In this document: piece after piece, positions 1-64,000 of the stretch
Position numbering within the stretch: the stretch's first letter is position 1
Layout: each line of letters begins with the position of its first letter
Assembly (NCBI GenBank): GCA_964511175.1
Contig: CAZEEI010000002.1
Location: forward strand, 2,063-66,062
DNA length: 64,000 nucleotides
Origin: an uncultured Pseudomonadales bacterium
GTDB lineage: Bacteria; Patescibacteriota; Microgenomatia; UBA1400; UBA1396
Reading direction: 5' to 3'
Made by a program: the position numbers and the translations under genes
The notes under the pieces: model-generated
What the model was told of the DNA's origin: nothing
Databases searched by the model: none
Seen by the model: the letters and a program-made list of their open reading frames with translations, nothing else

Positions 1-732
1 GGCTGGATTCAACAAGCCTTGAGTCAAGGCGCGAGTCATAATCCACTGGTGGCGTAGTTCAAAAGCGAGTTGCGGTAGTAGGGTAATCCCCACCGCCACC
101 GCCGAACCTAGCCAGTCCCTGATCTGCCAGCGCTGCCGTAGCCAGGGTATCAAGAGAAATAAGACCGGAACAAAGAAAATAGCGTAGGCAAACTCAGCCT
201 GTAAAGCCAAAGCTAGCCAAAAGAACCCTAACCAGAGCCAAATTGAACGGCGGCGGGCTTGCCAAAAGGAAAGGAAGGCTAAAGTCATTAGCGGCAGAGT
301 CAGCATTGGATTCCAAACCATCGTACTGCCGGAGATACTGCCAGGCACCAGACTGAGTAAGTAGGCCGTCACCATAGCTAGACGACGAGAGCTGAACAAA
401 CGGTGGCTCAGATACCAAAACAACGGCAAAGCTAAACTGGCTAAACCGATATACCACAGACTAATCCCATACGGACTGCCATTACTTAAGACGTATCCTG
501 GTATGCCCACGTAGTACCAAAGTGGACCTAGGAAAAAGCCGGGTAAGCCACTGGTGGGGCCGGTCAGGACTAAGTCACCACCCACAATTTTAGCCAACAC
601 AAACGCATCCCGACCCTGATCCCAAGTAAAAAAGAGAAAATTACGGTAATTCCAAAAACGAGCCAGTAGGCCAATCAGCAAATAAAGGATAAATGCCCGG
701 TAATGCGACCACCATTTGCCAAGACGCAACAT
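1..732 (-). CDS. GT-C fold membrane glycosyltransferase (ArnT/PMT-like), N-terminal part; gene continues beyond window start
   Basis: Manual minus-strand translation from the ATG at 732: MLRLGKWWSHYRAFILYLLIGLLARFWNYRNFLFFTWDQGRDAFVLAKIVGGDLVLTGPTSGLPGFFLGPLWYY..., polytopic. It shares the DQGRD / GP(L/T)..G..FLGPL(W/Y)YY signature with the 20521..22107 protein, so it is a paralog. There is no stop codon in the window, which is why the ORF track omits it. Confidence 0.6.
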   Translation of the reverse strand, partial: MLRLGKWWSHYRAFILYLLIGLLARFWNYRNFLFFTWDQGRDAFVLAKIVGGDLVLTGPTSGLPGFFLGPLWYYVGIPGYVLSNGSPYGISLWYIGLASLALPLFWYLSHRLFSSRRLAMVTAYLLSLVPGSISGSTMVWNPMLTLPLMTLAFLSFWQARRRSIWLWLGFFWLALALQAEFAYAIFFVPVLFLLIPWLRQRWQIRDWLGSAVAVGITLLPQLAFELRHQWIMTRALTQGLLNPA

Positions 733-771
733 GAGCGCATTGTCCTTGTTTTTGTCAGCTAACACAAGTAT

Positions 772-2922
772 TTATTCGGCTAAACGAGCGATCGTATCCC
801 GCAGGCGCGCGGCCAATTCAAAGTTCCAGGCTTTTGCCGCCTGGTTCATGGCTCGTCCCAACTGCCGCGCCAGCCGCTGTTTGTCGGCTGGTGTCATGGC
901 GGCCGAATCTAAATCTTCTAGGTAAATCGATTCTTGTCGCGAGAGTTTGATTTCGGTTTTACCCTGACTGGATAACTTGGTTTTTTCCCAGCCGATTCCT
1001 GAATGACGTTCGCGTACGCCGAAACTGGTTTCCTGGTCAGTTCGTTTAATTAGTTGGGCTCGCACCGGCTTATTAATGGTTTGGGCGGTGATGTGGTGTT
1101 CCTGGTTAAACTGCAACTGGATTTGCCGGCGGCGCGCCGTCTCTTCCATAGCGGTTTGCATCGAGCCGGTAAGGCGGTCGGCATACAAGATTACCTGCCC
1201 CTCCACGTGGCGCGCCGCCCGCCCCATGGTCTGGATTAAAGCCGGCGCCGAACGCAGAAAACCTTCTTGATCGGCATCTAAAATAGCCACCAAGGTAACT
1301 TCCGGCAGATCAAGTCCTTCCCGCAGCAGGTTAACGCCAATGAGGACATCGTAAACACCGGTACGCAAATCGGTTAAGATTTCCGAACGGGCTAAAGTTT
1401 CCACGTCCGAGTGCAGATACTGAACCTTGGGCAAGGTATCGCTGGCGGTATAGCCGTGACTAATCAACAATTGGTTCATCTTATCTTGGTCGTTCAAAAA
1501 TTCGGTGAGGGTTTCGGCCATCTTTTTAGTTAGGGTAGTGACCAGGACGCGTTGGCCTTTGGCTTTGCGTAAAACAATTTCGTGCAGCAGATCCGGGATT
1601 TGGCCGGTGATGGGTCGCACTTCCACCGGCGGATCAACCAGGCCGGTCGGGCGGACAATTTGTTCCACCACATGATGATTAGCTAGGGAGATTTCGTACT
1701 CATTGGGAGTAGCGGAAACGTAAATGGCGCGGTCTAGTCTCCCCATAAATTCGGCAAATTGCAGCGGTCGGTTGTCCAGGGCGGCCGGCAGACGGAAGCC
1801 GTACTCAATCAAAGTTTCTTTACGCGAACGGTCACCAGCATACATCCCGCGCACTTGAGGCAGCGTCATGTGACTTTCATCAACCACAGTCAAAAACTTA
1901 CCGCCGCTAAACTTGCGGGCGTTAAATTGAAAGTAATCCAACAGAGTGTAAGGTGGTGCACCTGGTTGACGGCCATCAAAATAGCGTGAATAGTTTTCGA
2001 TGCCGTTAACGAAACCCATTTCCCGAATCATATCGATATCGTGCAGGGTGCGTTGTTCCAAACGGTAAGCCTCAATAATTTTGCCCTGACTTTTTAGCTG
2101 AACCACCCGCTGTTGAAGGTCGGCCTCAATTTGTTGCAGTGCCATATTTTGGTCGCGGCCAGCAATATTGTGTTTAGCCGGGTAAATGACGTAGCGGTAG
2201 TGAGGATAGAGACTGGCGGGATGAGGCTCGGTCCAACGGTCGCCAGTGGTCGGATCAATGGGTTCGATGGCCACAATTTCGTCGCCAGGTATAGTAATAT
2301 TCAAGGCCCAGGCTTCACTGGCTGGCCAAAGTTGGATCCGGTCGCCACGCAAGCGGAAGGTTCCTCGTTTAAGATCAGTGGTGGTGCGGGTGTACTGCAT
2401 ATCGGTTAACCGCCGCAGCAGAGTTTGACGCGGCAATAGTTCGCCCGGAATTAGTTCTAAGGCGTGTTGCGCAAAACCGGTCGGATCGCCTAAGTTATAG
2501 ATACACGACACCGACGCCACCACGATGCAGTCTGGCCGGGTCAATAAATTAGCGGTCGCCGCCAGCCGCAGTTTATCGATTTCGTCGTTAATTTGGGATT
2601 CCTTTTCGATATAAGTGTCACTGCTGACTAAGTAAGCTTCCGGTTGGTAATAGTCGTAGTAGGAAACAAAGTAGTTAACGGCGTTATCAGGGAAAAAATC
2701 ACGAAACTCCTGGTAAAGTTGGGCGGCCAGCGTTTTGTTGTGGGCGATTACAAGAGTGGGTAGCTGGGTATTTTGAATAACATTGGCAATGGTGAAAGTT
2801 TTACCCGAACCGGTCACTCCCAGCAGAACCTGATGCGGCTGGTCAGTCAGGTTTTGGGTAAGTGCGGCGATGGCTTGAGATTGGTCGCCAGCGGGCTGAT
2901 AAGGTGATTTTAGGGTAAACAT
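772..2922 (-). CDS. uvrB: Excinuclease ABC subunit B (UvrB)
   Basis: Has a Walker A motif (GVTGSGKTFT), helicase motifs and a C-terminal UvrB/UvrC interaction helix (ELAARLRDTIARLAE), at full UvrB length. The ORF track extends to 3063, but the conserved N-terminus begins at MFTLKSPYQPAGDQ (ATG at 2922). Confidence 0.93.
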   Translation of the reverse strand: MFTLKSPYQPAGDQSQAIAALTQNLTDQPHQVLLGVTGSGKTFTIANVIQNTQLPTLVIAHNKTLAAQLYQEFRDFFPDNAVNYFVSYYDYYQPEAYLVSSDTYIEKESQINDEIDKLRLAATANLLTRPDCIVVASVSCIYNLGDPTGFAQHALELIPGELLPRQTLLRRLTDMQYTRTTTDLKRGTFRLRGDRIQLWPASEAWALNITIPGDEIVAIEPIDPTTGDRWTEPHPASLYPHYRYVIYPAKHNIAGRDQNMALQQIEADLQQRVVQLKSQGKIIEAYRLEQRTLHDIDMIREMGFVNGIENYSRYFDGRQPGAPPYTLLDYFQFNARKFSGGKFLTVVDESHMTLPQVRGMYAGDRSRKETLIEYGFRLPAALDNRPLQFAEFMGRLDRAIYVSATPNEYEISLANHHVVEQIVRPTGLVDPPVEVRPITGQIPDLLHEIVLRKAKGQRVLVTTLTKKMAETLTEFLNDQDKMNQLLISHGYTASDTLPKVQYLHSDVETLARSEILTDLRTGVYDVLIGVNLLREGLDLPEVTLVAILDADQEGFLRSAPALIQTMGRAARHVEGQVILYADRLTGSMQTAMEETARRRQIQLQFNQEHHITAQTINKPVRAQLIKRTDQETSFGVRERHSGIGWEKTKLSSQGKTEIKLSRQESIYLEDLDSAAMTPADKQRLARQLGRAMNQAAKAWNFELAARLRDTIARLAE

Positions 2923-3012
2923 CGATCTGTTATTATACCGGAAAAATAAGGTTTTGCAGCTTTGCCAATTATGGGGAAGTAAGGGATTCATCAAAAGTCG
3001 ACTTTTTTGGTT

Positions 3013-3065
3013 TTGTACAAAATGAACCTCCAAGTTGTACAAAAATATAGTCAATTTGTACAAAA
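3013..3065. promoter_or_regulatory. Three direct copies of TTGTACAAAA spaced 21-22 bp apart in the uvrB upstream region; candidate SOS/LexA-type operator or promoter element
   Basis: TTGTACAAAA occurs at 3013-3022, 3034-3043 and 3056-3065. It contains the palindromic core TGTACA, lies about 90-140 bp upstream of the uvrB start, and lexA is the next gene. Confidence 0.3.
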
Positions 3066-3088
3066 TGCCGAAAAGCGGTTTTTGATAT

Positions 3089-3403
3089 ATGGTAGAAACA
3101 TATCAGGGCTTGACTAAAACGGAATATAGCCAGCAAACCAAGCGCTTTTCTTTTTCTGAAGTTAGTGCTAGGATTACGGGCTATATGAGTCAAACTGAAT
3201 CACGCGAAATGATTAAAATATTGTCCAAAAGTGTTTTTAATTGGGGTCCGGGATTAAGAACAACTTCTCTTCGAGATGGTCGCACCATTACGGTGCAAGA
3301 GCCGGAGGTGTTGCCTAAGGATGATGATCGGCTAGTTTTTCAGGTACTGTCCTTAATTTGCGACGCCTGTCCGTTATATGCCAGTCTCAGTTGCCGACCT
3401 TGA
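3089..3403 (+). CDS. Hypothetical protein (104 aa), divergent from uvrB
   Basis: Only a six-frame ORF in the 700-bp uvrB-lexA intergenic stretch; no recognisable motif. Confidence 0.2.
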   Translation: MVETYQGLTKTEYSQQTKRFSFSEVSARITGYMSQTESREMIKILSKSVFNWGPGLRTTSLRDGRTITVQEPEVLPKDDDRLVFQVLSLICDACPLYASLSCRP

Positions 3404-3762
3404 CTCGAACGTGTGCCTGGCTCGGGTCATGTGTCTAGCATTAATACGCGGGAAGCCAACAATCTCGGCTGTCACCTACACAATATTTTTGTTCCGCAAG
3501 CAGAATTGGTGGCATTGTCTCAGGGAGAAAGAATTGATGACGCTCTGGAAGCTGCAGTACATGGTCTTCCCAGCATGGTGAACCGCCGTAAAGAGCGGGG
3601 TTTGTTGCCAGCTAATAAGGCCGATCGGGCCTAATTGTTATTTCCGATCATCTCTGATCGACTTAGTTCCCTAAAGTGCGAGTTTACAGGTGGGGTTTCT
3701 TTTGGGTATCGTAGGGTTATTCGGGTAAGGTTCGCCGTAAAAAAGGCGGAAGGAGTAAAACT

Positions 3763-4383
3763 ATGGCCGTAACACTATATCGTCGGCAAAGGCAGATCGT
3801 TGACTTTATTGCGCAGTACATTCAACTTAACAATTATTCGCCGACTTTACAGGAAATTGCGGACGCCTTAGGTGTTTCTTCTTTAGCCACCGTGCACGAA
3901 CATTTGCAGGCTTTGGAGAAAAAAGGAGTGATCCGCCGGGCGGACGGCGCCATTCGCGGCATTGAGTTGCTAGACCGTACTTTCTTGAAAATTACCGAAG
4001 GGATCGATTTACCGATTTTGGGTTACGTGGCCGCCGGCCGCCCGATTGAACCCTACACTGATCCCAATGCTACTTTTAAGGTTTCACCCCAATTAATTTC
4101 CGGCAAACGCCGCGCCTATGTTTTGCAGGTCAAGGGTGATTCGATGATTGAAGATGGTATTTTGGAAAACGATTACGTAGTCATTGAGGAACGAGAAGAT
4201 GTACGCGATGGTGACATCGTGGTGGCTCTCCTCGACAATGGTTTGGCCACCCTTAAGCGTTTCTTTAAAGAAGCAACACGGATCCGTTTGGAGCCAGCTA
4301 ACTCCCGCATGCAGCCAATCTTTGCCACCAATGTTAAGATTCAAGGTCAATGTGTGGGACTAATCCGGAAGTTTGCTAATTGA
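3763..4383 (+). CDS. lexA: LexA repressor (S24 peptidase family)
   Basis: N-terminal winged HTH and a C-terminal S24 autopeptidase domain with the KGDSM serine motif and a downstream lysine (ALLDNGLATLKRF). A GGAGG ribosome-binding site precedes the ATG. Confidence 0.9.
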   Translation: MAVTLYRRQRQIVDFIAQYIQLNNYSPTLQEIADALGVSSLATVHEHLQALEKKGVIRRADGAIRGIELLDRTFLKITEGIDLPILGYVAAGRPIEPYTDPNATFKVSPQLISGKRRAYVLQVKGDSMIEDGILENDYVVIEEREDVRDGDIVVALLDNGLATLKRFFKEATRIRLEPANSRMQPIFATNVKIQGQCVGLIRKFAN

Positions 4384-5253
4384 GTGCAGTTTTAATTTTT
4401 TTAACCAAGTTAATTGCCGTTTAGCGTACTGTCTTTCTTGCTGAAACCAAAGTTCCTTGGCTTTAACCAGCGATATTTCTTGATTCAAATAACGGCATAA
4501 GAATTGGTAGCCAGTAGCGGAAAAGGCAGGCGTATTCCAATGGGGATAAGCAGTTATCAAGCGCTGGGTTTCCTCGAGTACACCCCGTTCGAGGCGCTGA
4601 TCAATGCGTTGCCTTAGGTTGGCCTCCAACTGGCTAGGTTCAACCGAATGCAAAATAAGTGAGTACTCATCTGGTTGGAAGAGTGGCGCAGGAACATTAA
4701 TCGGTTGATTAGCCGTTTCAATGGCGCGGATCAGCCGACGAGGATTATGTCGATCCGAATCATTTAATCTCGTGAATTTTTCGGGATTGAGTTGCTTTAA
4801 TTGGATTTGTAAAGAGGCTACATCCAGTAAGGCTAATTCTTGGCGTAACTTTTGATTAACTGGTTGGTAAAGAGTGGCCGGCGGGTCGATTAATACTTGG
4901 GCGTAAGGCCAAGCGCCACCAACCAGCACTAAGGGGTGCTGTTGATGACGGTGCTGTTCGATAATCGGCCGCGCCCAATCGTAGTAGTGACGGATCGAAA
5001 AAGCTTTATCCGGGTTAATGATATTCAGGCCGTAGAGGGCAGGCGCGGCCTTATTGGTTGGCGAACGCCAAACACCAGCCTGGTCTTGCTGGTAACTAGG
5101 AGGGATATCCTGACCGGTGCCAATGGCCATCCCGCGGTAAATTTGGCGCGAATCAAAAGATAGTATGTCCGCCTGTTTCTCCCGCGCTAAAACCAAAGCG
5201 CGGGTGGTTTTGCCGGTAGCTGTGGGGCCAAAAATGATCCAAGTGTGCCACAT
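4360..5253 (-). CDS. miaA: tRNA dimethylallyltransferase (MiaA)
   Basis: P-loop GPTATGKT near the N-terminus and the MiaA-typical ILSFDSRQIYRGMAIGTGQ region. Its 3' end overlaps the 3' end of lexA convergently by 24 bp. Confidence 0.9.
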   Translation of the reverse strand: MWHTWIIFGPTATGKTTRALVLAREKQADILSFDSRQIYRGMAIGTGQDIPPSYQQDQAGVWRSPTNKAAPALYGLNIINPDKAFSIRHYYDWARPIIEQHRHQQHPLVLVGGAWPYAQVLIDPPATLYQPVNQKLRQELALLDVASLQIQLKQLNPEKFTRLNDSDRHNPRRLIRAIETANQPINVPAPLFQPDEYSLILHSVEPSQLEANLRQRIDQRLERGVLEETQRLITAYPHWNTPAFSATGYQFLCRYLNQEISLVKAKELWFQQERQYAKRQLTWLKKLKLHSISKLPD

Positions 5254-5262
5254 AACTTTTTA

Positions 5263-5934
5263 TTATACGGTGATAGCGTAGCCCAAACCGTAAATGGCAC
5301 TTAATCTGACATTCAAAAAGGTTAATTTGCGGCGTAGACGGCGGATGGAAACGTGGATTACGGTGCTGGTTGGTTCAATGCCCAGCCGCCAATAAAATGA
5401 CTGTATTTTTTCGTGCGAGGCATGACCATAACTGGAAAAGAAGAGATGGAGTAACTGCACCTCGCGCTGACTCAAATGAATCGTTTGTTGATCGCGGCAA
5501 AGAAACCGGTCAGCTTCATTTAACTTAAGACCGTTAAATACTATTTCATCACCACTGCGCCAAATACCGCGTCGTAGCAAAGCTTCCACGTGCGCGGCCA
5601 CTTCATGGGGATGTACTGGTTTAGGCAAGTAGGCATCGGCGCCGCTTTGCAAACCGCGTAATTTTTCCGCCAATGTATCTTTATGACTGGTAACGCAAAC
5701 TTTAGTTTCTGGTGTTTCGCGGCGAATAAAAGATAATAGTTCTAAGCCATCGCCATCTGGTAAGACCCGGTCAAGAATAATGACGTCGTAGGGTGCACGA
5801 CTTTCCGCTAAATGATTATAGGCACCAGCCAGAGTTGCGACTTGGTCAACCCGGTAATGGTGACGTAGAGAACGGGCCAAAGCGGTATTGAGTCGACTGT
5901 CATCTTCCACCAATAATAACCGCCCCGTACGCAT
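5263..5934 (-). CDS. OmpR-family response regulator (receiver + winged-helix), no adjacent histidine kinase
   Basis: Receiver domain (LLLVEDD...ILDRVLPDGDGLEL...LPKP) and a C-terminal winged-helix trans_reg_C domain. The likely start is MRTGRLLLVEDD, so the ORF-track N-terminal extension is probably spurious. Confidence 0.85.
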   Translation of the reverse strand: MRTGRLLLVEDDSRLNTALARSLRHHYRVDQVATLAGAYNHLAESRAPYDVIILDRVLPDGDGLELLSFIRRETPETKVCVTSHKDTLAEKLRGLQSGADAYLPKPVHPHEVAAHVEALLRRGIWRSGDEIVFNGLKLNEADRFLCRDQQTIHLSQREVQLLHLFFSSYGHASHEKIQSFYWRLGIEPTSTVIHVSIRRLRRKLTFLNVRLSAIYGLGYAITV

Positions 5935-5968
5935 AGTATGGATTATAAACCGAAAAATTACCGAATAG

Positions 5969-6223
5969 TTACCATTTGATCGGTAGTACCATTTCACCAT
6001 TGCGGTGCAACTGCAGATCTTCGCGGGCGCGCTTTTCTAAAGTAAAACTAGATGTAGCCGTGTGCACTTCTTCCGCAAGTTGATCTGCTTCCGATTCTAG
6101 TTGTTCAACCCGCTGTTGTTGCTGACTCAATTGCTGTCGTGACTGATAAGAAAGCCAGAGGGTACGGGTCAAAGAAGCGGCCAGAGCCGTAACGACTAGG
6201 AAAGAACCAATCTTGAGCCACAT
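5969..6223 (-). CDS. FtsB/DivIC-like septum formation initiator (TM + coiled coil)
   Basis: 84 aa with one N-terminal TM helix followed by a Q/E-rich coiled coil (QQQQRVEQLESEADQLAEEV), which is the architecture of FtsB/DivIC. Confidence 0.5.
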   Translation of the reverse strand: MWLKIGSFLVVTALAASLTRTLWLSYQSRQQLSQQQQRVEQLESEADQLAEEVHTATSSFTLEKRAREDLQLHRNGEMVLPIKW

Positions 6224-6255
6224 AATTTTATTATAAGGTATAATACAACCCTAAC

Positions 6256-7116
6256 ATGTCATGGTCAGAATGCCAAACTAATTACCACGCTTGGTTGCGA
6301 GGTAAAGGAAAAGCCCAAGCCACGGTTATTGCTTACCAAAAGGATGTAGAGCAGTTCGTGGAGTATTTGTCGCGCCTGGGAAAATTAGAACCAACCCAGG
6401 TAGTGATGGAGGATTTTCAGAATTACCAACAGGAATTAACTACCCTGCGTTATACCGATAAATCTATTTCGCGCAAGCTTAATTCGCTAAAATCATTATT
6501 CCGTTATTTACAGGAAGCCGGTCTGGTTGCCGCCAACCCCATGCAGAAAATAAATCATCCTAAATATGAAGTATCTCTGCCACGCGTGCTCAGCCGCCTA
6601 GAGTACCGCGCCTTGCGGGATAGTTGTAAAAGCGATGTGCGGATGAGCACGATTATTGAGTTGTTACTGCAAACCGGCATTCGCATCAGTGAGTTGGCCG
6701 CTTTGCGGGCTGAAGATATTAGTTTAACTAAGAAAGAACTTTACATTGTCGCTCAAAACTCCCACGATTCGCGGGTGGTGCCACTCAACAAAGCTGCTGT
6801 CCAGGCAATTAATGCCTACAGCCAAGTGCGTCCCCGCACTGCGGAGCGCGCCTTTTTCTTGACGAAGAGTTGCCGGCCGTTTTTAGTGCGTAATATTCGC
6901 AGTGCCGTTGATCGCTACTTCCGTCTAGCTGGCGTTAAAGATGCAAAAATCAATGATTTACGTCATACTTTCATTGTCGAACAATTATTGGCCGGTACGC
7001 CTCTAACGACGGTGAGCCAAATTGTCGGGCACAAGCGTTTGTCGACTACCGAGCGATATTTACAGCTGATTGATTTGAAAACGATTGCCACGCCAATCGC
7101 CATTCGTGAACTTTAA
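6256..7116 (+). CDS. Tyrosine site-specific recombinase, XerC/XerD-like
   Basis: N-terminal SAM-like domain and a C-terminal catalytic domain with R...HxxR...Y (RHTF...GHKRLSTTERYLQL). 286 aa, typical Xer size. Confidence 0.85.
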   Translation: MSWSECQTNYHAWLRGKGKAQATVIAYQKDVEQFVEYLSRLGKLEPTQVVMEDFQNYQQELTTLRYTDKSISRKLNSLKSLFRYLQEAGLVAANPMQKINHPKYEVSLPRVLSRLEYRALRDSCKSDVRMSTIIELLLQTGIRISELAALRAEDISLTKKELYIVAQNSHDSRVVPLNKAAVQAINAYSQVRPRTAERAFFLTKSCRPFLVRNIRSAVDRYFRLAGVKDAKINDLRHTFIVEQLLAGTPLTTVSQIVGHKRLSTTERYLQLIDLKTIATPIAIREL

Positions 7117-7133
7117 AAAAGGCCTTAAAATTT

Positions 7134-7481
7134 ATGAAATCATTGATTGAATTTACTGATTGGCAAAAGTTAGATATACGTTTGGGTTCAATATTGGCGG
7201 CCAGTAATCCGGAGTGGTCAAATAAGCTGATTGAATTGCGCGTTGATTTTGGCGAGGCAGGCGAGCGTACTATTTTTACCGGTCTGCGCGCCTGGTATGA
7301 GCCGGAGTTTTTAGTTGGCAAACAAGCCCTGTTCATTATCAATTTGCCGCCCCGCCCCATGGGACCAAGCGTTAGTGAGGGTATGTTGCTTTCGCTGGAT
7401 ACCAAGTCTGCTGATGGCAATTTGCGCCCCACTGTGTTATGGTTGGAAAACTTGGCACCGGCCGGTACACCGGTAGTTTGA
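7134..7481 (+). CDS. tRNA-binding domain protein (CsaA/Trbp111/EMAP-II-like OB fold)
   Basis: LDIRLGSILAA ... FTGLRAWYEPEFLVGKQALFIINLPPRPMGPSVSEGMLLS matches the MetRS C-terminal / CsaA tRNA-binding fold. Confidence 0.7.
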   Translation: MKSLIEFTDWQKLDIRLGSILAASNPEWSNKLIELRVDFGEAGERTIFTGLRAWYEPEFLVGKQALFIINLPPRPMGPSVSEGMLLSLDTKSADGNLRPTVLWLENLAPAGTPVV

Positions 7482-7490
7482 GTATTTTTT

Positions 7491-9398
7491 ATGGCTGCAA
7501 AAGATAAAAACCAGAAACAGGATAAACCGGTGCGTCTACCGCAGCGGCGGGTGGAGCTGCAGATGACTTTCAATCCGCGCCGCAGCCTGATCTGGTTAAT
7601 AGTTTTACTGTTGTTTTTACCATTTTTAGTTAGTGTCTTTTTGGGATCAAAAGATAATAAAGTGCCGCTTTCAGCACTATTGGCCGACGTGCGCTCGGAA
7701 CAAATTCGAAAAGTAACAATTGAGAGTGACGATATCCAAATTGAGTATCGCGATGGTACCCGCAAAGTTTCTCACAAGGAAAGTAATCAGGATTTTGTTT
7801 CCTTATTAAGCGGAGTAGGGGTTGATCCCACTGCTGTTGAGATCGAAGTAAAGGGAATGACCGCTGCTAGTTTATTCTGGGAGTTTGTCATCAATTTTCT
7901 GCCGCTAGTTTTGATGGTCGCTTTCTTTTTCTTCCTTTTCCGCCAGGCGCGGGGGGCGCAGGGTGATATCATGGGTTTTGGCAAGAGCAAGGCTAAGTTT
8001 TTTATCAAAGGTAAGCAGGATGTTAAGTTTGCTGATGTGGGCGGCATGCGTGAGGCCAAGCAAGAGTTAGAGGAAGTAGTTGATTTTCTGCGTAATCCTA
8101 AGAAGTACCAAAAAGTGGGTGCACGAACACCTAAAGGCGCTCTGTTAATTGGTCCCTCCGGTACAGGTAAAACTTTATTAGCGCGCGCCGTCGCCGGTGA
8201 GGCGGGCGTGCCCTTTTTGTCGATTGCTGGTTCCGAATTTATGGAAATGTTGGTCGGAGTCGGCGCGGCGCGCGCCCGCGATTTATTCCAAACCGCTAAA
8301 AAAATGTCACCTTCGATTATCTTTATCGATGAAATCGATGCCATTGGCCGCATGCGTGGTCACGCCAATGGTGCTGGTGGTCACGACGAACGCGAACAAA
8401 CTCTTAACCAGATTTTAGTGGAAATGGATGGTTTTGCCCCCAATGATAATGTAATTGTTTTAGCAGCCACCAACCGCGGTGATTTACTCGATCCGGCTCT
8501 TACCCGCCCGGGGCGCTTTGACCGCCGGGTTACCGTGACTTTGCCGGATATTGAAGAGCGCAAGAAAGTGCTGGCGATTCACGCCCAAAATAAACCTTTT
8601 GTAGTCGGGGTGAACTGGGATTTGATTGCCAAGCGAACCGTCGGTTTTTCTGGCGCCGATCTGGAGAACATGTTGAATGAGGCGGCAATCTTGATTGCGC
8701 GGGAGGGTCGTGACCAAATTAACGCTAAGGATTTAGAAGAAGCGGCTCTGAAGGTAAAACTAGGTCCTTCCAAAAAGCGTCTGCAAAACGATTACGAACG
8801 CCGCATGACGGCTTACCATGAAGTTGGTCACGCTTTGGTGGCTCATTTTCTGCCCCACGCGGATCGGGTACACCGTATCTCTATTGTATCGCGCGGTCAG
8901 GCCTTAGGTTTTACCTTAACGCCACCCGAGGGTGACAAATATCAAGAAACCCGTTCGGAGTTTATGGCCGAGCTGTCAGTTTTGTTAGGTGGTCGCGAGG
9001 CAGAAGAACAGTTTTTTGGCGAACTTACCGGCGGCGCTGCCAGTGATATTAAGAAAGTTACCATGATTGCCCGAGCCATGGTGGTAGATTATGGGATGAG
9101 TCCTTTAGGTCCACTAAATTTTGGTCCCCAGTACGATTTAGATGATTATGGCCGAGCGGCTTTTGAGCCATACCAAATTTCCGACCAGCTGCGGGCGTCG
9201 GTGGATGCGGAAATGGCACGTTTGGTCAATGAGGCCGAACAAGTGACACGTCAGTTAATCAAAAAACATGCTAAGTTGGTGCACCGTGTTGTGGAACGAT
9301 TGTTAGCGGTAGAAACTTTGGAAGCCGAAGAGTTTGAAACCCTAATGGGTGTTCTTAAAGCCAAGCCGAAGGAAAACGGCCGTGACCACACTAATTGA
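7491..9398 (+). CDS. ftsH: ATP-dependent zinc metalloprotease FtsH
   Basis: N-terminal TM segments, AAA+ Walker A ([22 protein letters not shown]), second region of homology, and the zinc site HEVGHAL. Confidence 0.95.
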
Positions 9399-10383
9399 TG
9401 TTGATATTCTAATTGTTGATGCTTTTTCTTTGTTGTTTAGGGCTTTCCACGCTTTTCCTTTATCCCTAACTTCGCCCAGTGGTGAATTAACTAATGCTGT
9501 TTTTGGCTTTACCCGATTGTTGCTGGACGCCCTACATAAAACTATGCCGGAGTATTTAGTGGTTGCTACTGATCAGGGCAAACCCACTTTCCGTCATCAG
9601 GACTACGTGGAATATAAAGCCAATCGTCCGGAGGCGCCACACGAGTTAACGGTGCAGATTGATCGTTTGTATGAGGTGTTGTCGGTTCTCAATATTCCCA
9701 CGATCGGTGTAGATGGCTATGAAGCCGACGACGTTATTGGTACTTTAGCCGCACAACTGCGCCAGGAGTGCCCCGAATTAGTAGTTGGCATTTTAACTGG
9801 CGATCGTGATGCTTATCAGTTGGTGGGCGGCAATGTTGTCGTAGTAACCCCCTCGCATCAGCGCAATGTTGAACTGCAGGTTATTGATAAAGTAGCCGTA
9901 GAAAAACGTTTTGGCATTCTACCTGATCAGGTAGTTGATTACAAAGCATTATGCGGCGATGTTTCCGATAATATTCCTGGTGTCAAAGGTATTGGTCCTA
10001 AGACGGCAGTACAGTTGTTAACCAAATTCGGTTCTTTAACTCGTCTTTATGCTGCCTTAGCCTGGAGTGCCGGCGCAGCGGCAGAGGTGGCGGGCCTGTC
10101 CTTAGCTGAGGATGAAAAAAAGACTTTAATTGAACAATTCTCATCGCTTTCACCAACAGTAGTGCGCAAATTGGCTGATTCGCAGGAAAGTGCTTGGTTA
10201 TCACAGCGGCTGGCGCGTATTGATACGGCAGTGCCTTTATCTTTTACCCTGGCGAGTGCGCGGTTGAGCGATTATGATAAAGAACGGGCGCTAGCTTTGT
10301 TTGATAAGCTTGGTTTTCAGTCGTTAAAGAAACGATTACCGGCGGATAATTTTGAAGCCGGCGTCCAAGCAAGTTTATTTTAG
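9349..10383 (+). CDS. Stand-alone 5'-3' exonuclease (Pol I N-terminal/FEN-like), no polymerase domain
   Basis: 5'-3' exonuclease motifs (LIVDAFSLLFRAF, GDRDAYQLV, DNIPGVKGIGPKTAVQLL, with the helix-hairpin-helix). It ends at 344 aa with no polymerase domain. Its annotated start overlaps the ftsH end by 50 nt, so the true start is uncertain. Confidence 0.85.
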   Translation: MFLKPSRRKTAVTTLIDVDILIVDAFSLLFRAFHAFPLSLTSPSGELTNAVFGFTRLLLDALHKTMPEYLVVATDQGKPTFRHQDYVEYKANRPEAPHELTVQIDRLYEVLSVLNIPTIGVDGYEADDVIGTLAAQLRQECPELVVGILTGDRDAYQLVGGNVVVVTPSHQRNVELQVIDKVAVEKRFGILPDQVVDYKALCGDVSDNIPGVKGIGPKTAVQLLTKFGSLTRLYAALAWSAGAAAEVAGLSLAEDEKKTLIEQFSSLSPTVVRKLADSQESAWLSQRLARIDTAVPLSFTLASARLSDYDKERALALFDKLGFQSLKKRLPADNFEAGVQASLF

Positions 10384-10391
10384 GAGGTTAG

Positions 10392-11360
10392 ATGGCTTTT
10401 AAACCTGGCAGTATTATTCAAGACCGCTTTTTATTAACCGCCATGGAGCAACGTACTACCAAACAGGGCAAGAAGTTCTACACTTTGCAGTTAGCTCATC
10501 CGGAGGGCGCGATTGCCGGTACCATTTGGAGTGAGGCCATACCCCGCGTTAAAATCGTGCCGGATGCGGTGGTTTACTTGGAAGGCAAGATCGATAGTTA
10601 CAATGGCCGCACTTCGTTAGTGGTGGAGTCGGGTTACACTTTAGCCGACGCCGACCCGGCCGAGTTTTTAACCGCGGTTAAAACAACCCCGACGTTAATT
10701 TTTGATATTGAGACAGTGGGTATTCCTTTCGCTGACATTGCAGCCGAATCACAACGGTATCTACTGGAAAGACTGGAACGGGCGGAAACACCGACCGACC
10801 AAGAAGCCGCCAAACAGAAAACCGGTCTTTACCCCCTATTTGGTTACGTGGGAGCGATCGGTTTACTTGACACCCGGCAGAAAGGGACGGTTCTACTGCT
10901 GAATAAATCGGCCGTTACCATGGAAGACCAGCGTTTTAGTTGTGAAGTTTTTTCGACCGAGAAAGAATTATTAACCCGTTTTTGGGAAATCGCTGCTAAA
11001 TACCAACGTTTTGTTACTTACAATGGGCTCAGTTTTGATTGGCCTTTTTTAGTGTTTCGCTCTGGCGTTAACCGAGTTAAGGTATCGGTGCCGATCCGTC
11101 CCTGGAACAAAGATGAGAACAATTTGGATTTAGCCGTGGAAATTCCGCCTAGCCGGACAATGTATAAATTAAGTGAGGTGACCAAGGCAATGGGCTTGTC
11201 TAATCCCAAAGAGGCCGGGGTAAATGGCGGTGACGTGACCGCCCTTTTTGCGGCTGGTCAGCAGTCAGTGGTGGCTCAGTATGTGGCTCGCGATGTCAGT
11301 TCAACGGAACAATTATATGAGCTTTGGCGCACTTATTTGGCGGGACGTACGATTGTTTAG
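10392..11360 (+). CDS. Predicted 3'-5' exonuclease (DEDD/RNase H-like fold, PolB-exonuclease-like) with N-terminal OB fold
   Basis: The N-terminal ~100 aa look like an OB fold. It is followed by Exo I-like LIFDIETVGIP and Exo II-like YNGLSFDWPFL motifs, as in COG3298/YprB-type predicted exonucleases. Confidence 0.5.
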   Translation: MAFKPGSIIQDRFLLTAMEQRTTKQGKKFYTLQLAHPEGAIAGTIWSEAIPRVKIVPDAVVYLEGKIDSYNGRTSLVVESGYTLADADPAEFLTAVKTTPTLIFDIETVGIPFADIAAESQRYLLERLERAETPTDQEAAKQKTGLYPLFGYVGAIGLLDTRQKGTVLLLNKSAVTMEDQRFSCEVFSTEKELLTRFWEIAAKYQRFVTYNGLSFDWPFLVFRSGVNRVKVSVPIRPWNKDENNLDLAVEIPPSRTMYKLSEVTKAMGLSNPKEAGVNGGDVTALFAAGQQSVVAQYVARDVSSTEQLYELWRTYLAGRTIV

Positions 11361-11396
11361 ATTGCTGGGTGGAAAAACAACAGTTATACTGGGGTA

Positions 11397-12104
11397 ATGT
11401 TAGAAGAGCGTGATTTGACGTTTGGTTCGTCAGGTCGGTTGCGTAGCGGCTGGGGTAGTTTGGTTAATGACCGAGCTAGTTTTACACCCACCCCTCGTCG
11501 TCGCCATTCACGTCGCGGTTTATTAGGTGCGGTTTTAGTCGTTTTAGTGCTTGGTTTGGGTTTAGTGGCCGCCCTGTTGGCTAGCCAGACCAATTTAGAT
11601 CTACGTCAGTTCGCCTGGGGTGGAGTTAATTTAAACACTAGCCTTTTTCAGCAGCGCTGGCTGGGTCCCAATCTGCAGGAGGTCATAGCCCGAGCTCCGT
11701 CGCAAGCCGGGGTCAAGGAGGTTTTTCACCAGTTAACCCGTCTTTATTGGGATGCTGACGTAGTTAACATTTCTTTACCACAGTTTGATTTTAACGGTGT
11801 AGCGTTTAAGGCCTATGAACCCAGCCGGAACGTTACTTATATTTTTGCCCGTCTAAATAACGTGCCGTGGGTGGAGGGTAAATATCTGGCGCTTTGGCTG
11901 GAAGGTAACGATGGCAGCTGGCTTTATGCCGGTTCACCGGAGTACACCATCGAATCCGGAGTTCTAGTGGCCTATTTTACTTTCCCTCTGGAGGGCAAAG
12001 TCGATCAGTACCGTATTCTCCATATCACTAGCGATAAGACCCAGCGTTCTTCTTTACCGGGCGATGATTTATTAGCTATTGCGTTTGCGGAGGATCAGCC
12101 ATGA
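11397..12104 (+). CDS. Hypothetical membrane-anchored protein (235 aa), translationally coupled to the giant protein gene
   Basis: Single N-terminal TM anchor (LLGAVLVVLVLGLGLVAALLAS) then an extracytoplasmic domain. Its stop TGA overlaps the ATG of the next gene (ATGA at 12101-12104). Confidence 0.5.
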   Translation: MLEERDLTFGSSGRLRSGWGSLVNDRASFTPTPRRRHSRRGLLGAVLVVLVLGLGLVAALLASQTNLDLRQFAWGGVNLNTSLFQQRWLGPNLQEVIARAPSQAGVKEVFHQLTRLYWDADVVNISLPQFDFNGVAFKAYEPSRNVTYIFARLNNVPWVEGKYLALWLEGNDGSWLYAGSPEYTIESGVLVAYFTFPLEGKVDQYRILHITSDKTQRSSLPGDDLLAIAFAEDQP

Positions 12105-15100
12105 GTGTTTGGTCGTCGCTATACTATTGTGGTCGACGCTTGCTGTCAGTATCTTTGCTAATTGGTTTGCTGATATTAGGATCAGCCGGTATTGCTTGGG
12201 CTTGTGATAATGGCGTGCCGGAAGGTGGTGAGGCGCGCAATGCCGGCAACGGTTGTGCCTATCGTTGTGTTAATGGCGGTTGGGAGGGGCCGATTTGGTG
12301 TGATGGTCAAGGTAACGGTCAATTTCAGGGGGAAGCGGCGCGCAGTGAAGCCGACCGGCAAGTTCAGACTAATGCAGTGGCAGAGTCTTTAGCCGAAGCT
12401 GCTGCCCAACTAGCGCAACAGTCGCCTGAGGAAACTGCGCAACATGCTACTAACAATGCCAATCAGCGGGCGTTGGAAGCGATACGTCAGCAAGCGATGG
12501 TTGAATCTCAGCGGCAAGCGGCGGTGGCTAGCGGTGTTTCGGCGGCCGAAGCCGCGGCGCGGTCTTCGGCCGCATCGGCCAACGTATCCCAAGCAGCTGG
12601 TACTACTCAAGGATCTTCGTTGGTAGGCAGCGGCAATCTACTAGCCAATCAACTAGCTGCTTCCGGTTATGGTTCGCCGGAGCAGGCTTTGGCAGCGGCC
12701 GGCTTGTCTGGTTCCAACGTAGCTGGTGCGGCAGTCAGTCAGGCAGTTAATCCGGAGAGTCTAGGTGGATCGTGCGATCTCAACACCGGTGCGGCCGGCA
12801 GCCAAGGGGTGGGTGGCGTTTGCTGCCGGGGTGGAGTGGCGGAATGTGGAGCGGACACCAACGGAGCTTGTATGTCGACACTCGACCGTCCAGGTGTAGT
12901 GGGGGTTTGTGGGGCAGCCGGTAGTCAAGATATATCTGGTTTTTGTGGCGATAGTTTTTGTAACGGTGCCAACGAAAACGCTAACAGTTGTGAGGCTGAT
13001 TGTCGTAATGTTGCCGCCGGCCAATCCGGTAATGCTCTGTTTTTGAGGGAAGGTGGCAAGTGTGTATCTTGTCCATCCGGCAAAGAAAATTCTTGTGGTA
13101 CCTATGCTGAATGTTTACGGGGGGAGACTGATCAACCACTAGTCGAGGCAGTTACCTTAACGCCGGCGCAGCAGCGGCAAATGGATCAATTAACCAATCT
13201 GGCCGACCAGTGTCGCAACGCCATTTACTCTGAGGACGACATTAATGGATTTAAGTGCACTAATCGTTATTTGGAAAAATATAACGAAGTCGCTCAAACC
13301 GCAGACGGTAAAGTAGTAACGGCGCTTATCACCGAACGCCGTGAAGCCGAAAATCACATATATGATCTGGCTGCGAATCTTGCCGAACAGAATATCAATT
13401 GTGAACAGGCCATAAAAACAGGATCCAATTGTCTGATGAATCTTGAGGATTATGAACTAGGCTATGCTGATGCGCTGGCGAGATTTGCCAAATTATATCC
13501 GGAGAGGGCGGCGAAGGTAGAGAGCAATAGCAAAAACTATCAAACCTATTTGGACGAGGAAGCTGGACGAGCTTTGGACACGGCAAAAAACTTAGAACAG
13601 CGTTTTGAAGATTTAGCAACAGAGGTACAATCGCAGTGTAAGGGTGCAGGTTCTCTAGACGAAGTAACAAAGTGTGTCGACCGCAAACGCAACGTGGTAG
13701 AGGCAGCTTATCAAAATTACTCTGATCCGGAGAGTTCATTTTGTCAGCGTTTTCCTAAAAGTTGCGTGTCAGCTAAGGATATTGCATCCGAAGTCCAAGC
13801 GGTGAATGTCGACAATTTGTATCCTGAGGTGGAAGGTAAATATAAACCTGATGGTAGTAGGGTTTGCCGCAGAAATTTGGACAACCTTAATAATTGTGTA
13901 GCATCAATTCCTGGTCAGGTTGAGGTAACGCCGGGAAAGCCGGCCGAAACTAGCCCGGTTGTACCTCCAGAAATCCCTACCGCTCCGGTTGTCCCAACTG
14001 GACTGATTGCGCCCTCTGTTCCGGATGTTCCGAGTGGTAGTGTTCGTGATACTGGTTCAAGAGTTGGGCTTACTAGCGAACAGAAAGCAGCTATCGACGG
14101 CTCAACTGCGGAAACGGTAGCTCCCGCCACGATTCAAGGTTTTGCAATTGAAACGAGAGTAAACCAAGAAGGAGAATCCGAAAATATTTGCCCCGATAAC
14201 TTACCCGGTGGTTGTCACTGTGGTACTAGTGATATTATGTCTGGCATGGGTTGCCCTGCGGGTTCGACCCTAGGGCTTGAAACGTATCCTTGGCGTTGTC
14301 CCAGCCAACCAGAGGTATCGTATTGTCAATGTGATGGTAGGAATGTACTTCCTGATGGCAGTTGTCCCGCGGGATCGGCTTTCTCTGTTATATATGGTTC
14401 GTCAACCAACGAGCAAGAAGAAGCGATTAATGGCTCAGCGGTATCGTTAACCCCACCGGAGACAACGGCTGCTTCCTCTACTGTAGTGGGTGATAAATGT
14501 CCAGACACGTTGGATGGTAAAGAAGTAAAACGGTGTAATTGTGGAACGGGTGACGTTAAAGAGGCTATTGATTCAGGTGACTCTTGTCCGGATGGTTCGT
14601 CGCCTCAGGTAGTCTTGGCTAAGTCGACACCAGCTGACTCAACTACTGTGGTGGCATCATTTTCCCAAGAACAAGTGAATGCTTTTGGCGGGCAGGTGAT
14701 TAACGCACTGCGTAATGTGGGGCAAAATATTACTAATGCTTGGGCCGGTCTTTTTGGTTCGGTTACGGGTGGTACAACAAAACAAGATACTACTACAACG
14801 CAACCAACCACTTCTCAATCGACTAATGAAACAGATCAGTCCACCAGCGAAACAGAGTTCGAAACCAGGCCTGATGAGCAAGGTTGGGATGTTAATATTT
14901 GCCCAGCCGAAGCAGCTGATGGTTGTAATTGTGAGGGTCGTTATATTCGGCCGGGTCAGGAATGCCGGGTACATTTATCCCTAACGGTGTTAAGTAGTGA
15001 GACACCAGTTCAAACTTGTCCCACTAATGCTAATGTTCTCTACTGTGAATGTGACCTAACCACACGACAGCCGGGCGAGACTTGTCCGAGTACCGCCAAG

Positions 15101-16066
15101 TTTAACATTGTTAGGAGTCGGCAGAATGTGATTACTGATCTTACTGATGGTGTTAGGCGAGTAGCGGAACAAGTCTCTTACGCCGTTAATACTCTGGCTC
15201 GTCAGTATGCTGCTAGCCAACTACTTGGTTCGATACAGAATGCTTTGGGAAATATAATGGGTTCTTCCTCGAAGAGTACGACTGAAGTAGATCAAGTTAC
15301 TACCACAACGGAAACCGAAACCGCGCCGATAGCGGAATTGCCTGAAGGAAAAACAGCGGTAGAAGTTCGCAATACACCAATTTCTGGCAACCAGCTTTTA
15401 GATGGTGGTAAAGGATTAGGAAATGGTAGCACTCAAGATAACGGCAACTTTCAGCTTGAAGGATATTGCCAGGTCAAAAACACAGAAAACATGCAATATA
15501 CAGGGGCTATTTCTGATAATGCAGGTAATTGGTTTTGTACAAACGAAAGTGGGGCAAAAGTTCCGCTTACACCAACTGATATGGATGTAGTATGTGGTTT
15601 GACGTATAAAACTGGTGCAAATTTCAACTCAGATGCTGTTGCCGTATTTGTGCCGGGGTTAACTGGTACTCCTGCTTACAACTGGCGTTGCGGGAGCCGT
15701 AGCGGTTCACCGCCACCAATTGAGACATCAGTTGATGAGGCAACGCCAGTAAAAGATTCCCAACAGCCTGAACCCGTGCTTCTCATGAATGGAACTGGTT
15801 TATCGAACGACCAAAGTGTGACTAACGGCAAGATGCAGGTGGAAGGCTACTGCACTGATCAGGGATATGGTATTAAGCAAGACAATACGAATTGGTACTG
15901 TACCGATGCCCAAAATAATGCGGTAAAGACACTTACCTCTACAGATTTTAACCAAATCTGTCAAGAAACATACAACGATCCCAGTGCCTTTGCTGTACAA
16001 GACGGAGCAGATTCGGTTGCCGCTTACAACTGGAACTGTTACGGTTATAATGAGTCGTCACAATGA
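12101..16066 (+). CDS. Giant (1321 aa) secreted cysteine-rich repeat protein; candidate surface adhesin/glycoprotein
   Basis: Signal/anchor (LLSVSLLIGLLILGSAGIAWA) followed by an Ala/Gln/Ser low-complexity region, Cys-rich modules, P/T-rich and T/S-rich linkers, three copies of a CP..GC.C..(W)RCP..YC.CD..CP module and two tandem C-terminal ~90-aa repeats (EGYC...NW[FY]CT...AYNW.C). Uninterrupted 3966-nt ORF; its stop overlaps the ugd start (ATGA at 16063-16066). Confidence 0.8.
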   Translation: MSVWSSLYYCGRRLLSVSLLIGLLILGSAGIAWACDNGVPEGGEARNAGNGCAYRCVNGGWEGPIWCDGQGNGQFQGEAARSEADRQVQTNAVAESLAEAAAQLAQQSPEETAQHATNNANQRALEAIRQQAMVESQRQAAVASGVSAAEAAARSSAASANVSQAAGTTQGSSLVGSGNLLANQLAASGYGSPEQALAAAGLSGSNVAGAAVSQAVNPESLGGSCDLNTGAAGSQGVGGVCCRGGVAECGADTNGACMSTLDRPGVVGVCGAAGSQDISGFCGDSFCNGANENANSCEADCRNVAAGQSGNALFLREGGKCVSCPSGKENSCGTYAECLRGETDQPLVEAVTLTPAQQRQMDQLTNLADQCRNAIYSEDDINGFKCTNRYLEKYNEVAQTADGKVVTALITERREAENHIYDLAANLAEQNINCEQAIKTGSNCLMNLEDYELGYADALARFAKLYPERAAKVESNSKNYQTYLDEEAGRALDTAKNLEQRFEDLATEVQSQCKGAGSLDEVTKCVDRKRNVVEAAYQNYSDPESSFCQRFPKSCVSAKDIASEVQAVNVDNLYPEVEGKYKPDGSRVCRRNLDNLNNCVASIPGQVEVTPGKPAETSPVVPPEIPTAPVVPTGLIAPSVPDVPSGSVRDTGSRVGLTSEQKAAIDGSTAETVAPATIQGFAIETRVNQEGESENICPDNLPGGCHCGTSDIMSGMGCPAGSTLGLETYPWRCPSQPEVSYCQCDGRNVLPDGSCPAGSAFSVIYGSSTNEQEEAINGSAVSLTPPETTAASSTVVGDKCPDTLDGKEVKRCNCGTGDVKEAIDSGDSCPDGSSPQVVLAKSTPADSTTVVASFSQEQVNAFGGQVINALRNVGQNITNAWAGLFGSVTGGTTKQDTTTTQPTTSQSTNETDQSTSETEFETRPDEQGWDVNICPAEAADGCNCEGRYIRPGQECRVHLSLTVLSSETPVQTCPTNANVLYCECDLTTRQPGETCPSTAKFNIVRSRQNVITDLTDGVRRVAEQVSYAVNTLARQYAASQLLGSIQNALGNIMGSSSKSTTEVDQVTTTTETETAPIAELPEGKTAVEVRNTPISGNQLLDGGKGLGNGSTQDNGNFQLEGYCQVKNTENMQYTGAISDNAGNWFCTNESGAKVPLTPTDMDVVCGLTYKTGANFNSDAVAVFVPGLTGTPAYNWRCGSRSGSPPPIETSVDEATPVKDSQQPEPVLLMNGTGLSNDQSVTNGKMQVEGYCTDQGYGIKQDNTNWYCTDAQNNAVKTLTSTDFNQICQETYNDPSAFAVQDGADSVAAYNWNCYGYNESSQ

Positions 16067-17361
16067 AAATTTGCGTAATTGGTACCGGCTTTGTAGGCGT
16101 AGTCACGGCGGCGGTGTTGGCTTCCTTTGATAATGAGGTGGTTGGTTTAGATATTGATCCGGCCAAAATTGCCAAGCTCCGCCAGGGTGAAGTTCCTTTT
16201 TTTGAGCCAAAGCTAGAGGATCTCCTACGTTCGACCCAAACCAACGGTCAGCTTACTTTTACTACCGACTACGCTCAAGCGGTTGGCGACGCTGACGTGG
16301 TGGTTGTAGCGGTAGGAACTCCTTCCGCCCCGGACGGTAATGCCGATCTAACCTATGTTTTTCAAGCTTGTGAGGCCGCTGCCGCCCACCTCAAAGAGGG
16401 GGCTATTTTGGCGATTAAGAGCACTGTGCCGCCCGGCACTCTAACCGAAGTGCGCCAGCATTTGGCCGATCACACGAGTCGTCCCTTTATCTTGGCGTCT
16501 TTGCCGGAATTTCTGCGGGAAGGTTCGGCGGTAGATGACACTTTGCATCCTAGCCGGGTAGTGATCGGTTGTACCGACCCGGCCGGCCAAGAGATTCTAC
16601 GGCGTTTGCACACACCTTTCCAAGCCCCCATAGTCATGGTTTCGCCGGAGAGCGCGCAAATGGGCAAGTATGCGGCCAACGCTTATCTAGCAACGCGGAT
16701 CACTTTTATTAACCAAATTGCCGATCTATGCGAGGTTAACGGTGCTAACGTGCAGGAAGTGATTAAGGTGATCGGTGAAGATCCGCGCATCGGCCGGCAC
16801 TACTGGTACCCTGGTTTGGGTTACGGTGGTTCATGTTTCCCCAAGGACGTGCGCGAATTAGCTGCCTACTCGCGTTCGGTAGGACATGGTAACAATTTGT
16901 TTAACAAAATCAATGAGCTTAACACCGAGCGGATTTTCACTAAACTGGATGAGTTTGAAAAATTAATCGGTACTTGGGAAGGTAAGACCGTGGCGGTGCT
17001 GGGTTTATCCTTTAAGCCCAATACCGATGATTTGCGGGAAGCGCCCAGTACTAAGCTGATTCCTCATCTCCTGCACAAAGGGGCCAAGGTAATTGGTCAT
17101 GACCCCATGGCTATTCCGGTAGCTGAGAAAGTTTTCGAACCGGACGCTAACCTTAGTTTTAGCACTGATTTGTCCGCCGTTGTTGCCGTAGCCGACGTAA
17201 TAATGGTAGTGGTAGAGTGGTCAGAGTATCTTCAGTATCCTTTTGTTCAGGCAGAAGGACGTGGTCGGTTGTTCGTGGATGCCCGTAATCAGTTTGAGCC
17301 ACAAGGTTTATTGCAAGCCGGCTGGCGCTACATGGGTGTAGGCAGGGGAGATCAATCATGA
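16063..17361 (+). CDS. ugd: UDP-glucose 6-dehydrogenase family (nucleotide-sugar dehydrogenase)
   Basis: N-terminal Rossmann MKICVIGTGFVGVV and the catalytic GGSCFPKDV motif; 432 aa. Confidence 0.9.
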   Translation: MKICVIGTGFVGVVTAAVLASFDNEVVGLDIDPAKIAKLRQGEVPFFEPKLEDLLRSTQTNGQLTFTTDYAQAVGDADVVVVAVGTPSAPDGNADLTYVFQACEAAAAHLKEGAILAIKSTVPPGTLTEVRQHLADHTSRPFILASLPEFLREGSAVDDTLHPSRVVIGCTDPAGQEILRRLHTPFQAPIVMVSPESAQMGKYAANAYLATRITFINQIADLCEVNGANVQEVIKVIGEDPRIGRHYWYPGLGYGGSCFPKDVRELAAYSRSVGHGNNLFNKINELNTERIFTKLDEFEKLIGTWEGKTVAVLGLSFKPNTDDLREAPSTKLIPHLLHKGAKVIGHDPMAIPVAEKVFEPDANLSFSTDLSAVVAVADVIMVVVEWSEYLQYPFVQAEGRGRLFVDARNQFEPQGLLQAGWRYMGVGRGDQS

Positions 17362-18308
17362 ACCCACGTGTTTTAATCACTGGCGCTTCCGGTTTTGTCG
17401 GATCCCACTTGGTTGAGTATTTATTAAAACAAGGCTATGCCGATCTTTGGGCGACCGCCAATACACCATCGCCGTGGCTGAATGAACAAGTGGGTGAGGA
17501 TCATGTTGCCGTGATTGATTTGACCGAAAGCCAAGCGGTGTTTGATCTAGTAGCTAATACCAAACCAGATTGGATTATTCACTTAGCCGGACTGGCTTTT
17601 GTGGGGGAAAGCTTTGATCGGGCCACGGAAGTTATGAATAATAATACGGCCTTGCAGTACATTATGCTGGAAGCGATGCGCCGTTTTGTGCCTAAGGCCA
17701 GAATGCTGGCGATTGGTTCGGCGGCGGAGTATGGTTCCTTGCCGGCGGAGTTTGACAGCAGCCGGATTACGGAGGATTTTCCCCTCTATCCCAACAACCC
17801 TTACGCGGTATCTAAACTTACCCAGGATTTTTTGTCACTGTCCTACCACTTGGCTTATGGGCTGGACGTGGTGCGAGTGCGGCCTTTCAATCAAATCGGT
17901 CCCCGCCAGACCGGCCAATTTGCCGTGCCAGCCTTCGCCCAACAAATTGTCCGAGTCGAACGGGGCGAGCAGGAACAAGTAATGGTTGGCAATTTAACAG
18001 CAGTGCGTGATTTTACTGATGTCCGGGATGCGGTGCAGGTTTATGAGTTACTGCTCCAAAAAGGCCGGTCCGGCGAAGTTTACAATCTTGGTTCCGGTCA
18101 GGGCGTTGCTCTCCAGACAATACTCGATATACTAATATCGATGGCTCAGAAGCCGGTTGAGGTGGCGGTTGACCCAGCTCGCCTGCGCCCGGTTGACGTT
18201 CCGGTGTTTGTTGCCGGTAATCAGAAAATTAAGGATCTTGGTTGGCGGCCGCAAATCGAACTGCGCCAAACTTTAGCCGATGTCCTAGCTTACGAAAGGA
18301 AACAATGA
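17358..18308 (+). CDS. NAD-dependent epimerase/dehydratase (SDR extended family; possibly a GDP-4-keto-6-deoxymannose reductase/epimerase partner of Gmd)
   Basis: [19 protein letters not shown] Rossmann motif and a YAVSK catalytic YxxxK. It sits directly upstream of gmd, and its ATG overlaps the ugd stop. Confidence 0.8.
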
Positions 18309-19279
18309 AAAAAGCTTTTATCACTGGTGTAACCGGGCAGGATGGTTCCTATTTAGCTGAGCTGCTGTTAGACAAAGGCTATGCTGTTTATGGTCTCAAT
18401 CGCCGTACCAGTACCCAAAATCTATCGCGTATCATTCATTTGGTGGATAATCCTAATTTCGAATTAGTCTCTGGCGACTTAATTGATCAGCACTCGATCA
18501 CTACGGCTTTACAGAGAATCCAGCCTGACGAAGTATATAACCTAGCCGCCCAATCTTTTGTCCAAACCAGTTGGGAACAGCCGGTTTTAACCGGCGAGTA
18601 TACAGCCTTGGGAGTAACCCGTATGCTGGAGGCGGTACGACTGGCCTGTCCAGGAGCTCATTTTTATCAAGCTTCTTCTTCAGAGATGTTCGGCAAAGTG
18701 CGGGAAGTGCCGCAAAACGAGCAAACACCTTTTTACCCGCGCTCGCCATATGGAGTAGCTAAGGCTTATGGTCATTGGATTACGGTTAATTATCGCGAAT
18801 CTTACGATATGTACGCTGTCTCAGGCATTTTATTTAATCACGAATCACCCCGTCGAGGATTGGAGTTTGTGACGCGGAAGATTTCCCACGCCATTGCCCG
18901 CATTAAACTGGGTAAACAAGACAAAATTCATCTGGGCAATTTAGATTCCAAACGCGATTGGGGATATGCTCGAGACTATGTAGAAGCGATTTGGTTGATG
19001 TTACAGCAGGAAAAGCCTGAAGACTACGTTATTGCGACCGAGGAGACACATTCCGTGCGGGAGTTTTTAATCGAGGCTTGTCGAGTAGCCGAAATACCCA
19101 ACTGGGAGGACATTGTTGTCATTGATGAACGCTACAAGCGGCCGGCGGAAGTTGATTTATTGGTAGGTGATGCTACTAAGGCTCATCAAGAGCTAGGCTG
19201 GCAACCCAAAACTTCCTTTACTGAGTTAGTGCGAATCATGGTTGAGGCCGATTTGGAACTAGTCAAACGAGAAGGGTAA
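18305..19279 (+). CDS. gmd: GDP-mannose 4,6-dehydratase
   Basis: [30 protein letters not shown] is the classic Gmd N-terminus. The Gmd-specific regions are also present (e.g. [10 protein letters not shown]). The ATG at 18305 overlaps the upstream stop, so the ORF-track extension to 18242 is probably spurious. Confidence 0.9.
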
Positions 19280-19286
19280 AGTACGT

Positions 19287-20519
19287 ATGCCTAAAAGTGG
19301 TATGTCACGAGCAGTTATCATTACGCCTACTTATAATGAACGGCCAAATATTGTCAAGCTTGTTCCGGTTTTGGCCGAAGTAATTAAGAAAATTCCCCAG
19401 TGGGAAATACTATTACTAGTGGTCGATGACTCTTCGCCAGATGGTACAGCCGAGGCAGTGCGTGATTTGGCCAAACAGTATTCTTTTGTTCGTCTTTTAG
19501 TAAATAAGCGCAAAAGCGGTCTAGGCGGTGCGTACTTGAAGGGTATGGCCGAAGCTTATGATCAATTAGGGGCGGACGTAGCCTTTGAACTGGACGCCGA
19601 TTTATCACATGATCCCAAAAAAATCCCCGCCTTTTTGCATGAAATTGATCGTGGTGCCGATCTAGTGCTGGGCTCGCGCTACGTCAAAGGTGGTTCTATT
19701 CCCAGCAACTGGGGACTACATCGTAAGTTTTTGAGTGTGGTTGGTAATTGGACTATCTCTTTAGTATTAGCTTCGCGGGCGGTGAGCGACTGGACAACTG
19801 GTTACCGGGCTATCCGCCGTCAAGTTTATGAAACGGTCAAAAATGACCTACAATCAGAGCGTTTCTCCGGTTATACCTTCCAAATTGGTTTTCTGTATAA
19901 AGCATTACGGGCTGGATTTCGCGTTACGGAAGTACCTTTTCATTTTATTGATCGCGAATACGGCGTTTCTAAATTGGGGACGGAATATATCATCAATACG
20001 CTACGCTATATTTTAACCACGCGTATCCAAGAGATAATAAGCTCGCGCATTTTTAAATTTCTGGTGGTGGGCGGCATTGGTTTTGTGGTTAATTTTGTGG
20101 CTTTCCAAGCGTTTAACGTTCTGCATCTCTGGACAGCCCTTCAGCAAAGTTTGGGTTTGATTAATGCGGCACCCTGGCTATCGCTGTTTGCTTCCGATCA
20201 AAGTGTAGCGGTAGTGTTGGGCGCAGAATGTGCCATTGTTTCCAATTATCTACTCAACAACGTTTGGACTTTTGGCGATCGCCGCATTACCGGTTGGCGC
20301 CATCTGCATAAGTTTCTTACTTTTAATGCCGGCTCGGTCGGTTCAGTAGTAATCCAATATATAACCATGCAGGCGGCAATCACTTGGTTTGGCGTCTCCA
20401 CTCTAGGACAAATGGGCGGTTTTCCTTTGCAGAGTGACTCGATCTATTTAGCGATCGGGGTATTACTGGGCATGATTTGGAACTTTACGATTTATAGCTT
20501 AGTAATTTGGAGAAAGTAG
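19287..20519 (+). CDS. GT2 polyprenol-phosphate glycosyltransferase (Dpm1/GtrB-like) fused to a C-terminal GtrA-family membrane domain
   Basis: GT2 signature (IITPTYNERPNI...LLVVDDSSPDGT...DADLSHDP) then a four-TM GtrA-like domain (FLVVGGIGFVVNFVAF...YLLNNVWTF). Confidence 0.8.
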   Translation: MPKSGMSRAVIITPTYNERPNIVKLVPVLAEVIKKIPQWEILLLVVDDSSPDGTAEAVRDLAKQYSFVRLLVNKRKSGLGGAYLKGMAEAYDQLGADVAFELDADLSHDPKKIPAFLHEIDRGADLVLGSRYVKGGSIPSNWGLHRKFLSVVGNWTISLVLASRAVSDWTTGYRAIRRQVYETVKNDLQSERFSGYTFQIGFLYKALRAGFRVTEVPFHFIDREYGVSKLGTEYIINTLRYILTTRIQEIISSRIFKFLVVGGIGFVVNFVAFQAFNVLHLWTALQQSLGLINAAPWLSLFASDQSVAVVLGAECAIVSNYLLNNVWTFGDRRITGWRHLHKFLTFNAGSVGSVVIQYITMQAAITWFGVSTLGQMGGFPLQSDSIYLAIGVLLGMIWNFTIYSLVIWRK

Positions 20520-20520
20520 T

Positions 20521-22107
20521 ATGTTGGAGCCTGCCTGGCGTTCTTACCGGTCCTGGTGGCAGCGGCGGACCAGTGCTGAGCGTGTTACTTACTTAATTTT
20601 GGTTCTAGCCACCGTGGGTGCTGCTATCCTACGCTTGGCTTTTTTTCGTAGCAATTTACAGTATTTAGCCGATCAAGGTCGGGATGTAATTATTGCCTAC
20701 GGTATTTTACATGGCGATATTGCTCTGGTTGGTCCGTCCACTAGTGTGGGTAGCATGTTCTTGGGGCCACTGTACTACTACTTTATGGCACCTTTTTTGT
20801 TATTAAGTAACTTTGATCCAATCGGTCCCGCGCTAGCAGTTGCTTGGCTAGGGATTTTAACTGTCCCGCTGATTTATTGGGTGGGTAAGCGTTTAGTTGG
20901 TCCAGCGCCAGCGTTAATCGCCGCCCTGCTTTATGCCGGTGCGCCGGTGGTAATTGAGTATACTCGTTTTTCTTGGAATCCTAATCCCGCTCCGATAGTG
21001 ATGTTATGCTTACTTTATTGTGTTTGGCGAGCCTGGCGTGGTTCGGCCTGGTGGTGGTGCGGCGCGGCAGCGGCGATTGCTGTCCTCAGTCAACTCCACT
21101 ACGTGGCCCTACTCGCTGCCGCGCCCACTGGTCTCTACTGGTTAGCCGATGTGGTCCGTTCGGTACGATCCCGCCGCCAACGTCTGCCTAGTTTGGGGCA
21201 GTCTACTTTAGCGGCAGGTCTGATCATTTTGTTTTCCTTACTGCCGCTAATTGTCTTTAACTGGCGTTTCGATAATCTAATTTGGAAAGGCTTCGTCGAT
21301 TTCCTGAATGGTGATCAGGATGTCAAAACGGTTGTTCAACCATTGTCTTCCTTAGTGCGTTCGCTGCGGGAAACACAGGGTCGAGCTCTCCAAACCGTGT
21401 TTGAAATTTGGGGAAAGGAATGGAGTCCTTGGTACCGTCAAATCAACATCAGTTTATTGAGCGGCTATGTAGTCGTTTTAGCGGTGGGTTGGTATCGTTT
21501 CAGCCGTTCACGTTACCGCGACGGTTATAATTTGCTGTTGGCAGCGTCGCTTAGTACCTGGTTGGGTCTTTCCTGGTACCGTTCCAGTGTTTTTTTTCAT
21601 TATTTCTCCTTTTTCTTCCCAGTGGCCTATCTTCTAACCGGTATAGTAGTTGTCCAACTTTATCGCTGGTTTAAGTGGCTGGGCTTTGTCCTGGCCGCTG
21701 TTTTGTTGGGTTATATTGGTTGGCTGGCTGCACGCCCGGAAAATACTTTGTATCTTAATCGGTTGGGTTGGCAAATCGATGATGTTAAGCGGGTGGCGGC
21801 GCAAGTTTCCGCTTTAGTACCGGATGGGAAAACTTATTCTTTAACCGAATTATCGGCCTTGCGTGATTACCGCGGTTTGGTTTACCGTTATTTCCTATTG
21901 AAATCGAATCATCCACCGGTGTCGTTGGAACGTTCGGCCGAAGCTGATTATTTAGTAGTGATTGCGGACGATCCCCGCCAACCAGGTGATGTACTAAGCT
22001 CGCCAGTTTACGAAATTGCTGCTTTCCCCAGGGGAGATTACCGTATTGTGCAAAGTGAGAATGGTCCCTGGTTGTACCTTATTAGTCGTTCAACTATGGT
22101 AGAGTAG
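20521..22107 (+). CDS. GT-C fold membrane glycosyltransferase, ArnT/PMT (GT39/GT83)-like
   Basis: Polytopic N-terminal half with a DQGRD...GP.....GS.FLGPLYYY loop motif, and a C-terminal soluble domain. Paralog of the gene at 1..732. Confidence 0.7.
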   Translation: MLEPAWRSYRSWWQRRTSAERVTYLILVLATVGAAILRLAFFRSNLQYLADQGRDVIIAYGILHGDIALVGPSTSVGSMFLGPLYYYFMAPFLLLSNFDPIGPALAVAWLGILTVPLIYWVGKRLVGPAPALIAALLYAGAPVVIEYTRFSWNPNPAPIVMLCLLYCVWRAWRGSAWWWCGAAAAIAVLSQLHYVALLAAAPTGLYWLADVVRSVRSRRQRLPSLGQSTLAAGLIILFSLLPLIVFNWRFDNLIWKGFVDFLNGDQDVKTVVQPLSSLVRSLRETQGRALQTVFEIWGKEWSPWYRQINISLLSGYVVVLAVGWYRFSRSRYRDGYNLLLAASLSTWLGLSWYRSSVFFHYFSFFFPVAYLLTGIVVVQLYRWFKWLGFVLAAVLLGYIGWLAARPENTLYLNRLGWQIDDVKRVAAQVSALVPDGKTYSLTELSALRDYRGLVYRYFLLKSNHPPVSLERSAEADYLVVIADDPRQPGDVLSSPVYEIAAFPRGDYRIVQSENGPWLYLISRSTMVE

Positions 22108-22113
22108 AACCAT

Positions 22114-22866
22114 ATGGCCGCGCCTTTTTTATCGGTAGTTATTCCCTCCTATAATGAGAAAACCAATTTGGCACGTGGGGTGCTGGATCGGGTAATCGAT
22201 TTTTTGCAGAAACAGTCTTATGGCTGGGAGGTGGTGCTTACTGATGATGGTTCAACGGATGGCACTGTGGCGGCGCTGCATAGTTTTGCCCACCAGCATC
22301 CAGAAGCGCGGGTAATCGAAAATGTACATCGCGGCAAAGGACCCACGGTGGCCGCCGGGATGTTGGCAGCGACTGGTCAGTATCGCTTATTTACTGATTT
22401 TGACCAATCTACCCCGATTGAAGATTTGGCCAGATTTATGCCGTTTATTCGTGATGGTTATGACGTCGTAATTGGTTCCCGCGCTGTACAGGGGGCGCAA
22501 CGAGCCAGTGAACCTCTCCATCGCCATTTGATGGGTAAGGTGTTCAATCTTTTAGTGCAAATGATTGCTGTTCCTGGTATCCACGACACCCAGTGCGGTT
22601 TTAAACTTTTTTCGGCGGTGGCCACGGAGAAATTATTTCCTAAAATGGTAATTTATGGTGGGAAAGAGCGGCAAGATGCTTTTACCGGTGCTTTTGACGT
22701 CGAGCTTTTGCTGTTGGCGCGCCGCGCTGGCTACCAAATTGCGGAGGTGCCAGTGCAGTGGCAACATAATGAAACCCAACGAGTGAGTCCAGTTAAGGAT
22801 TCACTGCGGATGTTTGGCGACATCATTAAAATCCGTTGGGCCGATTTGGCGAAGCGCTATCAATGA
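22114..22866 (+). CDS. GT2 glycosyltransferase (polyprenol-phosphate sugar synthase-like)
   Basis: LSVVIPSYNEKTNL...VVLTDDGSTDGT...DFDQSTP motifs; 250 aa soluble GT2. Confidence 0.8.
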   Translation: MAAPFLSVVIPSYNEKTNLARGVLDRVIDFLQKQSYGWEVVLTDDGSTDGTVAALHSFAHQHPEARVIENVHRGKGPTVAAGMLAATGQYRLFTDFDQSTPIEDLARFMPFIRDGYDVVIGSRAVQGAQRASEPLHRHLMGKVFNLLVQMIAVPGIHDTQCGFKLFSAVATEKLFPKMVIYGGKERQDAFTGAFDVELLLLARRAGYQIAEVPVQWQHNETQRVSPVKDSLRMFGDIIKIRWADLAKRYQ

Positions 22867-24059
22867 ACACACGGTATCGTTGGGGACTCGGTTTTTATTT
22901 TCTCACATTAGTGATTCTAGCCGCGTGGTCTTACGCTTTTACCGATCCTAACTTAATCATGTTGAACCAGCCCTGGTTTGTCGTCTGGCAAAATTATTGG
23001 TGGCAGATAGCGCAAAATGCAGGGTTATTAGGAGGTTTGTTTATCAGTTTAACTACGGTGATGGTGATTGGTTATCTCAATTTATGGCGAGCGCTGTCGG
23101 TTAAATCGATAAGACTAAAAAAGTTTATTCCTTGGTTAACGGCAATTGCAGTGATTTTGTCACTAGGTTATAACGCCTATTCGCACGATATTTTCAATTA
23201 CCTGTTTAACGCCAAAATGATTTGGCAGTACGGTGCCAACCCGCATGTGCAAGTGGCCCTTGATTTTGTCGGCGATCCCTGGCTGCGCTTTATGCATAAC
23301 GTGCACACACCAGCTCCCTACGGCTACGGTTGGACGGTTCTTTCGCTAGTTCCTTATGCCTTTAGTTTTGGTAAATTTCTTACTGCTTACCTAGCCATGA
23401 AGGGGTGGATGATAGTGGGCTGGGTCTGGTTATTGGGGGCAGTTTGGCAGTTAATCCGGTCGGATAAGTTGGATCATCCCGCTCAACGCTGGTTAGGGCT
23501 AGCCTTCCACCCTTTAGTGTTGATCGAAACCCTGCTTAATGGACACAACGATGTTTGGATGATGGCGCCAGCCTTGACGGCTTGGTACTTACTCAGTCAT
23601 CGCCGCCGCAGTGCTACTACTATTGGTTTAGTGATTGGTTTGATGGTGTTTTCGATTTCAATTAAGTTTGTGACAATCTTGTTGTTGCCGCTAATGTTAC
23701 TAACGTGGTGGCCGCTAAAATTGAGACCACAATTAGATTGGATAAGAGATCACTGGGCCGAAATAGCGACCTTATTATTAATATTACCGTTGTTAACGTC
23801 CCGCTCCCAACAATTTCATCCTTGGTATTTAATTTGGGCCCTATCCTTCCTGCCATTAACCCGGTGGCGCTGGTTGGAGTGGGGGGTAAGCGGATTATCG
23901 CTGAGTGCGTTGTATCGTTACTATCCGTGGATTCTTAATGATTTTCAATATACTGATCAAGTCGAGTTGCAAATGCGCCTGATCACCTGGAGCGGTTTAC
24001 TGTTGGGATTAGGCGGGTGGTTAATGGTTCGCTGGCAATATAATCGGAAACATCATTAG
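22863..24059 (+). CDS. Polytopic membrane protein (possible GT-C/DUF2029-like mannosyltransferase)
   Basis: At least 10 predicted TM helices with conserved loops (HNDVWMMAPAL, HPWYL). The ATG at 22863 overlaps the upstream stop (ATGA). Last gene of the plus-strand operon. Confidence 0.45.
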   Translation: MNTRYRWGLGFYFLTLVILAAWSYAFTDPNLIMLNQPWFVVWQNYWWQIAQNAGLLGGLFISLTTVMVIGYLNLWRALSVKSIRLKKFIPWLTAIAVILSLGYNAYSHDIFNYLFNAKMIWQYGANPHVQVALDFVGDPWLRFMHNVHTPAPYGYGWTVLSLVPYAFSFGKFLTAYLAMKGWMIVGWVWLLGAVWQLIRSDKLDHPAQRWLGLAFHPLVLIETLLNGHNDVWMMAPALTAWYLLSHRRRSATTIGLVIGLMVFSISIKFVTILLLPLMLLTWWPLKLRPQLDWIRDHWAEIATLLLILPLLTSRSQQFHPWYLIWALSFLPLTRWRWLEWGVSGLSLSALYRYYPWILNDFQYTDQVELQMRLITWSGLLLGLGGWLMVRWQYNRKHH

Positions 24060-24061
24060 TT

Positions 24062-25552
24062 TTAGTTGTTTTGCCGTACCCTGCTTAGTTCTCTAAAGAA
24101 AAAGGCATCTCCCTTGCCGGTATATTGGTATTGCAGAGTGTTGCCCTCAAGTGTGTTACCAATCCACAGCGCTCGCTGAGTCGACTTTGGATTAAACAGA
24201 ACACCGTTGATTGCATCGGCATATTCAGTCATATTCGACAAAGCACCTAATATTAAACACGTTACCAATGCCTTTTTTATATTTCCTTTGCTTGTTTTAA
24301 GAGCCAAGGGTACATAGGTAAAAATAACCAACCAAGGAATTACTGATACTCTCATTGAAAAATCATGACATAACCCATAATCCACCAATAAAATTATGGT
24401 CATAGTTACCGCAGCCGTAAGCATTAGTCCCTGATCAATCCTGCTCTGTATTGCTCCAGTTTTCCACACTACAGACCACAAGAGTCCAAATTCCAAAGTA
24501 ATAAACAATAGTAAAATCGCCCAATTATTTAAAAGCCAAGTTAAACCTCTAATCTTAGCTGCTGCTCCACCAGCAGTGCCAAGATCCATTGATAAAAAAT
24601 AGAGACTAGTTGGTATGGCAATCACTATTAAAGATAAAATATTGGGGACGCTAATAAATTTTTTAATCCGGAATTTTTCTAAAAGCAAAAGGCAGATAGC
24701 AAATGGCAAGAGACCGATAGCCACTAAAGGGGACCACAACAATAGCAGACAAGCGAATAAAATAAGTAATTTATAATTTGATTTTTTTAAAAGCGTTAGC
24801 GTCTCAAAGGTGGCAATCCAAGCGCAAATATAATGTTGAATCGACCAACGCCAAGCTGTTCCCATGGAATGATAATTGGCAATATGTTGTCCATTGCGTC
24901 CAGTTATATTAGCCCAATGGTCTAGGTGGACTAGAGGATCGGGCCAAGTACCCGTTGTTAGAACATAGCCGATAACGTCCATGCCGGCAAAAAACAAAAA
25001 TAAAAGAAAAGTTTTTAGGGTTGGCTTGCCGGTTGCCACCAACATCCAGAACACGCCCAAGCCAGCACCTAAGAAAGACCAGACAAGTAAAGTTGTTTCA
25101 CAAGCGCGGTAACTGCCTAAAACCTTACCAATTAGTGCAGCTGGTAAATAAAAGGCTACATAGTAATTTAATACCTGGTTTGAACCATCACTAGTCACCG
25201 CATTGTAAGAAACAGGCCAACTTTTCTCATACAAATCATGCAATACGGCATTATTTTTTGCCCAATCTCCTGTCTGTTTTCCGATAACCGCCCCAACCCC
25301 TGTCGCTAGCAATAAAGCTAAGATAATTCCCAGGATAATGAAAACTGTTGATTTTTCCAACGCGAATTTTTTAAAAGGAATTTTTTGGATTTCCTTACCA
25401 GTAAAATATAAAATTACGGTTAATCCTAGAGATAAGATTAGCGGGTAAATATTTTTTAGATTACCCAAATAAAAAATAAAATAAGGGATAATTAAATATA
25501 AAATCCCCAAAAACATCATTAATCGTTGTGATTTTTCTCCAAATACAAACAC
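24062..25552 (-). CDS. Polytopic membrane protein (O-antigen polymerase/ligase- or GT-C-like), AT-rich
   Basis: 496 aa with more than 10 TM helices and a visibly lower GC than its neighbours. Last gene of the minus-strand glycan operon. Confidence 0.45.
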   Translation of the reverse strand: MFVFGEKSQRLMMFLGILYLIIPYFIFYLGNLKNIYPLILSLGLTVILYFTGKEIQKIPFKKFALEKSTVFIILGIILALLLATGVGAVIGKQTGDWAKNNAVLHDLYEKSWPVSYNAVTSDGSNQVLNYYVAFYLPAALIGKVLGSYRACETTLLVWSFLGAGLGVFWMLVATGKPTLKTFLLFLFFAGMDVIGYVLTTGTWPDPLVHLDHWANITGRNGQHIANYHSMGTAWRWSIQHYICAWIATFETLTLLKKSNYKLLILFACLLLLWSPLVAIGLLPFAICLLLLEKFRIKKFISVPNILSLIVIAIPTSLYFLSMDLGTAGGAAAKIRGLTWLLNNWAILLLFITLEFGLLWSVVWKTGAIQSRIDQGLMLTAAVTMTIILLVDYGLCHDFSMRVSVIPWLVIFTYVPLALKTSKGNIKKALVTCLILGALSNMTEYADAINGVLFNPKSTQRALWIGNTLEGNTLQYQYTGKGDAFFFRELSRVRQNN

Positions 25553-25555
25553 TTC

Positions 25556-26506
25556 TTAATCCTCAAAATTAATTCTTTTCTCTTCAATAACCAATGGTCG
25601 CCTAATTACTCTGGAATTAATACTCAAAACATATTCTCCTAAGATGCCAATAAAAAATAATTGGACAGCGCCAAGAAAATAAACACCAATAGTAGCCGCT
25701 GCTGCCCCGGCATCAAAACTATACCAGTTAGTTATTTTTTGAAACAAAGTTATGGCGGCCACCATCAAACAGAGTAGGGATAGTCCAGCTCCGACAAAAG
25801 TGGCTATTCGCAGCAGCGTTTTGGAATAAGAAGTGATCCCCAACATTGCAAAATCATACATTTTCAAAAAATTAGCATAAGACTTACCATGTTCACGTTT
25901 ATTCTGTGTGTAATAAATTTTTTCAATACCGAATCCCATTTCCGCAATAATCCCGCGCAAATACGGAACAGGATCATCAATTTGCCGCAGAACTTCAATA
26001 AAAGATTTATCCAACAATTCATAATCCGTAAAATGCGCAATTTGTTCGACTTCGGACATGGTTTTCATTAGCTGGTAATAAATGCTTCGCACGAAATATA
26101 CCAGACCATTTTCTTTACTCTTATTTTTAATGCCAATGATAACTTTGCCTCCACTCTCCCACTTTTTTATAAACCGGGGAATGAGATTAGGTGGATTTTG
26201 CAAATCAGCATGAATGAGCATAATTGCATCACCGGTCATCTGGGTCAATCCATAAAAATGGGAACGAGAGTAACCAAAATTCCGGGCATTGAAGATGGCT
26301 TTTACCCGCCTATCTCGCGCGCACAATGTCTCAATTAATGTTCGAGTTTTATCACTAGAGCAATTATCAATAAAAACAAGTTCAAAATTATATTGAGGCA
26401 ATTTATTTTCCATCACTTTTATAACTTCGGTATAAACCAGTGAAACATTTCCCTCTTCATTATAAGTAGGAACAAGTATGGAAATAACTTTCTTTTTTTT
26501 CTTCAT
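25556..26506 (-). CDS. GT2 glycosyltransferase with C-terminal TM helices
   Basis: ISILVPTYNEEGNV...FIDNCSSDKT...HADLQNPP motifs, and two C-terminal TM helices as in polyprenol-phosphate GT2 enzymes. Confidence 0.8.
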   Translation of the reverse strand: MKKKKKVISILVPTYNEEGNVSLVYTEVIKVMENKLPQYNFELVFIDNCSSDKTRTLIETLCARDRRVKAIFNARNFGYSRSHFYGLTQMTGDAIMLIHADLQNPPNLIPRFIKKWESGGKVIIGIKNKSKENGLVYFVRSIYYQLMKTMSEVEQIAHFTDYELLDKSFIEVLRQIDDPVPYLRGIIAEMGFGIEKIYYTQNKREHGKSYANFLKMYDFAMLGITSYSKTLLRIATFVGAGLSLLCLMVAAITLFQKITNWYSFDAGAAAATIGVYFLGAVQLFFIGILGEYVLSINSRVIRRPLVIEEKRINFED

Positions 26507-26512
26507 TCTTTA

Positions 26513-27682
26513 TTAATCTATTTTTACTACTTTAGCAATTTCTAAGGCTCGTTCCAGTGCTTGGTCCATATTATAATACTTAAAGTCAGCCAAACGACCA
26601 CAATAATATAGATTAGGAATCTTGTCCGCTTGCTTTTGATAAGCTGCGTGCTGTTTTTGGCTTTCTTCAGTCAATAACGGATAATATGGTTCAAGTTTTT
26701 TGCCCTTTTTGTATGGTAGGGGATATTCCACTGCATAGGTAGAACCTTTTACTGCCTGTTTAGGTAATTTTTTATATTCGGTAATACGCGTATAACCCTT
26801 GGCTTGTGGATAAGCTACCACCGGCGCCGCTTGTATACTTTTCTTATTCTCATACTTCCATTCAAAACGTAGGGACCGATAAGGAAGACTGCCATGGTTA
26901 CAACCGAATAATTCATCCAGAGCGCCGGTATAGATTACGGGGCAGCTAATAGGTTGTTCTTCTCGCAATAACGTTTTTCCATCGGTAGATACGGATAGAT
27001 ATTTTAAAGCTTCTTTGCCAAGATTTAAGGTGATATTGGGATGATCTAATATTTTTTCGAAAAATGCAGTGTAGCTGACTTTTGGCATCATTTGGTATTG
27101 GTCATCAAAATAACCAACATCATAAGAAAAGCGCAGCGGTACACGTTTTAATATACTAGGATCAATCATTTTGGGTGAAACACCCCATTGTTTGGCGGCG
27201 TACAAACTATAGTCTTTCGCAAAAAGAAATTGGGCATAACCTTGTATTAGTGGATCTTCATTTTCTAATACTTCCATCACTGTAGCAGTTTGGCGCTTAC
27301 CGAATGCGGCTTGAATATGCGCCTTTAATTCCATTGCCTGTTCTAGTGGATAAAAATCATCAATAGTTTGAAAGTTAAATGGTGTTGGTGTGGTAATGCC
27401 ATCGATCTCTGCCAGGCAAATTAATTGATAATCTTGCCAGGCAATAAATCGTTTTAAGTAATTACATAGTGATCTGTTATTGGTATGAAATACGTGCGGG
27501 CCATATTTTTGCACCAAAATACCATGCTGATCAACATAGTCATACATATTGCCGCCAATGTGATTGCGGCGTTCCCAAACAACTACTTTTTTTCCTCTTT
27601 CCTCAGCCAGGTAACGCGCTATGACACTACCGACCAAACCGGAGCCAACAATAATTGCCTCAGAGTTATCCTTAATCAGCAC
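26513..27682 (-). CDS. glf: UDP-galactopyranose mutase
   Basis: FAD Rossmann IIVGSGLVGSVIARYLAEE plus the Glf-specific KVVVWERRNHIGGNMYD...GILVQKYGPHVFHTNN. Confidence 0.9.
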   Translation of the reverse strand: MLIKDNSEAIIVGSGLVGSVIARYLAEERGKKVVVWERRNHIGGNMYDYVDQHGILVQKYGPHVFHTNNRSLCNYLKRFIAWQDYQLICLAEIDGITTPTPFNFQTIDDFYPLEQAMELKAHIQAAFGKRQTATVMEVLENEDPLIQGYAQFLFAKDYSLYAAKQWGVSPKMIDPSILKRVPLRFSYDVGYFDDQYQMMPKVSYTAFFEKILDHPNITLNLGKEALKYLSVSTDGKTLLREEQPISCPVIYTGALDELFGCNHGSLPYRSLRFEWKYENKKSIQAAPVVAYPQAKGYTRITEYKKLPKQAVKGSTYAVEYPLPYKKGKKLEPYYPLLTEESQKQHAAYQKQADKIPNLYYCGRLADFKYYNMDQALERALEIAKVVKID

Positions 27683-28602
27683 GATGATTTTTCCAATTTT
27701 ACTCTATTGATCACATCTCTGATGCCGTTTTCAAAAGATATTTTTGGCACAAAACCAGTATCTTCTTGTAACGCTGAAAGATCGATACAAGAACTAGGTA
27801 GTCGGTTGTCAACATAAGGAATTTCACCAATACCAAGCGGCAACATGGGGTTAATTAAATCCTTAATGATGCCAATATATTGGTTCAATGGTTGATTGTC
27901 CCCGTGCCCAATGGCATAAAAACGCCCAGTTTTTCCTTTTTTACCTATTAGATATAACGCCTCAATCAAGTCGTCGATGTGGATATAATCCCATTTTTGT
28001 TCCAGTTTGGTAAGTGATGGTTTTTTACCATCTAAAAGTTGATCAATAGTGTAAAAAATAACATTATTATCACGTCTGTCAGCGGCATAAATACCAGTTG
28101 TCACAACGTAGATAAAACCTACTTTTAATTGTCTAGCCAACTCTTCACAGAGGAATCTAGTAGCAATTTTGACGCTACCGTAAGCATTCTGCGCTGAAGG
28201 TATAGCGTTTTCATTAATTGGTTTACTGTAGTACAGATATTCACTGGTTGATCCAGGCAAAATAAATTTTTTAACGCCTGCCATAGCTGCGAAGCGGATA
28301 CAGTTTAAACTCAGTGGAATATTTTCTATCTGCAAATCAAAATCATTGCGACAATCTGGATTCACACCCTGCCATGCTAAGTGATACATCACGTCCGCTT
28401 TTTTAGGAAAATCCGCCAAATGTGACTGTAATTCACTTAATTCGCATTCAACGATATGGATTTTCGGCAAATCAGCCAGACGGTTTTTAGAAGTATTATG
28501 GGAAGTAACATTGGCCCATACTTCGACACCCGCATCAACCAACTGATGTATTAAATGAGAGCCAATAAACCCGCTTGCACCCGTAATAATTGCGCGCTTC
28601 AT
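27676..28602 (-). CDS. NAD-dependent epimerase/dehydratase (possibly CDP-6-deoxyhexose epimerase/reductase)
   Basis: MKRAIITGASGFIGSHLIHQL Rossmann motif and a YxxxK (YGSVK). It lies next to the CDP-glucose 4,6-dehydratase gene. Confidence 0.75.
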   Translation of the reverse strand: MKRAIITGASGFIGSHLIHQLVDAGVEVWANVTSHNTSKNRLADLPKIHIVECELSELQSHLADFPKKADVMYHLAWQGVNPDCRNDFDLQIENIPLSLNCIRFAAMAGVKKFILPGSTSEYLYYSKPINENAIPSAQNAYGSVKIATRFLCEELARQLKVGFIYVVTTGIYAADRRDNNVIFYTIDQLLDGKKPSLTKLEQKWDYIHIDDLIEALYLIGKKGKTGRFYAIGHGDNQPLNQYIGIIKDLINPMLPLGIGEIPYVDNRLPSSCIDLSALQEDTGFVPKISFENGIRDVINRVKLEKSSC

Positions 28603-28605
28603 ATT

Positions 28606-29688
28606 TTACTTCAGATACTCCTCAATTTGTTGATTCGTCAATTGAATAATCTCTCCAGAAGGGTATTTATTCAGCAATGCTTTGCTCCACTCCACCGTTT
28701 TATCAACGGCCTGATCAATATGCCAAAGGGGATGCCAATTAAAAACTTTTTTTATCCGGGAACAATCCAATTTTAGGAAATTTGCCTCATGTGGAGCATT
28801 TTTTATTGATATATTTTTCCACTTTGCTGGTTTACCCCAATGAGCGCAAAAAAGATCAACTAATTCTTTGGTAGAGATACAATCTTCATCGTCAGGACCG
28901 ATGTTGTAATTTTCCTCATACACTCCTGGTTGTCCGCATTGTCGACTTGCTATTAACAAATAAGCACAGATTGGTTCCAGAACATGCTGCCAGGGCCGCG
29001 TTGAGTTGGGATTACGCACAATGATAGTTTTTTTTCTTTCCATAGCCCGAACACAATCGGGAATAAGGCGATCCGAGGAAAAATCGCCGCCACCAATCAC
29101 ATTTCCTGCCCGACACGTGGCGATTGCCACTTTACTATCGGCAAAGAAAGCATGGCGGTAAGAAGATGTTACCAATTCGGAACATGATTTGGAATTAGAA
29201 TATGGATCATAACCATTTAAACGATCAGTTTCGCGGTATCCCCACGCCCACTCTTCATTCAAGTAGACTTTATCGGTGGTGACATTAATTACTGACTGAA
29301 CAGAAGGGCAGGAGCGTACAGCTTCTAATAGGTTGACTGTACCCATCACGTTAGTGGCATAAGTCTGTACTGGATCACGATATGATTCACGTACGAGCGG
29401 CTGAGCTGCCATATGGATAACAATTTCGGGTTTAGCTCTGCGCATTGTTTGGCGCAAGTGCTCTAAGTCCCTGATGTCACCGATTACCGAGTTTATTTGT
29501 TTAGTCAAACCAAGCATGGTAAAAAGATTAGGATTAGTTGGCGGTTTTAGTGCATACCCAGTGACTTTGCCTCCAAGACCAACGAGAACCTGGCACATCC
29601 AACTCCCTTTAAAACCGGTATGCCCCGTAATAAATATTCTTTTTCCTTGGTAAGTTGAGAGATCCATTATTTGGTCCACTTCATCCAT
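28606..29688 (-). CDS. rfbG: CDP-glucose 4,6-dehydratase
   Basis: GKRIFITGHTGFKGSWMCQVL is the characteristic RfbG/DdhB N-terminus; 360 aa. Confidence 0.88.
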   Translation of the reverse strand: MDEVDQIMDLSTYQGKRIFITGHTGFKGSWMCQVLVGLGGKVTGYALKPPTNPNLFTMLGLTKQINSVIGDIRDLEHLRQTMRRAKPEIVIHMAAQPLVRESYRDPVQTYATNVMGTVNLLEAVRSCPSVQSVINVTTDKVYLNEEWAWGYRETDRLNGYDPYSNSKSCSELVTSSYRHAFFADSKVAIATCRAGNVIGGGDFSSDRLIPDCVRAMERKKTIIVRNPNSTRPWQHVLEPICAYLLIASRQCGQPGVYEENYNIGPDDEDCISTKELVDLFCAHWGKPAKWKNISIKNAPHEANFLKLDCSRIKKVFNWHPLWHIDQAVDKTVEWSKALLNKYPSGEIIQLTNQQIEEYLK

Positions 29689-30446
29689 GGCGCTTCACCT
29701 TTTTGGATCAGCTCGTCCAAATATAACTTGTCCCTCAGAGTATCCATGCACTGCCAAAAACCGCTATGTTTATAAGCCATTAATTGGCCTTCCTGCGATA
29801 GACGCTCTAGTGGCGTTTTTTCTAAAACAGTATCATCCGCTTCGATATAATCAAATATTTGTGGTTCCAATACCATAAATCCACCATTAATCCAGCCGCC
29901 GTCCTCTTTTCTCTTTTCCGCAAAGCTATGAATCCGAGAATGCTCTGCTATATCCAACATGCCAAAGCGGCCACCCGGTTGTATAGCCGTTAATGTGGCT
30001 AACCTTTTATTTTTTCGATGAAACGCTAACAAGTTTTTGATATTAAGATCGCTTATGCCATCACCGTAAGTCAACATAAAAGACTTATCGCCAATATAAT
30101 TTTGGATGCGTTTAACCCGCCCGCCTGTCATAGAGTTTAAGCCAGTATCCACAATCGTTATCTTCCAAGGTTCGGCAACATTGTTGTGTACGGTTATTTT
30201 GCCGCCCTGAGAAAAATCGAATGTAATGTCGGAGCGATGTAAATAGTAATCCGCAAAATACTCTTTAATGAAATGTTGTTTATATCCAGCGCAAATAATA
30301 AAATCGTTAAAACCATAATACGAATAAAGCTTCATGATATGCCACAATATGGGTTGATCACCAATTTCAATCATTGGTTTTGGTTTTAAGTGGCTCTCCT
30401 CAATAATGCGGGCACCAAAACCACCAGCTAAAATTACAACTTTCAT
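29667..30446 (-). CDS. rfbF: Glucose-1-phosphate cytidylyltransferase
   Basis: MKVVILAGGFGARIIEESHLKPKPMIEIGDQPILWHIMKLY matches RfbF/DdhA. The true start is MKVVILAGG (30446). Confidence 0.88.
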   Translation of the reverse strand: MKVVILAGGFGARIIEESHLKPKPMIEIGDQPILWHIMKLYSYYGFNDFIICAGYKQHFIKEYFADYYLHRSDITFDFSQGGKITVHNNVAEPWKITIVDTGLNSMTGGRVKRIQNYIGDKSFMLTYGDGISDLNIKNLLAFHRKNKRLATLTAIQPGGRFGMLDIAEHSRIHSFAEKRKEDGGWINGGFMVLEPQIFDYIEADDTVLEKTPLERLSQEGQLMAYKHSGFWQCMDTLRDKLYLDELIQKGEAPWMKWTK

Positions 30447-30492
30447 ATAACTTCCCAGCATTCTGACAGAGTTGAAGGTTAAAATCAAAAGT

Positions 30493-31449
30493 TTAACCGA
30501 GGAAATAAATAATCACCATTACCATCAAGCCAAAAACAATCACGGCCGTTAGTAATGGTTTGTCGCGCAGCAAAACCCGCTCTGGCGATTCGCCTTCGTT
30601 GCTTTCGTAAACTAACTGCAGGTAACGCATTACGCCGTAGATGACCACCGGTACGGTCGACATCAACCACTTTTGGGCGGTAAAGGCGCGGGGAACAAAG
30701 GACATTAGGGTAGGCAAGGGGCCACCAGTGACAGTATCTTCGTGTTGGAAAGCAAAAAGGGCGTAAGTCAGCCAAGTAGCGTTGGCGAACATGCTGGTAT
30801 AAATATCCAGCAAGCGGGTCGAGTATTTTTCCAGCGAGCGCCGCGCGGCAAAATTAATTTTTTCCGGCTTGTTTTCTGAACCGGCCAGTAAAGTACGTTC
30901 ACTTTGGCGTTTACCTACCGCCAAAAATAGTGAGGCCGAAATAACGGTAAGGAGAAACCAAACACTCATGTGGAGATTAACTACCACCGCGCCAGCGTAA
31001 ATGCGGATAATAAAGCCTGTAGCGATAGTTAAAACATCTAAAATAGCAATGTGCTTGAGGTAAAAGGAATACGCCAACTGTAAAGATAGATAGCTAACCA
31101 TTAGTAGAAAAACAAAAGGCGAGAGTAGCCAAGACCCGGCAAAAGCAATGGCAATCGCCCCAATTGCCACCGCGCTAGCCGTAGATACGGCCAGTTTGCC
31201 GGCGGGGATAGGTCGCTTTTTTTTAAAAGGATGCTGTTGATCCGACTTCCGGTCGATAATATCGTTAACGATATATATTCCTGAAGAAAGAAAACAAAAT
31301 AGGAAAAAGATAGCGGTAACCCGCCCAAAGTAGGCCGGAAAATTGTAAAAGAAAAAACCGGAAAAAATTAACGACGCAAACACCGACACGTTCTTAAGCC
31401 ACTGCCGTGGCCGAGCCGTTTTAAGGATATAGTAGGCGGTTTGGACCAT
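30493..31449 (-). CDS. UbiA-family polyprenyl-phosphate prenyl/phosphoribosyl transferase (decaprenyl-phosphate phosphoribosyltransferase-like)
   Basis: Polytopic protein with the UbiA aspartate-rich motif VNDIIDRKSDQQHPFKKKRPIPAG. Its size and cell-wall glycan context resemble the DPPR synthase subgroup. Confidence 0.7.
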   Translation of the reverse strand: MVQTAYYILKTARPRQWLKNVSVFASLIFSGFFFYNFPAYFGRVTAIFFLFCFLSSGIYIVNDIIDRKSDQQHPFKKKRPIPAGKLAVSTASAVAIGAIAIAFAGSWLLSPFVFLLMVSYLSLQLAYSFYLKHIAILDVLTIATGFIIRIYAGAVVVNLHMSVWFLLTVISASLFLAVGKRQSERTLLAGSENKPEKINFAARRSLEKYSTRLLDIYTSMFANATWLTYALFAFQHEDTVTGGPLPTLMSFVPRAFTAQKWLMSTVPVVIYGVMRYLQLVYESNEGESPERVLLRDKPLLTAVIVFGLMVMVIIYFLG

Positions 31450-31467
31450 TGAGTTAAGTATAGCAGT

Positions 31468-32535
31468 TTAACGTCGAAAACGAAGGCGGTGGTTGAGCCA
31501 CAGCAATAACAATACGAATAGAGTACCGGCTGCTACTAGAGCGTAGGTTTTGGCTTGACTATTTAATTGCAGGGCGATTAGACCGAATATTAGGGTAGTT
31601 AGCCAATAAAACAGGGCGATGCGCCGCCGGCCCCAACCCAAGTCGAGTAGTCGGTGATGAAGGTGGCCGCGGTCTCCCCAAAATGGTGATTTACCTGCGG
31701 CCAGGCGGCGTGTGACCGTAAACAAGCCATCTGCCGTTGGAATGGCCAGTAGCAACAACGCTGTAGCAATTTTAGCGCCGGAAAGAATAGCCAAAACTGC
31801 CAAAAAATAACCAGCTAACGAACCTCCGGCGTAGCCAGGCATCATTTTTTGCGGATACATGTTCCAAACTAATAAACCGGCGTAGGCGCCGCTCACGGCC
31901 AAAGCCAAAGCGGTTACTACGCCCTGAGTAATATCGGCTTGAAAACGTAGGGAAAGCAGGGCGATAAAAAAAGCGGCAATAGAGACAAATCCCGGCAACT
32001 GGCCGTCCACTCCCTTGGACCAGTTCACCGCATTCATGTTCCAAACGATCCAGAATAATGCTAGGCCGTTGGCTAGTAAAGCCAAGGTAATTGACCAACC
32101 AAAAATACTCATCTGCCAAGCCTGGCTAGTGAAATCAATAACGCCCGGTCCCACCGGGTTGGTGACAAAATTAATACTTACCCCGCCCAAGATGACGCTC
32201 AAGCCAGCCGCGATGTTGAGCAAGTAGCGTAAATAGGGATTGAGATCATAGTGGTCGTCAAGGGTGCCGCTAATCAGCAAAATTAGAGCGCCGAGGGCGA
32301 TCCCCCACAGAGCGGGCGAAAAGGGTTGGAAGAAAAAACCAGCGGCGACAATACCTGCCATTACCACTAAACCGCCGCCGCGCGGCACTGGTTCACGATG
32401 AGTAGTTTTAGCTTCAGGTTTTTGTTTAGGGTCATCGATCCAGCCCAGTCGTTGGTAGAGAGCGATAACCAGAGGAGCGCTAAGTGTTGCTATCCAGAAA
32501 GATACTAACCAAGGCAGTAAGCGAACTAGGATCAC
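31468..32535 (-). CDS. Polyprenol-phosphate HexNAc-1-phosphate transferase, GT4 family (WecA/MraY-like)
   Basis: Polytopic protein with NAVNWSKGVDG, which matches the NAxNxxDGxDG motif of MraY/WecA, and an HHRLLDLGW C-terminal region. Confidence 0.75.
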   Translation of the reverse strand: MILVRLLPWLVSFWIATLSAPLVIALYQRLGWIDDPKQKPEAKTTHREPVPRGGGLVVMAGIVAAGFFFQPFSPALWGIALGALILLISGTLDDHYDLNPYLRYLLNIAAGLSVILGGVSINFVTNPVGPGVIDFTSQAWQMSIFGWSITLALLANGLALFWIVWNMNAVNWSKGVDGQLPGFVSIAAFFIALLSLRFQADITQGVVTALALAVSGAYAGLLVWNMYPQKMMPGYAGGSLAGYFLAVLAILSGAKIATALLLLAIPTADGLFTVTRRLAAGKSPFWGDRGHLHHRLLDLGWGRRRIALFYWLTTLIFGLIALQLNSQAKTYALVAAGTLFVLLLLWLNHRLRFRR

Positions 32536-32879
32536 AACACCACCTTAGCAATGCGTAAAAAAGCAATCAGCAACATAGTCAATAAGGCTAAGCCACTTCC
32601 TAAGGATAGTGCGGCAACATACTTTTCGTGATCCAAAGCGGTATGGCGGCCAAACCAGAGTGTTGCGGCAGTGATTGCTAGTGCCAAAGCGGGGACACTG
32701 ATAACCCAAATCTTAGGTACCAGCTGTTCTTCACTAACGGTTAGAGAATACCAGAGTGGCAACAACGGCGGCCCCCAAATAAAAAGTAGGATGGCTAAGA
32801 GACTAATTGACCCGGTCAGAACCAAAATAGTACTAACTAACCATTGTTGACCGGGGTGATAATGAGGTAGCCAGGACAT
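32532..32879 (-). CDS. Small 3-TM membrane protein (GtrA-like?)
   Basis: 115 aa, three hydrophobic helices, overlaps both neighbours by 4 nt. Confidence 0.4.
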   Translation of the reverse strand: MSWLPHYHPGQQWLVSTILVLTGSISLLAILLFIWGPPLLPLWYSLTVSEEQLVPKIWVISVPALALAITAATLWFGRHTALDHEKYVAALSLGSGLALLTMLLIAFLRIAKVVL

Positions 32880-32885
32880 GTCCTG

Positions 32886-34424
32886 CTATTGTACCAAGAA
32901 ACGCCGGTAGAGAACCATATCCTCCGTGTTCTCTAGAACAAAATAATTTTGCTGCAGATAAGTCGCTAGCTCTGGTAGGGGGGATTCCTCCTTCATCACA
33001 ATAATCAGGGGCGGTTGGTTGTGTTCGATAGCCTGCAGGGTTTCAGCATAAGCCTGCAAATCTTTAATGTGGAAACTAACCGTAAACCGGCCAGTCGGTA
33101 TCCTTTGGGTAAGGGCGTAAAGCATAGGATTAGTTCCCCAGATGAACAGGCGATCCTCAGGCAGAGATCGGCTCGTAATTAAATCGGCTAAAAGCTGATT
33201 TTGGGTAGTAAGACGGTTGAAATCAGACCAATATTGTTCACGGTTGATTCGGCCAGTAGCGTAATACCAAAATCGATTGTAATAAGCCAACAGTGGCCAA
33301 GAGCGAAAGTTAAGTAAAAATAAAGCACTCAAGGTGATCAACCAAACCGCAACCACCAAACAGCGTTCGCCAAGTTTGGCTTTACGCTGGCTGAATAGAA
33401 TTATGGACAGCACTAGGGGTGGTGCCAGCTGCAGAAGGTAATGTGGGTAGGGTCGGTTAGATAAAAGAGCCGCAAAAAGGGTGGATAGCAACCAAAAAGC
33501 AGACCAAGCAGTGAGGTAGTTGATTTGACGCAGCTTAGTTAATCCGCTGGCCGCGGCAAAGATCACTAACAGAATGAGAGTTTTTCCCGGGAGGGAAAAA
33601 AGCCAGACCAAAATAGGCTGAGTAAAGGGTAAGCTCCAGTTCTGACTATAGTGTAGGTTGTACAGTAAACCGAATTGTAAATAATTGGCTAAAGTGCCAC
33701 GTCCCCAAAAGTAGAGTATAGAGGCTAAGATGGCGGTGATTACACCGGTACCGAAGATCATCATCGGTTGCAAGACTGTCCAGCGCCAACGTTTGGCTGT
33801 CATTAGTTCAAACCAAAACAGAGAAGCTAGGGCGCCAGCATCCAAAAGAGCCGGTACTTTAGTTAAGATACCTAAACCAGCTAGTACACCGGCGGTAAAT
33901 ACTAAATAAAGCCAACGGCGCGTCGGCTGGCGTTCTCTAGTTAATAACCAAAGGGAGGCGGTAATAAAGCCCAAAACAAACAGTTCGCCGTTGGGAACAT
34001 TACCCTCCAAAGCTGGCAAGCTGGTTAAAATAACAAACAGAGTTCCGGCTATTACCGCGGCGATTGGGGTTAATAGACGGCGCGCCGCATGATAGAAAAA
34101 CAAGCTGGCGGCGGCCATCCAGCCAATCAGCAAAAGGCGAAACCAGGTTTGATTAGGCACCATGGCTAACCAGTAAATAAGCGGTGTTTTATGGTCGACA
34201 ATATCAGCATACAAACGCAGACCATGGCGGAGCGCGTGGCCAATCGTCAAATAGATAGCTTCATCGCCATACCAGTAGGGTTCGGCCAGATTGGGTAAAC
34301 GCAGTAGAAATAACAGAACCAATAGGCACAGAGAAACTTCGTGGTGGTTGGCCCATTGCTTTAATTGATCGATCAACTTGCCTAAGCGATTCTGCCAAAC
34401 GGTAATCAAAGCCAGCTGGACCAT
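32886..34424 (-). CDS. GT-C fold membrane glycosyltransferase, ArnT/PMT-like
   Basis: YWYGDEAIYLTIGHALRHGLRLYADIVDHKTPLIYWL, i.e. the DE..Y first-loop motif of the PMT/ArnT family. 512 aa with more than 10 TM helices. Confidence 0.7.
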   Translation of the reverse strand: MVQLALITVWQNRLGKLIDQLKQWANHHEVSLCLLVLLFLLRLPNLAEPYWYGDEAIYLTIGHALRHGLRLYADIVDHKTPLIYWLAMVPNQTWFRLLLIGWMAAASLFFYHAARRLLTPIAAVIAGTLFVILTSLPALEGNVPNGELFVLGFITASLWLLTRERQPTRRWLYLVFTAGVLAGLGILTKVPALLDAGALASLFWFELMTAKRWRWTVLQPMMIFGTGVITAILASILYFWGRGTLANYLQFGLLYNLHYSQNWSLPFTQPILVWLFSLPGKTLILLVIFAAASGLTKLRQINYLTAWSAFWLLSTLFAALLSNRPYPHYLLQLAPPLVLSIILFSQRKAKLGERCLVVAVWLITLSALFLLNFRSWPLLAYYNRFWYYATGRINREQYWSDFNRLTTQNQLLADLITSRSLPEDRLFIWGTNPMLYALTQRIPTGRFTVSFHIKDLQAYAETLQAIEHNQPPLIIVMKEESPLPELATYLQQNYFVLENTEDMVLYRRFLVQ

Positions 34425-34439
34425 TATTCAAGCATAAAA

Positions 34440-34448
34440 TGGTATAAT
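34440..34448 (+). promoter_or_regulatory. Extended -10 promoter element (TGGTATAAT) for ssrA
   Basis: TGGTATAAT ends 14 nt upstream of the tmRNA 5' GGGG. Confidence 0.45.
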
Positions 34449-34462
34449 AGAGAGGTCAATGC

Positions 34463-34875
34463 GGGGATGCATCGACTTGACGGAAAATGCTCGTGAACAT
34501 CGGCGCGTCGGTTGGCCCACGTTAAGGGTCAAAACAACAAAATTGTCAATACTTTTGACAAAGCCGTTGCCAAGGTTAAGTCTACTTTTAACGAAGTAGC
34601 TATGGCCTTCTTCGGTACTGGTGAGCTCGCTACTTTAAAAATAGCGTAACACTGGTCATTCATTCGTTCGGTTTCAGATACGCCGGCGGATGGGTGAAAA
34701 CCTAGTATCTGTTCAAGACATAGCGGTTTGGCCGCCGCTGGTCCCACGTTTAAGGGTCAGCGCGAGACAGGGTTCGGTTAGTCTTTCCCTTCTCGTCCGA
34801 GCTAAGGCTAAATTACACGCGTAGATGATGTTGACTTGGTTTTTCGGACTCGGGTTCATTACCCGACATCTCCAC
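34463..34875 (+). ncRNA. ssrA: tmRNA (transfer-messenger RNA, SsrA)
   Basis: 5' GGGGATGCATCGACTTGACGG aligns with the canonical tmRNA 5' end (GGGGCUGAUUCUGGAUUCGACGGG). The 3' end TTTTTCGGACTCGGGTTCATTACCCGACATCTCCAC aligns with the canonical T-arm/acceptor (UUUCGGACGCGGGUUCAACUCCCGCCAGCUCCA). The acceptor stem GGGGATG/CATCTCC carries a G3:U70 pair, the alanine identity element. An internal tag reading frame ends ...GAGCTCGCTACTTTAAAAATAGCGTAA (stop at 34647-34649). CCA is not fully encoded. Confidence 0.85.
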
Positions 34876-34876
34876 T

Positions 34877-35380
34877 TTACGGCAAGCCGGCGGCCAGGTG
34901 CTGTCGGCTTTTTTGGAGTCGGTAACGAAAATCTGGATCACGCCAAAGTCGATGAATGGGAGGATCTCCCTGAACCAGGTTCCAGCAACTAACGGTGAAG
35001 TTACGTAATTCTTGATTAGATTGATAATAGGGTGCCGTTGCTTCTAAACCGAAAATAATTTGACAACGCAGGCCACTCACTACTTTTTGAATAAATTCGA
35101 TGGTGGGGTTAGTTTGCAGCGTTTCTAATCGTGAAATATCAGGTTGAGATAGACCGATTCTTTGAGCCAGTGCGGCTTGGGTTAAGCCTTGTCCGATTCG
35201 CTGCCGCCGGATTTGTTGAGTGATTTGCCACTTTAGATCGCTAAAACGGAGTTCATAGAGGATTTGTTCATATTCTTGTACCTGCTCAAGGCGATGGCCA
35301 TATCGCGAACGTGGTTTACCACGTAGAGGGGAAGTGTGTCGTTTTAACATAGCCCCATTTATAGCGTGAAAAACATACAC
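34877..35380 (-). CDS. XRE-family helix-turn-helix transcriptional regulator
   Basis: HTH_XRE-like segment LTQAALAQRIGLSQPDISRLETLQTNPTIEFIQKVVSGL. The stop lies 2 nt from the tmRNA 3' end. Confidence 0.55.
   Translation of the reverse strand: MYVFHAINGAMLKRHTSPLRGKPRSRYGHRLEQVQEYEQILYELRFSDLKWQITQQIRRQRIGQGLTQAALAQRIGLSQPDISRLETLQTNPTIEFIQKVVSGLRCQIIFGLEATAPYYQSNQELRNFTVSCWNLVQGDPPIHRLWRDPDFRYRLQKSRQHLAAGLP
34885..34914 (+). terminator. Putative intrinsic terminator downstream of ssrA
   Basis: AGCCGG...CCGGCT inverted repeat followed by TTTTTT. It sits on the strand opposite the last codons of the XRE gene. Confidence 0.35.
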
Positions 35381-35488
35381 AATGATTACGTATCTTTAGT
35401 AAAAAGACAACATCTATCAATGTTTATTCTGGTTAAAAATCCGAAATTATAATATTTAATTATTGGCTTGAGTAATAAACTACGTTGC

Positions 35489-37807
35489 CTATATGCGTTT
35501 CACGTTATGCAACAACTGCTGAAAAAAAGAATGATATCTCTGCCTACTAAATATCACTGCTGTAGTCATTAGCAACGCTGTCAGTATGCTAATAGTAATT
35601 CCCCAGCTTATTTCCTGCGGCCAGTATTTTAGTTTTATTTGGTTTTCACCATTAACGATGGTAATACGGCGCATTCCCTGCCAATTTTGTACTTCTATCG
35701 GTTGGCCGTTAACAGTGGCTTGCCAGCCTGTTTCGTAGCGGTCGGCAATGATTAATCGCGAATGATTATTCTGATTTTGCAGAGTAAAAGAAAGCGAGTT
35801 GGGTGTTTGCGTAAAATCACCTAGCTCAACGGCTGTATTGTCCTCAAAACGAAAACGAGTCGCAGCCGGTAATTCATAAATAGTCCAATTTTGATTTTCG
35901 TAAACCACGGGATAATTAATCGGTTCTTTAGGCGAAAACCATTTATCGACCACGTAATACTTAACCGACCAATTGGCTAGTAATGAGTTATTCAGAGCGA
36001 TTGGTGATAACAAATTGATCCGCGATTCGATTTCCAGTGGTTCCCAAATTCGCTGGTAATCGGTTGGTAACAAAGTGGTATAACCATTAACTACCGGAAC
36101 ACCAGCCACCAGATTCCAGTCTGGGGTTAAACCATCGCGCAAACGCCGAAGATGCTGGCTACTACGTTGTTCGGCACTATCCACAAAGGAGTCGGAAAAA
36201 GGTGCCCGAACCGCCACAGCTTCCCAATAGGAACCGTAATCGGTATAGGGTTGATTAAGGTTGCGCGTTAGTGTGCGGTATTGATGGTCGTGCAGGGGTT
36301 TAATCTGGGTCAACTGGTTAAAATGAGTGGGAGTGGCATAGACCTCGTTTTGGGCAAATAATAATAAAGCTTGGGAGTTAATCACTCCCTCCAAAATCAG
36401 GACGGCAGTTAAAAGAGGGAAGACTTTATGCCGCCAGAGTTGCCACGTTAGCCAGCCGAAACCAGCATTAATAGTTAAATTGACGGCAATCAGACTAATA
36501 ATTAAGCGGTCGCGTGCTAGGGTGTGAAAAGGACTAAGACTTAGTTTATGTTGGACTAGCCAATCGACCCATTGCCAGCTCTGATCAGGATACAAACGCC
36601 AAAAAAGCAAAGTAACTAAACCGGTTAGTAAAACTATTACCAGTCCGGGGTTAGCCCAGCGGTATAACCAACGCGGCGGCTGCCAGTGGGCAGCCGCCGC
36701 CGCCACTAACACCAAACCAAAAATTTCGGTAATAATTAACCAAGAACTGGGATAACGTACCATGCTTAATCCAGGAATATTGGTCAGCAACCAAAGATAT
36801 CCTGGCAAGCGGCTACCAAAAGATAAACCTAAACTTGCCAATGTTCCCCAGATGATTAAACGGTTAAGTCGATTGCGCCATAGTTGGCGCCAGTTGGTAG
36901 TGATTAACGCGGCCAATCCCAGCCAACTAAAAAAGGGCATGGCAGTAGGGTAAAAGTTCCAATTAGGCCCCCACCGAATGCCAAAAAGAGGAGCATCAAA
37001 GAAATATGGTAGGACGATTTTAATTAATTCGGCCGGATGTAAGGAGCCGCGCACCGCTTGGGCTGCTGACTGTAGCTGGCGAGTGGAAGTTAATAAGGTG
37101 GTGATAAATGGTAGAGTTATTGCCGCCGTCAGGCCGAGTGCTAAGCCCACTGCTGCAGTCCAAGCACTAAACCAGCGACGCCAATGACGATCAACCTTAG
37201 CCAGGGAGAGCCAAGCCGCCGCGGGCAAACTGATTAACAAATGTTGCGGATAACCGGCGCCCACCTGTCCGGCAATGAGCAGAGTAAAACGCAAAATCGG
37301 CCAAAGACGCCACTCTAGATTTAACCCACCCCAAATAATCCAGGGAAACCAACTGAGTGACTGGAGCGTCGCTAAATTATTAGCGCTTCCCACCCATAAG
37401 CTTGAACAGGCCCATAAACCAGCCGCGACTAGTGACCACCAGTGGTGTTTGGTTATCGATTTAGTCAGGAGATACATACCAACGCCGGTAAAGACAAAAT
37501 AAACCAAAACAATAAAATTAAGAGCCAAAGCGGGTGGCAAAATAACAAAAGGTAGCACGGTGGGAGAAAATGGTGTTTGACTAATATCGCCTACCCAATT
37601 AAGACCAGAGAATAGTAGGGGGTTCCACAGTGGCCAGACGCCCCGACGCAGCCAGTACGCTGTCCAAATTTTTCCCGGCATTAGTAGAGAGTAATTATCA
37701 CCAAAGAAAAGGGTTTGTCCTAACCAAAAGGGAAAGTAACGCAGTGATGCCGCGCCCAGCATAAATAAAAAAGTTTGACCAAGCGATGATCGTAACCACG
37801 CTTTCAC
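35489..37807 (-). CDS. Large polytopic membrane protein, YfhO-like GT-C glycosyltransferase
   Basis: 772 aa. The N-terminus has FFGDNYSLL...P.WNPLLFSG, a pattern I recall as typical of the YfhO family (unverified), followed by more than 12 TM helices and a C-terminal extracytoplasmic domain. Confidence 0.55.
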   Translation of the reverse strand: MKAWLRSSLGQTFLFMLGAASLRYFPFWLGQTLFFGDNYSLLMPGKIWTAYWLRRGVWPLWNPLLFSGLNWVGDISQTPFSPTVLPFVILPPALALNFIVLVYFVFTGVGMYLLTKSITKHHWWSLVAAGLWACSSLWVGSANNLATLQSLSWFPWIIWGGLNLEWRLWPILRFTLLIAGQVGAGYPQHLLISLPAAAWLSLAKVDRHWRRWFSAWTAAVGLALGLTAAITLPFITTLLTSTRQLQSAAQAVRGSLHPAELIKIVLPYFFDAPLFGIRWGPNWNFYPTAMPFFSWLGLAALITTNWRQLWRNRLNRLIIWGTLASLGLSFGSRLPGYLWLLTNIPGLSMVRYPSSWLIITEIFGLVLVAAAAAHWQPPRWLYRWANPGLVIVLLTGLVTLLFWRLYPDQSWQWVDWLVQHKLSLSPFHTLARDRLIISLIAVNLTINAGFGWLTWQLWRHKVFPLLTAVLILEGVINSQALLLFAQNEVYATPTHFNQLTQIKPLHDHQYRTLTRNLNQPYTDYGSYWEAVAVRAPFSDSFVDSAEQRSSQHLRRLRDGLTPDWNLVAGVPVVNGYTTLLPTDYQRIWEPLEIESRINLLSPIALNNSLLANWSVKYYVVDKWFSPKEPINYPVVYENQNWTIYELPAATRFRFEDNTAVELGDFTQTPNSLSFTLQNQNNHSRLIIADRYETGWQATVNGQPIEVQNWQGMRRITIVNGENQIKLKYWPQEISWGITISILTALLMTTAVIFSRQRYHSFFQQLLHNVKRI

Positions 37808-38352
37808 TTAACCGCCTTGAGAAAAATATTTACTCCCAACTCCCAGTACCCTACTTGGGCGACTTGCAGGCCGGCCGATTTAACTATTTTGCGTAGCAGA
37901 TGAGGTGTGAAGTAGGTCTCGTGTTGTTCAATCATTTCATCACGCACCAGACCAATTTTAGACATCACGTCAAGAATTGGTTTACCGGCTGGGGATGGTA
38001 CGGTAATCAGTAAAACTCCGCCAGGTTTGAGAATACGGGTTATTTCCTTAATAGTGCGTTCAGGATGGGGCAGGTGTTCCAAAACAGCTAGCATAGTAAC
38101 GGCGTCAGCGACATGATCGGGAAGGGGCAATTTTTGGGTTAAATCGGCATGCCGAATTTCGACATTAGCGAACTTCTGCGGTTTGGCCACAATATCCAAA
38201 CCATACACTTTTTTCATTCGTCCCATTTGCCGTTTTACTAACACCATTTCTTCATCACAGCCTAAATCGACCAACACGCCGCCAGAAGATAAATGCGGTT
38301 CGACCTTTTTGATTCTTAACCACTGGAGTAGAGGTTCAATGCCAGCTTGCAT
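37804..38352 (-). CDS. Class I SAM-dependent methyltransferase
   Basis: VLVDLGCD motif I and a Methyltransf_11-like VLEHLPHPERTIKEITRILKPGGVLLITVP. Confidence 0.8.
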   Translation of the reverse strand: MQAGIEPLLQWLRIKKVEPHLSSGGVLVDLGCDEEMVLVKRQMGRMKKVYGLDIVAKPQKFANVEIRHADLTQKLPLPDHVADAVTMLAVLEHLPHPERTIKEITRILKPGGVLLITVPSPAGKPILDVMSKIGLVRDEMIEQHETYFTPHLLRKIVKSAGLQVAQVGYWELGVNIFLKAVK

Positions 38353-38361
38353 ATTTTTTCC

Positions 38362-39033
38362 TTAACTAAGGCGCAAATGGAGGATAGTTTTTAGAGCGGT
38401 AATGCCATCGCGCCAAGTAATTTTTTTGCCCTCATTAAAATCTCGACCAACGTAAGTGATAGGGACTTCAAAGATGTGTTTTCCTTGTCTGAGCAATTTG
38501 CAGGTAATCTCCGGTTCCAATTCGAAAGAGTTAGCAATTAAGTTCAGCTCGCGCAACAAGGCGGTTGGCGCCACTTTATAACAAGTTTCCATATCGGTGA
38601 GAGTGGTGTTATACAAAACATTGACGGCAAAGTTAAGAAAATCGTTACCCTTGCGGTGCCAATAAAGTAAATTGCGGTGTGGTCCCAGAAAGCGCGATCC
38701 ATATACAATTTCGGCGTAGCCCTTTTTGATTGGATCGAGCAGTAGGGGGATGTCACTAGGATTGTATTCAAGATCGGCATCTTGGATCAAAACGTAATCG
38801 CCAATGGCCTTGGCCAATCCTAGTCGTACCGCACTGCCTTTACCACCGTTCTTCTTGCGCAGAAGGTGTACCTTATGATGTTTACAGGTTTGCAGGATGC
38901 GCCAGGTTCGATCGGTGGAACCGTCATCCACAACGATAATTTCGTGGACACTGTGTTGGCCAACCAAGCGCTCCAGCAGTATCTTAACCGTTTTTTCTTC
39001 GTTATAAACCGGGACAATAACCGAAAGTTTCAT
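38362..39033 (-). CDS. GT2 glycosyltransferase (Dpm1/polyprenol-phosphate family-like, soluble)
   Basis: LSVIVPVYNEEKTV...IIVVDDGSTDRT...DADLEYNP motifs. Confidence 0.85.
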   Translation of the reverse strand: MKLSVIVPVYNEEKTVKILLERLVGQHSVHEIIVVDDGSTDRTWRILQTCKHHKVHLLRKKNGGKGSAVRLGLAKAIGDYVLIQDADLEYNPSDIPLLLDPIKKGYAEIVYGSRFLGPHRNLLYWHRKGNDFLNFAVNVLYNTTLTDMETCYKVAPTALLRELNLIANSFELEPEITCKLLRQGKHIFEVPITYVGRDFNEGKKITWRDGITALKTILHLRLS

Positions 39034-39063
39034 ATACTCGATTCGAGTGTATCATTCCCGGAT

Positions 39064-39675
39064 CTACTGTTCACGGGCGAAAGTTAAAGCGACTACCTTA
39101 GTGGCGCCCTGAGCGAGCAATGCCTGGCGACAGGCGTTAAGGGTAGAACCAGTAGTCACCACATCATCAACCAGACAAATTTTAGTGTGGTACAGCGGTC
39201 GGGTGGCTTGAAAAGAATGCTGAATGGCGGCGCGCTGCTGGCGGTCTTGGCCGGCCTGGGCTTTAGCGTATACCGTGCGTCGCAATAAGCTGGGATCATA
39301 CTCCGCCCGCCAGCAGCGCGCCAACTCCCGCGCCACCAGTTCGGCTTGATTAAAACCCCGCCATTTGCGTTTTTTAGGATGTAGGGGAACTGGTAAGAAA
39401 ATCGGTTTGCCCTGCCGCCGCCAAAAATCGGGAAAACGCAAAACAATTAGTTGAGCGATTGTTCTGGCGTAGCGATAGCAGCGGCCATATTTAACTAACT
39501 TAACTAAGTCTTGGGCGCTGTCGCGGTACTCCACGGCACTGTAAATCCAATGATCCAAAGGTGGGTGATAGTTCCAAGTTAAGTCATTAAGGTGGTTGAT
39601 GCACAAATAACGTCCAAGCCGGTCGCACGCGGCGCAGCTGGGTGGAAAAATCAGGTCGAACAAATTGATTCGCAT
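39064..39675 (-). CDS. comFC: ComF family protein (phosphoribosyltransferase domain, competence-associated)
   Basis: N-terminal Cys cluster (CAACDRLGRYLC) and the PRTase motif ICLVDDVVTTGSTLNA. Confidence 0.8.
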   Translation of the reverse strand: MRINLFDLIFPPSCAACDRLGRYLCINHLNDLTWNYHPPLDHWIYSAVEYRDSAQDLVKLVKYGRCYRYARTIAQLIVLRFPDFWRRQGKPIFLPVPLHPKKRKWRGFNQAELVARELARCWRAEYDPSLLRRTVYAKAQAGQDRQQRAAIQHSFQATRPLYHTKICLVDDVVTTGSTLNACRQALLAQGATKVVALTFAREQ

Positions 39676-39726
39676 TAGTTTAACGATAGGGCTAAATAGG
39701 GACGTAAATGTTACAATAAGGGTCTG

Positions 39727-39816
39727 GGAAGGGTGCCGGAGTGGACGATCGGGCTTGTCTTGAAAACAAGTGCGGGTGCAAGCTCGCCCAGGGTTCGAAT
39801 CCCTGCCCTTCCGCCA
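39727..39816 (+). tRNA. tRNA-Ser (anticodon TGA), long variable arm, CCA encoded
   Basis: Cloverleaf folded by hand: acceptor GGAAGGG/CCCTTCC, anticodon stem CTTGT/ACAAG with loop CTTGAAA, a long variable arm, T-loop GGTTCGAATCC, and a terminal GCCA. Confidence 0.85.
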
Positions 39817-39918
39817 TTTCGAAATTCAGCAAAATTAGGTATGAGGTTTTGTGTTATGTGATCGTGCTGACTTGCTCCAAAAACGAGTTATTGAGTTTGA
39901 TATACGGTTGCAACCATT

Positions 39919-40293
39919 ATGTTACAATCTACGGATATGACCAATGTTGATAAGAGTCCAGAAATGCGAAGAATCATAGCTGAGGGGCAGAGTTTTCTCC
40001 CTCGAATCAAGGCACAATTGTCTAATTTGTCTTATATCCAGGGTGTACAGTGGAGCAATGGCGGCAGAGATTCGCATTCTTTTTCAATAAGTATCGATCC
40101 ATCTGTACTGAAAGACAGAAAACCTTCTGAGATTAGAAGTGAAATTCAAGCTTCTTGGTCCGACATAGGTGATTGGAGTTTTGGTAGAGTGCAAGGCATA
40201 CCATATAGAGATCCCCAACTAGGCACAGTGATCTTATTCGAACTTAATGTCACACTTTCAAATAGTAATGGTGGCTCAGATTTCATTGGTTGA
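39919..40293 (+). CDS. Hypothetical protein (124 aa) in AT-rich DNA just 3' of tRNA-Ser
   Basis: ORF only; no recognisable motifs; low GC. Confidence 0.3.
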   Translation: MLQSTDMTNVDKSPEMRRIIAEGQSFLPRIKAQLSNLSYIQGVQWSNGGRDSHSFSISIDPSVLKDRKPSEIRSEIQASWSDIGDWSFGRVQGIPYRDPQLGTVILFELNVTLSNSNGGSDFIG

Positions 40294-40432
40294 GCTTCTC
40301 TTGTTGAAATCTAAGAAGTTATTGTGGTTGCTTCTTACCAGTGAAGGACGGAGTTGGTCTACTGGAGACACGATTCTGGAAAAGACAATTATAAGGCCGC
40401 ACAAATTCCAGGCCCAGGTGCTCCGCTCTAAA

Positions 40433-41428
40433 TCATCGGATTGTATTACCCTTACCCAGTAGTGTTATTAATTGATTCCTATCATATGGTGGATGACCAT
40501 AAGCAAAGACATCCATGAGAGCCGGACTGTCGCTGGGAGAGTAACCGGCAAAGTTTTCAACTATTCTAATTAGGTCATAAAGAACGTGATCGATTTTAGT
40601 TAAACTCCATCCCTGCTGCCTGAGCCAGTCAACCAATATTTCCGCCGCTTGACGTCTTTGGTTTTGGTGATCAAAAACACGTCCCGCCGTTGTCGCAATT
40701 GCTGGTTTATTAGGGATTAATCGTTCGAAAAAGTGAGCTAAAACTAATATTTCTACGCCGCGTGCCAGGTGCTCACGGTGGAAAATTACTCGACGATTGG
40801 CGGGGGTAGATGGTAAATAATGTTCTGCATAGTCAAGCCAGCCATAACGGGTAGCTATTGTTTGAGTACTAAGGCCCATCTGTTGCAAAAACGAATCAAT
40901 TTTGTGAGTTAGCTCATGAGCGGCTGTGGCTGTCAAAACAATATCCAACAATTGAGTGCTGTTGAGATGTTGTTTAGACGCGCGCAAAAACTGCTGTAAA
41001 AAGTACAAGTATTTTTTAATGTATGTTTCGCTAAGGGAATAAGCCTGCGCTGTATTAAGGGCAAAAGACAGACCAGTTTCGAGAGTTATTTGTGATGCGG
41101 GGTTTTGCCGCACGACATCAGCTACTACTAATTGATTAATATAGACAAGTTTAACCAAAAGATGTGCTGCCTGGTGATAAGTAGTGCGAGCACGTGAGAG
41201 GATATTTTCTGAATCCGGCAGAGTTAAATTCTGATAGGGGCGATGATTTTTAGGAGATAAAGCCAATTGTTGCCAGATTTGTTTAATTTCGGCTTGATTA
41301 AGCCAGGGTTGATCATTACTAAAGTCGAGCCAATTGTTTTTAACGCAAAGAAATAAAAAATGATAGAGCGAACAATCTCGAAGAGAGGCGGCAACATTTT
41401 CCGGCCTAAGTCGTTCTCTCTTTGACAT
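40433..41428 (-). CDS. Hypothetical protein with HExxH zinc-metallopeptidase-like motif
   Basis: 331 aa with AAHELTHKID in the middle of the protein and no TM helices. Family not recognised. Confidence 0.45.
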   Translation of the reverse strand: MSKRERLRPENVAASLRDCSLYHFLFLCVKNNWLDFSNDQPWLNQAEIKQIWQQLALSPKNHRPYQNLTLPDSENILSRARTTYHQAAHLLVKLVYINQLVVADVVRQNPASQITLETGLSFALNTAQAYSLSETYIKKYLYFLQQFLRASKQHLNSTQLLDIVLTATAAHELTHKIDSFLQQMGLSTQTIATRYGWLDYAEHYLPSTPANRRVIFHREHLARGVEILVLAHFFERLIPNKPAIATTAGRVFDHQNQRRQAAEILVDWLRQQGWSLTKIDHVLYDLIRIVENFAGYSPSDSPALMDVFAYGHPPYDRNQLITLLGKGNTIR

Positions 41429-41500
41429 ATTTTGATATTATACGATAAGTTACAGCGGTTAATTGACAGTCATTCCGCTGTCATACTACAATGAACCTCT

Positions 41501-42262
41501 ATGGAGCATTCTTCCTTTCACACCCTCAAAATTACGATTGCCGGTTTGTTTTTGCTGGCTGCCGGACTAACCGCTGCCTACTTTTTCCCCTGGCAGCAAA
41601 TCAAGTGGGGTCAGTTAGAATTGGCTCCCAGCCGGCTGATTACTGTTACAGGTAATGCTACCGAGCGGCAGCAAAACCAAGTAGCCCAATTTTCAGCTGG
41701 TGTTTCAGCGGTAAACGACGATAAAAATAATGCCTTGGAGCAAGTAAACCAAGCCATGGATAAGCTGGTAGCGGAAATTAAAGAGTTTGGTATTGAGACG
41801 AGTGATATTAAGACCGAAAACGTTAGCGTCTACCAAGGCGAAGAAACCTATTACGAGGATGGCCAACCCAAACAGCGCCCCGGTCAGTGGCGGGTGAATA
41901 ATTCAGTAACGGTGATTTTGCGCAACATCGACCGGGCTTCAGTTTTGACGCAGTTGCTAACCAAGAGTGGAGCGACCAATGTTTACGGTCCCAGTTTTAG
42001 GTTGGATACCGACAGTCAGCCGGGAGACGCTTTGCTGGCGGATGCCATCGACAACGCTCGCAAGAAGGCTGAAGCGATGGCTACAGCCAGCGGCGGTAAG
42101 TTGGGCAAGGTTATTAGTGTGACCGAAGGCAGTGCTGCCAGCCAAGTCTATCCTTTAGCTATGGCTGATGGTCGCGGCGGTGGCGGTGGCGAAGCCATTG
42201 AACCAGGCGCCTCCACGGTGAGCAAGCAGGTAACAGTGGCCTTTGAATTGGTCACTGATTAG
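41501..42262 (+). CDS. SIMPL domain (DUF541) protein, secreted/periplasmic
   Basis: N-terminal TM/signal then ITVTGNATERQQNQVAQFSAGVSAV...DIKTENVSVYQ, typical of the SIMPL/26-kDa periplasmic immunogenic protein family. Glycine-rich tail. Confidence 0.7.
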   Translation: MEHSSFHTLKITIAGLFLLAAGLTAAYFFPWQQIKWGQLELAPSRLITVTGNATERQQNQVAQFSAGVSAVNDDKNNALEQVNQAMDKLVAEIKEFGIETSDIKTENVSVYQGEETYYEDGQPKQRPGQWRVNNSVTVILRNIDRASVLTQLLTKSGATNVYGPSFRLDTDSQPGDALLADAIDNARKKAEAMATASGGKLGKVISVTEGSAASQVYPLAMADGRGGGGGEAIEPGASTVSKQVTVAFELVTD

Positions 42263-42273
42263 TTATACCAACT

Positions 42274-43071
42274 CTATTTAAGTAGGTATCCGCCGTCGAC
42301 CACAACCTGCGATCCGGTCATGTATGACGACATTTCTGAAGCCAAAAACAGCACCGCCTTGCCAATGTCGTCAGGCACGCCCATGCGACCCATCGGTACT
42401 TCCATTTTCGGTGGATCCGGATTCCGCTCGGTGAGTTCTTTTCCCTGCGACTGCATCACCGCGACTCCCGGTGTCATTACGCCGCCTGGCGCAATGGCAT
42501 TGACCCAAATGTTGTCTTTAGCCAGTTCTAACGCCACATTTTTAGTAAACCCCCAAACGCCATGTTTGGAAGCATCATAATGGGCCAGACCAGCTGTGGA
42601 GGGATGCAAGGCGTCAATAGAGGTGATGTTAATGATCTTGCCGCCCTTACCCTGCGCCTTCATTTGTGCCGAAACATACTTAACGGTGAGGAATACACCC
42701 CTGAGATTGACGGCAATAACTTTATCGAATAAATCAGTGGTCATTTCGGCGAGCGTGCTGAATGGGTAGATGCCGGCATTGTTGACCAGTATGTTAATTG
42801 AGCCGAAAGCCGCGACAGTTTGTCCAACCAGATTTTTTACGTCCTCTTCCTGGGAAACATCGGCTTTGACCGACTGAGCCTTAAATCCTTGGGCCACCAA
42901 TTCACCAACCGCTTTTTTTCCCTCTTCATCATTGCGGTTGGCGATCATTACTTGTGCGCCTGCTTCGGCCAGACGGTAACTGATGCCATACCCAATGCCC
43001 AGCGATCCGCCGGTGACAATGGCAGTCTTGCCCGTTAGATCAGTGAGTTGGTTGCGCGGGGTAAGATCCAT
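42274..43071 (-). CDS. Short-chain dehydrogenase/reductase (SDR family)
   Basis: GKTAIVTGGSLGIGYGI Rossmann motif, NNAG, and the catalytic YDASKHGV (YxxxK). Confidence 0.9.
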   Translation of the reverse strand: MDLTPRNQLTDLTGKTAIVTGGSLGIGYGISYRLAEAGAQVMIANRNDEEGKKAVGELVAQGFKAQSVKADVSQEEDVKNLVGQTVAAFGSINILVNNAGIYPFSTLAEMTTDLFDKVIAVNLRGVFLTVKYVSAQMKAQGKGGKIINITSIDALHPSTAGLAHYDASKHGVWGFTKNVALELAKDNIWVNAIAPGGVMTPGVAVMQSQGKELTERNPDPPKMEVPMGRMGVPDDIGKAVLFLASEMSSYMTGSQVVVDGGYLLK

Positions 43072-43219
43072 AAAATTTATCCTTGAATAAATAGTTGATA
43101 ACTAACTTAATTGTATAAAAAAAGGAGGCTGAATTGCAAGTTTAATGATTTAATTTATAATACACTTTACCCATATGAGAAATAATACATTAGAATAATT
43201 AACTCAACGTCTTGCCGCT

Positions 43220-43867
43220 ATGTCTCGGAAAGAAAGTGAAAGAACAGATTTTGTTGAGGGGACAATTGAGGATGTAAGACGATGGCTACAAAAATCGCTG
43301 GGTATTTCCCACCAAGAGCTAGTTTTTAGAAAGGCAGGCCAGGATAGAAGAATCGATTACCAATATCCCTCTGACTACGGGCCGATTCGCGACACACTTT
43401 ATTATGACGGAAGAGCAGTCTTTTTAAGATCTAGGACTACTGGACAAACGCAACAAATTCTGGCAATTTATCCTAATTTTCCTGAACAGAGTGGAAGAAT
43501 TACATTTGAAACTTTAGAGGAATTTACAACTTGGAAAGCACAAAGAGAGAATGCTTTTAGAATAGACTCCACTCAACTTCCTAATAATCCTCAAAGAATC
43601 ATTGAGCAACTATCGGAAATTCCAGTATTGATCGGAGACAAGACTGAAATCGAACAAATGCTAAGTAATGCCACTGGTGGAAAAAGTGATGATTTAACAT
43701 TAGGGGAAAAAGTAGAATATGGAGATTACGGGGGAAATTCGAGAGCAGTGGAAGAACATTTCATGGAAATAAGTTTAGATGGTTTAACTTTATTAAAAAT
43801 AAAAAAAGACTTGAACGGAAACTATACCCTGGATATTGCAGAACTAATTGCGGTGCTTCCGCGTTAG
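43220..43867 (+). CDS. Hypothetical protein (215 aa), AT-rich
   Basis: ORF with an AT-rich upstream region; no known motif. Confidence 0.4.
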   Translation: MSRKESERTDFVEGTIEDVRRWLQKSLGISHQELVFRKAGQDRRIDYQYPSDYGPIRDTLYYDGRAVFLRSRTTGQTQQILAIYPNFPEQSGRITFETLEEFTTWKAQRENAFRIDSTQLPNNPQRIIEQLSEIPVLIGDKTEIEQMLSNATGGKSDDLTLGEKVEYGDYGGNSRAVEEHFMEISLDGLTLLKIKKDLNGNYTLDIAELIAVLPR

Positions 43868-43939
43868 TCTTAACTAACAGAAAAATACCCAAGTGTGTAA
43901 ATTAAAAGAACCTAGTATCTTCGCCGACTAACTGGGAAG

Positions 43940-44341
43940 CTACGGCCAGTTTTTAACTTCGGCTTTGTCTATAGCTATCGCACACCTATTTTCAGCACAG
44001 CGACACGCAAACTTTTCGGTTTTATACCTAGACTGATACTTAGAACAATCACAATCAGCATCTTTTTGGCAAACAACGTTGTAACTAGTTCCTTCTGAAA
44101 GAGGACAAACAACGCGGCATTCACTATCAATTACCGCACTGCTAAAAGGACAGCTGGAACGCATTAAATATTCACCCGGAGGCGGAGGACAAGCCAAAGC
44201 TGAAGGCGTCGGCGTGGTACTAACGCTAGTTTTTTCTACCGAATTGTTAAGTAAATTGAAAAACTGATAATTGCTTAGCCACCAAATCACTAGGATCACA
44301 ACAATAAGAGATAGCACAATTAGAGTTGGGTTTTTTGACAT
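43940..44341 (-). CDS. Small membrane-anchored cysteine-rich protein (133 aa)
   Basis: N-terminal TM anchor (LIVLSLIVVILVIWWL), a PTPS linker, then about ten cysteines in CP/C.C spacing. Confidence 0.5.
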   Translation of the reverse strand: MSKNPTLIVLSLIVVILVIWWLSNYQFFNLLNNSVEKTSVSTTPTPSALACPPPPGEYLMRSSCPFSSAVIDSECRVVCPLSEGTSYNVVCQKDADCDCSKYQSRYKTEKFACRCAENRCAIAIDKAEVKNWP

Positions 44342-44346
44342 TCTGT

Positions 44347-45114
44347 TTATTTTAAGCCAAAATACTCAATCGCTTGAGTTAGTGTGGGAGGGTAGCCCAT
44401 GAAGGCCACCTCATTTCTTTTTAGAGATCTTTCCTCTTTTTGCACCATTAGCATAATAGCTTGCCAAAAGGCATTTCGTAAATTCTCTGAGTTAGATGTG
44501 CTTCTAATAAGTTTAAGTACTTTTTGACGTCTTTCTTTTAGACCTCCTCCTATAGATAGTTCAAACAAGCGATAAATGGGTCGCAAGTTCTCATAGATAT
44601 AGGAGTAATTAGCAGAATAAAACTCGGCAATATCATAGGATGTTTGATTTTTGGGAAATTTTGCTAACAAATTCATGCCAGCTCTAACCAAACTTTCCAA
44701 GGATTCATTGGAGACATCGAAGACCAGATCCTCTCCTTTTTGTTGGAATAAAGACCTATATGTCTTATCTTTAAAAAAACCTGGTGTTAAAGATTGAAGA
44801 CGTTTAATAAAATTTGTGCGGGCAATTTGTTTAAAAGGTAGTGGTCTAGATTTTTTCTCTAAAATATCCAGTAGACTATCGGGAATTTTTGTCGGATCAA
44901 TAAAAAAATTAATATCTATATCGGAATTTTCCCGAGAAGTTCCTTTTACTTGTGAACCTAAGGCCGTTGCGCCAACAAAAGTTTCATCTAACTGTTTCAA
45001 TTTCTGGACCAATAGCTCAAGAGTTAGAAGTCTTTTTCTTCCAATCTCATTAAGACGAAACCTGATTCTTGGATTATCACCAACGCTTCGTTCTGGATTT
45101 CCAGTTACAATCAT
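44347..45114 (-). CDS. Nucleotidyltransferase-domain protein (Pol-beta superfamily, GS-x-SDID motif; MNT/SMODS-like)
   Basis: GATALGSQVKGTSRENSDIDINFFID is the hG[GS]...[DE]hD signature of Pol-beta-fold nucleotidyltransferases. 255 aa, AT-rich, directly 3' of tRNA-Gln. Confidence 0.55.
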   Translation of the reverse strand: MIVTGNPERSVGDNPRIRFRLNEIGRKRLLTLELLVQKLKQLDETFVGATALGSQVKGTSRENSDIDINFFIDPTKIPDSLLDILEKKSRPLPFKQIARTNFIKRLQSLTPGFFKDKTYRSLFQQKGEDLVFDVSNESLESLVRAGMNLLAKFPKNQTSYDIAEFYSANYSYIYENLRPIYRLFELSIGGGLKERRQKVLKLIRSTSNSENLRNAFWQAIMLMVQKEERSLKRNEVAFMGYPPTLTQAIEYFGLK

Positions 45115-45139
45115 ATTTCACATTGTAAATCAAAATTTG

Positions 45140-45210
45140 TTGCCGGGCTAGGATTCGAACCTAGAATAAAGGCTTCAAAGGCCTCTGTGATGCCATTTCA
45201 CTACCCGGCA
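45140..45210 (-). tRNA. tRNA-Gln (anticodon TTG)
   Basis: Folded by hand on the minus strand: acceptor UGCCGGG/CCCGGCA (U1:A72, as in E. coli tRNA-Gln), D-stem GTGA/TCAC, anticodon loop CTTTGAA, and T-arm CTAGG-TTCGAAT-CCTAG. CCA not encoded. Confidence 0.75.
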
Positions 45211-45256
45211 AATCAGGTGTTTATTATAACAGAAATGTTACAATACAGCTCGACGC

Positions 45257-45329
45257 GCCGATGTAGCTCAGTTGGTAGAGCGGCGGTATCGTAAACCGCA
45301 GGTCGTGGGTCCGATTCCCACCGTCGGCT
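45257..45329 (+). tRNA. tRNA-Thr (anticodon CGT)
   Basis: Acceptor GCCGATG/CGTCGGC, D-arm GCTC-AGTTGGTA-GAGC, anticodon stem GCGGT/ACCGC with loop ATCGTAA, and T-arm GTGGG-TCCGATT-CCCAC. Confidence 0.85.
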
Positions 45330-46012
45330 CAGTGCTTCTTTTGCCTTCGTAATTGAGCCGCATCGCGCAGGCGTTTTAAAAGAAGATCAATTGTTTTCGG
45401 TGGAACGTCTCGATCAATTGCTGCCCGGACCCTGGTTCCCAGAGCGTAATACTCAGCATCCGCAGCATCGTAATCGACAAGATGGGCCGTTCCTGCATCT
45501 GCGGAATAACCATCTAAATCTGGCCATTGTTGATCCTTAATAATATGATCCATTTCTTCCCTCCCACCATCACGAAAAGTGTCTTCAATTGACCCTGTCC
45601 AAAATTTTTCATCGTACGCTGTTGATAAGTCGAGAGTATCCGTAGGGTCATATCCGGCAAACTCTTTAAGTATCTGGTTATTAAGATTAATTGCATAATA
45701 TTTTGGTTGCCGGCTCACCTCTGCATACCAGTATGCTTCGTCTTTACCGTCAGGCACTGGCAAGATTATTAGTTGGGGAAAAATGAAGTCATTCGGAATT
45801 TTCTTCTGACGTTTCTTTAGATGATAAGCATCGGCCATTCCCTGAACAAAGCAGTTGATTAGATGTGTAGCAGCATCTATTTCTGAGGTAGGGAAGTTTT
45901 GTTGCCGCAAAACGCTTTCCCAGTTTTTACTCATTAGGTTTAGTAAATCCTGTTCAGGGGAATTAATCAGAATTTCGGTAGTCCGAACACGATCGTCCGA
46001 TCCTCTTGGCAT
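45329..46012 (-). CDS. Hypothetical protein (227 aa) abutting tRNA-Thr
   Basis: ORF only, acidic, no recognisable domain. Confidence 0.4.
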   Translation of the reverse strand: MPRGSDDRVRTTEILINSPEQDLLNLMSKNWESVLRQQNFPTSEIDAATHLINCFVQGMADAYHLKKRQKKIPNDFIFPQLIILPVPDGKDEAYWYAEVSRQPKYYAINLNNQILKEFAGYDPTDTLDLSTAYDEKFWTGSIEDTFRDGGREEMDHIIKDQQWPDLDGYSADAGTAHLVDYDAADAEYYALGTRVRAAIDRDVPPKTIDLLLKRLRDAAQLRRQKKH

Positions 46013-46057
46013 AGTATTCCCATAATACCTTATCCGAGATTCAAGAGCAGTGGCTGA

Positions 46058-46588
46058 CTACTTAAGTATCGCTGCTGCAGCAGTATCGTCACCCTTGGTT
46101 CGTCCGGGTTGAGTTGTACCAACCGGGCCAGTGGCTTCCGTGTAATCCACATCAACTGCCGTCATGGCTGCGGTGCGGACCGGCACTTTGGGAATAACCA
46201 ATTCTTGGCCAGCCGTGAGCATTTGGTCGTGAGCCAGACCATTTTCCTTTTCAATATCGACGTAGTTAAAGCCGGATCCATAGAAGGAAAGGGCAATATT
46301 CCAAGTAGAGTCGCCTGTTTTAACAGCATATTTGCTGGGAAGACCAGCCGGCACGTCTTGTCCTTTATCATTTTTTTCGAGCGTAACCGTGGCGGGCAAT
46401 TCCTCAGTGAGAATCGGTTCGGGCGTAACGTTAGCGGCCACTTCTGTTCCCGCGTTTTTACTTTGTCGCCAATCCTTGATGTAGGAAAAGAGTAAGGCCC
46501 CAATTACCACGACCACCATGGCGCCGAGAATCATTGAAATAATGGACTCACTATCACTAGCGACGGTTACAACTGGCTTTTTCGCCAT
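46058..46588 (-). CDS. LysM domain membrane-anchored protein
   Basis: TM anchor then a C-terminal LysM (YAVKTGDSTWNIALSFYGSGFNYVDIEKENGL...LTAGQELVIP). The start is assigned at MAKKPVVTV (46588), which has an AAAGGAG ribosome-binding site. Confidence 0.7.
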   Translation of the reverse strand: MAKKPVVTVASDSESIISMILGAMVVVVIGALLFSYIKDWRQSKNAGTEVAANVTPEPILTEELPATVTLEKNDKGQDVPAGLPSKYAVKTGDSTWNIALSFYGSGFNYVDIEKENGLAHDQMLTAGQELVIPKVPVRTAAMTAVDVDYTEATGPVGTTQPGRTKGDDTAAAAILK

Positions 46589-46704
46589 AACATACTCCTT
46601 TAGGGCAGACACTTCCAGGCGTTTGATCTGGTTTGATAATACCCTATAGGAAAAAATTAAGCATGGCAAGAGGGAATTATGGGGTATAATAAAGACCGTA
46701 ACTT

Positions 46705-46778
46705 GGTCGCGTGGTGTAGCTGGTTAACACACCTCTCTGTCACAGAGGAGACCGCCGGTTCGAATCCGGTCGCGGCCG
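46705..46778 (+). tRNA. tRNA-Asp (anticodon GTC)
   Basis: Acceptor GGTCGCG/CGCGGCC, anticodon stem CCTCT/AGAGG with loop CTGTCAC, and T-arm GCCGG-TTCGAAT-CCGGT. A TATAAT lies about 15 nt upstream (46685-46690). Confidence 0.85.
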
Positions 46779-46813
46779 CTTAGTGCATGGTTCCTTAGTG
46801 GAAAAGATTTAGG

Positions 46814-47665
46814 ATGAGATTTCACAAAGTTATGGTCAACATTGTCGAGCGGATGCGTCGGTTTATTACCAATGAGGCTGGCGTTAGGACGAGGCACCTA
46901 TTTCGTCTGAATATCGAACCTTTTGTCAGAATTGACGAAATTAAAATTAGGGGTCGAAAAAATTTGACCAAACTACCAGCCGGAAGATCAATTATTTTTG
47001 CCGTTACTCATTTGGATGATATTTCCGTACAAATTTTAGGTTATTGGTTGCTTAAAAATGGTTATGACGTTTTTTTCACACAGCAATCAGCACAGAAAAG
47101 TTTTCGCGAATCACCTCATATGGCAATGACGATGGTAGTTTTAGGCTGGAATCGCTTTTTTTCAATCCAATCCCGAACAGTTAAGGGAATGGTTCAAGGT
47201 AGAATTAATTATGGCGATTATCGCACTATTGCTCAGGCGGCACCCCAGTACTTAGTCATCGCTGCCCACAACCCGATTAAACCTTTCCAAAAGCACGAAC
47301 TTCCCCCTAAAGCCGGTAAAGCCGTACCTCTGACCGCTATTGTGATTAAGGGTATAGTATTGCCGGTGGCAATTCACTTTGAGGGTAGCGGGCCCACGAT
47401 GGAGAAGCTGGCTACCGGTTTTAGGAAACCAGTTATGATTAGTTTTGGTAAACCAATTGATTGTTTTGCTGATCAGGATATTTCCGCTGTGAAAGCTAGA
47501 AATATTGTTCAGCGCCTCCTGATTAGTGGTAATCAAGAGCAGCGTCTTGATCAGGAAACGATGGGGTATTTGAAAAAAATTGGCAACCAAATTATGTCGA
47601 CGTTGGCTTCGCTTCTGCCCGAGGAAGAAAAGGGTAATTGGGAGTCTGGCCAGCAAATGATATAG
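46814..47665 (+). CDS. Hypothetical protein (283 aa), weak acyltransferase-like resemblance
   Basis: GRKNLTKLPAGRSIIFAVTHLDD loosely resembles PlsC motif I, but the H-x4-D spacing is not canonical. Confidence 0.35.
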   Translation: MRFHKVMVNIVERMRRFITNEAGVRTRHLFRLNIEPFVRIDEIKIRGRKNLTKLPAGRSIIFAVTHLDDISVQILGYWLLKNGYDVFFTQQSAQKSFRESPHMAMTMVVLGWNRFFSIQSRTVKGMVQGRINYGDYRTIAQAAPQYLVIAAHNPIKPFQKHELPPKAGKAVPLTAIVIKGIVLPVAIHFEGSGPTMEKLATGFRKPVMISFGKPIDCFADQDISAVKARNIVQRLLISGNQEQRLDQETMGYLKKIGNQIMSTLASLLPEEEKGNWESGQQMI

Positions 47666-47690
47666 TGCTGGTGGGGAGTAAAATAGTGTT

Positions 47691-47945
47691 ATGATCGGAA
47701 AAACAGCGCGAATGGAACGCCACATCGACTTAAACAGGGGCAAAATCACTCAGACAGAATATGATCAGGAGGTGGAGGCGGCAATAGCAGTAGTTTTGCA
47801 ACGGTTTAGTGAAGTTTTAGCTGAGTTCGACAGCCCTGAGGCATTAATTGAGGCCTACAATGATGGAAAAATCACCTACAAAGACTATGTCGATAGTTTA
47901 AGAACCATGGCTCGACAGCGTTTCGAATTATTATTAATACGATAA
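47691..47945 (+). CDS. Hypothetical small protein (84 aa)
   Basis: ORF only. Confidence 0.3.
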   Translation: MIGKTARMERHIDLNRGKITQTEYDQEVEAAIAVVLQRFSEVLAEFDSPEALIEAYNDGKITYKDYVDSLRTMARQRFELLLIR

Positions 47946-48003
47946 TTTTTAGCTTTGGCGTAAGATAGGGTATAATTTTCTTGTACAGAAAAAAGGAGTA
48001 ACA

Positions 48004-48591
48004 ATGGATATTTTAATGATAATTTTAGTTCTAGCCGTGGCTTTAGCTTTTTACGTGGTTTTGGTTTACAACGGTCTGCAAACTTTACTGACCCAAATTG
48101 AAGCCGCCATCCAGGAGATTGGCAACCAGCTCAAACGACAGGCCAGCCTGATTCCTAATCTGGAAACTTCGGTTAAATCCTACCTCAAACATGAAAAGGA
48201 TATTTTTACACTGCTAAGCGAAGTGCGCCGCAACGTGGCTGATGCCGCCGCCAAGACAAATACTAAATCTTTGGATAAGGTTGAACAAAGTTTGCAGCAA
48301 ATTATTCCCAAACTGCAGGTGGTAGTCGAAGATAATCCGGAACTGAAGGCTAACGAAACAATCCAACAATTTATGGCCGAGCTGCGTGATACCGCTGACA
48401 AGTTAATGTATTCCCGCCGCGCGGTGATTGATTTAAGCCAGGTGTTTAATCAAAAGCTGATGACTTTTCCTTCTAATCTAGTGGCGAAAGTCTTTGGTTT
48501 TCAAAAACAAGTTGGCTTGGCGACTCCTCTAACCGGTTCACACTTGTCGGTTTCCACTGCCGAAATGCAGGAACCTAAAGTAGAACTATAA
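48004..48591 (+). CDS. LemA family protein
   Basis: N-terminal TM then LIPNLETSVKSYLKHEKDIFTLLSEVRRNVADAA, matching the LemA conserved core (IPNLV.TVKGYA.HE). Confidence 0.85.
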   Translation: MDILMIILVLAVALAFYVVLVYNGLQTLLTQIEAAIQEIGNQLKRQASLIPNLETSVKSYLKHEKDIFTLLSEVRRNVADAAAKTNTKSLDKVEQSLQQIIPKLQVVVEDNPELKANETIQQFMAELRDTADKLMYSRRAVIDLSQVFNQKLMTFPSNLVAKVFGFQKQVGLATPLTGSHLSVSTAEMQEPKVEL

Positions 48592-48598
48592 TGTAGGC

Positions 48599-49495
48599 AT
48601 GTCGGTTTACGCCGCTATTGCGGCTAACAAGCGTCAGTCGTGGTTAGTGGTGGGGAGTTTTTTCCTATTTGTCTCATTAGTGTTGTATGTTTTCCTGACT
48701 ATTTTTGGTTATGACGCGGCGACGATTGGTTTCTTCTTTATTTTGAGTGGTATTAGTTCGTGGGTGGGTTACTGGCAGTCAGATAGGATTATTTTGGGAC
48801 TGAGCGGCGCGCGGCCAGCCAGCCGTCAGCGGGATTTTCATTTTTATACTGTCACGGAAAATCTTTGCCTGGCCGCGCGCCTGCCTTTACCCAAACTCTA
48901 CGTCATCGAGGACACAGCGATGAACGCTTTTGCCACTGGTCGTGACCCAGAACATGCTGCCGTTTGCGCCACCACCGGTCTTTTGGATAGTCTGGACCGT
49001 ACCGAACTGGAAGGAGTGATTGCCCACGAGCTGTCGCACGTCCAAAATTACGATATTCGGCTGATGTCAGTAGTGGCAGTATTGGTTGGCCTAATTGCTT
49101 TGTTAGCTGATTTTTTCCTTCGCTGGGGTGGGGTTGGCCGCCGCCGCAGTAGAGACGATAATTCGAACGGCGCCGTCTTAGTGATTATCGGGGTGGGGCT
49201 AGCTCTATTGTCGCCACTAATTGCCCAGCTGATCCAGTTGGCCATTTCCCGCAACCGGGAGTTTTTGGCTGACGCCAGTGCTGTTAAATTAACCCGTCAT
49301 CCGGATGGTTTGGCGCGCGCTTTGTCTAAATTAAGCCAAGACCGCGAACCGCTGGAGGCAGCTAACAAGGCCACCGCCCATTTATATATTGTGAATCCGC
49401 TGCAGAATCACCACGACGCAGTTGGGTGGTTTGCCGGATTATTTGCGACTCACCCGCCGATTGTGGAACGTGTGGCGCGTTTGCAGGCGATGTGA
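48599..49495 (+). CDS. htpX: M48 family zinc metalloprotease HtpX-like
   Basis: HELSHVQNYD (HExxH), four TM helices, and NAFATG. Classic LemA-HtpX gene pair. Confidence 0.85.
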   Translation: MSVYAAIAANKRQSWLVVGSFFLFVSLVLYVFLTIFGYDAATIGFFFILSGISSWVGYWQSDRIILGLSGARPASRQRDFHFYTVTENLCLAARLPLPKLYVIEDTAMNAFATGRDPEHAAVCATTGLLDSLDRTELEGVIAHELSHVQNYDIRLMSVVAVLVGLIALLADFFLRWGGVGRRRSRDDNSNGAVLVIIGVGLALLSPLIAQLIQLAISRNREFLADASAVKLTRHPDGLARALSKLSQDREPLEAANKATAHLYIVNPLQNHHDAVGWFAGLFATHPPIVERVARLQAM

Positions 49496-49540
49496 TGGGT
49501 AATATTTTGACTTTTGCTCGATAATCAATAGAATGTCAGC

Positions 49541-50035
49541 ATGGCTACTATTGTGCGTGGCAGACAAACGGAAAAGATTCGCCCAGCAACCGGTTGGCAT
49601 CCTGATTTAGATCCACCACCTTTTGCCAATAATGCGGCGGCACGCCAGGCGGCAATTAGTTTCATTGGTAGTATCACCGATATTCCCTCTTTCAATTATC
49701 CTTTTCCTTACGATATTCATTCATTAGGGAAACACACTTTTCTAACACCAGAGGATATTTTGCCAGACGTGAGTATTCGTCAGCGTTTTGCCGCGATTAA
49801 ATTATCCGAAATTAAGCAAGGTGATAAAGTAATCGGTCATAACATTAAATTGCAGTACAGTCCCTACTTTGGGGGAATACAATTTGTGATCAATATTCGC
49901 TATGATGCTCACCCCAATGGTCCAAGCGAGTGGCGATTTGGTATTGTTGAATCCTGGGATGTACGCATTAGTAGTTCCGGTAAACAGCTTACTAAAGCAG
50001 GTGTGGGCCAGCATTTTGTAGTTCAGAGATCGTAA
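49541..50035 (+). CDS. Hypothetical protein (164 aa)
   Basis: ORF only; not a Clp N-domain. Confidence 0.4.
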   Translation: MATIVRGRQTEKIRPATGWHPDLDPPPFANNAAARQAAISFIGSITDIPSFNYPFPYDIHSLGKHTFLTPEDILPDVSIRQRFAAIKLSEIKQGDKVIGHNIKLQYSPYFGGIQFVINIRYDAHPNGPSEWRFGIVESWDVRISSSGKQLTKAGVGQHFVVQRS

Positions 50036-50086
50036 ATCTATCACTCCTCTTGATCGATTGCTAGACTCGTTTTACAATGGCTAGGT

Positions 50087-52231
50087 ATGGACATGTATCC
50101 CGCGCCAGAAGAAAAAAAACTGGCGGATTTCACCACCGATATTACCGCTTTGGCTAAAGAGGGCAAACTTGATCCAGTAATTGGCCGGGAAGCCGAAATC
50201 CGCCGGATTATTCAAGTTTTGTCCCGCCGCACCAAGAATAACCCAGTCTTGGTAGGTGAACCAGGTGTTGGTAAAACGGCGGTAGTAGAAGGTTTGGCTC
50301 AACGAATTATCAACGACGATGTGCCTAGTTCCTTGCGCGGTAAGCGGATCTTGTCACTGGAAATGGCTTCGGTACTAGCTGGTGCCAAATTTCGCGGCGA
50401 GTTTGAGGAACGGCTGAAGAAAGTTATTGAAGAAGTAGTGGGTTCGGATGGCCAAATTATCCTGTTTATTGATGAGCTGCATACCATTGTGGGCGCCGGC
50501 GGGGCGGAGGGGGCAGTGGACGCCGGGAATATGCTCAAGCCGGCGCTGGCGCGGGGTCAATTACGGCTAATTGGTTCGACTACTCTTAATGAGTATCGTT
50601 TGCATATCGAAAAAGATTCGGCCTTGGAGCGGCGTTTCCAACCAGTGTTTATCGAACCGCCTTCGGTGGAGGATACCATCTCTATTCTGCGCGGCCTGAA
50701 GGAGCGTTACGAACTACATCACGGTGTGCGGATTACTGATGATGCCCTCGTAGCGGCCGCTCAACTTTCCGACCGTTATATTCCAGCGCGTTTTTTGCCG
50801 GATAAAGCCATCGACTTAGTCGACGAAGCTGCCTCTGCCTTGAAGATTGAGACCGAGTCTGATCCAGCGGAAATCGATTCGCTCAAGCGCAAAAAAACCA
50901 AGCTGGAAATTGAAGAGAAAGCTCTAAAAAAAGAGTCTTCGGCGGAGGCTAAGCAGCGGCGTGAGGAAGTGCAGAGTGAGTTGACCGAACTGGTCGATCG
51001 GTTGAAAAAACTGCAGCAGCACTGGCGGGAACAAAAGGACTTGTTGCAAACTTTACAGTCGGCGCGCACACAGTTGGAAGGTAAGAAAGCAGAACTGGAA
51101 AAAGCCGAACGTAATGTTGAGCTGGAAAAGGCCGCCGAAATTAAGTACGGCCAGATTCCGGATTTGCAACAGCGCCTCGACCAGGCCCAGGCGGCTTGGA
51201 GCCAAATTCCGGCTAACGAACGTTTGCTCAAGGAAGAAGTAGCGGAAGAAGATATTGCCAAAGTGGTAGCCAAGTGGACCGGCGTGCCGGTGACTCAATT
51301 GGTTAAAAATGAGAGCGAGCGTCTTTTACATTTAGAAGAATCTTTGGCCAAACGGGTGGTGGGTCAAAGTGAGGCTTTGGAAGCGGTGGCCAGCGCCATT
51401 CGTCGTTCGCGAGTGGGGATTGCGGAACCCCACAAACCTTTAGCAACATTTTTGTTTTTGGGTCCAACCGGCGTTGGCAAAACGGAGACAGCGCGCGCTT
51501 TGGCTGAAGTCTTATTTGGTGACGAGCGGGCGATAGTGCGTCTGGACATGAGCGAGTATAGCGAGTCGCACACTGTGGCGCGGCTGATTGGTGCGCCACC
51601 TGGGTATATCGGTTTTGAGGCCGGCGGCCAATTAACGGAAGCGGTGCGGCGGCGGCCGTACGCAGTGATTTTGCTCGATGAAATGGAAAAGGCCGATCCA
51701 CAGATTTTTAACGTTTTTCTGCAAGTGTTAGACGACGGCCGCCTCACTGACGGCCAGGGTCGCACGGTCGACTTTACTAACACGGTGATTATTATGACCT
51801 CGAATGTTGGTTCGGAATTATTGCTGGCGCAAGCTTCGACTAAGGACGATAAAGGAGAACTTCAGGAGAAAATTTGGGATCGTTTGCGCGCTACTTTCAA
51901 GCCGGAATTTTTAAACCGCATCGACCATATCATTATGTATGAGCCCCTTTCGGCCGATCAGCTTAAACAGATTGTTGGTAAGCAACTGCAAGACGTTACC
52001 ACGATGCTTAAAACCCATAGAGTGAATCTGACCATCACGAGTGGCGCCCAGGATTGGTTAGCCGAAAATGGTTATGACCCGGCTTTTGGTGCCCGGCCGC
52101 TTAAACGCCTCATTCAGACAGAGATTCTCGATCAGGTGGCAATTAAAATGCTGGAACGGGAAGATGAGAATAAGCCCCTGTCACTGCAGGCCGATAAGGC
52201 TCCTAAGGGTGTTGGCTTAATATTAGCCTAA
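50087..52231 (+). CDS. clpB: ClpB-type AAA+ disaggregase lacking the N-terminal domain
   Basis: Begins at the linker that follows the N-domain in full-length ClpB (KLDPVIGREAEIRRIIQVLSRRTKNNPVLVGEPGVGKTAVVEGLAQRI). Two AAA modules and a long coiled-coil M-domain between them (ESDPAEIDSLKRKKTKLEIEEKALKKE...). 714 aa. Confidence 0.9.
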   Translation: MDMYPAPEEKKLADFTTDITALAKEGKLDPVIGREAEIRRIIQVLSRRTKNNPVLVGEPGVGKTAVVEGLAQRIINDDVPSSLRGKRILSLEMASVLAGAKFRGEFEERLKKVIEEVVGSDGQIILFIDELHTIVGAGGAEGAVDAGNMLKPALARGQLRLIGSTTLNEYRLHIEKDSALERRFQPVFIEPPSVEDTISILRGLKERYELHHGVRITDDALVAAAQLSDRYIPARFLPDKAIDLVDEAASALKIETESDPAEIDSLKRKKTKLEIEEKALKKESSAEAKQRREEVQSELTELVDRLKKLQQHWREQKDLLQTLQSARTQLEGKKAELEKAERNVELEKAAEIKYGQIPDLQQRLDQAQAAWSQIPANERLLKEEVAEEDIAKVVAKWTGVPVTQLVKNESERLLHLEESLAKRVVGQSEALEAVASAIRRSRVGIAEPHKPLATFLFLGPTGVGKTETARALAEVLFGDERAIVRLDMSEYSESHTVARLIGAPPGYIGFEAGGQLTEAVRRRPYAVILLDEMEKADPQIFNVFLQVLDDGRLTDGQGRTVDFTNTVIIMTSNVGSELLLAQASTKDDKGELQEKIWDRLRATFKPEFLNRIDHIIMYEPLSADQLKQIVGKQLQDVTTMLKTHRVNLTITSGAQDWLAENGYDPAFGARPLKRLIQTEILDQVAIKMLEREDENKPLSLQADKAPKGVGLILA

Positions 52232-52339
52232 CAACGAACCTTAGCGAATAATTTCGACACCATCTATTTCTACCCCAAAATATATCATAATTACCTAAAT
52301 CGAGAATAATTTTGGCTGATTTTGTTATAATAATCTCTA

Positions 52340-53551
52340 ATGAAAAGTAGGGATTTGCTACAACCTGGCTTGAGTTCGGTTGATTTTTCTCTGGCTCGGA
52401 AATCCAATATTGATATTACCAGCTATGAACTGGCGTTGCCTCAAATAACAGGCCCCAATGTAGTTGAACAAGCCTTTAACGAAGAAAGTAACCGTGGATT
52501 ATTACGGGAAATACGTAAAAAGTTTGCCAGAGCCCAAAAATACGTAGTAATTTGTGGCGATTTCGGTTTAGGTGATGCCATTATACAGGCTCGTTATGCT
52601 CTACTTTTAGCCCAAAAAACTCACCGACCAGTGATTTGCCAAGTTCAGCCGGTTCTTTTGGACAGTTTAAAATTGAGTAGTCGAGCGACTAGTATTTCTT
52701 ATGTTGAGGTCGTTCCGCGAGATATTGTGTTGGATTCTGATACTTTTATCATTGATCTTGAATACTCCCTTACTAAAAATATGAGAGGGTGGGGAGAATC
52801 ATTAAATATGGATGATATTCGCAACATTAGGGACAAAGAGCGTTATTATGATGATGATTACCGCAGGCGATTTAATCTAGATTTAGCCTCAATATTAGAT
52901 AAATTTTTTATCAATACCCAGCAGGGAAACAATCGCACTGAAGCTAAATATGCTTTAGCGCTATTACTTTTAGGAGATATTAAATTAACCAGAAAAGAAA
53001 TAAAAGGTTCTTCTTTGACTGGTTTTTCTGCATCAGAAGTTAGGATTATACCCCAAGATTTAGATTTACTCATTGCTCCAGATGCCGGAGAAGTAGAGGT
53101 ATCTAAAGAGAATCGTTCGCGCAAATCTCTTGATTTAAAATCCTGGGAAAGGTTATTCGAAATTATGCCGACTCATTTCAAAATAGGTATTGTCCAAGGG
53201 ATATCTCACCCGCGGTATTGTCGACAAGTCGTTGATTTAGGTATTGGGCGGCAACTTAATATACAAATTATTCAGGGGAATTTACTGCATTTTGCCAAAC
53301 AAGTACTGCGAGCAAAGCATTTTGTAGGAGTCGACTCAGGAACGACTCATTTGGCTGTTGATGTTGTGCGCAGCGCCCGCCGCCACAAACGTGATATTAA
53401 AATTTGGGAGTTTTTTAATACCGGTTTTGTTTTACCCGAGGATAATGCCATCACCGAGGGAGTTGTGGCTGAAGCTAGTGTTTTCGGTAACAATGAGTGG
53501 GACTTTAAAGATCGGGATATAGAGAAATTTCAACAATGGTTGATGTCTTAA
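52340..53551 (+). CDS. GT9-like glycosyltransferase (heptosyltransferase family-like), AT-rich
   Basis: N-terminal KYVVICGDFGLGDAIIQARYALLLAQ resembles the GT9 ...LGD... motif, and C-terminal FVGVDSGTTHLAVDV resembles GT9 DSGpmHLAAA. A TATAAT lies 9 nt upstream of the ATG. Confidence 0.45.
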   Translation: MKSRDLLQPGLSSVDFSLARKSNIDITSYELALPQITGPNVVEQAFNEESNRGLLREIRKKFARAQKYVVICGDFGLGDAIIQARYALLLAQKTHRPVICQVQPVLLDSLKLSSRATSISYVEVVPRDIVLDSDTFIIDLEYSLTKNMRGWGESLNMDDIRNIRDKERYYDDDYRRRFNLDLASILDKFFINTQQGNNRTEAKYALALLLLGDIKLTRKEIKGSSLTGFSASEVRIIPQDLDLLIAPDAGEVEVSKENRSRKSLDLKSWERLFEIMPTHFKIGIVQGISHPRYCRQVVDLGIGRQLNIQIIQGNLLHFAKQVLRAKHFVGVDSGTTHLAVDVVRSARRHKRDIKIWEFFNTGFVLPEDNAITEGVVAEASVFGNNEWDFKDRDIEKFQQWLMS

Positions 53552-53554
53552 ATA

Positions 53555-54682
53555 ATGTCGATGCGCTACAATGAAATGACTATGGATAACGTTGATTTTC
53601 GTCCGCCCGCTTTATCGATTGCCGAAATAGGCATGATACTTGGTGATGAGGCCGCTAATTTGTTGGAGCATACTTGTCAGACCGTACGGCGAGAGGATTT
53701 GCACTTGCCTTCACCCCATTTTGTGGACGAAATTTGGGGCATTTCCGACCGCAGTGAAAAGGTGCGTAGTAATTTAACCCGCCTGTTCGAACACGGCCGT
53801 TTGGCTGGTACCGGTTATCTTTCGATTTTGCCGGTCGACCAAGGTGTGGAACATTCGGCTGGTGCGGCTTTTGCGGCTAATCCGATCTACTTCGATCCGG
53901 AAAATATTGTGCGTCTAGCCATCGAAGGTGGTTGTAACGGGGTAGCGTCTACGCTTGGTGTTCTGGGTGCCGTCAGTGGCCGTTATGCTAGCCAAATTCC
54001 CTTGATTGTTAAGTTAAATCATAATGAATTGTTGAGTTATCCCAATACCCACGATCAGACGATGTATGCCTCGGTGGAGCAGGCTTATGATCTGGGTGCG
54101 GTAGGAGTAGGGGCGACTATTTATTTTGGTTCACCCGAAAGTCGCCGGCAGATTTGGGAAGTGGGGCAGGCTTTTGCGCGAGCGCATGAACTAGGTTTAT
54201 TGACAATCTTGTGGTGTTACGTGCGCAATGAGGCCTTTGCTGTGGAAGGGGTTAATTATGAGACTTCGGCTGATCTGACTGGTCAGGCCAACTATCTGGG
54301 TGCGACGATCGAAGCCGATATTGTGAAGCAGAAACTACCGGAGTCAAACGGTGGTTTTAAAGCGCTAAACACTGGTGTTTCCAGTTACGGCAAACTGGAT
54401 GAGCGAATGTACACTGAGTTGGCCAGCAACCATCCGATTGATCTGTGTCGCTACCAGGTGCTAAATGGTTTTGCCGGCCGAGTGGGACTGATTAATTCGG
54501 GTGGCGCTTCCGGTGAGAACGACTTGGCGGCGGCGGTGCGGGCGGCGGTAATTAATAAACGAGCCGGTGGTATGGGTTTGATTAGTGGCCGCAAGGCTTT
54601 CCAAAAACCTCTTGATGAGGGTGTCACCCTGCTGCACGCAATTCAAGACGTTTATCTTTGTCCAGAAGTAACGGTGGCCTGA
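53555..54682 (+). CDS. fbaB: Class I fructose-bisphosphate aldolase (FbaB/DhnA type)
   Basis: Long near-identical stretches to E. coli FbaB as recalled from memory ([50 protein letters not shown]...[23 protein letters not shown]...[17 protein letters not shown]). Confidence 0.9.
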
Positions 54683-54689
54683 GGTAGAG

Positions 54690-54736
54690 GGGTCAGACCC
54701 ACCCCCTAGGTCAGACCTATGCCAGGGTCAGACCCC
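54690..54736. terminator. Bidirectional terminator region with three GGTCAGACC repeats between convergent fbaB and glyA
   Basis: GGGGTCAGACCCACCCCC and GGGTCAGACCCC hairpins; the GGTCAGACC core occurs three times. Confidence 0.4.
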
Positions 54737-56032
54737 TACCGGAAATTGAGTACAAAGCTTTTTTACTTCCTGGCGAATAGTCTTTAATTCCTGACTGTTT
54801 TCCGCCCAAACCTGTGCTTCCTGTAACAACCGATGGCGCTCTTCTTTTCCTTGTGGCAGTACAAACTTTCGGCTTATCTTTTCGATATCGGCAATCCAAT
54901 CGGCGATTTGAATCATCTCCATTTGGCCCATGCCACGGGTAGTGACAGCGGGTGTTCCTAAGCGAACGCCAGAGGGGTAGAAGGGCGAATTAGGTTCGTT
55001 GGGCACGGTATTTTTGTTGGCATATAAGCCGGCTTGAGCCATGGCGTAAGCCAACTGGGTGCCACCGCCCCAGTCGCGTACATCGATAATCATGAGGTGA
55101 TTTTCCGTGCCGCCGCCAACCAGTGTCAAGCCTCTTTCTTGCAATCGGTTGGCCAGGGCAGCAGCGTTGGCGACAATTTGCTGAGCATATTGTTTAAAAT
55201 TTGGGCGGACCGCTTCCGCCAAAGCCACCGCGATGCCCGCGGTGGTATTATTGTGCGGCCCGCCCTGCAGTCCAGGAAAAACCGCACAATCAATTTTTTT
55301 ACCCAACTCAGGATCGCGCCTTAAACCTTTTTCTGTCACCAAAATCATGGCACCCCGTGGTCCGCGCAGAGTTTTGTGGGTAGTGGTCATCACCACGTGC
55401 GCGTACGGCACCGGCGAAGGATGTTGTCCGCCCACTACCAGTCCGGCAATATGGGAAATATCCGCTACCAGCCAAGCGCCCACCGCCTCAGCCACTTTAG
55501 CAAAACCGGCAAAGTCGAGGACAAACGGGTAGGCGGTTGTACCGATAATTATCAACTTCGGCTGAGTTTTTTCTGCCAACCCTAATAGCTCATTCAGATC
55601 AATTCGCGCATTTTCAGCGAGTCCGAACTGTGCCGAATGAAAATATTTGCCGCTAAAAGTAATTTTAGGATGTCCATGGGTTAAGTGGCCACCGCTAGCT
55701 AACTGTAGGCCCATAATCGTATCACCTGGTTCTAGTAAGGCCATCTCAATTGCCGCATTGGCCGGTGAGCCGCTATATGGTTGGACGTTAACGTGGGGAA
55801 CACCAAACAACTTTTTCGCCCGTTCGATGGCTAGCGTTTCAATTTCATCAATAAATTGGTTACCCTCATAATAGCGTCGGCGTGGATAACCCTCGGAATA
55901 TTTATTCATTAGACAAGAACCTACCGCTTGTTGAACTTCGGCTGAGGCGTAATTTTCGGAAGGAATCAGCTGAATAGCCGATGTTTGTCGATCAAGTTCC
56001 TGGGCAATAAGAGAAAAAATCTGATCAGACAT
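54728..56032 (-). CDS. glyA: Serine hydroxymethyltransferase
   Basis: LIPSENYASAEVQQA..., PLP lysine region TTTHKTLRGPRGAMI; 434 aa. Confidence 0.95.
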   Translation of the reverse strand: MSDQIFSLIAQELDRQTSAIQLIPSENYASAEVQQAVGSCLMNKYSEGYPRRRYYEGNQFIDEIETLAIERAKKLFGVPHVNVQPYSGSPANAAIEMALLEPGDTIMGLQLASGGHLTHGHPKITFSGKYFHSAQFGLAENARIDLNELLGLAEKTQPKLIIIGTTAYPFVLDFAGFAKVAEAVGAWLVADISHIAGLVVGGQHPSPVPYAHVVMTTTHKTLRGPRGAMILVTEKGLRRDPELGKKIDCAVFPGLQGGPHNNTTAGIAVALAEAVRPNFKQYAQQIVANAAALANRLQERGLTLVGGGTENHLMIIDVRDWGGGTQLAYAMAQAGLYANKNTVPNEPNSPFYPSGVRLGTPAVTTRGMGQMEMIQIADWIADIEKISRKFVLPQGKEERHRLLQEAQVWAENSQELKTIRQEVKKLCTQFPVGV

Positions 56033-56143
56033 AACACAGTTATCCTATATCAACTCTTGGCAGTTAGGAAGGGGAAAAAGAACTTAACTGAGGGGTCCGA
56101 TTCCCCTCGGGTCCACACCATATTTTGTAGTACAATTTAACCC

Positions 56144-56446
56144 ATGAGCAGCGACATCACCCCGGCCGTAGTGGCCCACATTGCCCTTCTGGCTAACCTT
56201 GATGTTTCCGCTCAAGAACAACAGGAATTTGCCCAGGCCTTTTCGGCTACTTTAGACGAGGTTGCTAAATTGAGCACAATCGACACTACCAACTTAGAGC
56301 CAACTAACCACGTTACCGGTTTAACCAACGTTTGGCGGGAGGACATAGTTGACTCCGAGCGATTAATTTCTCAGGAAAAAATTCTCAGCCAAGCGATTCA
56401 TAGTTTGCGCGGCTATGTAGTGGTTGATCGGGTACTAGAGGATTAG
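56144..56446 (+). CDS. gatC: Asp/Glu-tRNA amidotransferase subunit C
   Basis: About 100 aa; VAHIALLANLDVSAQEQQEF...LEPTNHVTGLTNVWREDIV is typical GatC. Directly upstream of gatA. Confidence 0.85.
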   Translation: MSSDITPAVVAHIALLANLDVSAQEQQEFAQAFSATLDEVAKLSTIDTTNLEPTNHVTGLTNVWREDIVDSERLISQEKILSQAIHSLRGYVVVDRVLED

Positions 56447-56447
56447 C

Positions 56448-57827
56448 ATGGACTTAAACCGCCTCACCATCACCCAAGCATTGTCCGGCCTGAAGCAGAA
56501 AAGGTTTTCGCCAACCGAATTACAGCAATCCGTACTCAACGCTATTAATGTTCGTAATCCGAAATTGAATGCCTATCTCAATTACCACTCTAGTGTACCG
56601 ACCGACTTTTCTGCCGGACCTCTAGCCGGTATACCCATCGCGGTCAAAGATAATTTTTTAACTACCGATTTAGTCACTACGGCCGCCTCGAATGTTTTGC
56701 GCGATTACCGGCCGCAGTATGAATCGACCGTGACCCACAAACTAAAGAAAGCGGGTGCTTGGATTGTGGGCAAGACTAATCTAGATGCTTGGGCGCACGG
56801 CTCCAGTACGGAAACTTCTGATTTTGGTCCCACCAAAAATCCCCACAATCCGGAATATATTCCCGGCGGCTCTTCTGGTGGCAGTGCCGCTGCCTTGGCG
56901 GCTGACCTTTGTACGGCGGCTATTGGTTCGGAGACATCAGGTTCAATTTTGGGTCCGGCGGCTTGGTGCGGGATAGTTGGCTTCAAACCGACTTATGGCC
57001 GCGTTTCGCGAGCCGGCGTAATTGCGATGGGTTCGTCCTTGGATTGTCCGGGGCCAATGACTAAAACCGTAACCGACGCTGCACTTTTGTTAGGAGTAGT
57101 GGCGGGACATGATCGCTACGATGGTACTTCTTCAGTTCGTGCCGTGCCGGACTATGTTTCCTCTCTGTCAGCGGGAATTAAAGGCAAAAAAATTGGTATC
57201 ATTTACGAAGATGTCTTGCCGGACGAAATGAAGTCGGTTTTAAGTTCGGCCGTAGCGGTGTTAAGACAACAAGGCGCTATAGTTGAGTCAGCTCAAGCCA
57301 TGAATCCGGAACCAGCCATTGGTATGTACGCCGTGCTACAGCGCAGTGAAGTGAGTTCAAACCTAGCGCGTTTTGACGGTATTCGTTATGGTCAGGGGCG
57401 GGATGCTTTCGGCACAGAGGCTAAACGGCGGATCATGCTGGGTACCTATACGCTTTCCAAAGGTTATGCCGACCGCTACTACATTCAAGCCCAAAAAGTG
57501 CGCACCGCTTTTGTTAATGATTTTCAGCGTTTATTTGCCCAGTATGATCTTTTGGTTTCACTAAGTATGCCCAGTTACGCTTGGCCGTTGGGTGAAAGCG
57601 CCAAACATCCCTTCTTTGGCGAGATGATCGACAAGCTGGCTGAACCGCGCGCCGCTGCTGGTTTGCCGGCAATCAACGTTCCTTGTTATCGCAACCCGGA
57701 GACTAATTTGCCATTGGGTCTAATGCTCGTTGCCCCGCAGTTTGCCGAAGCTAATTTATTGACCGCTGCCTATACTTACGAACAAGCCACTGACTGGAAC
57801 CCGTGGACCAAGCAGGAGGTAGCATGA
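56448..57827 (+). CDS. gatA: Asp/Glu-tRNA amidotransferase subunit A (amidase signature)
   Basis: Amidase signature GGSSGGSAAALAADLCTAAIGSETSGSI and the AVKDNF motif. Confidence 0.95.
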   Translation: MDLNRLTITQALSGLKQKRFSPTELQQSVLNAINVRNPKLNAYLNYHSSVPTDFSAGPLAGIPIAVKDNFLTTDLVTTAASNVLRDYRPQYESTVTHKLKKAGAWIVGKTNLDAWAHGSSTETSDFGPTKNPHNPEYIPGGSSGGSAAALAADLCTAAIGSETSGSILGPAAWCGIVGFKPTYGRVSRAGVIAMGSSLDCPGPMTKTVTDAALLLGVVAGHDRYDGTSSVRAVPDYVSSLSAGIKGKKIGIIYEDVLPDEMKSVLSSAVAVLRQQGAIVESAQAMNPEPAIGMYAVLQRSEVSSNLARFDGIRYGQGRDAFGTEAKRRIMLGTYTLSKGYADRYYIQAQKVRTAFVNDFQRLFAQYDLLVSLSMPSYAWPLGESAKHPFFGEMIDKLAEPRAAAGLPAINVPCYRNPETNLPLGLMLVAPQFAEANLLTAAYTYEQATDWNPWTKQEVA

Positions 57828-59236
57828 AATATACCCCCGTTATTGGTCTAGAAATCCACGTCGAATTAAATACTAATTCTAAAATGTTTTGTGGTTGTCC
57901 CGCCAATCATTTTGGTGTTGCGCCTAATACGCAAACTTGTCCGGTTTGTTATGGTTTGCCGGGCGCTCTACCGGTAGCCAACCTGGAAGGTATCCGCCGC
58001 ACGATTAAAATTGGTTTGGCGGTAGGGGCTAGCATTACCCGCCACAGCAAGTTTGACCGGAAAAATTATTTCTATCCCGATTTGCCCAAAGGCTACCAGA
58101 TTTCCCAATATGACCAGCCGCTTGGTGTTGGCGGCCAAGTGGAAACTAGTGCTGGAGTAGTGCGTCTGGAACGGGTCCATCTGGAGGAAGACACTGCCAA
58201 ATTACAGCACGTTACCCTAACACCTGACGAAATGAAGTTGGCTGGTGTCGAGCACAGTGACGTATCCTTTGTCGACTTCAACCGTTCCGGCGTGCCGCTG
58301 GTGGAAATTGTCACTAAGCCAGATATTCATTCCGGCGAACAGGCACGCGAGTATGGCAAAAACTTAGTGCAGATTTTACGTTACCTCAATGTGTCGGATT
58401 GCGACATGGAAAAGGGGTCGCTGCGTTTGGAAGCGAATATTTCGGTTCAAACCGAAGCCGAACAGGCGGCCGATCAACTGCCGGCCTACAAAGTAGAAGT
58501 GAAAAACCTCAACTCTTTTCGTTTTTTGGAACGGGCAATTAATTACGAAATTGCCCGCCACACGGAAATGCGTGACCGTGGGGAGCTGCCCAAACAGGAG
58601 ACGCGCGGCTGGAATGACGCCAAAGGACAAACCTACAGCCAACGTTCTAAAGAAGACGCGGAAGATTACCGTTACTTTCCTGATCCGGATATTCCGCCGC
58701 TGGAACTGGCGGAAGAGTTTATTGCCGATATTGCCCAATCAATTCCGGAGTTGCCCGCGGCTAAAGTGTTACGTTGGCAACAAATATTTAATTTGAGTGA
58801 ACAAAACGCCAACGTATTAGTCGGCGATCGGGTGGTAGCCTGGGAAATTGAAACATTGTTAGCCGAAGTTAACCCCCAAAATCTATCACCCCAAAAAGTG
58901 GCCAGCGCTTTGGTTAACCATAAAGTAACAACTTGGTTGTTGGATGTTAATCGTTTGACTTCGGCTACGCAGGAGGAAAAACAAGCGGAGCGCAACGAAG
59001 TGCTAGCGGCCTGTCAAGCTCTTTATGCGGTGGCTGAAGTCGACAATAATGAATTGACCCAGATTGTGCAGGAGGTTTTGGCGGATCCGATCAACCAAGA
59101 TGCGGTGAAAAATTATAAAAATGGTAAGATACAAGTGATGGGGGTTTTTGTTGGACAGGTGATGCGAAGATTGGGAAGAAAAGTAGAGGTTACATCAGTA
59201 AGACAAAAAGTAGAAGAAAAACTAAAACAGGAATAA
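57824..59236 (+). CDS. gatB: Asp/Glu-tRNA amidotransferase subunit B
   Basis: MKYTPVIGLEIHVELNTNSKMFCGCP is the canonical GatB N-terminus. AGGAGG ribosome-binding site. Its ATG overlaps the gatA stop. Confidence 0.95.
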   Translation: MKYTPVIGLEIHVELNTNSKMFCGCPANHFGVAPNTQTCPVCYGLPGALPVANLEGIRRTIKIGLAVGASITRHSKFDRKNYFYPDLPKGYQISQYDQPLGVGGQVETSAGVVRLERVHLEEDTAKLQHVTLTPDEMKLAGVEHSDVSFVDFNRSGVPLVEIVTKPDIHSGEQAREYGKNLVQILRYLNVSDCDMEKGSLRLEANISVQTEAEQAADQLPAYKVEVKNLNSFRFLERAINYEIARHTEMRDRGELPKQETRGWNDAKGQTYSQRSKEDAEDYRYFPDPDIPPLELAEEFIADIAQSIPELPAAKVLRWQQIFNLSEQNANVLVGDRVVAWEIETLLAEVNPQNLSPQKVASALVNHKVTTWLLDVNRLTSATQEEKQAERNEVLAACQALYAVAEVDNNELTQIVQEVLADPINQDAVKNYKNGKIQVMGVFVGQVMRRLGRKVEVTSVRQKVEEKLKQE

Positions 59237-59238
59237 AT

Positions 59239-61584
59239 ATGGCAGTTAGAGTTGGTGGGGAAAACGGAATTGGTGTTACTGGTGCTGGCGAAACCGCAGC
59301 AGACCAGGGAAAAGATATAATCCGTCGTAATCTGCAGTTGTTGGGTGTAGATTTAAATAATTTTATTAACGAACAAATCATTACTAAGGCCAAGGATTCT
59401 GCAAGTGTTGATCGTTTCCTAGAGCAGCTACAGCGACTAACCCCGATTTGGGCGGATATTATCAGTAAGGCAACCACACAATCATCAGTAAAAATTAGTA
59501 ACGGTTCTGATTTGGAACTTTTTGTGCAGAGGAATTTTGGCAGCGCATGGTATCAGCAATACCTCCAAATCTTCAATGACTCATTTGCTGTCGGTGAAAC
59601 AGACCGCGTTTTTAAATTGTTGGCGAGTCGGATTAAGATTTTGCGTGAACAGAGAGCAGAAAAAGCCCAACAAACAGTAGTTCAAATAGCAACCCAACAG
59701 CAAGCGGAAATGGAGAGGCAAAGTGCTATGCATATGCCTTTGCCAGAGATGCCTGCCGACTTTGTCACACAGAAGGAGTCTGATCTAATCATTCAACCTC
59801 CTGATGAAAGTGGAGAAGTTAGTGTCGATGAAGCTAACTTAGGATCAGATGATTCTAGCGAAGAGTATGGCCAAGATCTTGAGCCGGAAGCAGTTTACCA
59901 TGAGGCAACAATAGAGCCCACCGTATCACTAAGGGAGGTTACCGACGCAACACTCGATGTCTTGCGACAAAGGATTGCCTCTGCCGAGCGTATGGCCGGC
60001 GGAGTTAGGAAACGCCTAATCAACCGAGTAAAGGGGCATACTGAAACCCATCAGGCTGAGGAGATAGGTCGGTTTTCTCTCTTACCCAATGAAGCGGGAA
60101 AATATAAAAAGCAAATAGAAAGTTTTCTAGCAGGCAAATCTTTTTTGTTGGTGGAGCGCGCCGTGGAAGCAGTTATGGAGGGTGATGCGGATGAAGAAGA
60201 TGGTTTAAATTTATCCCGCGAAATTCTGTTTGTTCCCGGTAGTCAGTTAGCTAAAGATACTTATTCAGCGGATGGGGCGGGTTTTGTTCGTAATTTTACC
60301 GTAACAATCGATCCCAAAACCGATTCACGGGAGTACCAGTTGGGAAGAAATGAGGACACTTTGCGTTTTCTACCGATTGATAAAGAGAACAGTGAGTTAT
60401 TTGCTAATGAATACCGTGATCTCAAAGATAATCTTCACCTTTACACGATTTATGCTCGGGGCTTAAGGTCAGCTACTCCAGAAAGTACACAGGCACAAGT
60501 TCTCTTGGCTGGTATCAATGATTACAAGGAAGCATTACTGCCAATTGGGCAGAGATTGGATTTGGTTGAGGAAGCGCAGTGGCAAGACGCAGTTGACTAC
60601 TTTCAAAAAACTTTAGACTTAGGATCAAGAAGAGGGGGGGTTGGTTTTGGTTATTCAGCAGAGTTAAGAGCACAAGTCGAGTTCATGGCCGAAGAACTCG
60701 GTTCTTTGCAAGAAGTTGTTACTAGCAGCTTGGCGGCGCATAAATATGCCGTTACCGATAAATTTTTGAATCAACTAAATAAGTGGGAAATTCCTCTTAG
60801 TGCTCAAGACCAAGATCTACTAAATCAGCACGATAGTTTAATTGTCCGGTTAACCGAACTAAACACTGGCAACTGGAAAAGAGGTAGGAGAGATTTGTCA
60901 GCTGATCTAAATATGGTTATTAACCTTAGTCAACAGGTTCAGTCTTTGTATCAAACAATCGATGCGCGGCTGGGGGAAGCGAAACATAACTATTATGATC
61001 TTCGTATTGGTAGTGGGGCCAGGGAACGTGTTCCATTTTATTTACAAGCATTGAGTTTAGCCGAAGAAGATGATGAAGCGGGCGATTTGACGGAAACACT
61101 AATTGCTTTAGATAAAAAGTTCTACGATTTATATCAAGATTTTGGCGAAATGCTGCGAGAGTATGGGATAGAGCCGGCTCAACTGGAAGATAGAACAGAC
61201 GTTGATTCCGCTTTTGATTGGCTGACCGATTGGTTGGAACGTGCAGTGTCTTATAATGCCGCGCCAAATCCGGAAGAAGCTCGTGATGCTGTCGGAAGAA
61301 GAGAGTTGGCGGAAGCGACGGCAAATTATGATGCCATTATGGTTGAATTGGATGAGGCGCTTGCGAATCTAGAATCATGGCAAGCTGATCGGGTTAGACA
61401 ACTATTGGAGGATAATTTTGATGAGCTCTACGTTTTGGTGAAGGAAATATCGGATGAGCGTGAAGACAGGAATGGCGTTTCAGAAGTTCAGAAGGTTCGA
61501 CAAACAGCCGAGATACTTAATAATATTCTTGACCAACATCTACAATATATTTCGGAACAGGCTAAAAACGAACTAAACGGTTAA
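59239..61584 (+). CDS. Large acidic hypothetical protein (781 aa), soluble, coiled-coil-rich
   Basis: Uninterrupted ORF starting 3 nt after gatB. No TM helices and no recognisable catalytic motif. D/E-rich with heptad-like segments. Confidence 0.55.
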   Translation: MAVRVGGENGIGVTGAGETAADQGKDIIRRNLQLLGVDLNNFINEQIITKAKDSASVDRFLEQLQRLTPIWADIISKATTQSSVKISNGSDLELFVQRNFGSAWYQQYLQIFNDSFAVGETDRVFKLLASRIKILREQRAEKAQQTVVQIATQQQAEMERQSAMHMPLPEMPADFVTQKESDLIIQPPDESGEVSVDEANLGSDDSSEEYGQDLEPEAVYHEATIEPTVSLREVTDATLDVLRQRIASAERMAGGVRKRLINRVKGHTETHQAEEIGRFSLLPNEAGKYKKQIESFLAGKSFLLVERAVEAVMEGDADEEDGLNLSREILFVPGSQLAKDTYSADGAGFVRNFTVTIDPKTDSREYQLGRNEDTLRFLPIDKENSELFANEYRDLKDNLHLYTIYARGLRSATPESTQAQVLLAGINDYKEALLPIGQRLDLVEEAQWQDAVDYFQKTLDLGSRRGGVGFGYSAELRAQVEFMAEELGSLQEVVTSSLAAHKYAVTDKFLNQLNKWEIPLSAQDQDLLNQHDSLIVRLTELNTGNWKRGRRDLSADLNMVINLSQQVQSLYQTIDARLGEAKHNYYDLRIGSGARERVPFYLQALSLAEEDDEAGDLTETLIALDKKFYDLYQDFGEMLREYGIEPAQLEDRTDVDSAFDWLTDWLERAVSYNAAPNPEEARDAVGRRELAEATANYDAIMVELDEALANLESWQADRVRQLLEDNFDELYVLVKEISDEREDRNGVSEVQKVRQTAEILNNILDQHLQYISEQAKNELNG

Positions 61585-61603
61585 CTTCTGTTACACTAGC
61601 CTC

Positions 61604-64000
61604 ATGTCCTTCGTCCATTTACACGTCCATACTGAGTATTCTCTTCTGGATGGCCTAAGCAAGATTCCCCAACTAATGGAACGGGCCAAACAATTCGGTC
61701 AGCCCGCTATCGCCATGACTGACCACGGCGCCATGTATGGCGCGGTGCATTTTTATAACGCGGCTTTGGCAGCCGGTATTAAACCGATTATTGGCTTAGA
61801 GGCGTACATGTCAGCCACCTCCCGCCTCAACAAGCAAGCCAAAATGGGCAGTGATGCTTTCCACCTTACACTGCTAGCCAAAAACTTTAAGGGTTACCAG
61901 AATCTCATGAAGCTTACCTCGCGGGCGCACTTGGAGGGCTTTTCCTACAAGCCGCGTATCGACGAAGAACTATTGCAGGAATATCACGAGGGGATAATTG
62001 CGACCACCGGTTGTTTGGCTAGTATTTTTTCGCAGCTAATCATGGATGGCAAGCGGGACGAGGCCAAGGCCAAAATTAAACAATATTATGAACTTTTTCA
62101 GGGCGATTTTTACATCGAAATCCAATCGCATAGTCATCTTTCCGAGGTTCAGGAAGTGGCGGCGGAAATGGTCAAATTATCCCGCGAAACCGGCGTGCCG
62201 CTGGTAGCTACCAATGATGTGCACTACGTGGATCGCGACGAAGCTGAAGCGCAGGACGCTCTGCTATGTGTGGCCACGCGCCGTTTGGTGAGTGAACACG
62301 ACCGCATGACGATGCTGGATTCGCCGGATTTTTACCTGCGCAGTACGGACGAAATGGCGCAGTTATTTGCCAAGTATCCTGACGCGCTGGAAAACACGAC
62401 TAAAATTGCGGCGCAATGTGCTGAAAAAATAATTCCCACCGGCAATTGGATTTTGCCTCATTTTAGTGTGCCGGCGGGCGAGACCGAAGATAGTTATTTA
62501 CGTAAACTAGCCTACGACCGGCTGCCGCAGGTAATAGAGTTGGTTACCCCAGAGGTGAAGCAGCGTCTCGAATATGAACTAAAAATTATCATTAGCAAGG
62601 GTTATGCTGCCTACTTTTTAATCGTGCAAGATTTTGTGCGCTGGGCTAAAGAGAACGGTATTTACGTTGGACCGGGACGTGGCTCGGCGGCGGGGTCGCT
62701 GGTGTCCTATTCCCTGGGAATTACCACCATTGATCCCTTGGAACACGATTTAAAGTTTGAACGTTTTCTCAACCCGGAGCGACCCTCGCCGCCGGATATT
62801 GATATGGACTTTGCCGATACACGTCGGGAAGAAGTGATCGAGTACGTCACGCGCAAATATGGTGTGGATCGAGTGGCCAACGTGATCACTTTTGGACGAA
62901 TGGAGGCACGAGTAGCCATTCGCGATATTGGTCGGGTATTGGGTATGCCTTACGAGGATCCAGACCGGATCGCTAAATTGATTCCGCCCATCGGTGGTCT
63001 CCAGGAAGCAATCGACAACGTGCCGGAGCTCAAACAGTATAGCCAAATGACCAAGTACCAAAGGCTATTTGAATTGGCTCTCAAAGTAGAAGGTTCGGTA
63101 CGTCATTCCAGCGTCCACGCGGCGGCGGTGGTGGTGGCGGACGACGATATCACCAACTACTGTCCTATTCAGCGCGAGAGCAAAGAAGGTAAAGTTATTA
63201 CTCAGTATGACATGTACGCTTTGGACGCCAATACTTCCGGCGACAAGGCTATCGGTCTCTTAAAATTTGATTTTTTGGGATTGCGCAACTTGTCGATTTT
63301 GGGCGAAGCTATTGCCAACGTCAAAAAAACCAAGGGTATTGCGGTCGATTTAGACCGGATTCCTATTGATGATAAGGCAGTTTTTGCCATGCTTTCCCGC
63401 GGCGACACTACTGGTGTTTTCCAATTGGAGTCAGCAGGTATGCGGCGGGTGGCGCGCCAGCTCCAACCCAACAAGTTCTCCGATATTACCGCTATGGTGG
63501 CCTTATACCGGCCGGGACCAATGGACCTGATTCCGGGCTTTATTGAAGCCAAACATCACCCGGAAAAAATCGAGTATCCTCATCCCGATTTAGAATCCAT
63601 TTTTGCGGAAACCTATGGCTACATGGTTTACCAGGAGCAGGCTATGGCGGTGGCTAACACCATGGCTGGCTATTCAGTAGGTGAAGTCGATGTTTTGCGC
63701 AAGGCCATCGGTAAGAAAAAAATTGAAATCATGCAACAGCAGCACGCCGAATTCGTGGACCGATCCGTGAAGAAGGGTTATAGCCGCAAAGTGGCTGAAC
63801 AAGTTTGGAGCTACATCGAAAAATTCGCTGGTTATGGTTTCAACAAGGCTCACTCGGCTAGTTACGCCATGGTGGCTTACCGCACGGCCTACATGAAAGT
63901 GAAGTACCCGGTGGAGTACATGTGTGCATTGGCTTCCGTAGAATCTTTATCGCACAGCCAAAAGCGGGAAGAAAAAATCATGCAGGCTGTGGAAGAATGC
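61604..64000 (+). CDS. dnaE: DNA polymerase III alpha subunit (DnaE), N-terminal ~800 aa; continues beyond window
   Basis: PHP domain start MSFVHLHVHTEYSLLDGLSKIPQLMERAKQFGQPAIAMTDHGAMYGAVHFY and the polymerase core (GPGRGSAAGSLVSYSLGIT...DIDMDF). No stop codon before the window end. Confidence 0.9.
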   Translation, partial: MSFVHLHVHTEYSLLDGLSKIPQLMERAKQFGQPAIAMTDHGAMYGAVHFYNAALAAGIKPIIGLEAYMSATSRLNKQAKMGSDAFHLTLLAKNFKGYQNLMKLTSRAHLEGFSYKPRIDEELLQEYHEGIIATTGCLASIFSQLIMDGKRDEAKAKIKQYYELFQGDFYIEIQSHSHLSEVQEVAAEMVKLSRETGVPLVATNDVHYVDRDEAEAQDALLCVATRRLVSEHDRMTMLDSPDFYLRSTDEMAQLFAKYPDALENTTKIAAQCAEKIIPTGNWILPHFSVPAGETEDSYLRKLAYDRLPQVIELVTPEVKQRLEYELKIIISKGYAAYFLIVQDFVRWAKENGIYVGPGRGSAAGSLVSYSLGITTIDPLEHDLKFERFLNPERPSPPDIDMDFADTRREEVIEYVTRKYGVDRVANVITFGRMEARVAIRDIGRVLGMPYEDPDRIAKLIPPIGGLQEAIDNVPELKQYSQMTKYQRLFELALKVEGSVRHSSVHAAAVVVADDDITNYCPIQRESKEGKVITQYDMYALDANTSGDKAIGLLKFDFLGLRNLSILGEAIANVKKTKGIAVDLDRIPIDDKAVFAMLSRGDTTGVFQLESAGMRRVARQLQPNKFSDITAMVALYRPGPMDLIPGFIEAKHHPEKIEYPHPDLESIFAETYGYMVYQEQAMAVANTMAGYSVGEVDVLRKAIGKKKIEIMQQQHAEFVDRSVKKGYSRKVAEQVWSYIEKFAGYGFNKAHSASYAMVAYRTAYMKVKYPVEYMCALASVESLSHSQKREEKIMQAVEEC

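Follow-up and report, generated by a model that had tools for sequence, protein, structure and literature searches.

The 322-aa protein encoded at 10392..11360 on the plus strand of the window, that is, the whole 64-kb stretch of DNA analysed, is a new combination of known parts, a YhaM-type OB fold followed by an exonuclease domain of the family B DNA polymerase (PolB) type, and not a fragment of a split DNA polymerase I. Judged by its residues and predicted fold, it is very probably an OB-fold protein with an active DEDDy 3'-5' exonuclease domain. Its host is a small-genome, Woesebacteria-like bacterium, in which the gene follows directly behind one for a stand-alone 5'-3' exonuclease/flap endonuclease (FEN). 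On balance, and with modest confidence, we favour a metal-dependent exonuclease for ssDNA 3' ends that would be paired with FEN in the processing of DNA ends and flaps.

The exonuclease domain

An RNase H-like DEDDy domain, delimited by Pfam, PDB profile and Foldseek searches, occupies aa 101-316 (10692..11339, plus strand). At E<=0.1 the Pfam scan listed only PF10108 (DNA_pol_B_exo2; 50.8 bits against a gathering cutoff of 24, E=2.2e-13), PF13482 (RNase_H_2; 40.4 bits against 22, 4e-10), PF03104 (3e-6, aa 184-225) and a weak PF01336 OB match at aa 23-80, in agreement with the initial annotation, which had proposed a DEDD exonuclease of PolB/DnaQ type from motifs alone. These motifs, FDIET and YNGLSFDWPFL, are indeed present and conserved in an alignment of 28 homologues with identity down to 27%. 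In Exo I (FDIET, aa 104-108, 10701..10715), D105, I106, E107 and T108 are invariant in 28/28 sequences, D105 and E107 being the predicted catalytic residues; in Exo II (YNGLSFDWPFL, aa 210-220, 11019..11051), G212, the catalytic D216 and P218 are likewise invariant; and in Exo III (YVARD, 11280..11294), the DEDDy-defining Y297 and D301 are nearly invariant, with at least 90% conservation. Moreover, D105, E107, D216, Y297 and D301 align with D141, E143, D215, Y311 and D315 of Pfu Pol, so that none of the catalytic carboxylates, whose loss had been named as a reason to abandon the assignment, is missing. The protein thus carries the full DEDDy pattern of DxE in Exo I, Nx2-3[FY]D in Exo II and Yx3D in Exo III, with four carboxylates and the tyrosine.

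Profile and structural comparisons point to the same relatives. PolB exonuclease domains were matched at 1.5e-14 in the PDB profile search, with alignments confined to the exo region of the polymerases, about residues 181-322, and the AlphaFold model (pLDDT 91.9, pTM 0.82), an OB barrel followed by the RNase H-like domain, had only family-B polymerases among its top 50 Foldseek matches (N-terminal and exo modules, E about 2e-11, probability 1.00), Pfu, Tgo, Pol epsilon and Pol II being the closest structures. Although family-B polymerases (Pfu, Tgo, KOD Pol, E. coli Pol II and Pol epsilon) give the best matches in both sequence profile and structure, the exonuclease differs from them in two respects: a helical insert specific to its family, at aa about 112-150 and including KTGLYPLFG, separates Exo I from Exo II, and R223, S224, D246, P272 and K273 are additional invariant residues. 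The polypeptide stops 21 residues past D301 of Exo III; no polymerase domain was matched by Pfam in the 322 aa, and the palm, fingers and thumb of family B polymerases (PF00136) were found neither by Pfam nor by PDB profile, only the exo part being represented.

Within known families, the protein belongs with PF10108/COG3298 and the related PF13482 (Majorek et al. 2014, PMC3985635), as it passes both gathering cutoffs with complete DEDDy motifs and, like its relatives in PF10108/COG3298, stands alone without a polymerase domain. It departs from the single-domain architecture typical of PF10108/COG3298 by the additional OB fold at aa 8-83, and a YhaM-type OB is missing from the domain combinations given for the PF10108/PF13482 families (Majorek et al. 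2014, PMC3985635). No experimentally characterised member of PF10108/COG3298 was found in the literature. Among the PADLOC defence models, the exonuclease gave only a marginal DEDDh match (E=0.008), and neither FEN nor the downstream gene gave any.

The OB fold and its relation to YhaM

The OB-fold-like N-terminus suggested by the initial annotation is recovered in the AlphaFold model as a barrel at 10413..10640 (plus strand), with strands at 8-22, 28-36, 39-45, 59-70 and 73-83 and block-mean pLDDT of 89-96. With the whole exonuclease as query, the OB of YhaM was matched at 7e-12 in the PDB profile search, and a profile of the OB alone matched YhaM/Cbf1 across the entire domain (9o7t, 3e-15; 9h3f, 2.5e-12). 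In addition, W46 is invariant and Y70 nearly so, and they align with W51 and Y76 of YhaM, a Trp and a Tyr that have both been mutated in that protein, Y76A drastically reducing ssDNA binding (PMC12107432). These comparisons make it a homologue of the OB with which YhaM/Cbf1 binds ssDNA.

In Bacillus, YhaM trims ssDNA as a 3'-deoxyribonuclease composed of an OB and an HD domain, and it degrades and binds ssDNA in preference to ssRNA, though RNA is degraded as well (PMC12107432). YhaM/Cbf1 of Firmicutes (PDB 9h3f, 9o7t) and the present protein are of similar size (about 314 and 322 aa) and follow the same logic, in which a homologous N-terminal OB fold with conserved Trp and Tyr precedes a metal-dependent 3'-exonuclease domain. 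However, the catalytic domain of YhaM is an HD phosphohydrolase, which also builds its hexamer, whereas here an unrelated RNase H-like DEDDy fold takes its place and the HD domain (H...HD...HH...D) has no Pfam match in the exonuclease. Because the HD domain is lacking and the C-terminus is DEDDy, the protein falls outside the YhaM family and would be an architectural analogue sharing the OB module only; given the YhaM-type OB with its conserved aromatics, it resembles a YhaM in which HD has been swapped for a PolB-like exonuclease. No Gram-positive-type LexA box was found in the window.

The stand-alone FEN and the gene pair

The gene immediately upstream has its longest ORF from a GTG at 9349 (9349..10383, plus strand, 344 aa), although the start preferred by gene callers and homologues is the GTG at 9382, which gives 333 aa (9382..10383). 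Its description as a complete 5'-nuclease with the motifs of Pol I proved accurate: PF02739 (4e-50) and PF01367 (1e-26) are both matched, and all nine carboxylates of the E. coli Pol I 5'-nuclease are kept (D13, D63, E113, D115, D116, D138, D140, D185 and D188). Of the Pol I models, TIGR00593 and PRK05755 are aligned over positions 1-286 only (2-286 in TIGR00593), and the TIGR00593 score of 302 bits lies below the cutoff of 600 for full-length Pol I, Klenow domains being absent. Similarity to E. coli PolA amounts to 35% identity over residues 9-294.

Stand-alone 5'-nucleases are common in reduced genomes, and the 'polA' genes of Mycoplasma and Buchnera encode only this activity. Other stand-alone FENs (ExoIX/Xni, B. 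subtilis YpcP/ExoR and these 'polA' products) have the same two Pfam domains, the nine catalytic carboxylates and no polymerase domain; compared with them, the present FEN has about 25 aa inserted into its H3TH/SAM-fold domain, and it falls below the NCBIfam equivalog cutoffs of PRK14976 and Xni, being nearer to the N-terminus of Pol I. The best 120 FEN homologues are all 272-359 aa long without a polymerase domain, and by this survey a stand-alone FEN is the norm across Patescibacteria, usually without an exonuclease neighbour.

Upstream of FEN lies ftsH (7491..9398, plus strand), a conserved neighbour whose last 17 nt overlap the start of FEN. The string tRNA_bind-ftsH-FEN forms a conserved core, its order of tRNA_bind, FtsH (AAA and Peptidase_M41) and FEN (PF02739 and PF01367) being found in every Woesebacteria/Microgenomates locus examined. 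The exonuclease gene follows after a gap of 8 nt, in which no promoter-like or terminator-like site was seen, and its Shine-Dalgarno sequence AGGAGG (10382..10387, plus strand), read from the sequence, overlaps the FEN stop TAG (10381..10383) and sits 4 nt ahead of the ATG at 10392. Since the ribosome-binding site overlaps this stop and the exonuclease lies directly behind FEN, both nucleases are probably made from the ftsH-FEN transcript, the exonuclease being co-transcribed with FEN.

Distribution and evolution

The exonuclease family has an independent existence, being present in hundreds of species, some copies bearing the OB fold and others lacking it. The exo-only form, about 220-250 aa, is widespread (Paceibacteria, Yanofskybacteria, Moranbacteria, Omnitrophota and others), and the OB fold is carried by about 16 of the best 150 cluster representatives. 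The fusion of OB and exonuclease, present in Woesebacteria and Shapirobacteria, arose once.

Linkage to FEN is likewise traced to one evolutionary event, retained in a single clade down to 54% identity. This clade is monophyletic in 100/100 bootstraps, and the pair is kept in relatives at 70%, 55% and 54% exonuclease identity with gaps of 2-9 nt and differing downstream genes. The linkage is missing in 23/24 loci of other species with the OB form and in 56/56 exo-only loci. Two sister genomes, otherwise collinear with identical synteny, do without the exonuclease gene, which is therefore dispensable; and as the linkage is a single event, the adjacency could be a historical accident kept by inertia.

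Other neighbourhoods recur elsewhere. In 12 other species an exo-only paralogue has a PD-(D/E)XK nuclease gene close behind it in the same orientation; PF12705 matches 10/12 copies of this nuclease, whose closest solved relative is MGME1, a DNA flap and end exonuclease (1.6e-5). In seven Shapirobacteria-type loci the exonuclease gene is within four ORFs of recA; the neighbours in loci of this type are housekeeping genes on the opposite strand (BacA, S9, L13, pyrophosphatase) and provide no functional clue.

Relation to DNA polymerase I

The initial annotation had framed the two genes as separately encoded nucleases of Pol I, one 5'-3' and the other 3'-5', either from a split polA or in place of an absent one. 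Its domain calls stand, as the preceding sections show, and this framing does not. In its favour, FEN resembles the N-terminus of Pol I most closely, the two genes adjoin and are probably translationally coupled, and, as had been claimed, no polymerase domain is adjacent: Pfam found none in ten of the largest ORFs of the window (432-781 aa) or in the 1321-aa ORF, and tblastn with E. coli PolA found none in all 64 kb, a window too short to establish that polA is absent. However, the exonuclease is of PolB type (PF10108, PF03104), the Pol-A exonuclease family PF01612 is absent from its Pfam scan at E<=0.1, and tblastn with PolA residues 324-517 and 518-928 matched nothing, either in the window or across 836 kb from related loci. 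On these grounds the exonuclease was rejected as a polA fission product. Moreover, FEN stands alone phylum-wide, nearly all of its loci lack an exonuclease neighbour, as do the sister genomes, the exonuclease family has its own distribution, and the adjacency goes back to one event. The pair does not descend from Pol I; the split is already contradicted as a claim about evolution, and we consider this reading in both its forms highly improbable. The evidence favours instead the other possibility raised at the outset, a novel repair or primer-processing exonuclease.

Proposed function and alternatives

We propose that the exonuclease degrades single strands of nucleic acid 3'-to-5', its most likely substrates being 3' tails or flaps of ssDNA. 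The OB fold would grip the single strand and deliver the 3' end to the exonuclease domain, where D105, E107, D216, Y297 and D301 would support two-metal catalysis, an architecture equivalent to YhaM with a non-homologous 3'-exonuclease domain in place of the HD phosphohydrolase. Together with FEN, DNA ends or flaps of both polarities could be trimmed, FEN handling 5' flaps and RNA primers and the exonuclease 3' flaps or tails, during recombination, the repair of gaps or the handling of imported ssDNA. DNA rather than RNA as substrate is suggested by the coupling of the exo-only paralogue to the MGME1-like nuclease in 12 species, the seven Shapirobacteria-type loci with recA nearby, the preference of YhaM, the source type of the OB, for ssDNA over ssRNA (PMC12107432), and the co-occurrence of related PF13482 exonuclease domains with DUF83, which resembles PD-(D/E)XK nucleases, in COG2251 (PMC3985635). 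As DEDDy enzymes include RNases and YhaM also degrades RNA, the substrate type is itself inferred.

An exonuclease for RNA 3' ends, serving rRNA/tRNA maturation or mRNA decay in an organism whose genome encodes few exoribonucleases, and beside FEN only incidentally, is the nearest alternative, though an unlikely one. RNase D and Rrp6 belong to the DEDDy subclass, the OB is homologous to that of YhaM, which has long carried the annotation of a 3'-5' exoribonuclease (PRK13480 match in NCBIfam; PDB names), and clusters of ribosomal-protein genes and rpoA adjoin the gene in many loci. These neighbours, however, are on the opposite strand in OB-bearing loci, the nearest relatives of the exo domain by sequence and fold are all proofreading domains of DNA polymerases, the genes that recur with it in operons encode DNA nucleases (FEN and the MGME1-like PD-(D/E)XK protein), and YhaM itself favours ssDNA for both binding and degradation (PMC12107432). 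That same kinship with proofreading modules could instead indicate a trans-acting proofreader, docking on an editing-deficient DnaE or Klenow-like Pol I and excising misincorporated 3' nucleotides, a role that the epsilon subunit plays for Pol III. PHROG 403, 'DNA polymerase exonuclease subunit', was matched at 2.7e-7, and the OB bears a weak resemblance to the OB at the C-terminus of DnaE (PRK05673 and PRK07373 in NCBIfam, both at E about 0.01). Yet a polymerase gene is adjacent in none of about 90 loci, no clamp-binding or polymerase-binding motif was identified in the exonuclease, its absence from close, otherwise collinear genomes would be unexpected for a replisome component, and in most DnaE enzymes from outside the Proteobacteria the PHP domain does the proofreading; this role is accordingly judged improbable, more so than one in RNA processing.

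A bolder form of the preferred ssDNA reading, in which the OB-exonuclease is a non-homologous replacement of YhaM that retains the ssDNA-binding OB module beside a different 3'-exonuclease engine, trimming ssDNA 3' ends of imported or damaged DNA in Microgenomates, and has been wired to FEN in the Woesebacteria clade as a polymerase-independent module for flaps and ends of two polarities, is speculative and judged improbable. If true, the module would functionally mimic the nuclease pair of Pol I, or that of Pol delta plus FEN1; and if the genomes concerned lack a Pol I polymerase, the pair together with Pol III would constitute an undescribed minimal kit for Okazaki-fragment and gap processing. 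The same logic, a PolB-like 3'-5' exonuclease coupled to a nuclease for 5' DNA ends or flaps, is seen in COG2251-type proteins and in the exo-only/MGME1-like pair of Yanofskybacteria-type genomes, whereas the partner here is a FEN of PIN-like/H3TH fold and the two proteins are separate and unfused.

A PolB-type exonuclease joined to a YhaM-type OB fold

The gene at 10392..11360 (+ strand, 322 aa) encodes what is, judged by its conserved residues, a genuine PolB-lineage DEDDy exonuclease domain with all catalytic residues present. Three Pfam families match above their gathering cutoffs, PF10108 (DNA_pol_B_exo2, 50.8 bits), PF13482 (RNase_H_2, 40.4 bits) and PF03104 (27.2 bits), and the OB family PF01336 matches sub-threshold at aa 23-80. 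A search of 5.8 billion proteins returned 51 homologues, and when 28 of these, with identity down to 27%, are aligned, Exo I (D105, I106, E107, T108) and Exo II (G212, D216, P218), the two motifs quoted in the initial annotation, are invariant, while Exo III (Y297, D301) is kept at ≥90%. The profile of this alignment matches the proofreading domains of archaeal family-B polymerases (E=1.5e-14) and places the five catalytic residues on D141/E143/D215/Y311/D315 of Pfu Pol, so the catalytic carboxylates, whose possible absence had been raised, are all in place. In the AlphaFold2 model (pLDDT 91.9, pTM 0.82), a five-stranded OB barrel (aa 8-83) precedes an alpha/beta domain (aa 101-316). A Foldseek search of the PDB gave, as its best 50 matches, only N-terminal plus exonuclease modules from family-B polymerases (E ~2e-11, probability 1.00), namely those of Pfu, Tgo, KOD, E. 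coli Pol II, Pol epsilon, HSV and ASFV. The original call of an OB fold followed by a PolB/DnaQ-type exonuclease is thus borne out. Only polymerase-exonuclease families were matched in PHROGs. PADLOC gave no significant defence-system match for the protein, and membership in such a system was dropped on this ground.

The OB fold itself is, by profile comparison, of the YhaM type. The full-length exonuclease profile also matches the N-terminus of YhaM/Cbf1, and an OB-only profile (18 sequences, 98 positions) matches YhaM/Cbf1 (9o7t, E=3e-15) and B. subtilis YhaM (9h3f, 2.5e-12) across the whole domain, archaeal RPA being a far weaker match (~1e-3). Run against the 5.8-billion-protein database to learn in which other architectures this OB occurs, the OB-only profile found no significant match, probably because 98 positions are too few for a database of that size. 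An invariant tryptophan (W46) and a nearly invariant tyrosine (Y70) of the OB-bearing proteins align with W51 and Y76 of YhaM, both of which were mutated to alanine by Hinrichs and co-workers, with ssDNA binding drastically lowered in Y76A (PMC12107432). In the same study YhaM proved to be a 3'-deoxyribonuclease specific for ssDNA, with poor binding of ssRNA, and natural transformation was found to depend on it (PMC12107432). The profile match and the aligned residues together indicate a substrate-binding module common to the two proteins, whereas the catalytic domains differ, YhaM carrying an HD domain and 10392..11360 an unrelated 3'-exonuclease domain, which makes the latter a clean case of one catalytic domain displaced by another while the substrate-binding module is conserved. 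SOS regulation resembling that of YhaM was considered and dropped, as the Gram-positive-type LexA box GAAC-N4-GTTC is found nowhere in the 64-kb window.

A stand-alone 5'-nuclease and the question of a split polA

Both genes were recovered on the + strand where they had been annotated. The upstream gene encodes a Pol I-type 5'-nuclease (FEN), whose longest ORF (9349..10383, GTG start, 344 aa) is shortened by gene callers to 9382..10383 (+, GTG start, 333 aa), with a 17-nt overlap with the end of ftsH. As had been noted, it is a Pol I 5'-nuclease devoid of a polymerase: it matches PF02739 (E=4e-50) and PF01367 (E=1e-26), is covered by the Pol I equivalog models only over positions ~1-286 (302 bits, cutoff 600), and is 35% identical to residues 9-294 of E. 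coli PolA. All nine Pol I 5'-nuclease carboxylates are kept (D13, D63, E113, D115, D116, D138, D140, D185, D188), and the enzyme is accordingly predicted to be catalytically intact. The best 120 FEN homologues, among whose named genomes are Woesebacteria, Pacebacteria, Beckwithbacteria, the 'Microgenomates group' and the 'Patescibacteria group', all have 272-359 aa and the two 5'-nuclease domains only, so a stand-alone FEN is the norm of the phylum and no peculiarity of this locus; FEN itself is ordinary, already known biology.

The two genes had been likened to the nuclease activities of DNA polymerase I encoded separately. This likeness is not supported, since the exonuclease is of the PolB and not the Pol A type, and neither the window nor 836 kb of related loci contains a match to residues 324-928 of E. 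coli PolA; origin by polA fission was rejected for the same reasons. Neither protein contains a polymerase domain. The tblastn search with E. coli PolA matched only FEN genes in these sequences, a weak negative for a Pol A polymerase domain, as the window covers 64 kb out of a contig that is at least 201 kb long; literature searches turned up no account of polA in Microgenomates.

Within the window, the stop codon of FEN (TAG, 10381..10383, +) is overlapped by the Shine-Dalgarno sequence AGGAGG, 4 nt before the ATG of the exonuclease, and the junction holds no promoter-like or terminator-like signal, which points to likely co-transcription of the two genes and probable translational coupling.

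Distribution and history of the gene pair

The closest relatives of both proteins (70-73% identity) come from MAGs labelled Candidatus Woesebacteria. The pair is kept in the related loci L002/L010, L091 and L092, with exonuclease identities of 70%, 55% and 54%, intergenic gaps of 2-9 nt and variable genes downstream. Two other loci, L007 and L009, have a FEN 56-60% identical and surroundings otherwise collinear with the window (LexA, IPPT, response regulator, DivIC, XerC, tRNA_bind, FtsH, FEN, ORFs of ~250 and ~1200 aa, UDP-glucose dehydrogenase), yet no exonuclease gene; L008 represents a third genome without one beside FEN. A small K+ channel gene (Ion_trans_2), variably present among relatives, lies between ftsH and FEN in L002 (6551-6982), L007 (5531-5995) and L008 (4697-5092) and is missing from the window, so even the ftsH-FEN junction tolerates insertions.

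With each GTDB species represented by a single genome, at least 512 relatives of the exonuclease were found. Among the loci of the best 80, 24 encode the OB form and 56 an exo-only form lacking the OB fold; the former belong to Woesebacteria, Shapirobacteria and unlabelled or mislabelled Patescibacteria. FEN lies within the fetched flanks of one of the 24 OB-form loci from other species, a Woesebacteria locus, and of none of the 56 exo-only loci, and its adjacency was therefore rejected as a general trait of the family. In a neighbour-joining tree of the exonuclease domain alone, the OB-bearing proteins and the FEN-linked proteins are each monophyletic (100/100 bootstraps), from which it follows that the OB domain was fused once, and that the gene was placed behind FEN once and retained there in one clade. 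Stand-alone PolB-like exonucleases (PF10108/COG3298) number 292 cluster representatives at E<=1e-30 and 3462 at E<=1e-10, and the OB plus PolB-exonuclease architecture occurs in ~16 of the top 150.

Many species representatives among these MAGs are titled 'uncultured Gammaproteobacteria bacterium' or 'uncultured Bdellovibrionales bacterium' and have an exonuclease gene and neighbours of Patescibacteria type (loci L013-L030, L043, L056, L059, L065-L069, L071, L076, L078 and L080); the submitted names seem to be placeholders or taxonomic errors.

A second nuclease partner

Neighbours were clustered for the 75 loci whose exonuclease ORF could be placed. In Shapirobacteria-type genomes, the recurrent neighbours of the OB form are opposite-strand housekeeping genes only (BacA, S9, L13, pyrophosphatase), and recA lies within 4 ORFs in seven such loci. 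The exo-only form is followed in 12 species by a tightly coupled same-strand gene of ~250 aa (L040, L044, L045, L051, L052, L054, L055, L060, L062, L077, L084 and L086, e.g. L086:3034-3807). PF12705 (PD-(D/E)XK) matches 10 of the 12 products (best E=3e-6), and their profile matches human MGME1 (1.6e-5, PDB profile search), a mitochondrial exonuclease of DNA flaps and ends. One partner sequence alone gave a sub-threshold Pfam match, and its PD-(D/E)XK identity is accepted from the 12-member test and the MGME1 match. Invariant C178, C181, C201 and H203 (L086 numbering) suggest a metal-binding insertion. The arrangement looks like an undescribed two-nuclease operon. The related PF13482 family (COG2251) is described as containing DUF83, which resembles PD-(D/E)XK nucleases (Majorek et al. 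2014, PMC3985635).

Proposed function and significance

Two unrelated kinds of coupling tie the exonuclease family to a DNA nuclease that acts on 5' ends or flaps, one with FEN and the other with the PD-(D/E)XK enzyme, and this is moderate evidence for a role in DNA end processing. We infer ssDNA 3' ends as the substrate; during repair or recombination, or when DNA is taken up, the enzyme would trim 3' tails or flaps, complementing the 5'-flap activity of FEN. That it acts instead as an RNA 3'-exonuclease is possible, given that DEDDy RNases exist and that YhaM has RNase activity, but is disfavoured by its polymerase-type exonuclease domain, by the preference of YhaM for ssDNA and by operon partners that are DNA nucleases. 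A trans-acting proofreader is likewise disfavoured, since no locus has a polymerase neighbour and the gene is patchily present among near-identical gene orders.

PF10108/COG3298 proteins are catalogued and widespread, given merely as 'predicted' exonucleases (Majorek et al. 2014, PMC3985635), and no characterised member was found in the literature. Three points are new: the combination of a YhaM-type OB with a PolB exonuclease, which only a Microgenomates subgroup has; the pairing of this form with FEN in an operon within one clade; and, in parallel, the pairing of exo-only proteins with an MGME1-like nuclease. The OB-fused subfamily offers a concrete, testable handle on PF10108 function through the module it has in common with the experimentally characterised YhaM, and the partners, FEN here and the MGME1-like nuclease elsewhere, point towards DNA end or flap processing. 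CPR/Patescibacteria have minimal repair inventories and rely on DNA uptake, and naming their ssDNA 3'-exonuclease would close a gap in their reconstructed DNA metabolism. The finding is a useful lead for both subjects; it overturns nothing and will not surprise specialists.

Other features of the window

The window also encodes UvrB, LexA, XerC, FtsH, ClpB, GatA/B and tmRNA. Between the divergent uvrB and lexA, ~700 bp (3064..3762) likewise lack the Gram-positive-type LexA box and appear to carry an extra, unlisted + strand ORF of just under 150 aa. Directly 3' of the exonuclease lies an ORF of 235 aa that includes a hydrophobic segment (11397..12104), overlapped by a Cys-, Ser- and Thr-rich ORF of 1321 aa (12101..16066), neither with a Pfam domain; a homologous pair immediately follows FEN in L007 and L009 and is missing from L002 and L091, and the two ORFs are probably a variable surface protein module.

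The tmRNA (34463..34877, +, 415 nt) matches the full Rfam model (1-374, 77 bits) and was not reported at this position by ARAGORN; it may have an insertion or an atypical structure. A low-GC block at 24000..32600 (0.38-0.41 vs ~0.47 elsewhere), with minus-strand genes and negative GC skew, holds a surface-polysaccharide cluster (GT2, UDP-galactopyranose mutase, two epimerases/dehydratases, nucleotidyl transferase, UbiA prenyltransferase, GT4) and may have been horizontally acquired. This block excepted, cumulative GC skew climbs almost monotonically from 0 to 1.9 over 1..64000, which fits a single replichore; an unusual one-directional, genome-wide GC skew has been described for a closed Microgenomates genome (PMC7143001).

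Follow-up and report, generated by a model that had tools for sequence, protein, structure and literature searches.

Does a giant secreted Cys-rich protein form one dedicated glycosylation system with the sugar-nucleotide and glycosyltransferase genes that follow it? The question was raised by the sequence-only reading of the window, the whole 64,000-nucleotide stretch of patescibacterial DNA that was analysed here. All nine plus-strand ORFs of 11397–24059 were recovered where that reading had placed them (Table 1), with ATGA start/stop overlaps at 12101, 16063, 17358, 18305 and 22863 and spacings of 7, 1 and 6 nt at the other junctions, so the description of genes that overlap or lie no more than 10 nt apart holds (maximum 7 nt). 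The genome is ~94% coding, and close gene spacing is its usual state. Same-strand junctions of ≤10 nt make up 8/8 within the nine-gene region, compared with 19/33 elsewhere, and the close-spaced plus-strand run extends upstream of 11397, with gaps of 8–36 nt, into unrelated housekeeping genes (tRNA-binding protein, FtsH, 5'-3' exonuclease and a PolB-exo-like protein).

Table 1. Features of the locus, in window coordinates
Feature	Position	Strand	Basis
Promoter-like element of the 235-aa/giant module: TTGCTG, 17 nt, TATACT	11362..11390	+	Read from sequence; function inferred
p235, 235-aa single-pass membrane protein	11397..12104	+	Predicted TM segment and alignment
Giant secreted Cys-rich protein, 1321 aa	12101..16066	+	Cys count and predicted N-terminal signal/TM
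Conserved N-terminal module of giant family, aa 35–340	12203..13120	+	Alignment of 12 members
Pro-rich linker of giant protein, aa 603–648	13907..14044	+	Composition scan
Five 4-Cys "CP...CxC...C" modules of giant protein, aa 697–995	14189..15085	+	Cys positions
Ser/Thr-rich linker of giant protein, aa 885–926, S+T ≥50%	14753..14878	+	Composition scan
C-terminal 4-Cys domain, copy 1, aa 1108–1204	15422..15712	+	jackhmmer/hmmsearch domain matches
C-terminal 4-Cys domain, copy 2, aa 1236–1321	15806..16063	+	
Promoter-like element of sugar cassette: CTTACA, 17 nt, TATAAT	16023..16051	+	Consensus scan, 10/12 match
Ugd, NDP-sugar 6-dehydrogenase	16063..17361	+	PF03721, PF00984, PF03720, TIGR03026
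Rmd-like SDR, GDP-4-keto-6-deoxy-D-mannose reductase (to GDP-D-rhamnose), 316 aa	17358..18308	+	PDB matches
Gmd, GDP-mannose 4,6-dehydratase	18305..19279	+	TIGR01472, PF16363
Dpm1/ArnC-like GT2 fused to GtrA-type membrane domain	19287..20519	+	PF00535, PF04138
GT-C glycosyltransferase, PMT_2 family; extracytoplasmic C-terminal alpha/beta domain, aa ~435–528	20521..22107	+	PF13231
Second GT2, soluble, 250 aa	22114..22866	+	PF00535
Polytopic membrane protein, MptA/B-family GT-C	22863..24059	+	Orthology
Lower-GC island (GC 0.38 vs ~0.47)	24062..30488	-	Not present in relatives
Decaprenyl-phosphate phosphoribosyltransferase homologue (UbiA family) and WecA/MraY-like GT4	30493..32535	-	NF008978, WecA model, synteny
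512-aa polytopic membrane protein	32886..34424	-	jackhmmer link to PMT_2-like GT-Cs; profile drift possible

Among the 80 species-level Patescibacteria loci fetched, the complete seven-gene cassette was present in order in 48 and its four-gene core in 56, whereas the giant gene was found in only two (78/80 lacked it). In the closest relative, L006, whose flanking genes are 65–81% identical, the PolB-exo gene is followed by ugd after 63 nt; in L011 an exonuclease gene precedes ugd by 22 nt, and tblastn found no giant-gene remnants in either locus. The nearest giant homologues, P0002 and P0003, lie upstream of nrdR and uvrB, respectively, and neither upstream of ugd; each is paired with a p235 homologue (39% identity). 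The giant pair and the sugar cassette are evolutionarily independent modules, and because the cassette is widespread and the pair rare and separately movable, the two are neighbours rather than a dedicated system. The sequence-only reading had itself named relatives without this linkage as grounds for refuting the dedicated module, and such relatives exist, the closest one included; this counts against that proposal, as do the cassettes that lack a giant gene and the pairs that sit beside uvrB or nrdR. Of nine distinct contexts examined, seven have the 235-aa/giant pair immediately 5' of the cassette, an adjacency that could reflect a functional preference.

Each module also has a promoter-like element of its own. 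The first stops 6 nt short of the ATG at 11397, and TTGCnn-17-TAnnCT recurs upstream of p235 in all six loci inspected (this one and the orthologues in five relatives). The second is embedded in the giant ORF at its 3' end, with 11 nt left before the ugd ATG. A −10-like hexamer ending 4–13 nt upstream of ugd (peak 6–7 nt) was seen in 26/51 loci, compared with 12/233 at internal cassette genes (Fisher p = 4e-14), in relatives with and without the giant gene alike; such a hexamer also occurs just 5' of the second GT2 gene in 31/77 relatives' loci. With a conserved element for each module, the claim that all nine genes are a single obligate transcription unit was not upheld. The giant/ugd overlap at 16063 belongs to this genome alone, 26–46 nt separating the two genes in relatives. 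Because a scan of the giant/ugd junction found no terminator-like site and the two genes overlap by 4 nt here, transcription from the p235 promoter probably continues into ugd.

The description of the giant protein as secreted, Cys-rich and equipped with linkers was confirmed: it has an N-terminal signal/TM segment (aa 13–37), 57 Cys residues (4.3%), a single Pro-rich linker and a single linker strongly enriched in Ser/Thr. No match was found in Pfam, NCBIfam or PDB sequences, and only 11 homologues were recovered, with similarity confined to the N-terminal 250–600 aa. The N-terminal module, with the pattern CD[GN]..G..(H/A)RNxGNGCxYxC..W.GP..CDGxGNGQFQ, a helical Ala/Gln-rich stretch and CCRGG..EC, is the sole family-wide conserved part of the 12 aligned proteins. 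The Cys residues of the five CxC modules fall at 697/705/707/718, 733/742/744/755, 800/812/814/829, 934/942/944/955 and 973/982/984/995. The C-terminal 4-Cys domain (consensus G.FQVE.YC..GYG...D..DW.CT...L...DFD.IC..TY....AFA.QDG....AYNWRCY.) occurs in this member alone among the 12 and appears to be an undescribed, binding-type domain. The Ser/Thr-rich linker is the only plausible mucin-like O-glycosylation tract of the protein; comparable tracts are found in three of the 12 family members and in none of the other nine. As for p235, a variable Arg-rich cytoplasmic N-terminus is followed by a TM segment (~aa 38–67) and an extracytoplasmic domain of ~165 aa, with QTN(L/F)DLRQ(F/W)AWGG invariant in the alignment. 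It matched nothing in Pfam, NCBIfam or PDB, and its family is rare (only 6 clusters among 5.8 billion proteins). In all nine distinct contexts examined, p235 lies directly 5' of a giant homologue; the start/stop overlap of the two genes was checked in L001–L005 and L007 and is also visible in further gene tables, and p235 was assigned by homology in L086 and L087. We propose that p235 partners the giant protein at the membrane or anchors it there.

Profile and structure searches established the enzyme classes of the cassette. The ugd and gmd calls were both supported above cutoff, Ugd at 409.5 bits against TIGR03026 (cutoff 189.8; TuaD 396.8, under its equivalog cutoff) and Gmd at 452.3 bits against TIGR01472 (cutoff 415; PF16363, E = 1.4e-134); Ugd probably converts UDP-glucose to UDP-glucuronate. 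The 316-aa protein between them, formerly called an epimerase, gave its best, full-length match to PDB 2pk3 (E = 2.8e-64, aa 4–313 of 316), the GDP-6-deoxy-D-lyxo-4-hexulose reductase Rmd, followed by 6x3b (E = 6e-44), and so is reassigned as an Rmd-type reductase. Pfam recovered both halves of the GT2-GtrA fusion (PF00535, aa 11–182; PF04138, aa 257–408) as well as the second GT2, as had been read. The top NCBIfam matches of the fusion are all Pol-P-sugar synthases (ArnC, PgfS, PpgS and AglJ, each under cutoff), which suggests a polyprenyl-phosphate-sugar synthase; the second GT2 likewise has top matches under cutoff, to dolichyl-phosphate hexose transferase (63.9 bits), PgfS and ArnC, and is probably a second polyprenyl-phosphate-hexose synthase. 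For the PMT/ArnT-like GT-C, membership of the PMT_2 family stood (PF13231, 39.8 bits), but the closer likeness did not: its fold is about equally distant from PMT, ArnT, OST and ALG enzymes, with ArnT giving the highest Foldseek query TM-score (0.56), and it matched neither PMT-specific Pfam models nor curated protein-glycosylation equivalogs. The PgfS model scored 57.7 bits (cutoff 500), and JGI names the GT-C homologues "4-amino-4-deoxy-L-arabinose transferase-like". The last product is indeed a membrane protein and can be placed more finely, by orthology, as a likely MptA/B-family GT-C: orthologues of 44–49% identity bear PF26314 (MptA_B_family), and conserved motifs include SHDIFNY, HN and HND. 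A local Pfam search matched nothing in this protein or in its L001 orthologue and did not reproduce the MptA/B assignment.

Next to the cassette lies the lower-GC island, which encodes a 496-aa membrane protein, a PgfS-like GT2, Glf, an SDR, CDP-glucose 4,6-dehydratase and Glc-1-P cytidylyltransferase; Glf and the CDP-glucose pathway genes scored above cutoffs. In relatives the UbiA-family gene comes straight after the MptA/B gene. Its product scored 218.6 bits against NF008978 (DPPR synthase, cutoff 207) and the WecA/MraY-like GT4 84.7 bits, under cutoff, against the WecA model; the two genes are convergent neighbours of the cassette with conserved synteny. In at least 23 of 62 loci the next gene after MptA/B is an ORF resembling the 512-aa protein. 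That protein is probably a third GT-C-type enzyme, and several GT-C paralogues occur per cassette locus.

The strongest rival to a glycopolymer pathway, in our view an unlikely one, is a weakened form of the original proposal, general extracytoplasmic protein O-glycosylation. Here GT-Cs would move polyprenyl-phosphate sugars onto disordered, Ser/Thr-rich stretches in many exported proteins; the giant protein would be an accessory substrate, its gene inserted directly upstream and co-transcribed by read-through. The gene logic is that of Pgf (PgfS GT-A, PgfE and the GT-Cs PgfM1 and PgfM2) and GtrB/PgtC2, by which Ser/Thr-rich regions are glycosylated extracellularly (PMC12041528). In Streptococcus mutans, cnm, an accessory gene for an adhesin, is present in ~15% of strains yet shares a transcript with the core pgf genes (PMC5856776), the same core/accessory pattern as in the cassette and giant pair. 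The gene arrangement, which the sequence-only reading did not recognise as a described system, thus has a described analogue, and because of this precedent the loss of linkage counts against "dedicated" and not against "substrate". By analogy with cnm-pgf, the Ser/Thr linker of the giant protein may be glycosylated, and the composition of the linker and the recurrent adjacency of pair and cassette are consistent with it. Nine of the 12 family members, however, have no such tract, and the GT-C has no PMT-specific match and nearly equal fold scores for PMT, ArnT, OST and ALG. Of the proposed Dpm1-plus-PMT logic, a polyprenyl-phosphate-sugar synthase followed by a GT-C survives, but mannosylation is not supported, UDP-GlcA and GDP-D-rhamnose, and hence Ugd and Gmd/Rmd, not being needed for simple O-mannosylation. 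The MptA/B-type polymerising GT-C, the DPPR-synthase homologue, the WecA-like enzyme and the extra GT-Cs suggest polysaccharide assembly instead.

An Arn-like modification of a lipid or glycolipid that shifts surface charge is improbable. Here Ugd and the SDR would yield a UDP-pentose or uronic acid, an ArnC-like GT2 would load it onto undecaprenyl phosphate and an ArnT-like GT-C would pass it to a membrane lipid. Ugd feeds the Arn pathway and ugd is first in the cassette, ArnC is the top NCBIfam match of the GT2-GtrA protein (60.6 bits), and the JGI name and the ArnT TM-score agree with this reading. Every Arn equivalog cutoff is nevertheless missed by far, the SDR beside ugd is an Rmd-type GDP-sugar reductase and not an ArnA-like decarboxylase (ArnA 30.7 bits, cutoff 777), and the Pfam/NCBIfam search found no ArnB aminotransferase, formyltransferase or ArnD deformylase in the cassette. 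Members of this patescibacterial group are, to our knowledge, monoderm-like, and lipid A synthesis is not known from them. Most improbable of all is a strictly dedicated adhesin-glycosylation operon with nine genes as one functional unit for the giant protein, since the tight spacing and terminator-free junction that speak for it are outweighed by the genome-wide norm of tight junctions, the overlap at 16063 unique to this genome, the two conserved promoter-like elements and comparative data that already contradict it (cassette without giant gene, pair without cassette).

We favour, with reasonable though not high confidence, two independent modules that happen to lie side by side in this lineage, of which the cassette most likely builds an envelope glycopolymer or lipoglycan. 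In Module B (16063–24059), the seven-gene cassette that recurs in many Patescibacteria, family-level homology suggests that Ugd would supply UDP-glucuronate, and Gmd and Rmd GDP-D-rhamnose, in the cytoplasm. The two Dpm1/ArnC-like GT2s would then charge polyprenyl phosphate with sugars, the GtrA-type domain of one possibly helping to flip its product across the membrane, and outside the PMT_2-type and MptA/B-type GT-Cs would pass the sugars to an acceptor. We know of no characterised precedent for a lipid-linked glucuronate or D-rhamnose donor; the specific lipid-carried sugars, like the acceptor and the p235–giant interaction, are inferred. Because the DPPR homologue, the WecA-like enzyme, the probable third GT-C (all conserved neighbours) and, in this genome, Glf adjoin the cassette, the acceptor is most likely an envelope glycopolymer or lipoglycan, a single dedicated protein being less likely; the assembly may resemble that of lipomannan and arabinogalactan in Corynebacterineae. 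Module A (11397–16066) is rare and consists of two genes, p235 and the giant gene, which overlap by 4 nt and are preceded by a promoter-like element of their own. The giant protein, presumably Sec-exported, combines the conserved ~300-aa N-terminal module with a freely varying C-terminal part, represented here by the five CxC modules, the Pro-rich and Ser/Thr-rich linkers and the two 4-Cys domain copies. Through the N-terminal module p235 may tether this otherwise anchorless protein to the membrane, and its variable C-terminus would reach outwards and contact either a host cell or the bacterium's own envelope.

The nine consecutive plus-strand ORFs from which the sequence-only reading had built a dedicated surface-protein O-glycosylation operon were all found exactly in place between positions 11397 and 24059. 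They comprise p235 (a 235-aa membrane protein), a giant 1321-aa Cys-rich secreted protein, and a seven-gene cassette, ugd–rmd–gmd–GT2GtrA–GTC–GT2–MptA/B. The ATGA start/stop overlaps at 12101, 16063, 17358, 18305 and 22863 were confirmed, the other gaps being 7, 1 and 6 nt. The window is, however, ~94% coding, and tight spacing is the rule throughout: same-strand junctions of 10 nt or less account for 19/33 outside the region and 8/8 inside it. The tight plus-strand run also extends upstream through genes for a tRNA-binding protein, FtsH, a 5'-3' exonuclease and a PolB-exonuclease-like protein. Because tight spacing is general in the window and the run continues upstream, it is weak evidence of shared function, and the lesson for the original claim is that close gene packing in 94%-coding genomes says little about a common role. 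With its GTG start at 9349, the longest ORF of the 5'-3' exonuclease would share 50 nt with ftsH; translation could also begin at 9382, 9430 or 9433, which leaves this start ambiguous. A PolB-exonuclease/RNase H-like gene separates the 5'-3' exonuclease from p235 here and, among the relatives inspected, otherwise only in the closest (L006); in other relatives a gene for a small ion channel stands between ftsH and the exonuclease. An Rfam scan of the whole window placed no RNA element within 11397-24059. The features discussed are collected in the table.

Features in and around the p235/giant pair and the seven-gene cassette (window positions)
Feature	Position	Strand	Remarks
PolB-exonuclease/RNase H-like gene	10392-11360	+	
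p235 promoter-like element	11362-11390		TTGCnn, 17 nt, TAnnCT; -10-like hexamer 11385-11390; ends 6 nt before ATG
p235	11397-12104	+	
Giant Cys-rich protein	12101-16066	+	
ugd -10-like element	16046-16051		TATAAT, within last codons of giant ORF
Seven-gene cassette	16063-24059	+	
PMT_2 GT-C	20521-22107	+	
Second GT2	22114-22866	+	
MptA/B-like protein	22863-24059	+	
Lower-GC island	24062-30488	-	GC ~0.38 vs ~0.47; inserted between MptA/B-like and UbiA-family genes relative to all close relatives
Third GT2	25556-26506		
UbiA-family protein	30493-31449	-	NF008978 equivalog (decaprenyl-phosphate phosphoribosyltransferase, Rv3806c type), 218.6 bits vs cutoff 207
512-aa polytopic protein	32886-34424	-	no Pfam match; linked by jackhmmer to PMT_2-type GT-Cs
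tmRNA gene	34463-34877	+	Rfam RF00023, 77 bits; abuts end of glycan locus; not reported by ARAGORN

Comparison with relatives divided the nine genes into two modules. A GT-C profile scan of one genome per species yielded 302 relatives, of which the best 80 loci were retained; the informatively titled records among these were Patescibacteria (Woesebacteria, Microgenomates and Paceibacterota). Many cassette records are titled "uncultured Pseudomonadales", "Gammaproteobacteria", "Vitreimonas" or "Methylococcaceae", and because of their gene content these MAGs are probably taxonomically mislabelled or represent mis-binned contigs. The intact order ugd–rmd–gmd–GT2GtrA–GTC–GT2–MptA/B was present in 48 of the best 80 of the 302 loci, and a four-gene core in 56/80, whereas the giant gene occurred in just two of these 80 (L007 and L010). 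In L006, whose flanking genes are 65-81% identical to those of the window, the PolB-exonuclease gene is followed by ugd across 63 nt, and in a second relative (L011) the exonuclease is followed by ugd across 22 nt; two further loci (L008 and L015) hold ~620 nt of unrelated sequence at the p235/giant position. No remnants of p235 or the giant gene were found by tblastn in any of these four loci. Conversely, p235 lies directly before the giant gene in every context examined, usually with overlapping start/stop codons, and the pair stands upstream of ugd in seven of nine distinct contexts. For the two nearest giant homologues, what comes after the p235-like gene (39% identity) and the giant gene is nrdR (L086) or uvrB (L087). 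Since it is found before nrdR and uvrB, away from the cassette, the pair is a two-gene unit of its own, and each module occurs without the other. The proposed conservation of linkage between the large protein and the sugar genes does not hold, and the comparative data contradict the idea that the nine genes form a dedicated operon for adhesin glycosylation.

Generic promoter and terminator scans of positions 6000-25000 returned counts equal to the shuffled expectation and were uninformative, so cross-species positional conservation was used instead. The TTGCnn-17-TAnnCT element was present upstream of p235 in 6/6 loci. A hexamer with at least a 5/6 match to TAnnnT ends 4-13 nt (mostly 6-7 nt) before the ugd ATG in 26/51 loci, compared with 12/233 for the internal genes rmd, gmd, GT2GtrA, GT-C and MptA/B (Fisher p = 4e-14), and it is present with or without a giant gene upstream. 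The cassette thus appears to have its own transcription start, predicted to give a leaderless or short-leader mRNA. A similar element precedes the second GT2 in 31/77 loci, and the cassette may comprise two units, ugd to GT-C and GT2 to MptA/B. The 4-nt overlap at 16063 is peculiar to the window genome, relatives having 26-46 nt there; read-through from the p235/giant unit into the cassette is likely, as no terminator is evident. Across loci L001-L066, -10-like hexamers lie 6-7 nt before the start codons of the first genes of units, a pattern that suggests leaderless or very short-leader mRNAs to be common in these Patescibacteria.

Most of the enzyme assignments made from sequence inspection were upheld by Pfam and NCBIfam, and two required correction. 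Ugd matched the nucleotide-sugar dehydrogenase model TIGR03026 over its cutoff, and Gmd matched the TIGR01472 equivalog with 452.3 bits (cutoff 415). The 316-aa SDR, taken earlier for an epimerase, instead proved to be a full-length match to Rmd, GDP-6-deoxy-D-lyxo-4-hexulose reductase, aligning with the Rmd structures 2pk3 (E 2.8e-64, aa 4-313) and 6x3b (E 6e-44). UDP-xylose or Arn-like chemistry was considered for this SDR and rejected, the Rmd match being much stronger. Given a Gmd equivalog and an end-to-end Rmd homologue, GDP-D-rhamnose is the expected product, which the pair should make by the Gmd-Rmd pathway of Aneurinibacillus thermoaerophilus and Pseudomonas aeruginosa. The GT2 fused to a GtrA/DPMS membrane domain (PF00535 + PF04138) and the second, soluble GT2 were both confirmed. 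Their top NCBIfam matches (ArnC, PgfS, PpgS, AglJ and dolichyl-phosphate hexose transferase) are all polyprenyl-phosphate-sugar synthases, and GT2GtrA is accordingly placed as a predicted member of the Dpm1/Ppm1/ArnC class, in the sense of class membership only, as no equivalog cutoff was reached. Against the PgfS model NF047588, both cassette GT2s remained at 57.7 bits (cutoff 500).

The first polytopic enzyme, described before as PMT/ArnT-like, is a GT-C by its sole Pfam match, PF13231 (PMT_2, 39.8 bits); the PMT-specific domains PF02366 (PMT) and PF16192 (PMT_4TMC) gave no match. Profile and single-sequence searches of PDB sequences found no PMT, and profiles of the PMT_2 GT-C and of the MptA/B-like protein retrieved nothing from PDB sequences even at E = 10. 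An AlphaFold model of the PMT_2 GT-C, built from 53 homologues, was confident, with a pLDDT of 93.6. When this model was searched with Foldseek, STT3, AglB and ArnT ranked first, with TM-scores of 0.56 for ArnT and 0.54 for Pmt4 at 10-16% sequence identity to the matches. As modelled, the enzyme would lie about equidistant from protein-acting and glycan- or lipid-acting GT-Cs, favouring neither PMT nor ArnT. It has the GT-C fold, and acidic residues are conserved in its first extracytoplasmic loop, which holds an invariant D51-Q52-(G53)-R54-D55 motif. The last polytopic protein, the second call to be corrected, has four orthologues (44-49% identity) that carry PF26314, MptA_B_family (the family of the lipomannan alpha-1,6-mannosyltransferases MptA and MptB), in precomputed annotations; PF26314 in the local Pfam copy matched neither the window protein nor the annotated orthologue in locus L001. 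An hhalign comparison of the MptA/B-like protein with the PMT_2 group gave 6.6% probability, that is, no detectable relationship.

Conserved convergent neighbours of the cassette are the UbiA-family protein, a WecA/MraY-like GT4 and the 512-aa membrane protein. In Corynebacterineae, decaprenyl-phosphate phosphoribosyltransferase, the predicted identity of the UbiA-family protein, opens the route to the arabinofuranose donor, which is lipid-linked. Its predicted presence in Patescibacteria is unexpected; in relatives, too, the gene adjoins the WecA-like GT4. Relatives of the 512-aa protein directly follow the MptA/B gene in at least 23 loci (among L017-L052), and the conserved unit may have eight genes in most lineages. 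The lower-GC island, which probably provides strain-specific glycan variation, encodes a 496-aa polytopic protein, for which jackhmmer found nothing, a PgfS-like GT2 (179 bits, still under the PgfS cutoff of 500), Glf (UDP-galactopyranose mutase), an SDR, CDP-glucose 4,6-dehydratase and Glc-1-P cytidylyltransferase.

Neither the giant protein nor p235 matched Pfam, NCBIfam or PDB sequences. Among 5.8 billion sequences the giant protein had just 11 homologues, and p235 formed six clusters. The giant protein has 57 Cys residues and a Sec-type signal peptide, with no LPxTG motif or C-terminal TM segment. It was considered as a lipoprotein and rejected: there is no lipobox, as the conserved Cys lies one residue past an AxA-type signal peptidase I site in most homologues. 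All homologues are Cys-rich (3.6-7.7%), and in the family alignment conservation is confined to the N-terminal part, which holds a CD[GN]...RNxGNGC...CDGxGNGQFQ knot, an Ala/Gln-rich helical stretch and a CCRGG..EC cluster. Beyond it the homologues vary completely; in the window this part consists of a helical Cys-paired region, a Pro-rich linker, five CP..CxC..C modules, Ser/Thr-rich linkers and 4-Cys domains. A tract of at least 50% Ser/Thr is found in only 3 of 12 family members, and that of the window protein spans aa 885-926. p235 is a single-pass membrane protein with an invariant juxtamembrane QTN(L/F)DLRQ(F/W)AWGG motif and a conserved ectodomain. Its identification as an RskA-type anti-sigma factor was discarded, the ectodomain resemblance being superficial, with no Pfam support and no conserved cytoplasmic zinc-finger/anti-sigma domain.

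The C-terminal 4-Cys domain (80 aa, two copies in the giant protein) is absent from all other giant homologues. It recurs in 153 representative proteins, usually at the extreme C-terminus; the 84 carriers scanned included 22 Ser/Thr kinases, 31 SH3_3 proteins and several beta-propeller proteins. It would seem to be a domain for binding or sensing outside the membrane that has so far gone undescribed.

Among known systems, several GT-Cs acting with lipid-linked donors and a WecA-like primer typify the building of glycopolymers outside the membrane, as for lipomannan and arabinogalactan in Corynebacterineae. With Ppm1 and MptA/MptB (lipomannan) and UbiA (DPPR synthase)/Emb/Aft (arabinan) of that group, the window shares a predicted extracytoplasmic glycan assembly by several GT-Cs from polyprenyl-phosphate sugars, as well as an MptA_B_family member (by orthology), a homologue of DPPR synthase, a WecA-like primer enzyme and Glf, all close by. 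It differs in phylum, in having no mycolate envelope and in its predicted sugar nucleotides, UDP-GlcA and GDP-D-rhamnose.

A live rival is that the giant protein is glycosylated as one substrate of the cassette. In Streptococcus mutans, cnm is an accessory adhesin gene co-transcribed with core GT-A and GT-C genes that glycosylate the Thr-rich region of Cnm (PMC5856776), and in the GtrB/PgtC2 (S. pyogenes and S. pneumoniae) and Pgf systems many exported proteins are glycosylated on disordered stretches rich in Ser and Thr (PMC12041528). The window shares with Pgf (cnm-pgfS-pgfM1-pgfE-pgfM2) and GtrB/PgtC2 a GT-A polyprenyl-phosphate-sugar synthase, GT-Cs and a sugar-nucleotide-modifying enzyme; glycosylation in those systems takes place outside the membrane on Ser/Thr-rich regions, such as the giant protein also has. 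As in cnm-pgf, the gene of an accessory exported protein immediately precedes the core genes (here the giant gene before ugd); the likeness is confined to the layout. This rival stays live because a core cassette with an accessory giant gene is the same pattern as cnm-pgf. Set against it, the cassette differs from Pgf in having Ugd, Gmd, Rmd and an MptA/B-type GT-C and reaches no curated Pgf model, while the giant protein is without an LPxTG anchor and most of its relatives are without Ser/Thr-rich tracts. On balance we consider glycosylation of the giant protein by the cassette doubtful.

With actinobacterial and eukaryotic protein O-mannosylation (Ppm1/Dpm1 with a GT39 PMT) the window shares a Dpm1-like GT2 and a GT-C with an acidic first-loop motif, but the window GT-C has no PF02366, PF16192 or MIR domain, its identity is 10-14%, and ArnT, OST and ALG12 score nearly as high; nor does mannosylation require the sugar genes of the cassette. 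ArnC/ArnT (GT83) lipid A modification and GtrA/GtrB/GtrX O-antigen glucosylation share a GT2 synthase, a GtrA-type domain and a GT-C, and ugd supplies the precursor in the Arn pathway, but the window is without ArnA, ArnB and ArnD and misses every equivalog cutoff (ArnC 60.6 bits vs 529, ArnA 30.7 vs 777, no ArnT model match), Pfam and NCBIfam searches of the cassette gave no aminotransferase, formyltransferase or deformylase, and we know of no lipid A or O-antigen in the host lineage. Altogether, no cassette protein fell within the curated PMT, ArnT/ArnC or PgfS families. Literature searches on Patescibacteria GT-C, polyprenol and lipoglycan found no description of the cassette in the phylum, and those on a giant Cys-rich protein in Patescibacteria likewise found none.

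We therefore regard the earlier interpretation as partly supported, its dedicated O-glycosylation system being the weakest part, and favor assembly of an envelope glycan. The analysis shows the enzyme classes of the cassette; the sugars carried and the acceptor are inferred. Ugd and Gmd/Rmd would supply UDP-GlcA and GDP-D-rhamnose, the two Dpm1/ArnC-class GT2s would make polyprenyl-phosphate sugars, and the two GT-Cs would transfer these on its outer side to an acceptor that is most probably a glycopolymer or lipoglycan of the envelope. Separately, p235 would tether the anchorless giant protein through the conserved N-terminal module of the latter, leaving the variable C-terminus to contact, putatively, the host or the envelope. 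A broader proposal, unlikely as a whole, is that Microgenomates-type Patescibacteria build, outside the membrane, an envelope lipoglycan or wall polysaccharide resembling those of actinobacteria from polyprenyl-phosphate sugars (possibly glucuronate, D-rhamnose and a phosphoribose-derived pentose), using at least three GT-Cs of a conserved locus, and that one Woesebacteria-related clade has in addition co-opted it, cnm-pgf-like, to O-glycosylate an accessory giant Cys-rich adhesin, tethered by its dedicated partner p235 and ending in a previously undescribed 4-Cys binding domain.

Patescibacteria, most of them uncultured, are presumed to live as episymbionts, with the cell envelope as the interface; to our knowledge, almost nothing has been established about that envelope by experiment. 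What makes the locus most valuable is its conserved envelope-glycan cassette, together with the p235/giant pair and the new C-terminal domain. The last of these is found also in receptor-type Ser/Thr kinases, has no Pfam model or solved fold and is worth structural study. The p235/giant pair is a compact candidate attachment module, conserved at the end proposed to anchor it and changing fast at the outer end. The seven-gene cassette, with two lipid-sugar synthase/GT-C pairs and a predicted supply of UDP-GlcA and GDP-D-rhamnose beside a DPPR-synthase homologue, is present in dozens of species and offers a testable handle on a major surface glycoconjugate of Patescibacteria.

Follow-up and report, generated by a model that had tools for sequence, protein, structure and literature searches.

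A predicted one-piece tmRNA gene with a 34-codon tag reading frame in a Patescibacteria (Microgenomates-type) bacterium

Introduction

Does the gap between two minus-strand open reading frames (ORFs; 32886-34424 and 34877-35380) of a 64-kb stretch of DNA, hereafter the window, hold a genuine tmRNA (ssrA) gene and, if so, where would the ribosome resume translation on it? An earlier sequence-only reading had placed a tmRNA here and dismissed an antisense ORF from the mechanical ORF list as spurious. The gap is 452 nt long, not 410 nt as given there. The window very probably carries, at 34463-34874 on the plus strand, a functional one-piece tmRNA of a Patescibacteria (Microgenomates-type) bacterium, and the sequence and its comparison with relatives mark this as a genuine, intact and ordinary ribosome-rescue RNA gene.

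Such a gene leaves the picture of trans-translation unchanged. Its contribution is a divergent, well-characterised case in an uncultured phylum, with lineage features that should be mildly interesting to the tmRNA specialist. A search for literature tying tmRNA to Microgenomates, Parcubacteria, Saccharibacteria or related groups found none among the top-ranked matches.

Identity and genomic context

34463-34874, plus strand: mature tmRNA (ssrA), 412 nt before CCA addition; assigned from RF00023, syntenic homologues and structure counts.
34529-34747, minus strand: antisense ORF of 72 aa with a GTG start, from the mechanical ORF list; entirely inside the tmRNA and not a gene.

The Rfam covariance model RF00023 matches 34463-34877 over model positions 1-374, its full length, with 77.3 bits (E = 2.7e-28) against a gathering score of 47, and so bears out the tmRNA call. 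Position p of the tmRNA is window coordinate 34462+p. The canonical ends quoted earlier are both found, GGGGATGCATCGACTTGACGG beginning at 34463 and TTTTTCGGACTCGGGTTCATTACCCGACATCTCCA finishing at 34874, and every other sequence feature quoted in that reading is likewise present. A tblastn search of the 64-kb window with E. coli SmpB gave no significant match (best E = 1.1).

The neighbouring genes encode a 512-residue membrane protein that matches no Pfam family, glycosyltransferases of the GT2 and GT4 types, a member of the YfhO family and a UbiA prenyltransferase. An exact look-up of the window's own flanking protein found no record. The nearest relatives of the 512-residue protein occur in Patescibacteria, Pacebacteria and Woesebacteria assemblies, and the DNA around eleven of them was examined for tmRNA. 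In nine of these contigs RF00023 has a match of 80-96 bits in the same syntenic place, directly 5' of the orthologous membrane glycosyltransferase-like gene (512-577 residues) and pointing away from it; the other two (L014 and L015) break off inside the tmRNA and retain only its first ~58 nt. The gene has therefore kept its position throughout a clade whose tmRNAs are only 52-85% identical to each other. Scans with a T-arm pattern gave three loci in GTDB genomes and four in metagenomes, most of them from other lineages, so it was the flanking protein that led to the close relatives. At L004 only a 3' fragment of the tmRNA is present. The set comprises 14 full-length tmRNA loci; two of these have the same sequence.

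It is hardly credible that the region encodes the 72-residue protein and resembles a tmRNA by accident. The minus strand is indeed open for 72 codons from a GTG start, but a Pfam search with its translation returned no family at E<=1, and the antisense open frames of the relatives lie in different frames and have unrelated sequences. The strength of the Rfam match and the extensive base-pair covariation described below also speak for the RNA, and similarly unsupported ORFs are called over the tmRNA in L009, L019 and L020. The ORF was thus rightly set aside as spurious, and in the annotation a real RNA gene takes its place.

Overall structure

Helices were mapped by hand on the window sequence, projected onto a ten-sequence MAFFT alignment and counted independently. 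Over the whole structure of 14 helices, 89.3% of cells are paired across the ten sequences, a figure that falls to 37-47% when the partners are slid by 1-3 columns. Half of the pairs (45 of 90) have compensatory changes on both sides. None of 500 shuffles reached the observed values on four of five whole-structure measures; on the fifth, four of the 500 did. The predicted layout is the canonical one-piece arrangement of tRNA-like domain, helix 2, pseudoknot 1 (PK1), mRNA-like domain, helix 5, PK2, PK3 and PK4. Covariation is strong in helix 2a, in stem 2 of PK1, in P9 of PK3, in the T-stem and in the two stems of each of PK2 and PK4; stem 1 of PK1 and the acceptor stem are invariant.

The tRNA-like domain

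34463-34469 with 34867-34873, plus strand: acceptor stem, 7 bp, GGGGAUG with CAUCUCC; discriminator A34874.
34850-34866, plus strand: T-arm, 5-bp stem (34850-34854 with 34862-34866) and loop UUCAUUA; from pairing and covariation.

All seven acceptor pairs are the same in the ten sequences. The third, the G3:U70 pair already noticed in the window sequence, is GU in 10/10, and together with the discriminator A it constitutes a predicted alanine identity. Directly after A34874 the DNA reads CTT; CCA is not encoded and would therefore be added after transcription. An encoded CCA is also absent from three of the four tRNA genes of the window.

The 5-bp T-stem is paired in 98% of cells, with covariation. 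U34855:A34861 is a possible sixth T-stem pair; the corresponding T-loop positions, 54 and 60, covary as a Watson-Crick pair in the ten sequences (GC five times, UA and UG twice each, CA once). Position 58 of the T-loop is U in the window and A in only one of the ten sequences. The combination of a covarying sixth pair with a usually absent A58 runs through the clade. The T-loops of the window's own tRNAs are normal. The D-loop analogue has a single invariant G in the ten sequences, not GG.

Helix 2, helix 5 and the pseudoknots

34481-34487 with 34840-34846, plus strand: helix 2a; from paired cells and compensatory changes.
34496-34501 with 34827-34832, plus strand: helix 2c; on the same evidence.
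34503-34508 with 34817-34822, plus strand: helix 2d; on the same evidence.
34509-34532, plus strand: PK1; stem 1 CG/CG (34509-34510 with 34520-34521), stem 2 UUGGCCC/GGGUCAA (34512-34518 with 34526-34532).
34628-34646, plus strand: helix 5, CGCUA/UAGCG with a 9-nt loop, ending just 5' of the stop codon.
34657-34711, plus strand: PK2; P6 34657-34663 with 34690-34696, P7 CAGAUAC/GUAUCUG (34675-34681 with 34705-34711).
34721-34760, plus strand: PK3; P8 34721-34726 with 34735-34740, P9 UUGGCC/GGUCAG (34728-34733 with 34755-34760).
34763-34811, plus strand: PK4; P10 34763-34772 with 34787-34795, P11 UUAGUCUU/AAGGCUAA (34778-34785 with 34804-34811).

Every section of helix 2 has compensatory changes, with 92-100% of cells paired. 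In PK1 stem 2 is paired in 94% of cells and has double changes in four of its seven pairs. The two stems of PK2 are paired in 91% (P6) and 97% (P7) of cells, with double changes in five and six of seven pairs respectively, and P9 of PK3 in 89% of cells, with double changes in five of six pairs. P8 forms well in the window and in its two nearest relatives, L019 and L008, and is misaligned in the distant sequences (63% of cells). The figures for PK4 are 74% (P10) and 80% (P11), each stem having six pairs with double changes. The mRNA-like domain as a whole is unusually structured (-35.4 kcal/mol, z -3.6). Helix 5 is found in its minimum-free-energy fold; reading by eye, we find a counterpart UACGC/GCGUA at the same place in the relatives, in a register that differs between sequences.

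The tag reading frame and its resume codon

34545-34649, plus strand: tag reading frame; resume codon GUC (34545-34547), 34 sense codons, stop UAA (34647-34649).
34541, plus strand: invariant A, four nt 5' of the resume codon; alignment column A79, counterpart of E. coli A86.

An internal frame ending in ELATLKIA had been recognized from the start, and it is present: the frame ...GAGCTCGCTACTTTAAAAATAGCGTAA closes at TAA 34647-34649. The predicted resume codon is GUC (Val) at 34545-34547, which gives the tag VNTFDKAVAKVKSTFNEVAMAFFGTGELATLKIA, with 34 encoded residues, or 35 with the charged alanine.

Several observations converge on this codon. The Rfam alignment sets the resume GCA of the model on GUC 34545 with high posterior probability, and all of the relatives have at this position an in-frame codon that starts with G (GCC, GUC or GGC). 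The A four nt upstream corresponds to E. coli A86, the main frame-setting nucleotide (PMC2481249). The tag peptides of the ten sequences are homologous from residue 1, with the motif [A/V]N.F[G/D]K.V.A.KS; they start VNTFDKAVAKVKS... in the window, ANTFGKAVAAVKS... in L019, ANSFGKVMTAARS... in L009 and VKSFDNMIASIRT... in L011. Pairwise differences in codons 1-6 number 30, 38 and 69 at codon positions 1, 2 and 3, and with this third-position excess the segment behaves as coding sequence. In L008 the tag called by ARAGORN begins at the codon homologous to GUC 34545.

The sequence-only reading had considered resumption at the first GCC (34563), with a 28-codon tag, AVAKVKSTFNEVAMAFFGTGELATLKIA. 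GCN (Ala) is the commonest resume codon (PMC1168896), and GCC 34563 lies in the same frame. The 18 nt upstream of it are nevertheless conserved as codons, as the counts above and the peptide motif N.F[GD]K attest, and the invariant A sits four nt before GUC, not before GCC. Both Rfam and the alignment to relatives give 34545, and no conserved upstream signal precedes the codon homologous to GCC in the relatives. We consider this start very unlikely. GUC 34545 lies six codons 5' of GCC, hence the 34-codon tag.

Published tags have 8-35 residues (PMC8012679, a recent review), which places that of the window at the top of the range and among the longest known. Those of the relatives have 25-30 codons and end ...P.YA[LIV]A or ...PAFA, so that lengths in the clade span 25-34 codons. 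Compared with them the window tag is longer by four residues, and its end, ...ELATLKIA, has been remodelled: ...LKIA departs from ...Y-A-[LIV]-A. The N-terminal 18 residues have a high helical hydrophobic moment in most tags, matched by <=1% of shuffles in six of ten, and this part of the clade tags looks amphipathic as judged from the predicted peptides. Tags in the clade extend to the greatest length known, and their N-terminal part is conserved and amphipathic in appearance. The window ORF carries an 11-codon internal repeat.

A hairpin over the resume codon

34544-34560, plus strand: resume-codon hairpin ('helix m'), UGUCAA/UUGACA, 34544-34549 with 34555-34560.

Burks et al. (2005; PMC1168896) described as helix m a small hairpin that takes in the resume codon and would need to melt for the tag to be read. 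It was predicted by energy calculation only and was called weakly supported. The hairpin of the window is of the same kind (-6.4 kcal/mol, z -4.4), and in the alignment 87% of its cells are paired. Here the stem has 5-7 bp, and the middle bases of the resume codon and codon 5 covary, with three pair types: CG in six sequences, UA in two and GC in one. The six sequences read GCC..GGC, the window and L011 GUC..GAC, and L017 has the G:C pair. The window groups with L019 and L008, both GCC..GGC, and L011 branches elsewhere; the double change has therefore arisen twice, in separate branches. The clade provides comparative support for a resume-codon hairpin that previously came from energy calculation alone.

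Detection by ARAGORN

ARAGORN, suggested earlier as a check on the tmRNA, reported four tRNAs in the window and no tmRNA, either by default or with thresholds relaxed to 60% (-ps down to 60). Repairs of the T-loop, CCA, 5' end, resume codon, tag end or tag length, singly or combined, left the result blank. Chimeras were made with an E. coli ssrA sequence, which was validated by ARAGORN returning ANDENYALAA from it. When the E. coli tag segment alone was swapped into the window tmRNA the program found the gene, so the T-arm, acceptor and 5' domain of the window are acceptable to it. The chimeras reveal two independent causes of the miss. Firstly, the sequence at and near the resume codon departs from the consensus, and the program needs something resembling the first four codons of E. 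coli. Secondly, the tag is long: a 32-codon test tag was reported and a 34-codon one was not. The miss is a limit of the program and not evidence against the gene.

Only one (L008) of the 13 distinct tmRNAs collected is found by ARAGORN. Pipelines that rely on it will therefore miss ssrA in many genomes of Patescibacteria, where false ORFs may be called across the gene. We note that gene callers have put ORFs as unsupported as the one in the window over the tmRNA in the three relatives named above.

Expression signals and integrity of the gene

34440-34448, plus strand: extended -10 element TGGTATAAT, 14 nt upstream of G1; putative promoter.
34884-34914, plus strand: intrinsic-terminator-like hairpin AAGCCGGCGGC/GCUGUCGGCUU followed by T6; from the fold, with a putative function.

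The extended -10 element and the GC hairpin with T6 that had been reported from the sequence are both there. TGnTATAAT lies upstream of the tmRNA in nine of ten related loci and TATAAT in all ten, at a distance from G1 of 14-17 nt in seven loci and 26-35 nt in three (14-35 nt overall). A two-hexamer scan found no -35/-10 pair and no good -35 element on the plus strand, and it is thus the conserved extended -10 element that points to a promoter. The hairpin is an 11-bp, GC-rich stem (34884-34910, -18.2 kcal/mol, z -2.6) that overlaps the T6 run at 34909-34914. A terminator scan matches its inner part, and sequences with a hairpin and T-run also occur downstream of the tmRNA in several relatives.

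Could the locus be a decaying or non-functional copy, a pseudogene or mobile-element remnant, with a working ssrA elsewhere in the genome? The RF00023 score is the lowest of the set (77.3 bits, relatives 80-96), the tag end and T-loop are atypical, and in comparison with L008 and L019 an XRE-type gene has been inserted beside the tmRNA 3' end. Yet the gene sits at the syntenic position where nine relatives have the only tmRNA seen in them, and all helices are intact in the window sequence. G3:U70, the adenine at -4, an open tag frame closed by a stop codon, promoter and terminator are all present. Nor does the tmRNA 3' end have a second copy in the window. We regard decay as very unlikely, and retain the reading of a functional tmRNA. 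An integrated island at the tmRNA 3' end was also considered; with no second copy of that end in the window, it is unsupported.

A proposed pathway

By analogy with the known trans-translation pathway, transcription would start from the extended -10 element at 34440 and terminate at the hairpin and T6 run (34884-34914). RNase P would cut a short leader before G1, the 3' end would be trimmed to A34874 and CCA added, and AlaRS would charge the RNA with alanine. SmpB and EF-Tu would then bring it to ribosomes stalled on broken mRNAs, where the nascent chain would pass to the alanine of the tmRNA. The resume-codon hairpin would melt, and the ribosome would read 34 codons and terminate. The released protein would carry A-VNTFDKAVAKVKSTFNEVAMAFFGTGELATLKIA, and the hydrophobic, Ala-terminated end of this tag may direct it to a protease.

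Comparison with known tmRNAs

The window RNA shares with E. coli SsrA and RF00023 a tRNA-like domain with G3:U70 and a discriminator A, the order helix 2, PK1, mRNA-like domain, helix 5 and PK2-PK4, an A four nt before a resume codon that starts with G, and a tag whose last two residues are a hydrophobic one and Ala. It differs from E. coli SsrA in having 34 codons instead of ten and GUC (Val) instead of GCA as resume codon. There is no A58 in its T-loop, UUCAUUA, and the T-stem may have a sixth pair; the D-loop analogue is shorter with a single G, and CCA is unencoded.

The Helicobacter pylori tag is much shorter than 34 codons. It has no sequence similarity to that of the window, and the phyla are different. 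H. pylori SsrA also resumes on a Val codon, GUA in its case and GUC in the window, and its tag likewise carries a Lys near the C terminus, at a point occupied by Leu or Val in most species (PMC2862035). A potential sixth T-stem pair has been reported in helix 12 of Dehalococcoides ethenogenes, the T-loop being otherwise called highly conserved (PMC1168896); here the sixth pair covaries across the clade (GC, UA, UG) and A58 is usually absent.

More tentatively, the Microgenomates-type Patescibacteria might have a distinct tmRNA subclass, defined by a selected resume-codon hairpin, an amphipathic tag of 25-35 residues and a remodelled elbow. We think it rather unlikely that this broader proposal holds. 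Helix m would be a hairpin under selection, with real covariation. The tag would begin with an amphipathic helix built on the 11-codon repeat. The elbow would have six pairs in the T-stem, a loop of five bases that lacks the T54-A58 pair, and no GG in the D-loop. If the proposal is true, frame selection and the contacts of SmpB and the elbow would be altered, and proteolysis might take another route, for example through a membrane protease; ARAGORN-based annotation would also under-report tmRNA across the lineage.

A repeat in PK1 and PK3

In the whole 64 kb the element CCCACGTT(T)AAGGGTCA is found at two places and no more, 34516-34531 and 34743-34759; no repeat of this length (16/17-mer) arose in 100 shuffles. 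The sequence-only reading had seen both copies and presumed them to lie in pseudoknot helices. The pseudoknots are indeed PK1 and PK3. The first copy covers the end of stem 2, stem 1, a loop and the 3' strand GGGUCA of PK1. The second consists mostly of the connecting loop of PK3 and contributes a single helix strand, the 3' strand of P9, so for this copy the assignment to helices stands only in part. PK1 and PK3 are alike in that an upstream UUGGCC pairs with GGUCA(A/G). The resemblance is weaker in L008 and slight in L019; it is thus in part inherited and has been sharpened in the window, a sharpening that may have come about by conversion or by convergence.

The tRNA-like domain

The tRNA-like elbow was examined in an alignment (A3) of the window tmRNA with its clade relatives, ten sequences in all.

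34470-34480, D-loop analogue
34850-34866, T-arm

In nine of the ten clade members A58 is absent from the T-loop. Across the alignment, positions 54 and 60 covary as a sixth pair of the stem, and the D-loop analogue carries one invariant G rather than GG. This is not the situation in the tRNA genes of the same window, where the T-loops are canonical.

We also considered tmRNAs on contigs that carry Gammaproteobacteria or Pseudomonadales labels, which were taken as given (L001, L005, L006 and L003, the last being the same as L007). A UUCAUUA T-loop is common to these tmRNAs, a hairpin is present at the resume codon in every one, and their tags run to 30-35 codons (ANIISEEDEQALLALALSRRQARLAFAYQA and similar; VTDTVQSAKNWVADMLDKSMPQVAPAYASANVLYA). 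ARAGORN missed every tmRNA in this set.

The tag-encoding segment

Two elements lie within the tag ORF of the window.

34550-34563 and 34583-34596, 11-codon internal repeat, TACTTTTGACAAAG and TACTTTTAACGAAG
34582-34599, second hairpin, CUACUUU/GAAGUAG

The repeat copies encode NTFDKA and STFNEV, respectively, and the N-terminal 18 residues of the clade tags look like an amphipathic helix. The second hairpin has counterparts in the related loci L009 and L018 (CUUCG/CGAAG) and in L019 (CCUC/GAGG), while nine of its nucleotides are missing from L008 and L013.

Two further contigs, L014 (1-423) and L015 (1-400), break off within the tmRNA directly after pseudoknot PK1. They come from one source metagenome and end at an identical point, which suggests that the assembly broke there because strains differ in the tag region.

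Genomic surroundings

In three related contigs the tmRNA is overlain by short hypothetical ORFs from public gene calls.

L009, 9535-9771
L019, 1839-2063 and 2204-2491
L020, 253-342

These ORFs are an artefact, like the antisense ORF called over the window tmRNA.

A further ORF lies between the YfhO gene and the 3' end of the window tmRNA.

34877-35380, (-), XRE/HTH_3 ORF (Pfam E 1e-10)

The ORF ends in a stop codon that lies 3 nt from the discriminator of the tmRNA, and its final 12 or so codons overlap the tmRNA terminator in antisense. Judged from gene order, the ORF looks like an insertion, because in L008 and L019, the two nearest tmRNA relatives, the tmRNA directly adjoins YfhO with no intervening ORF. 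A second occurrence of the tmRNA 3' end was sought in the window and not found.

Elsewhere in the window, a block of minus-strand genes at 24000-30000 has a G+C content of 0.38-0.42, compared with about 0.47 outside it, and may be acquired DNA. Finally, we note that nine nucleotides of pseudoknot PK3 (UGGCCGCCG, 34729-34737) form a perfect complement to the terminator hairpin's 5' arm (34888-34896), which may reflect chance in GC-rich sequence.
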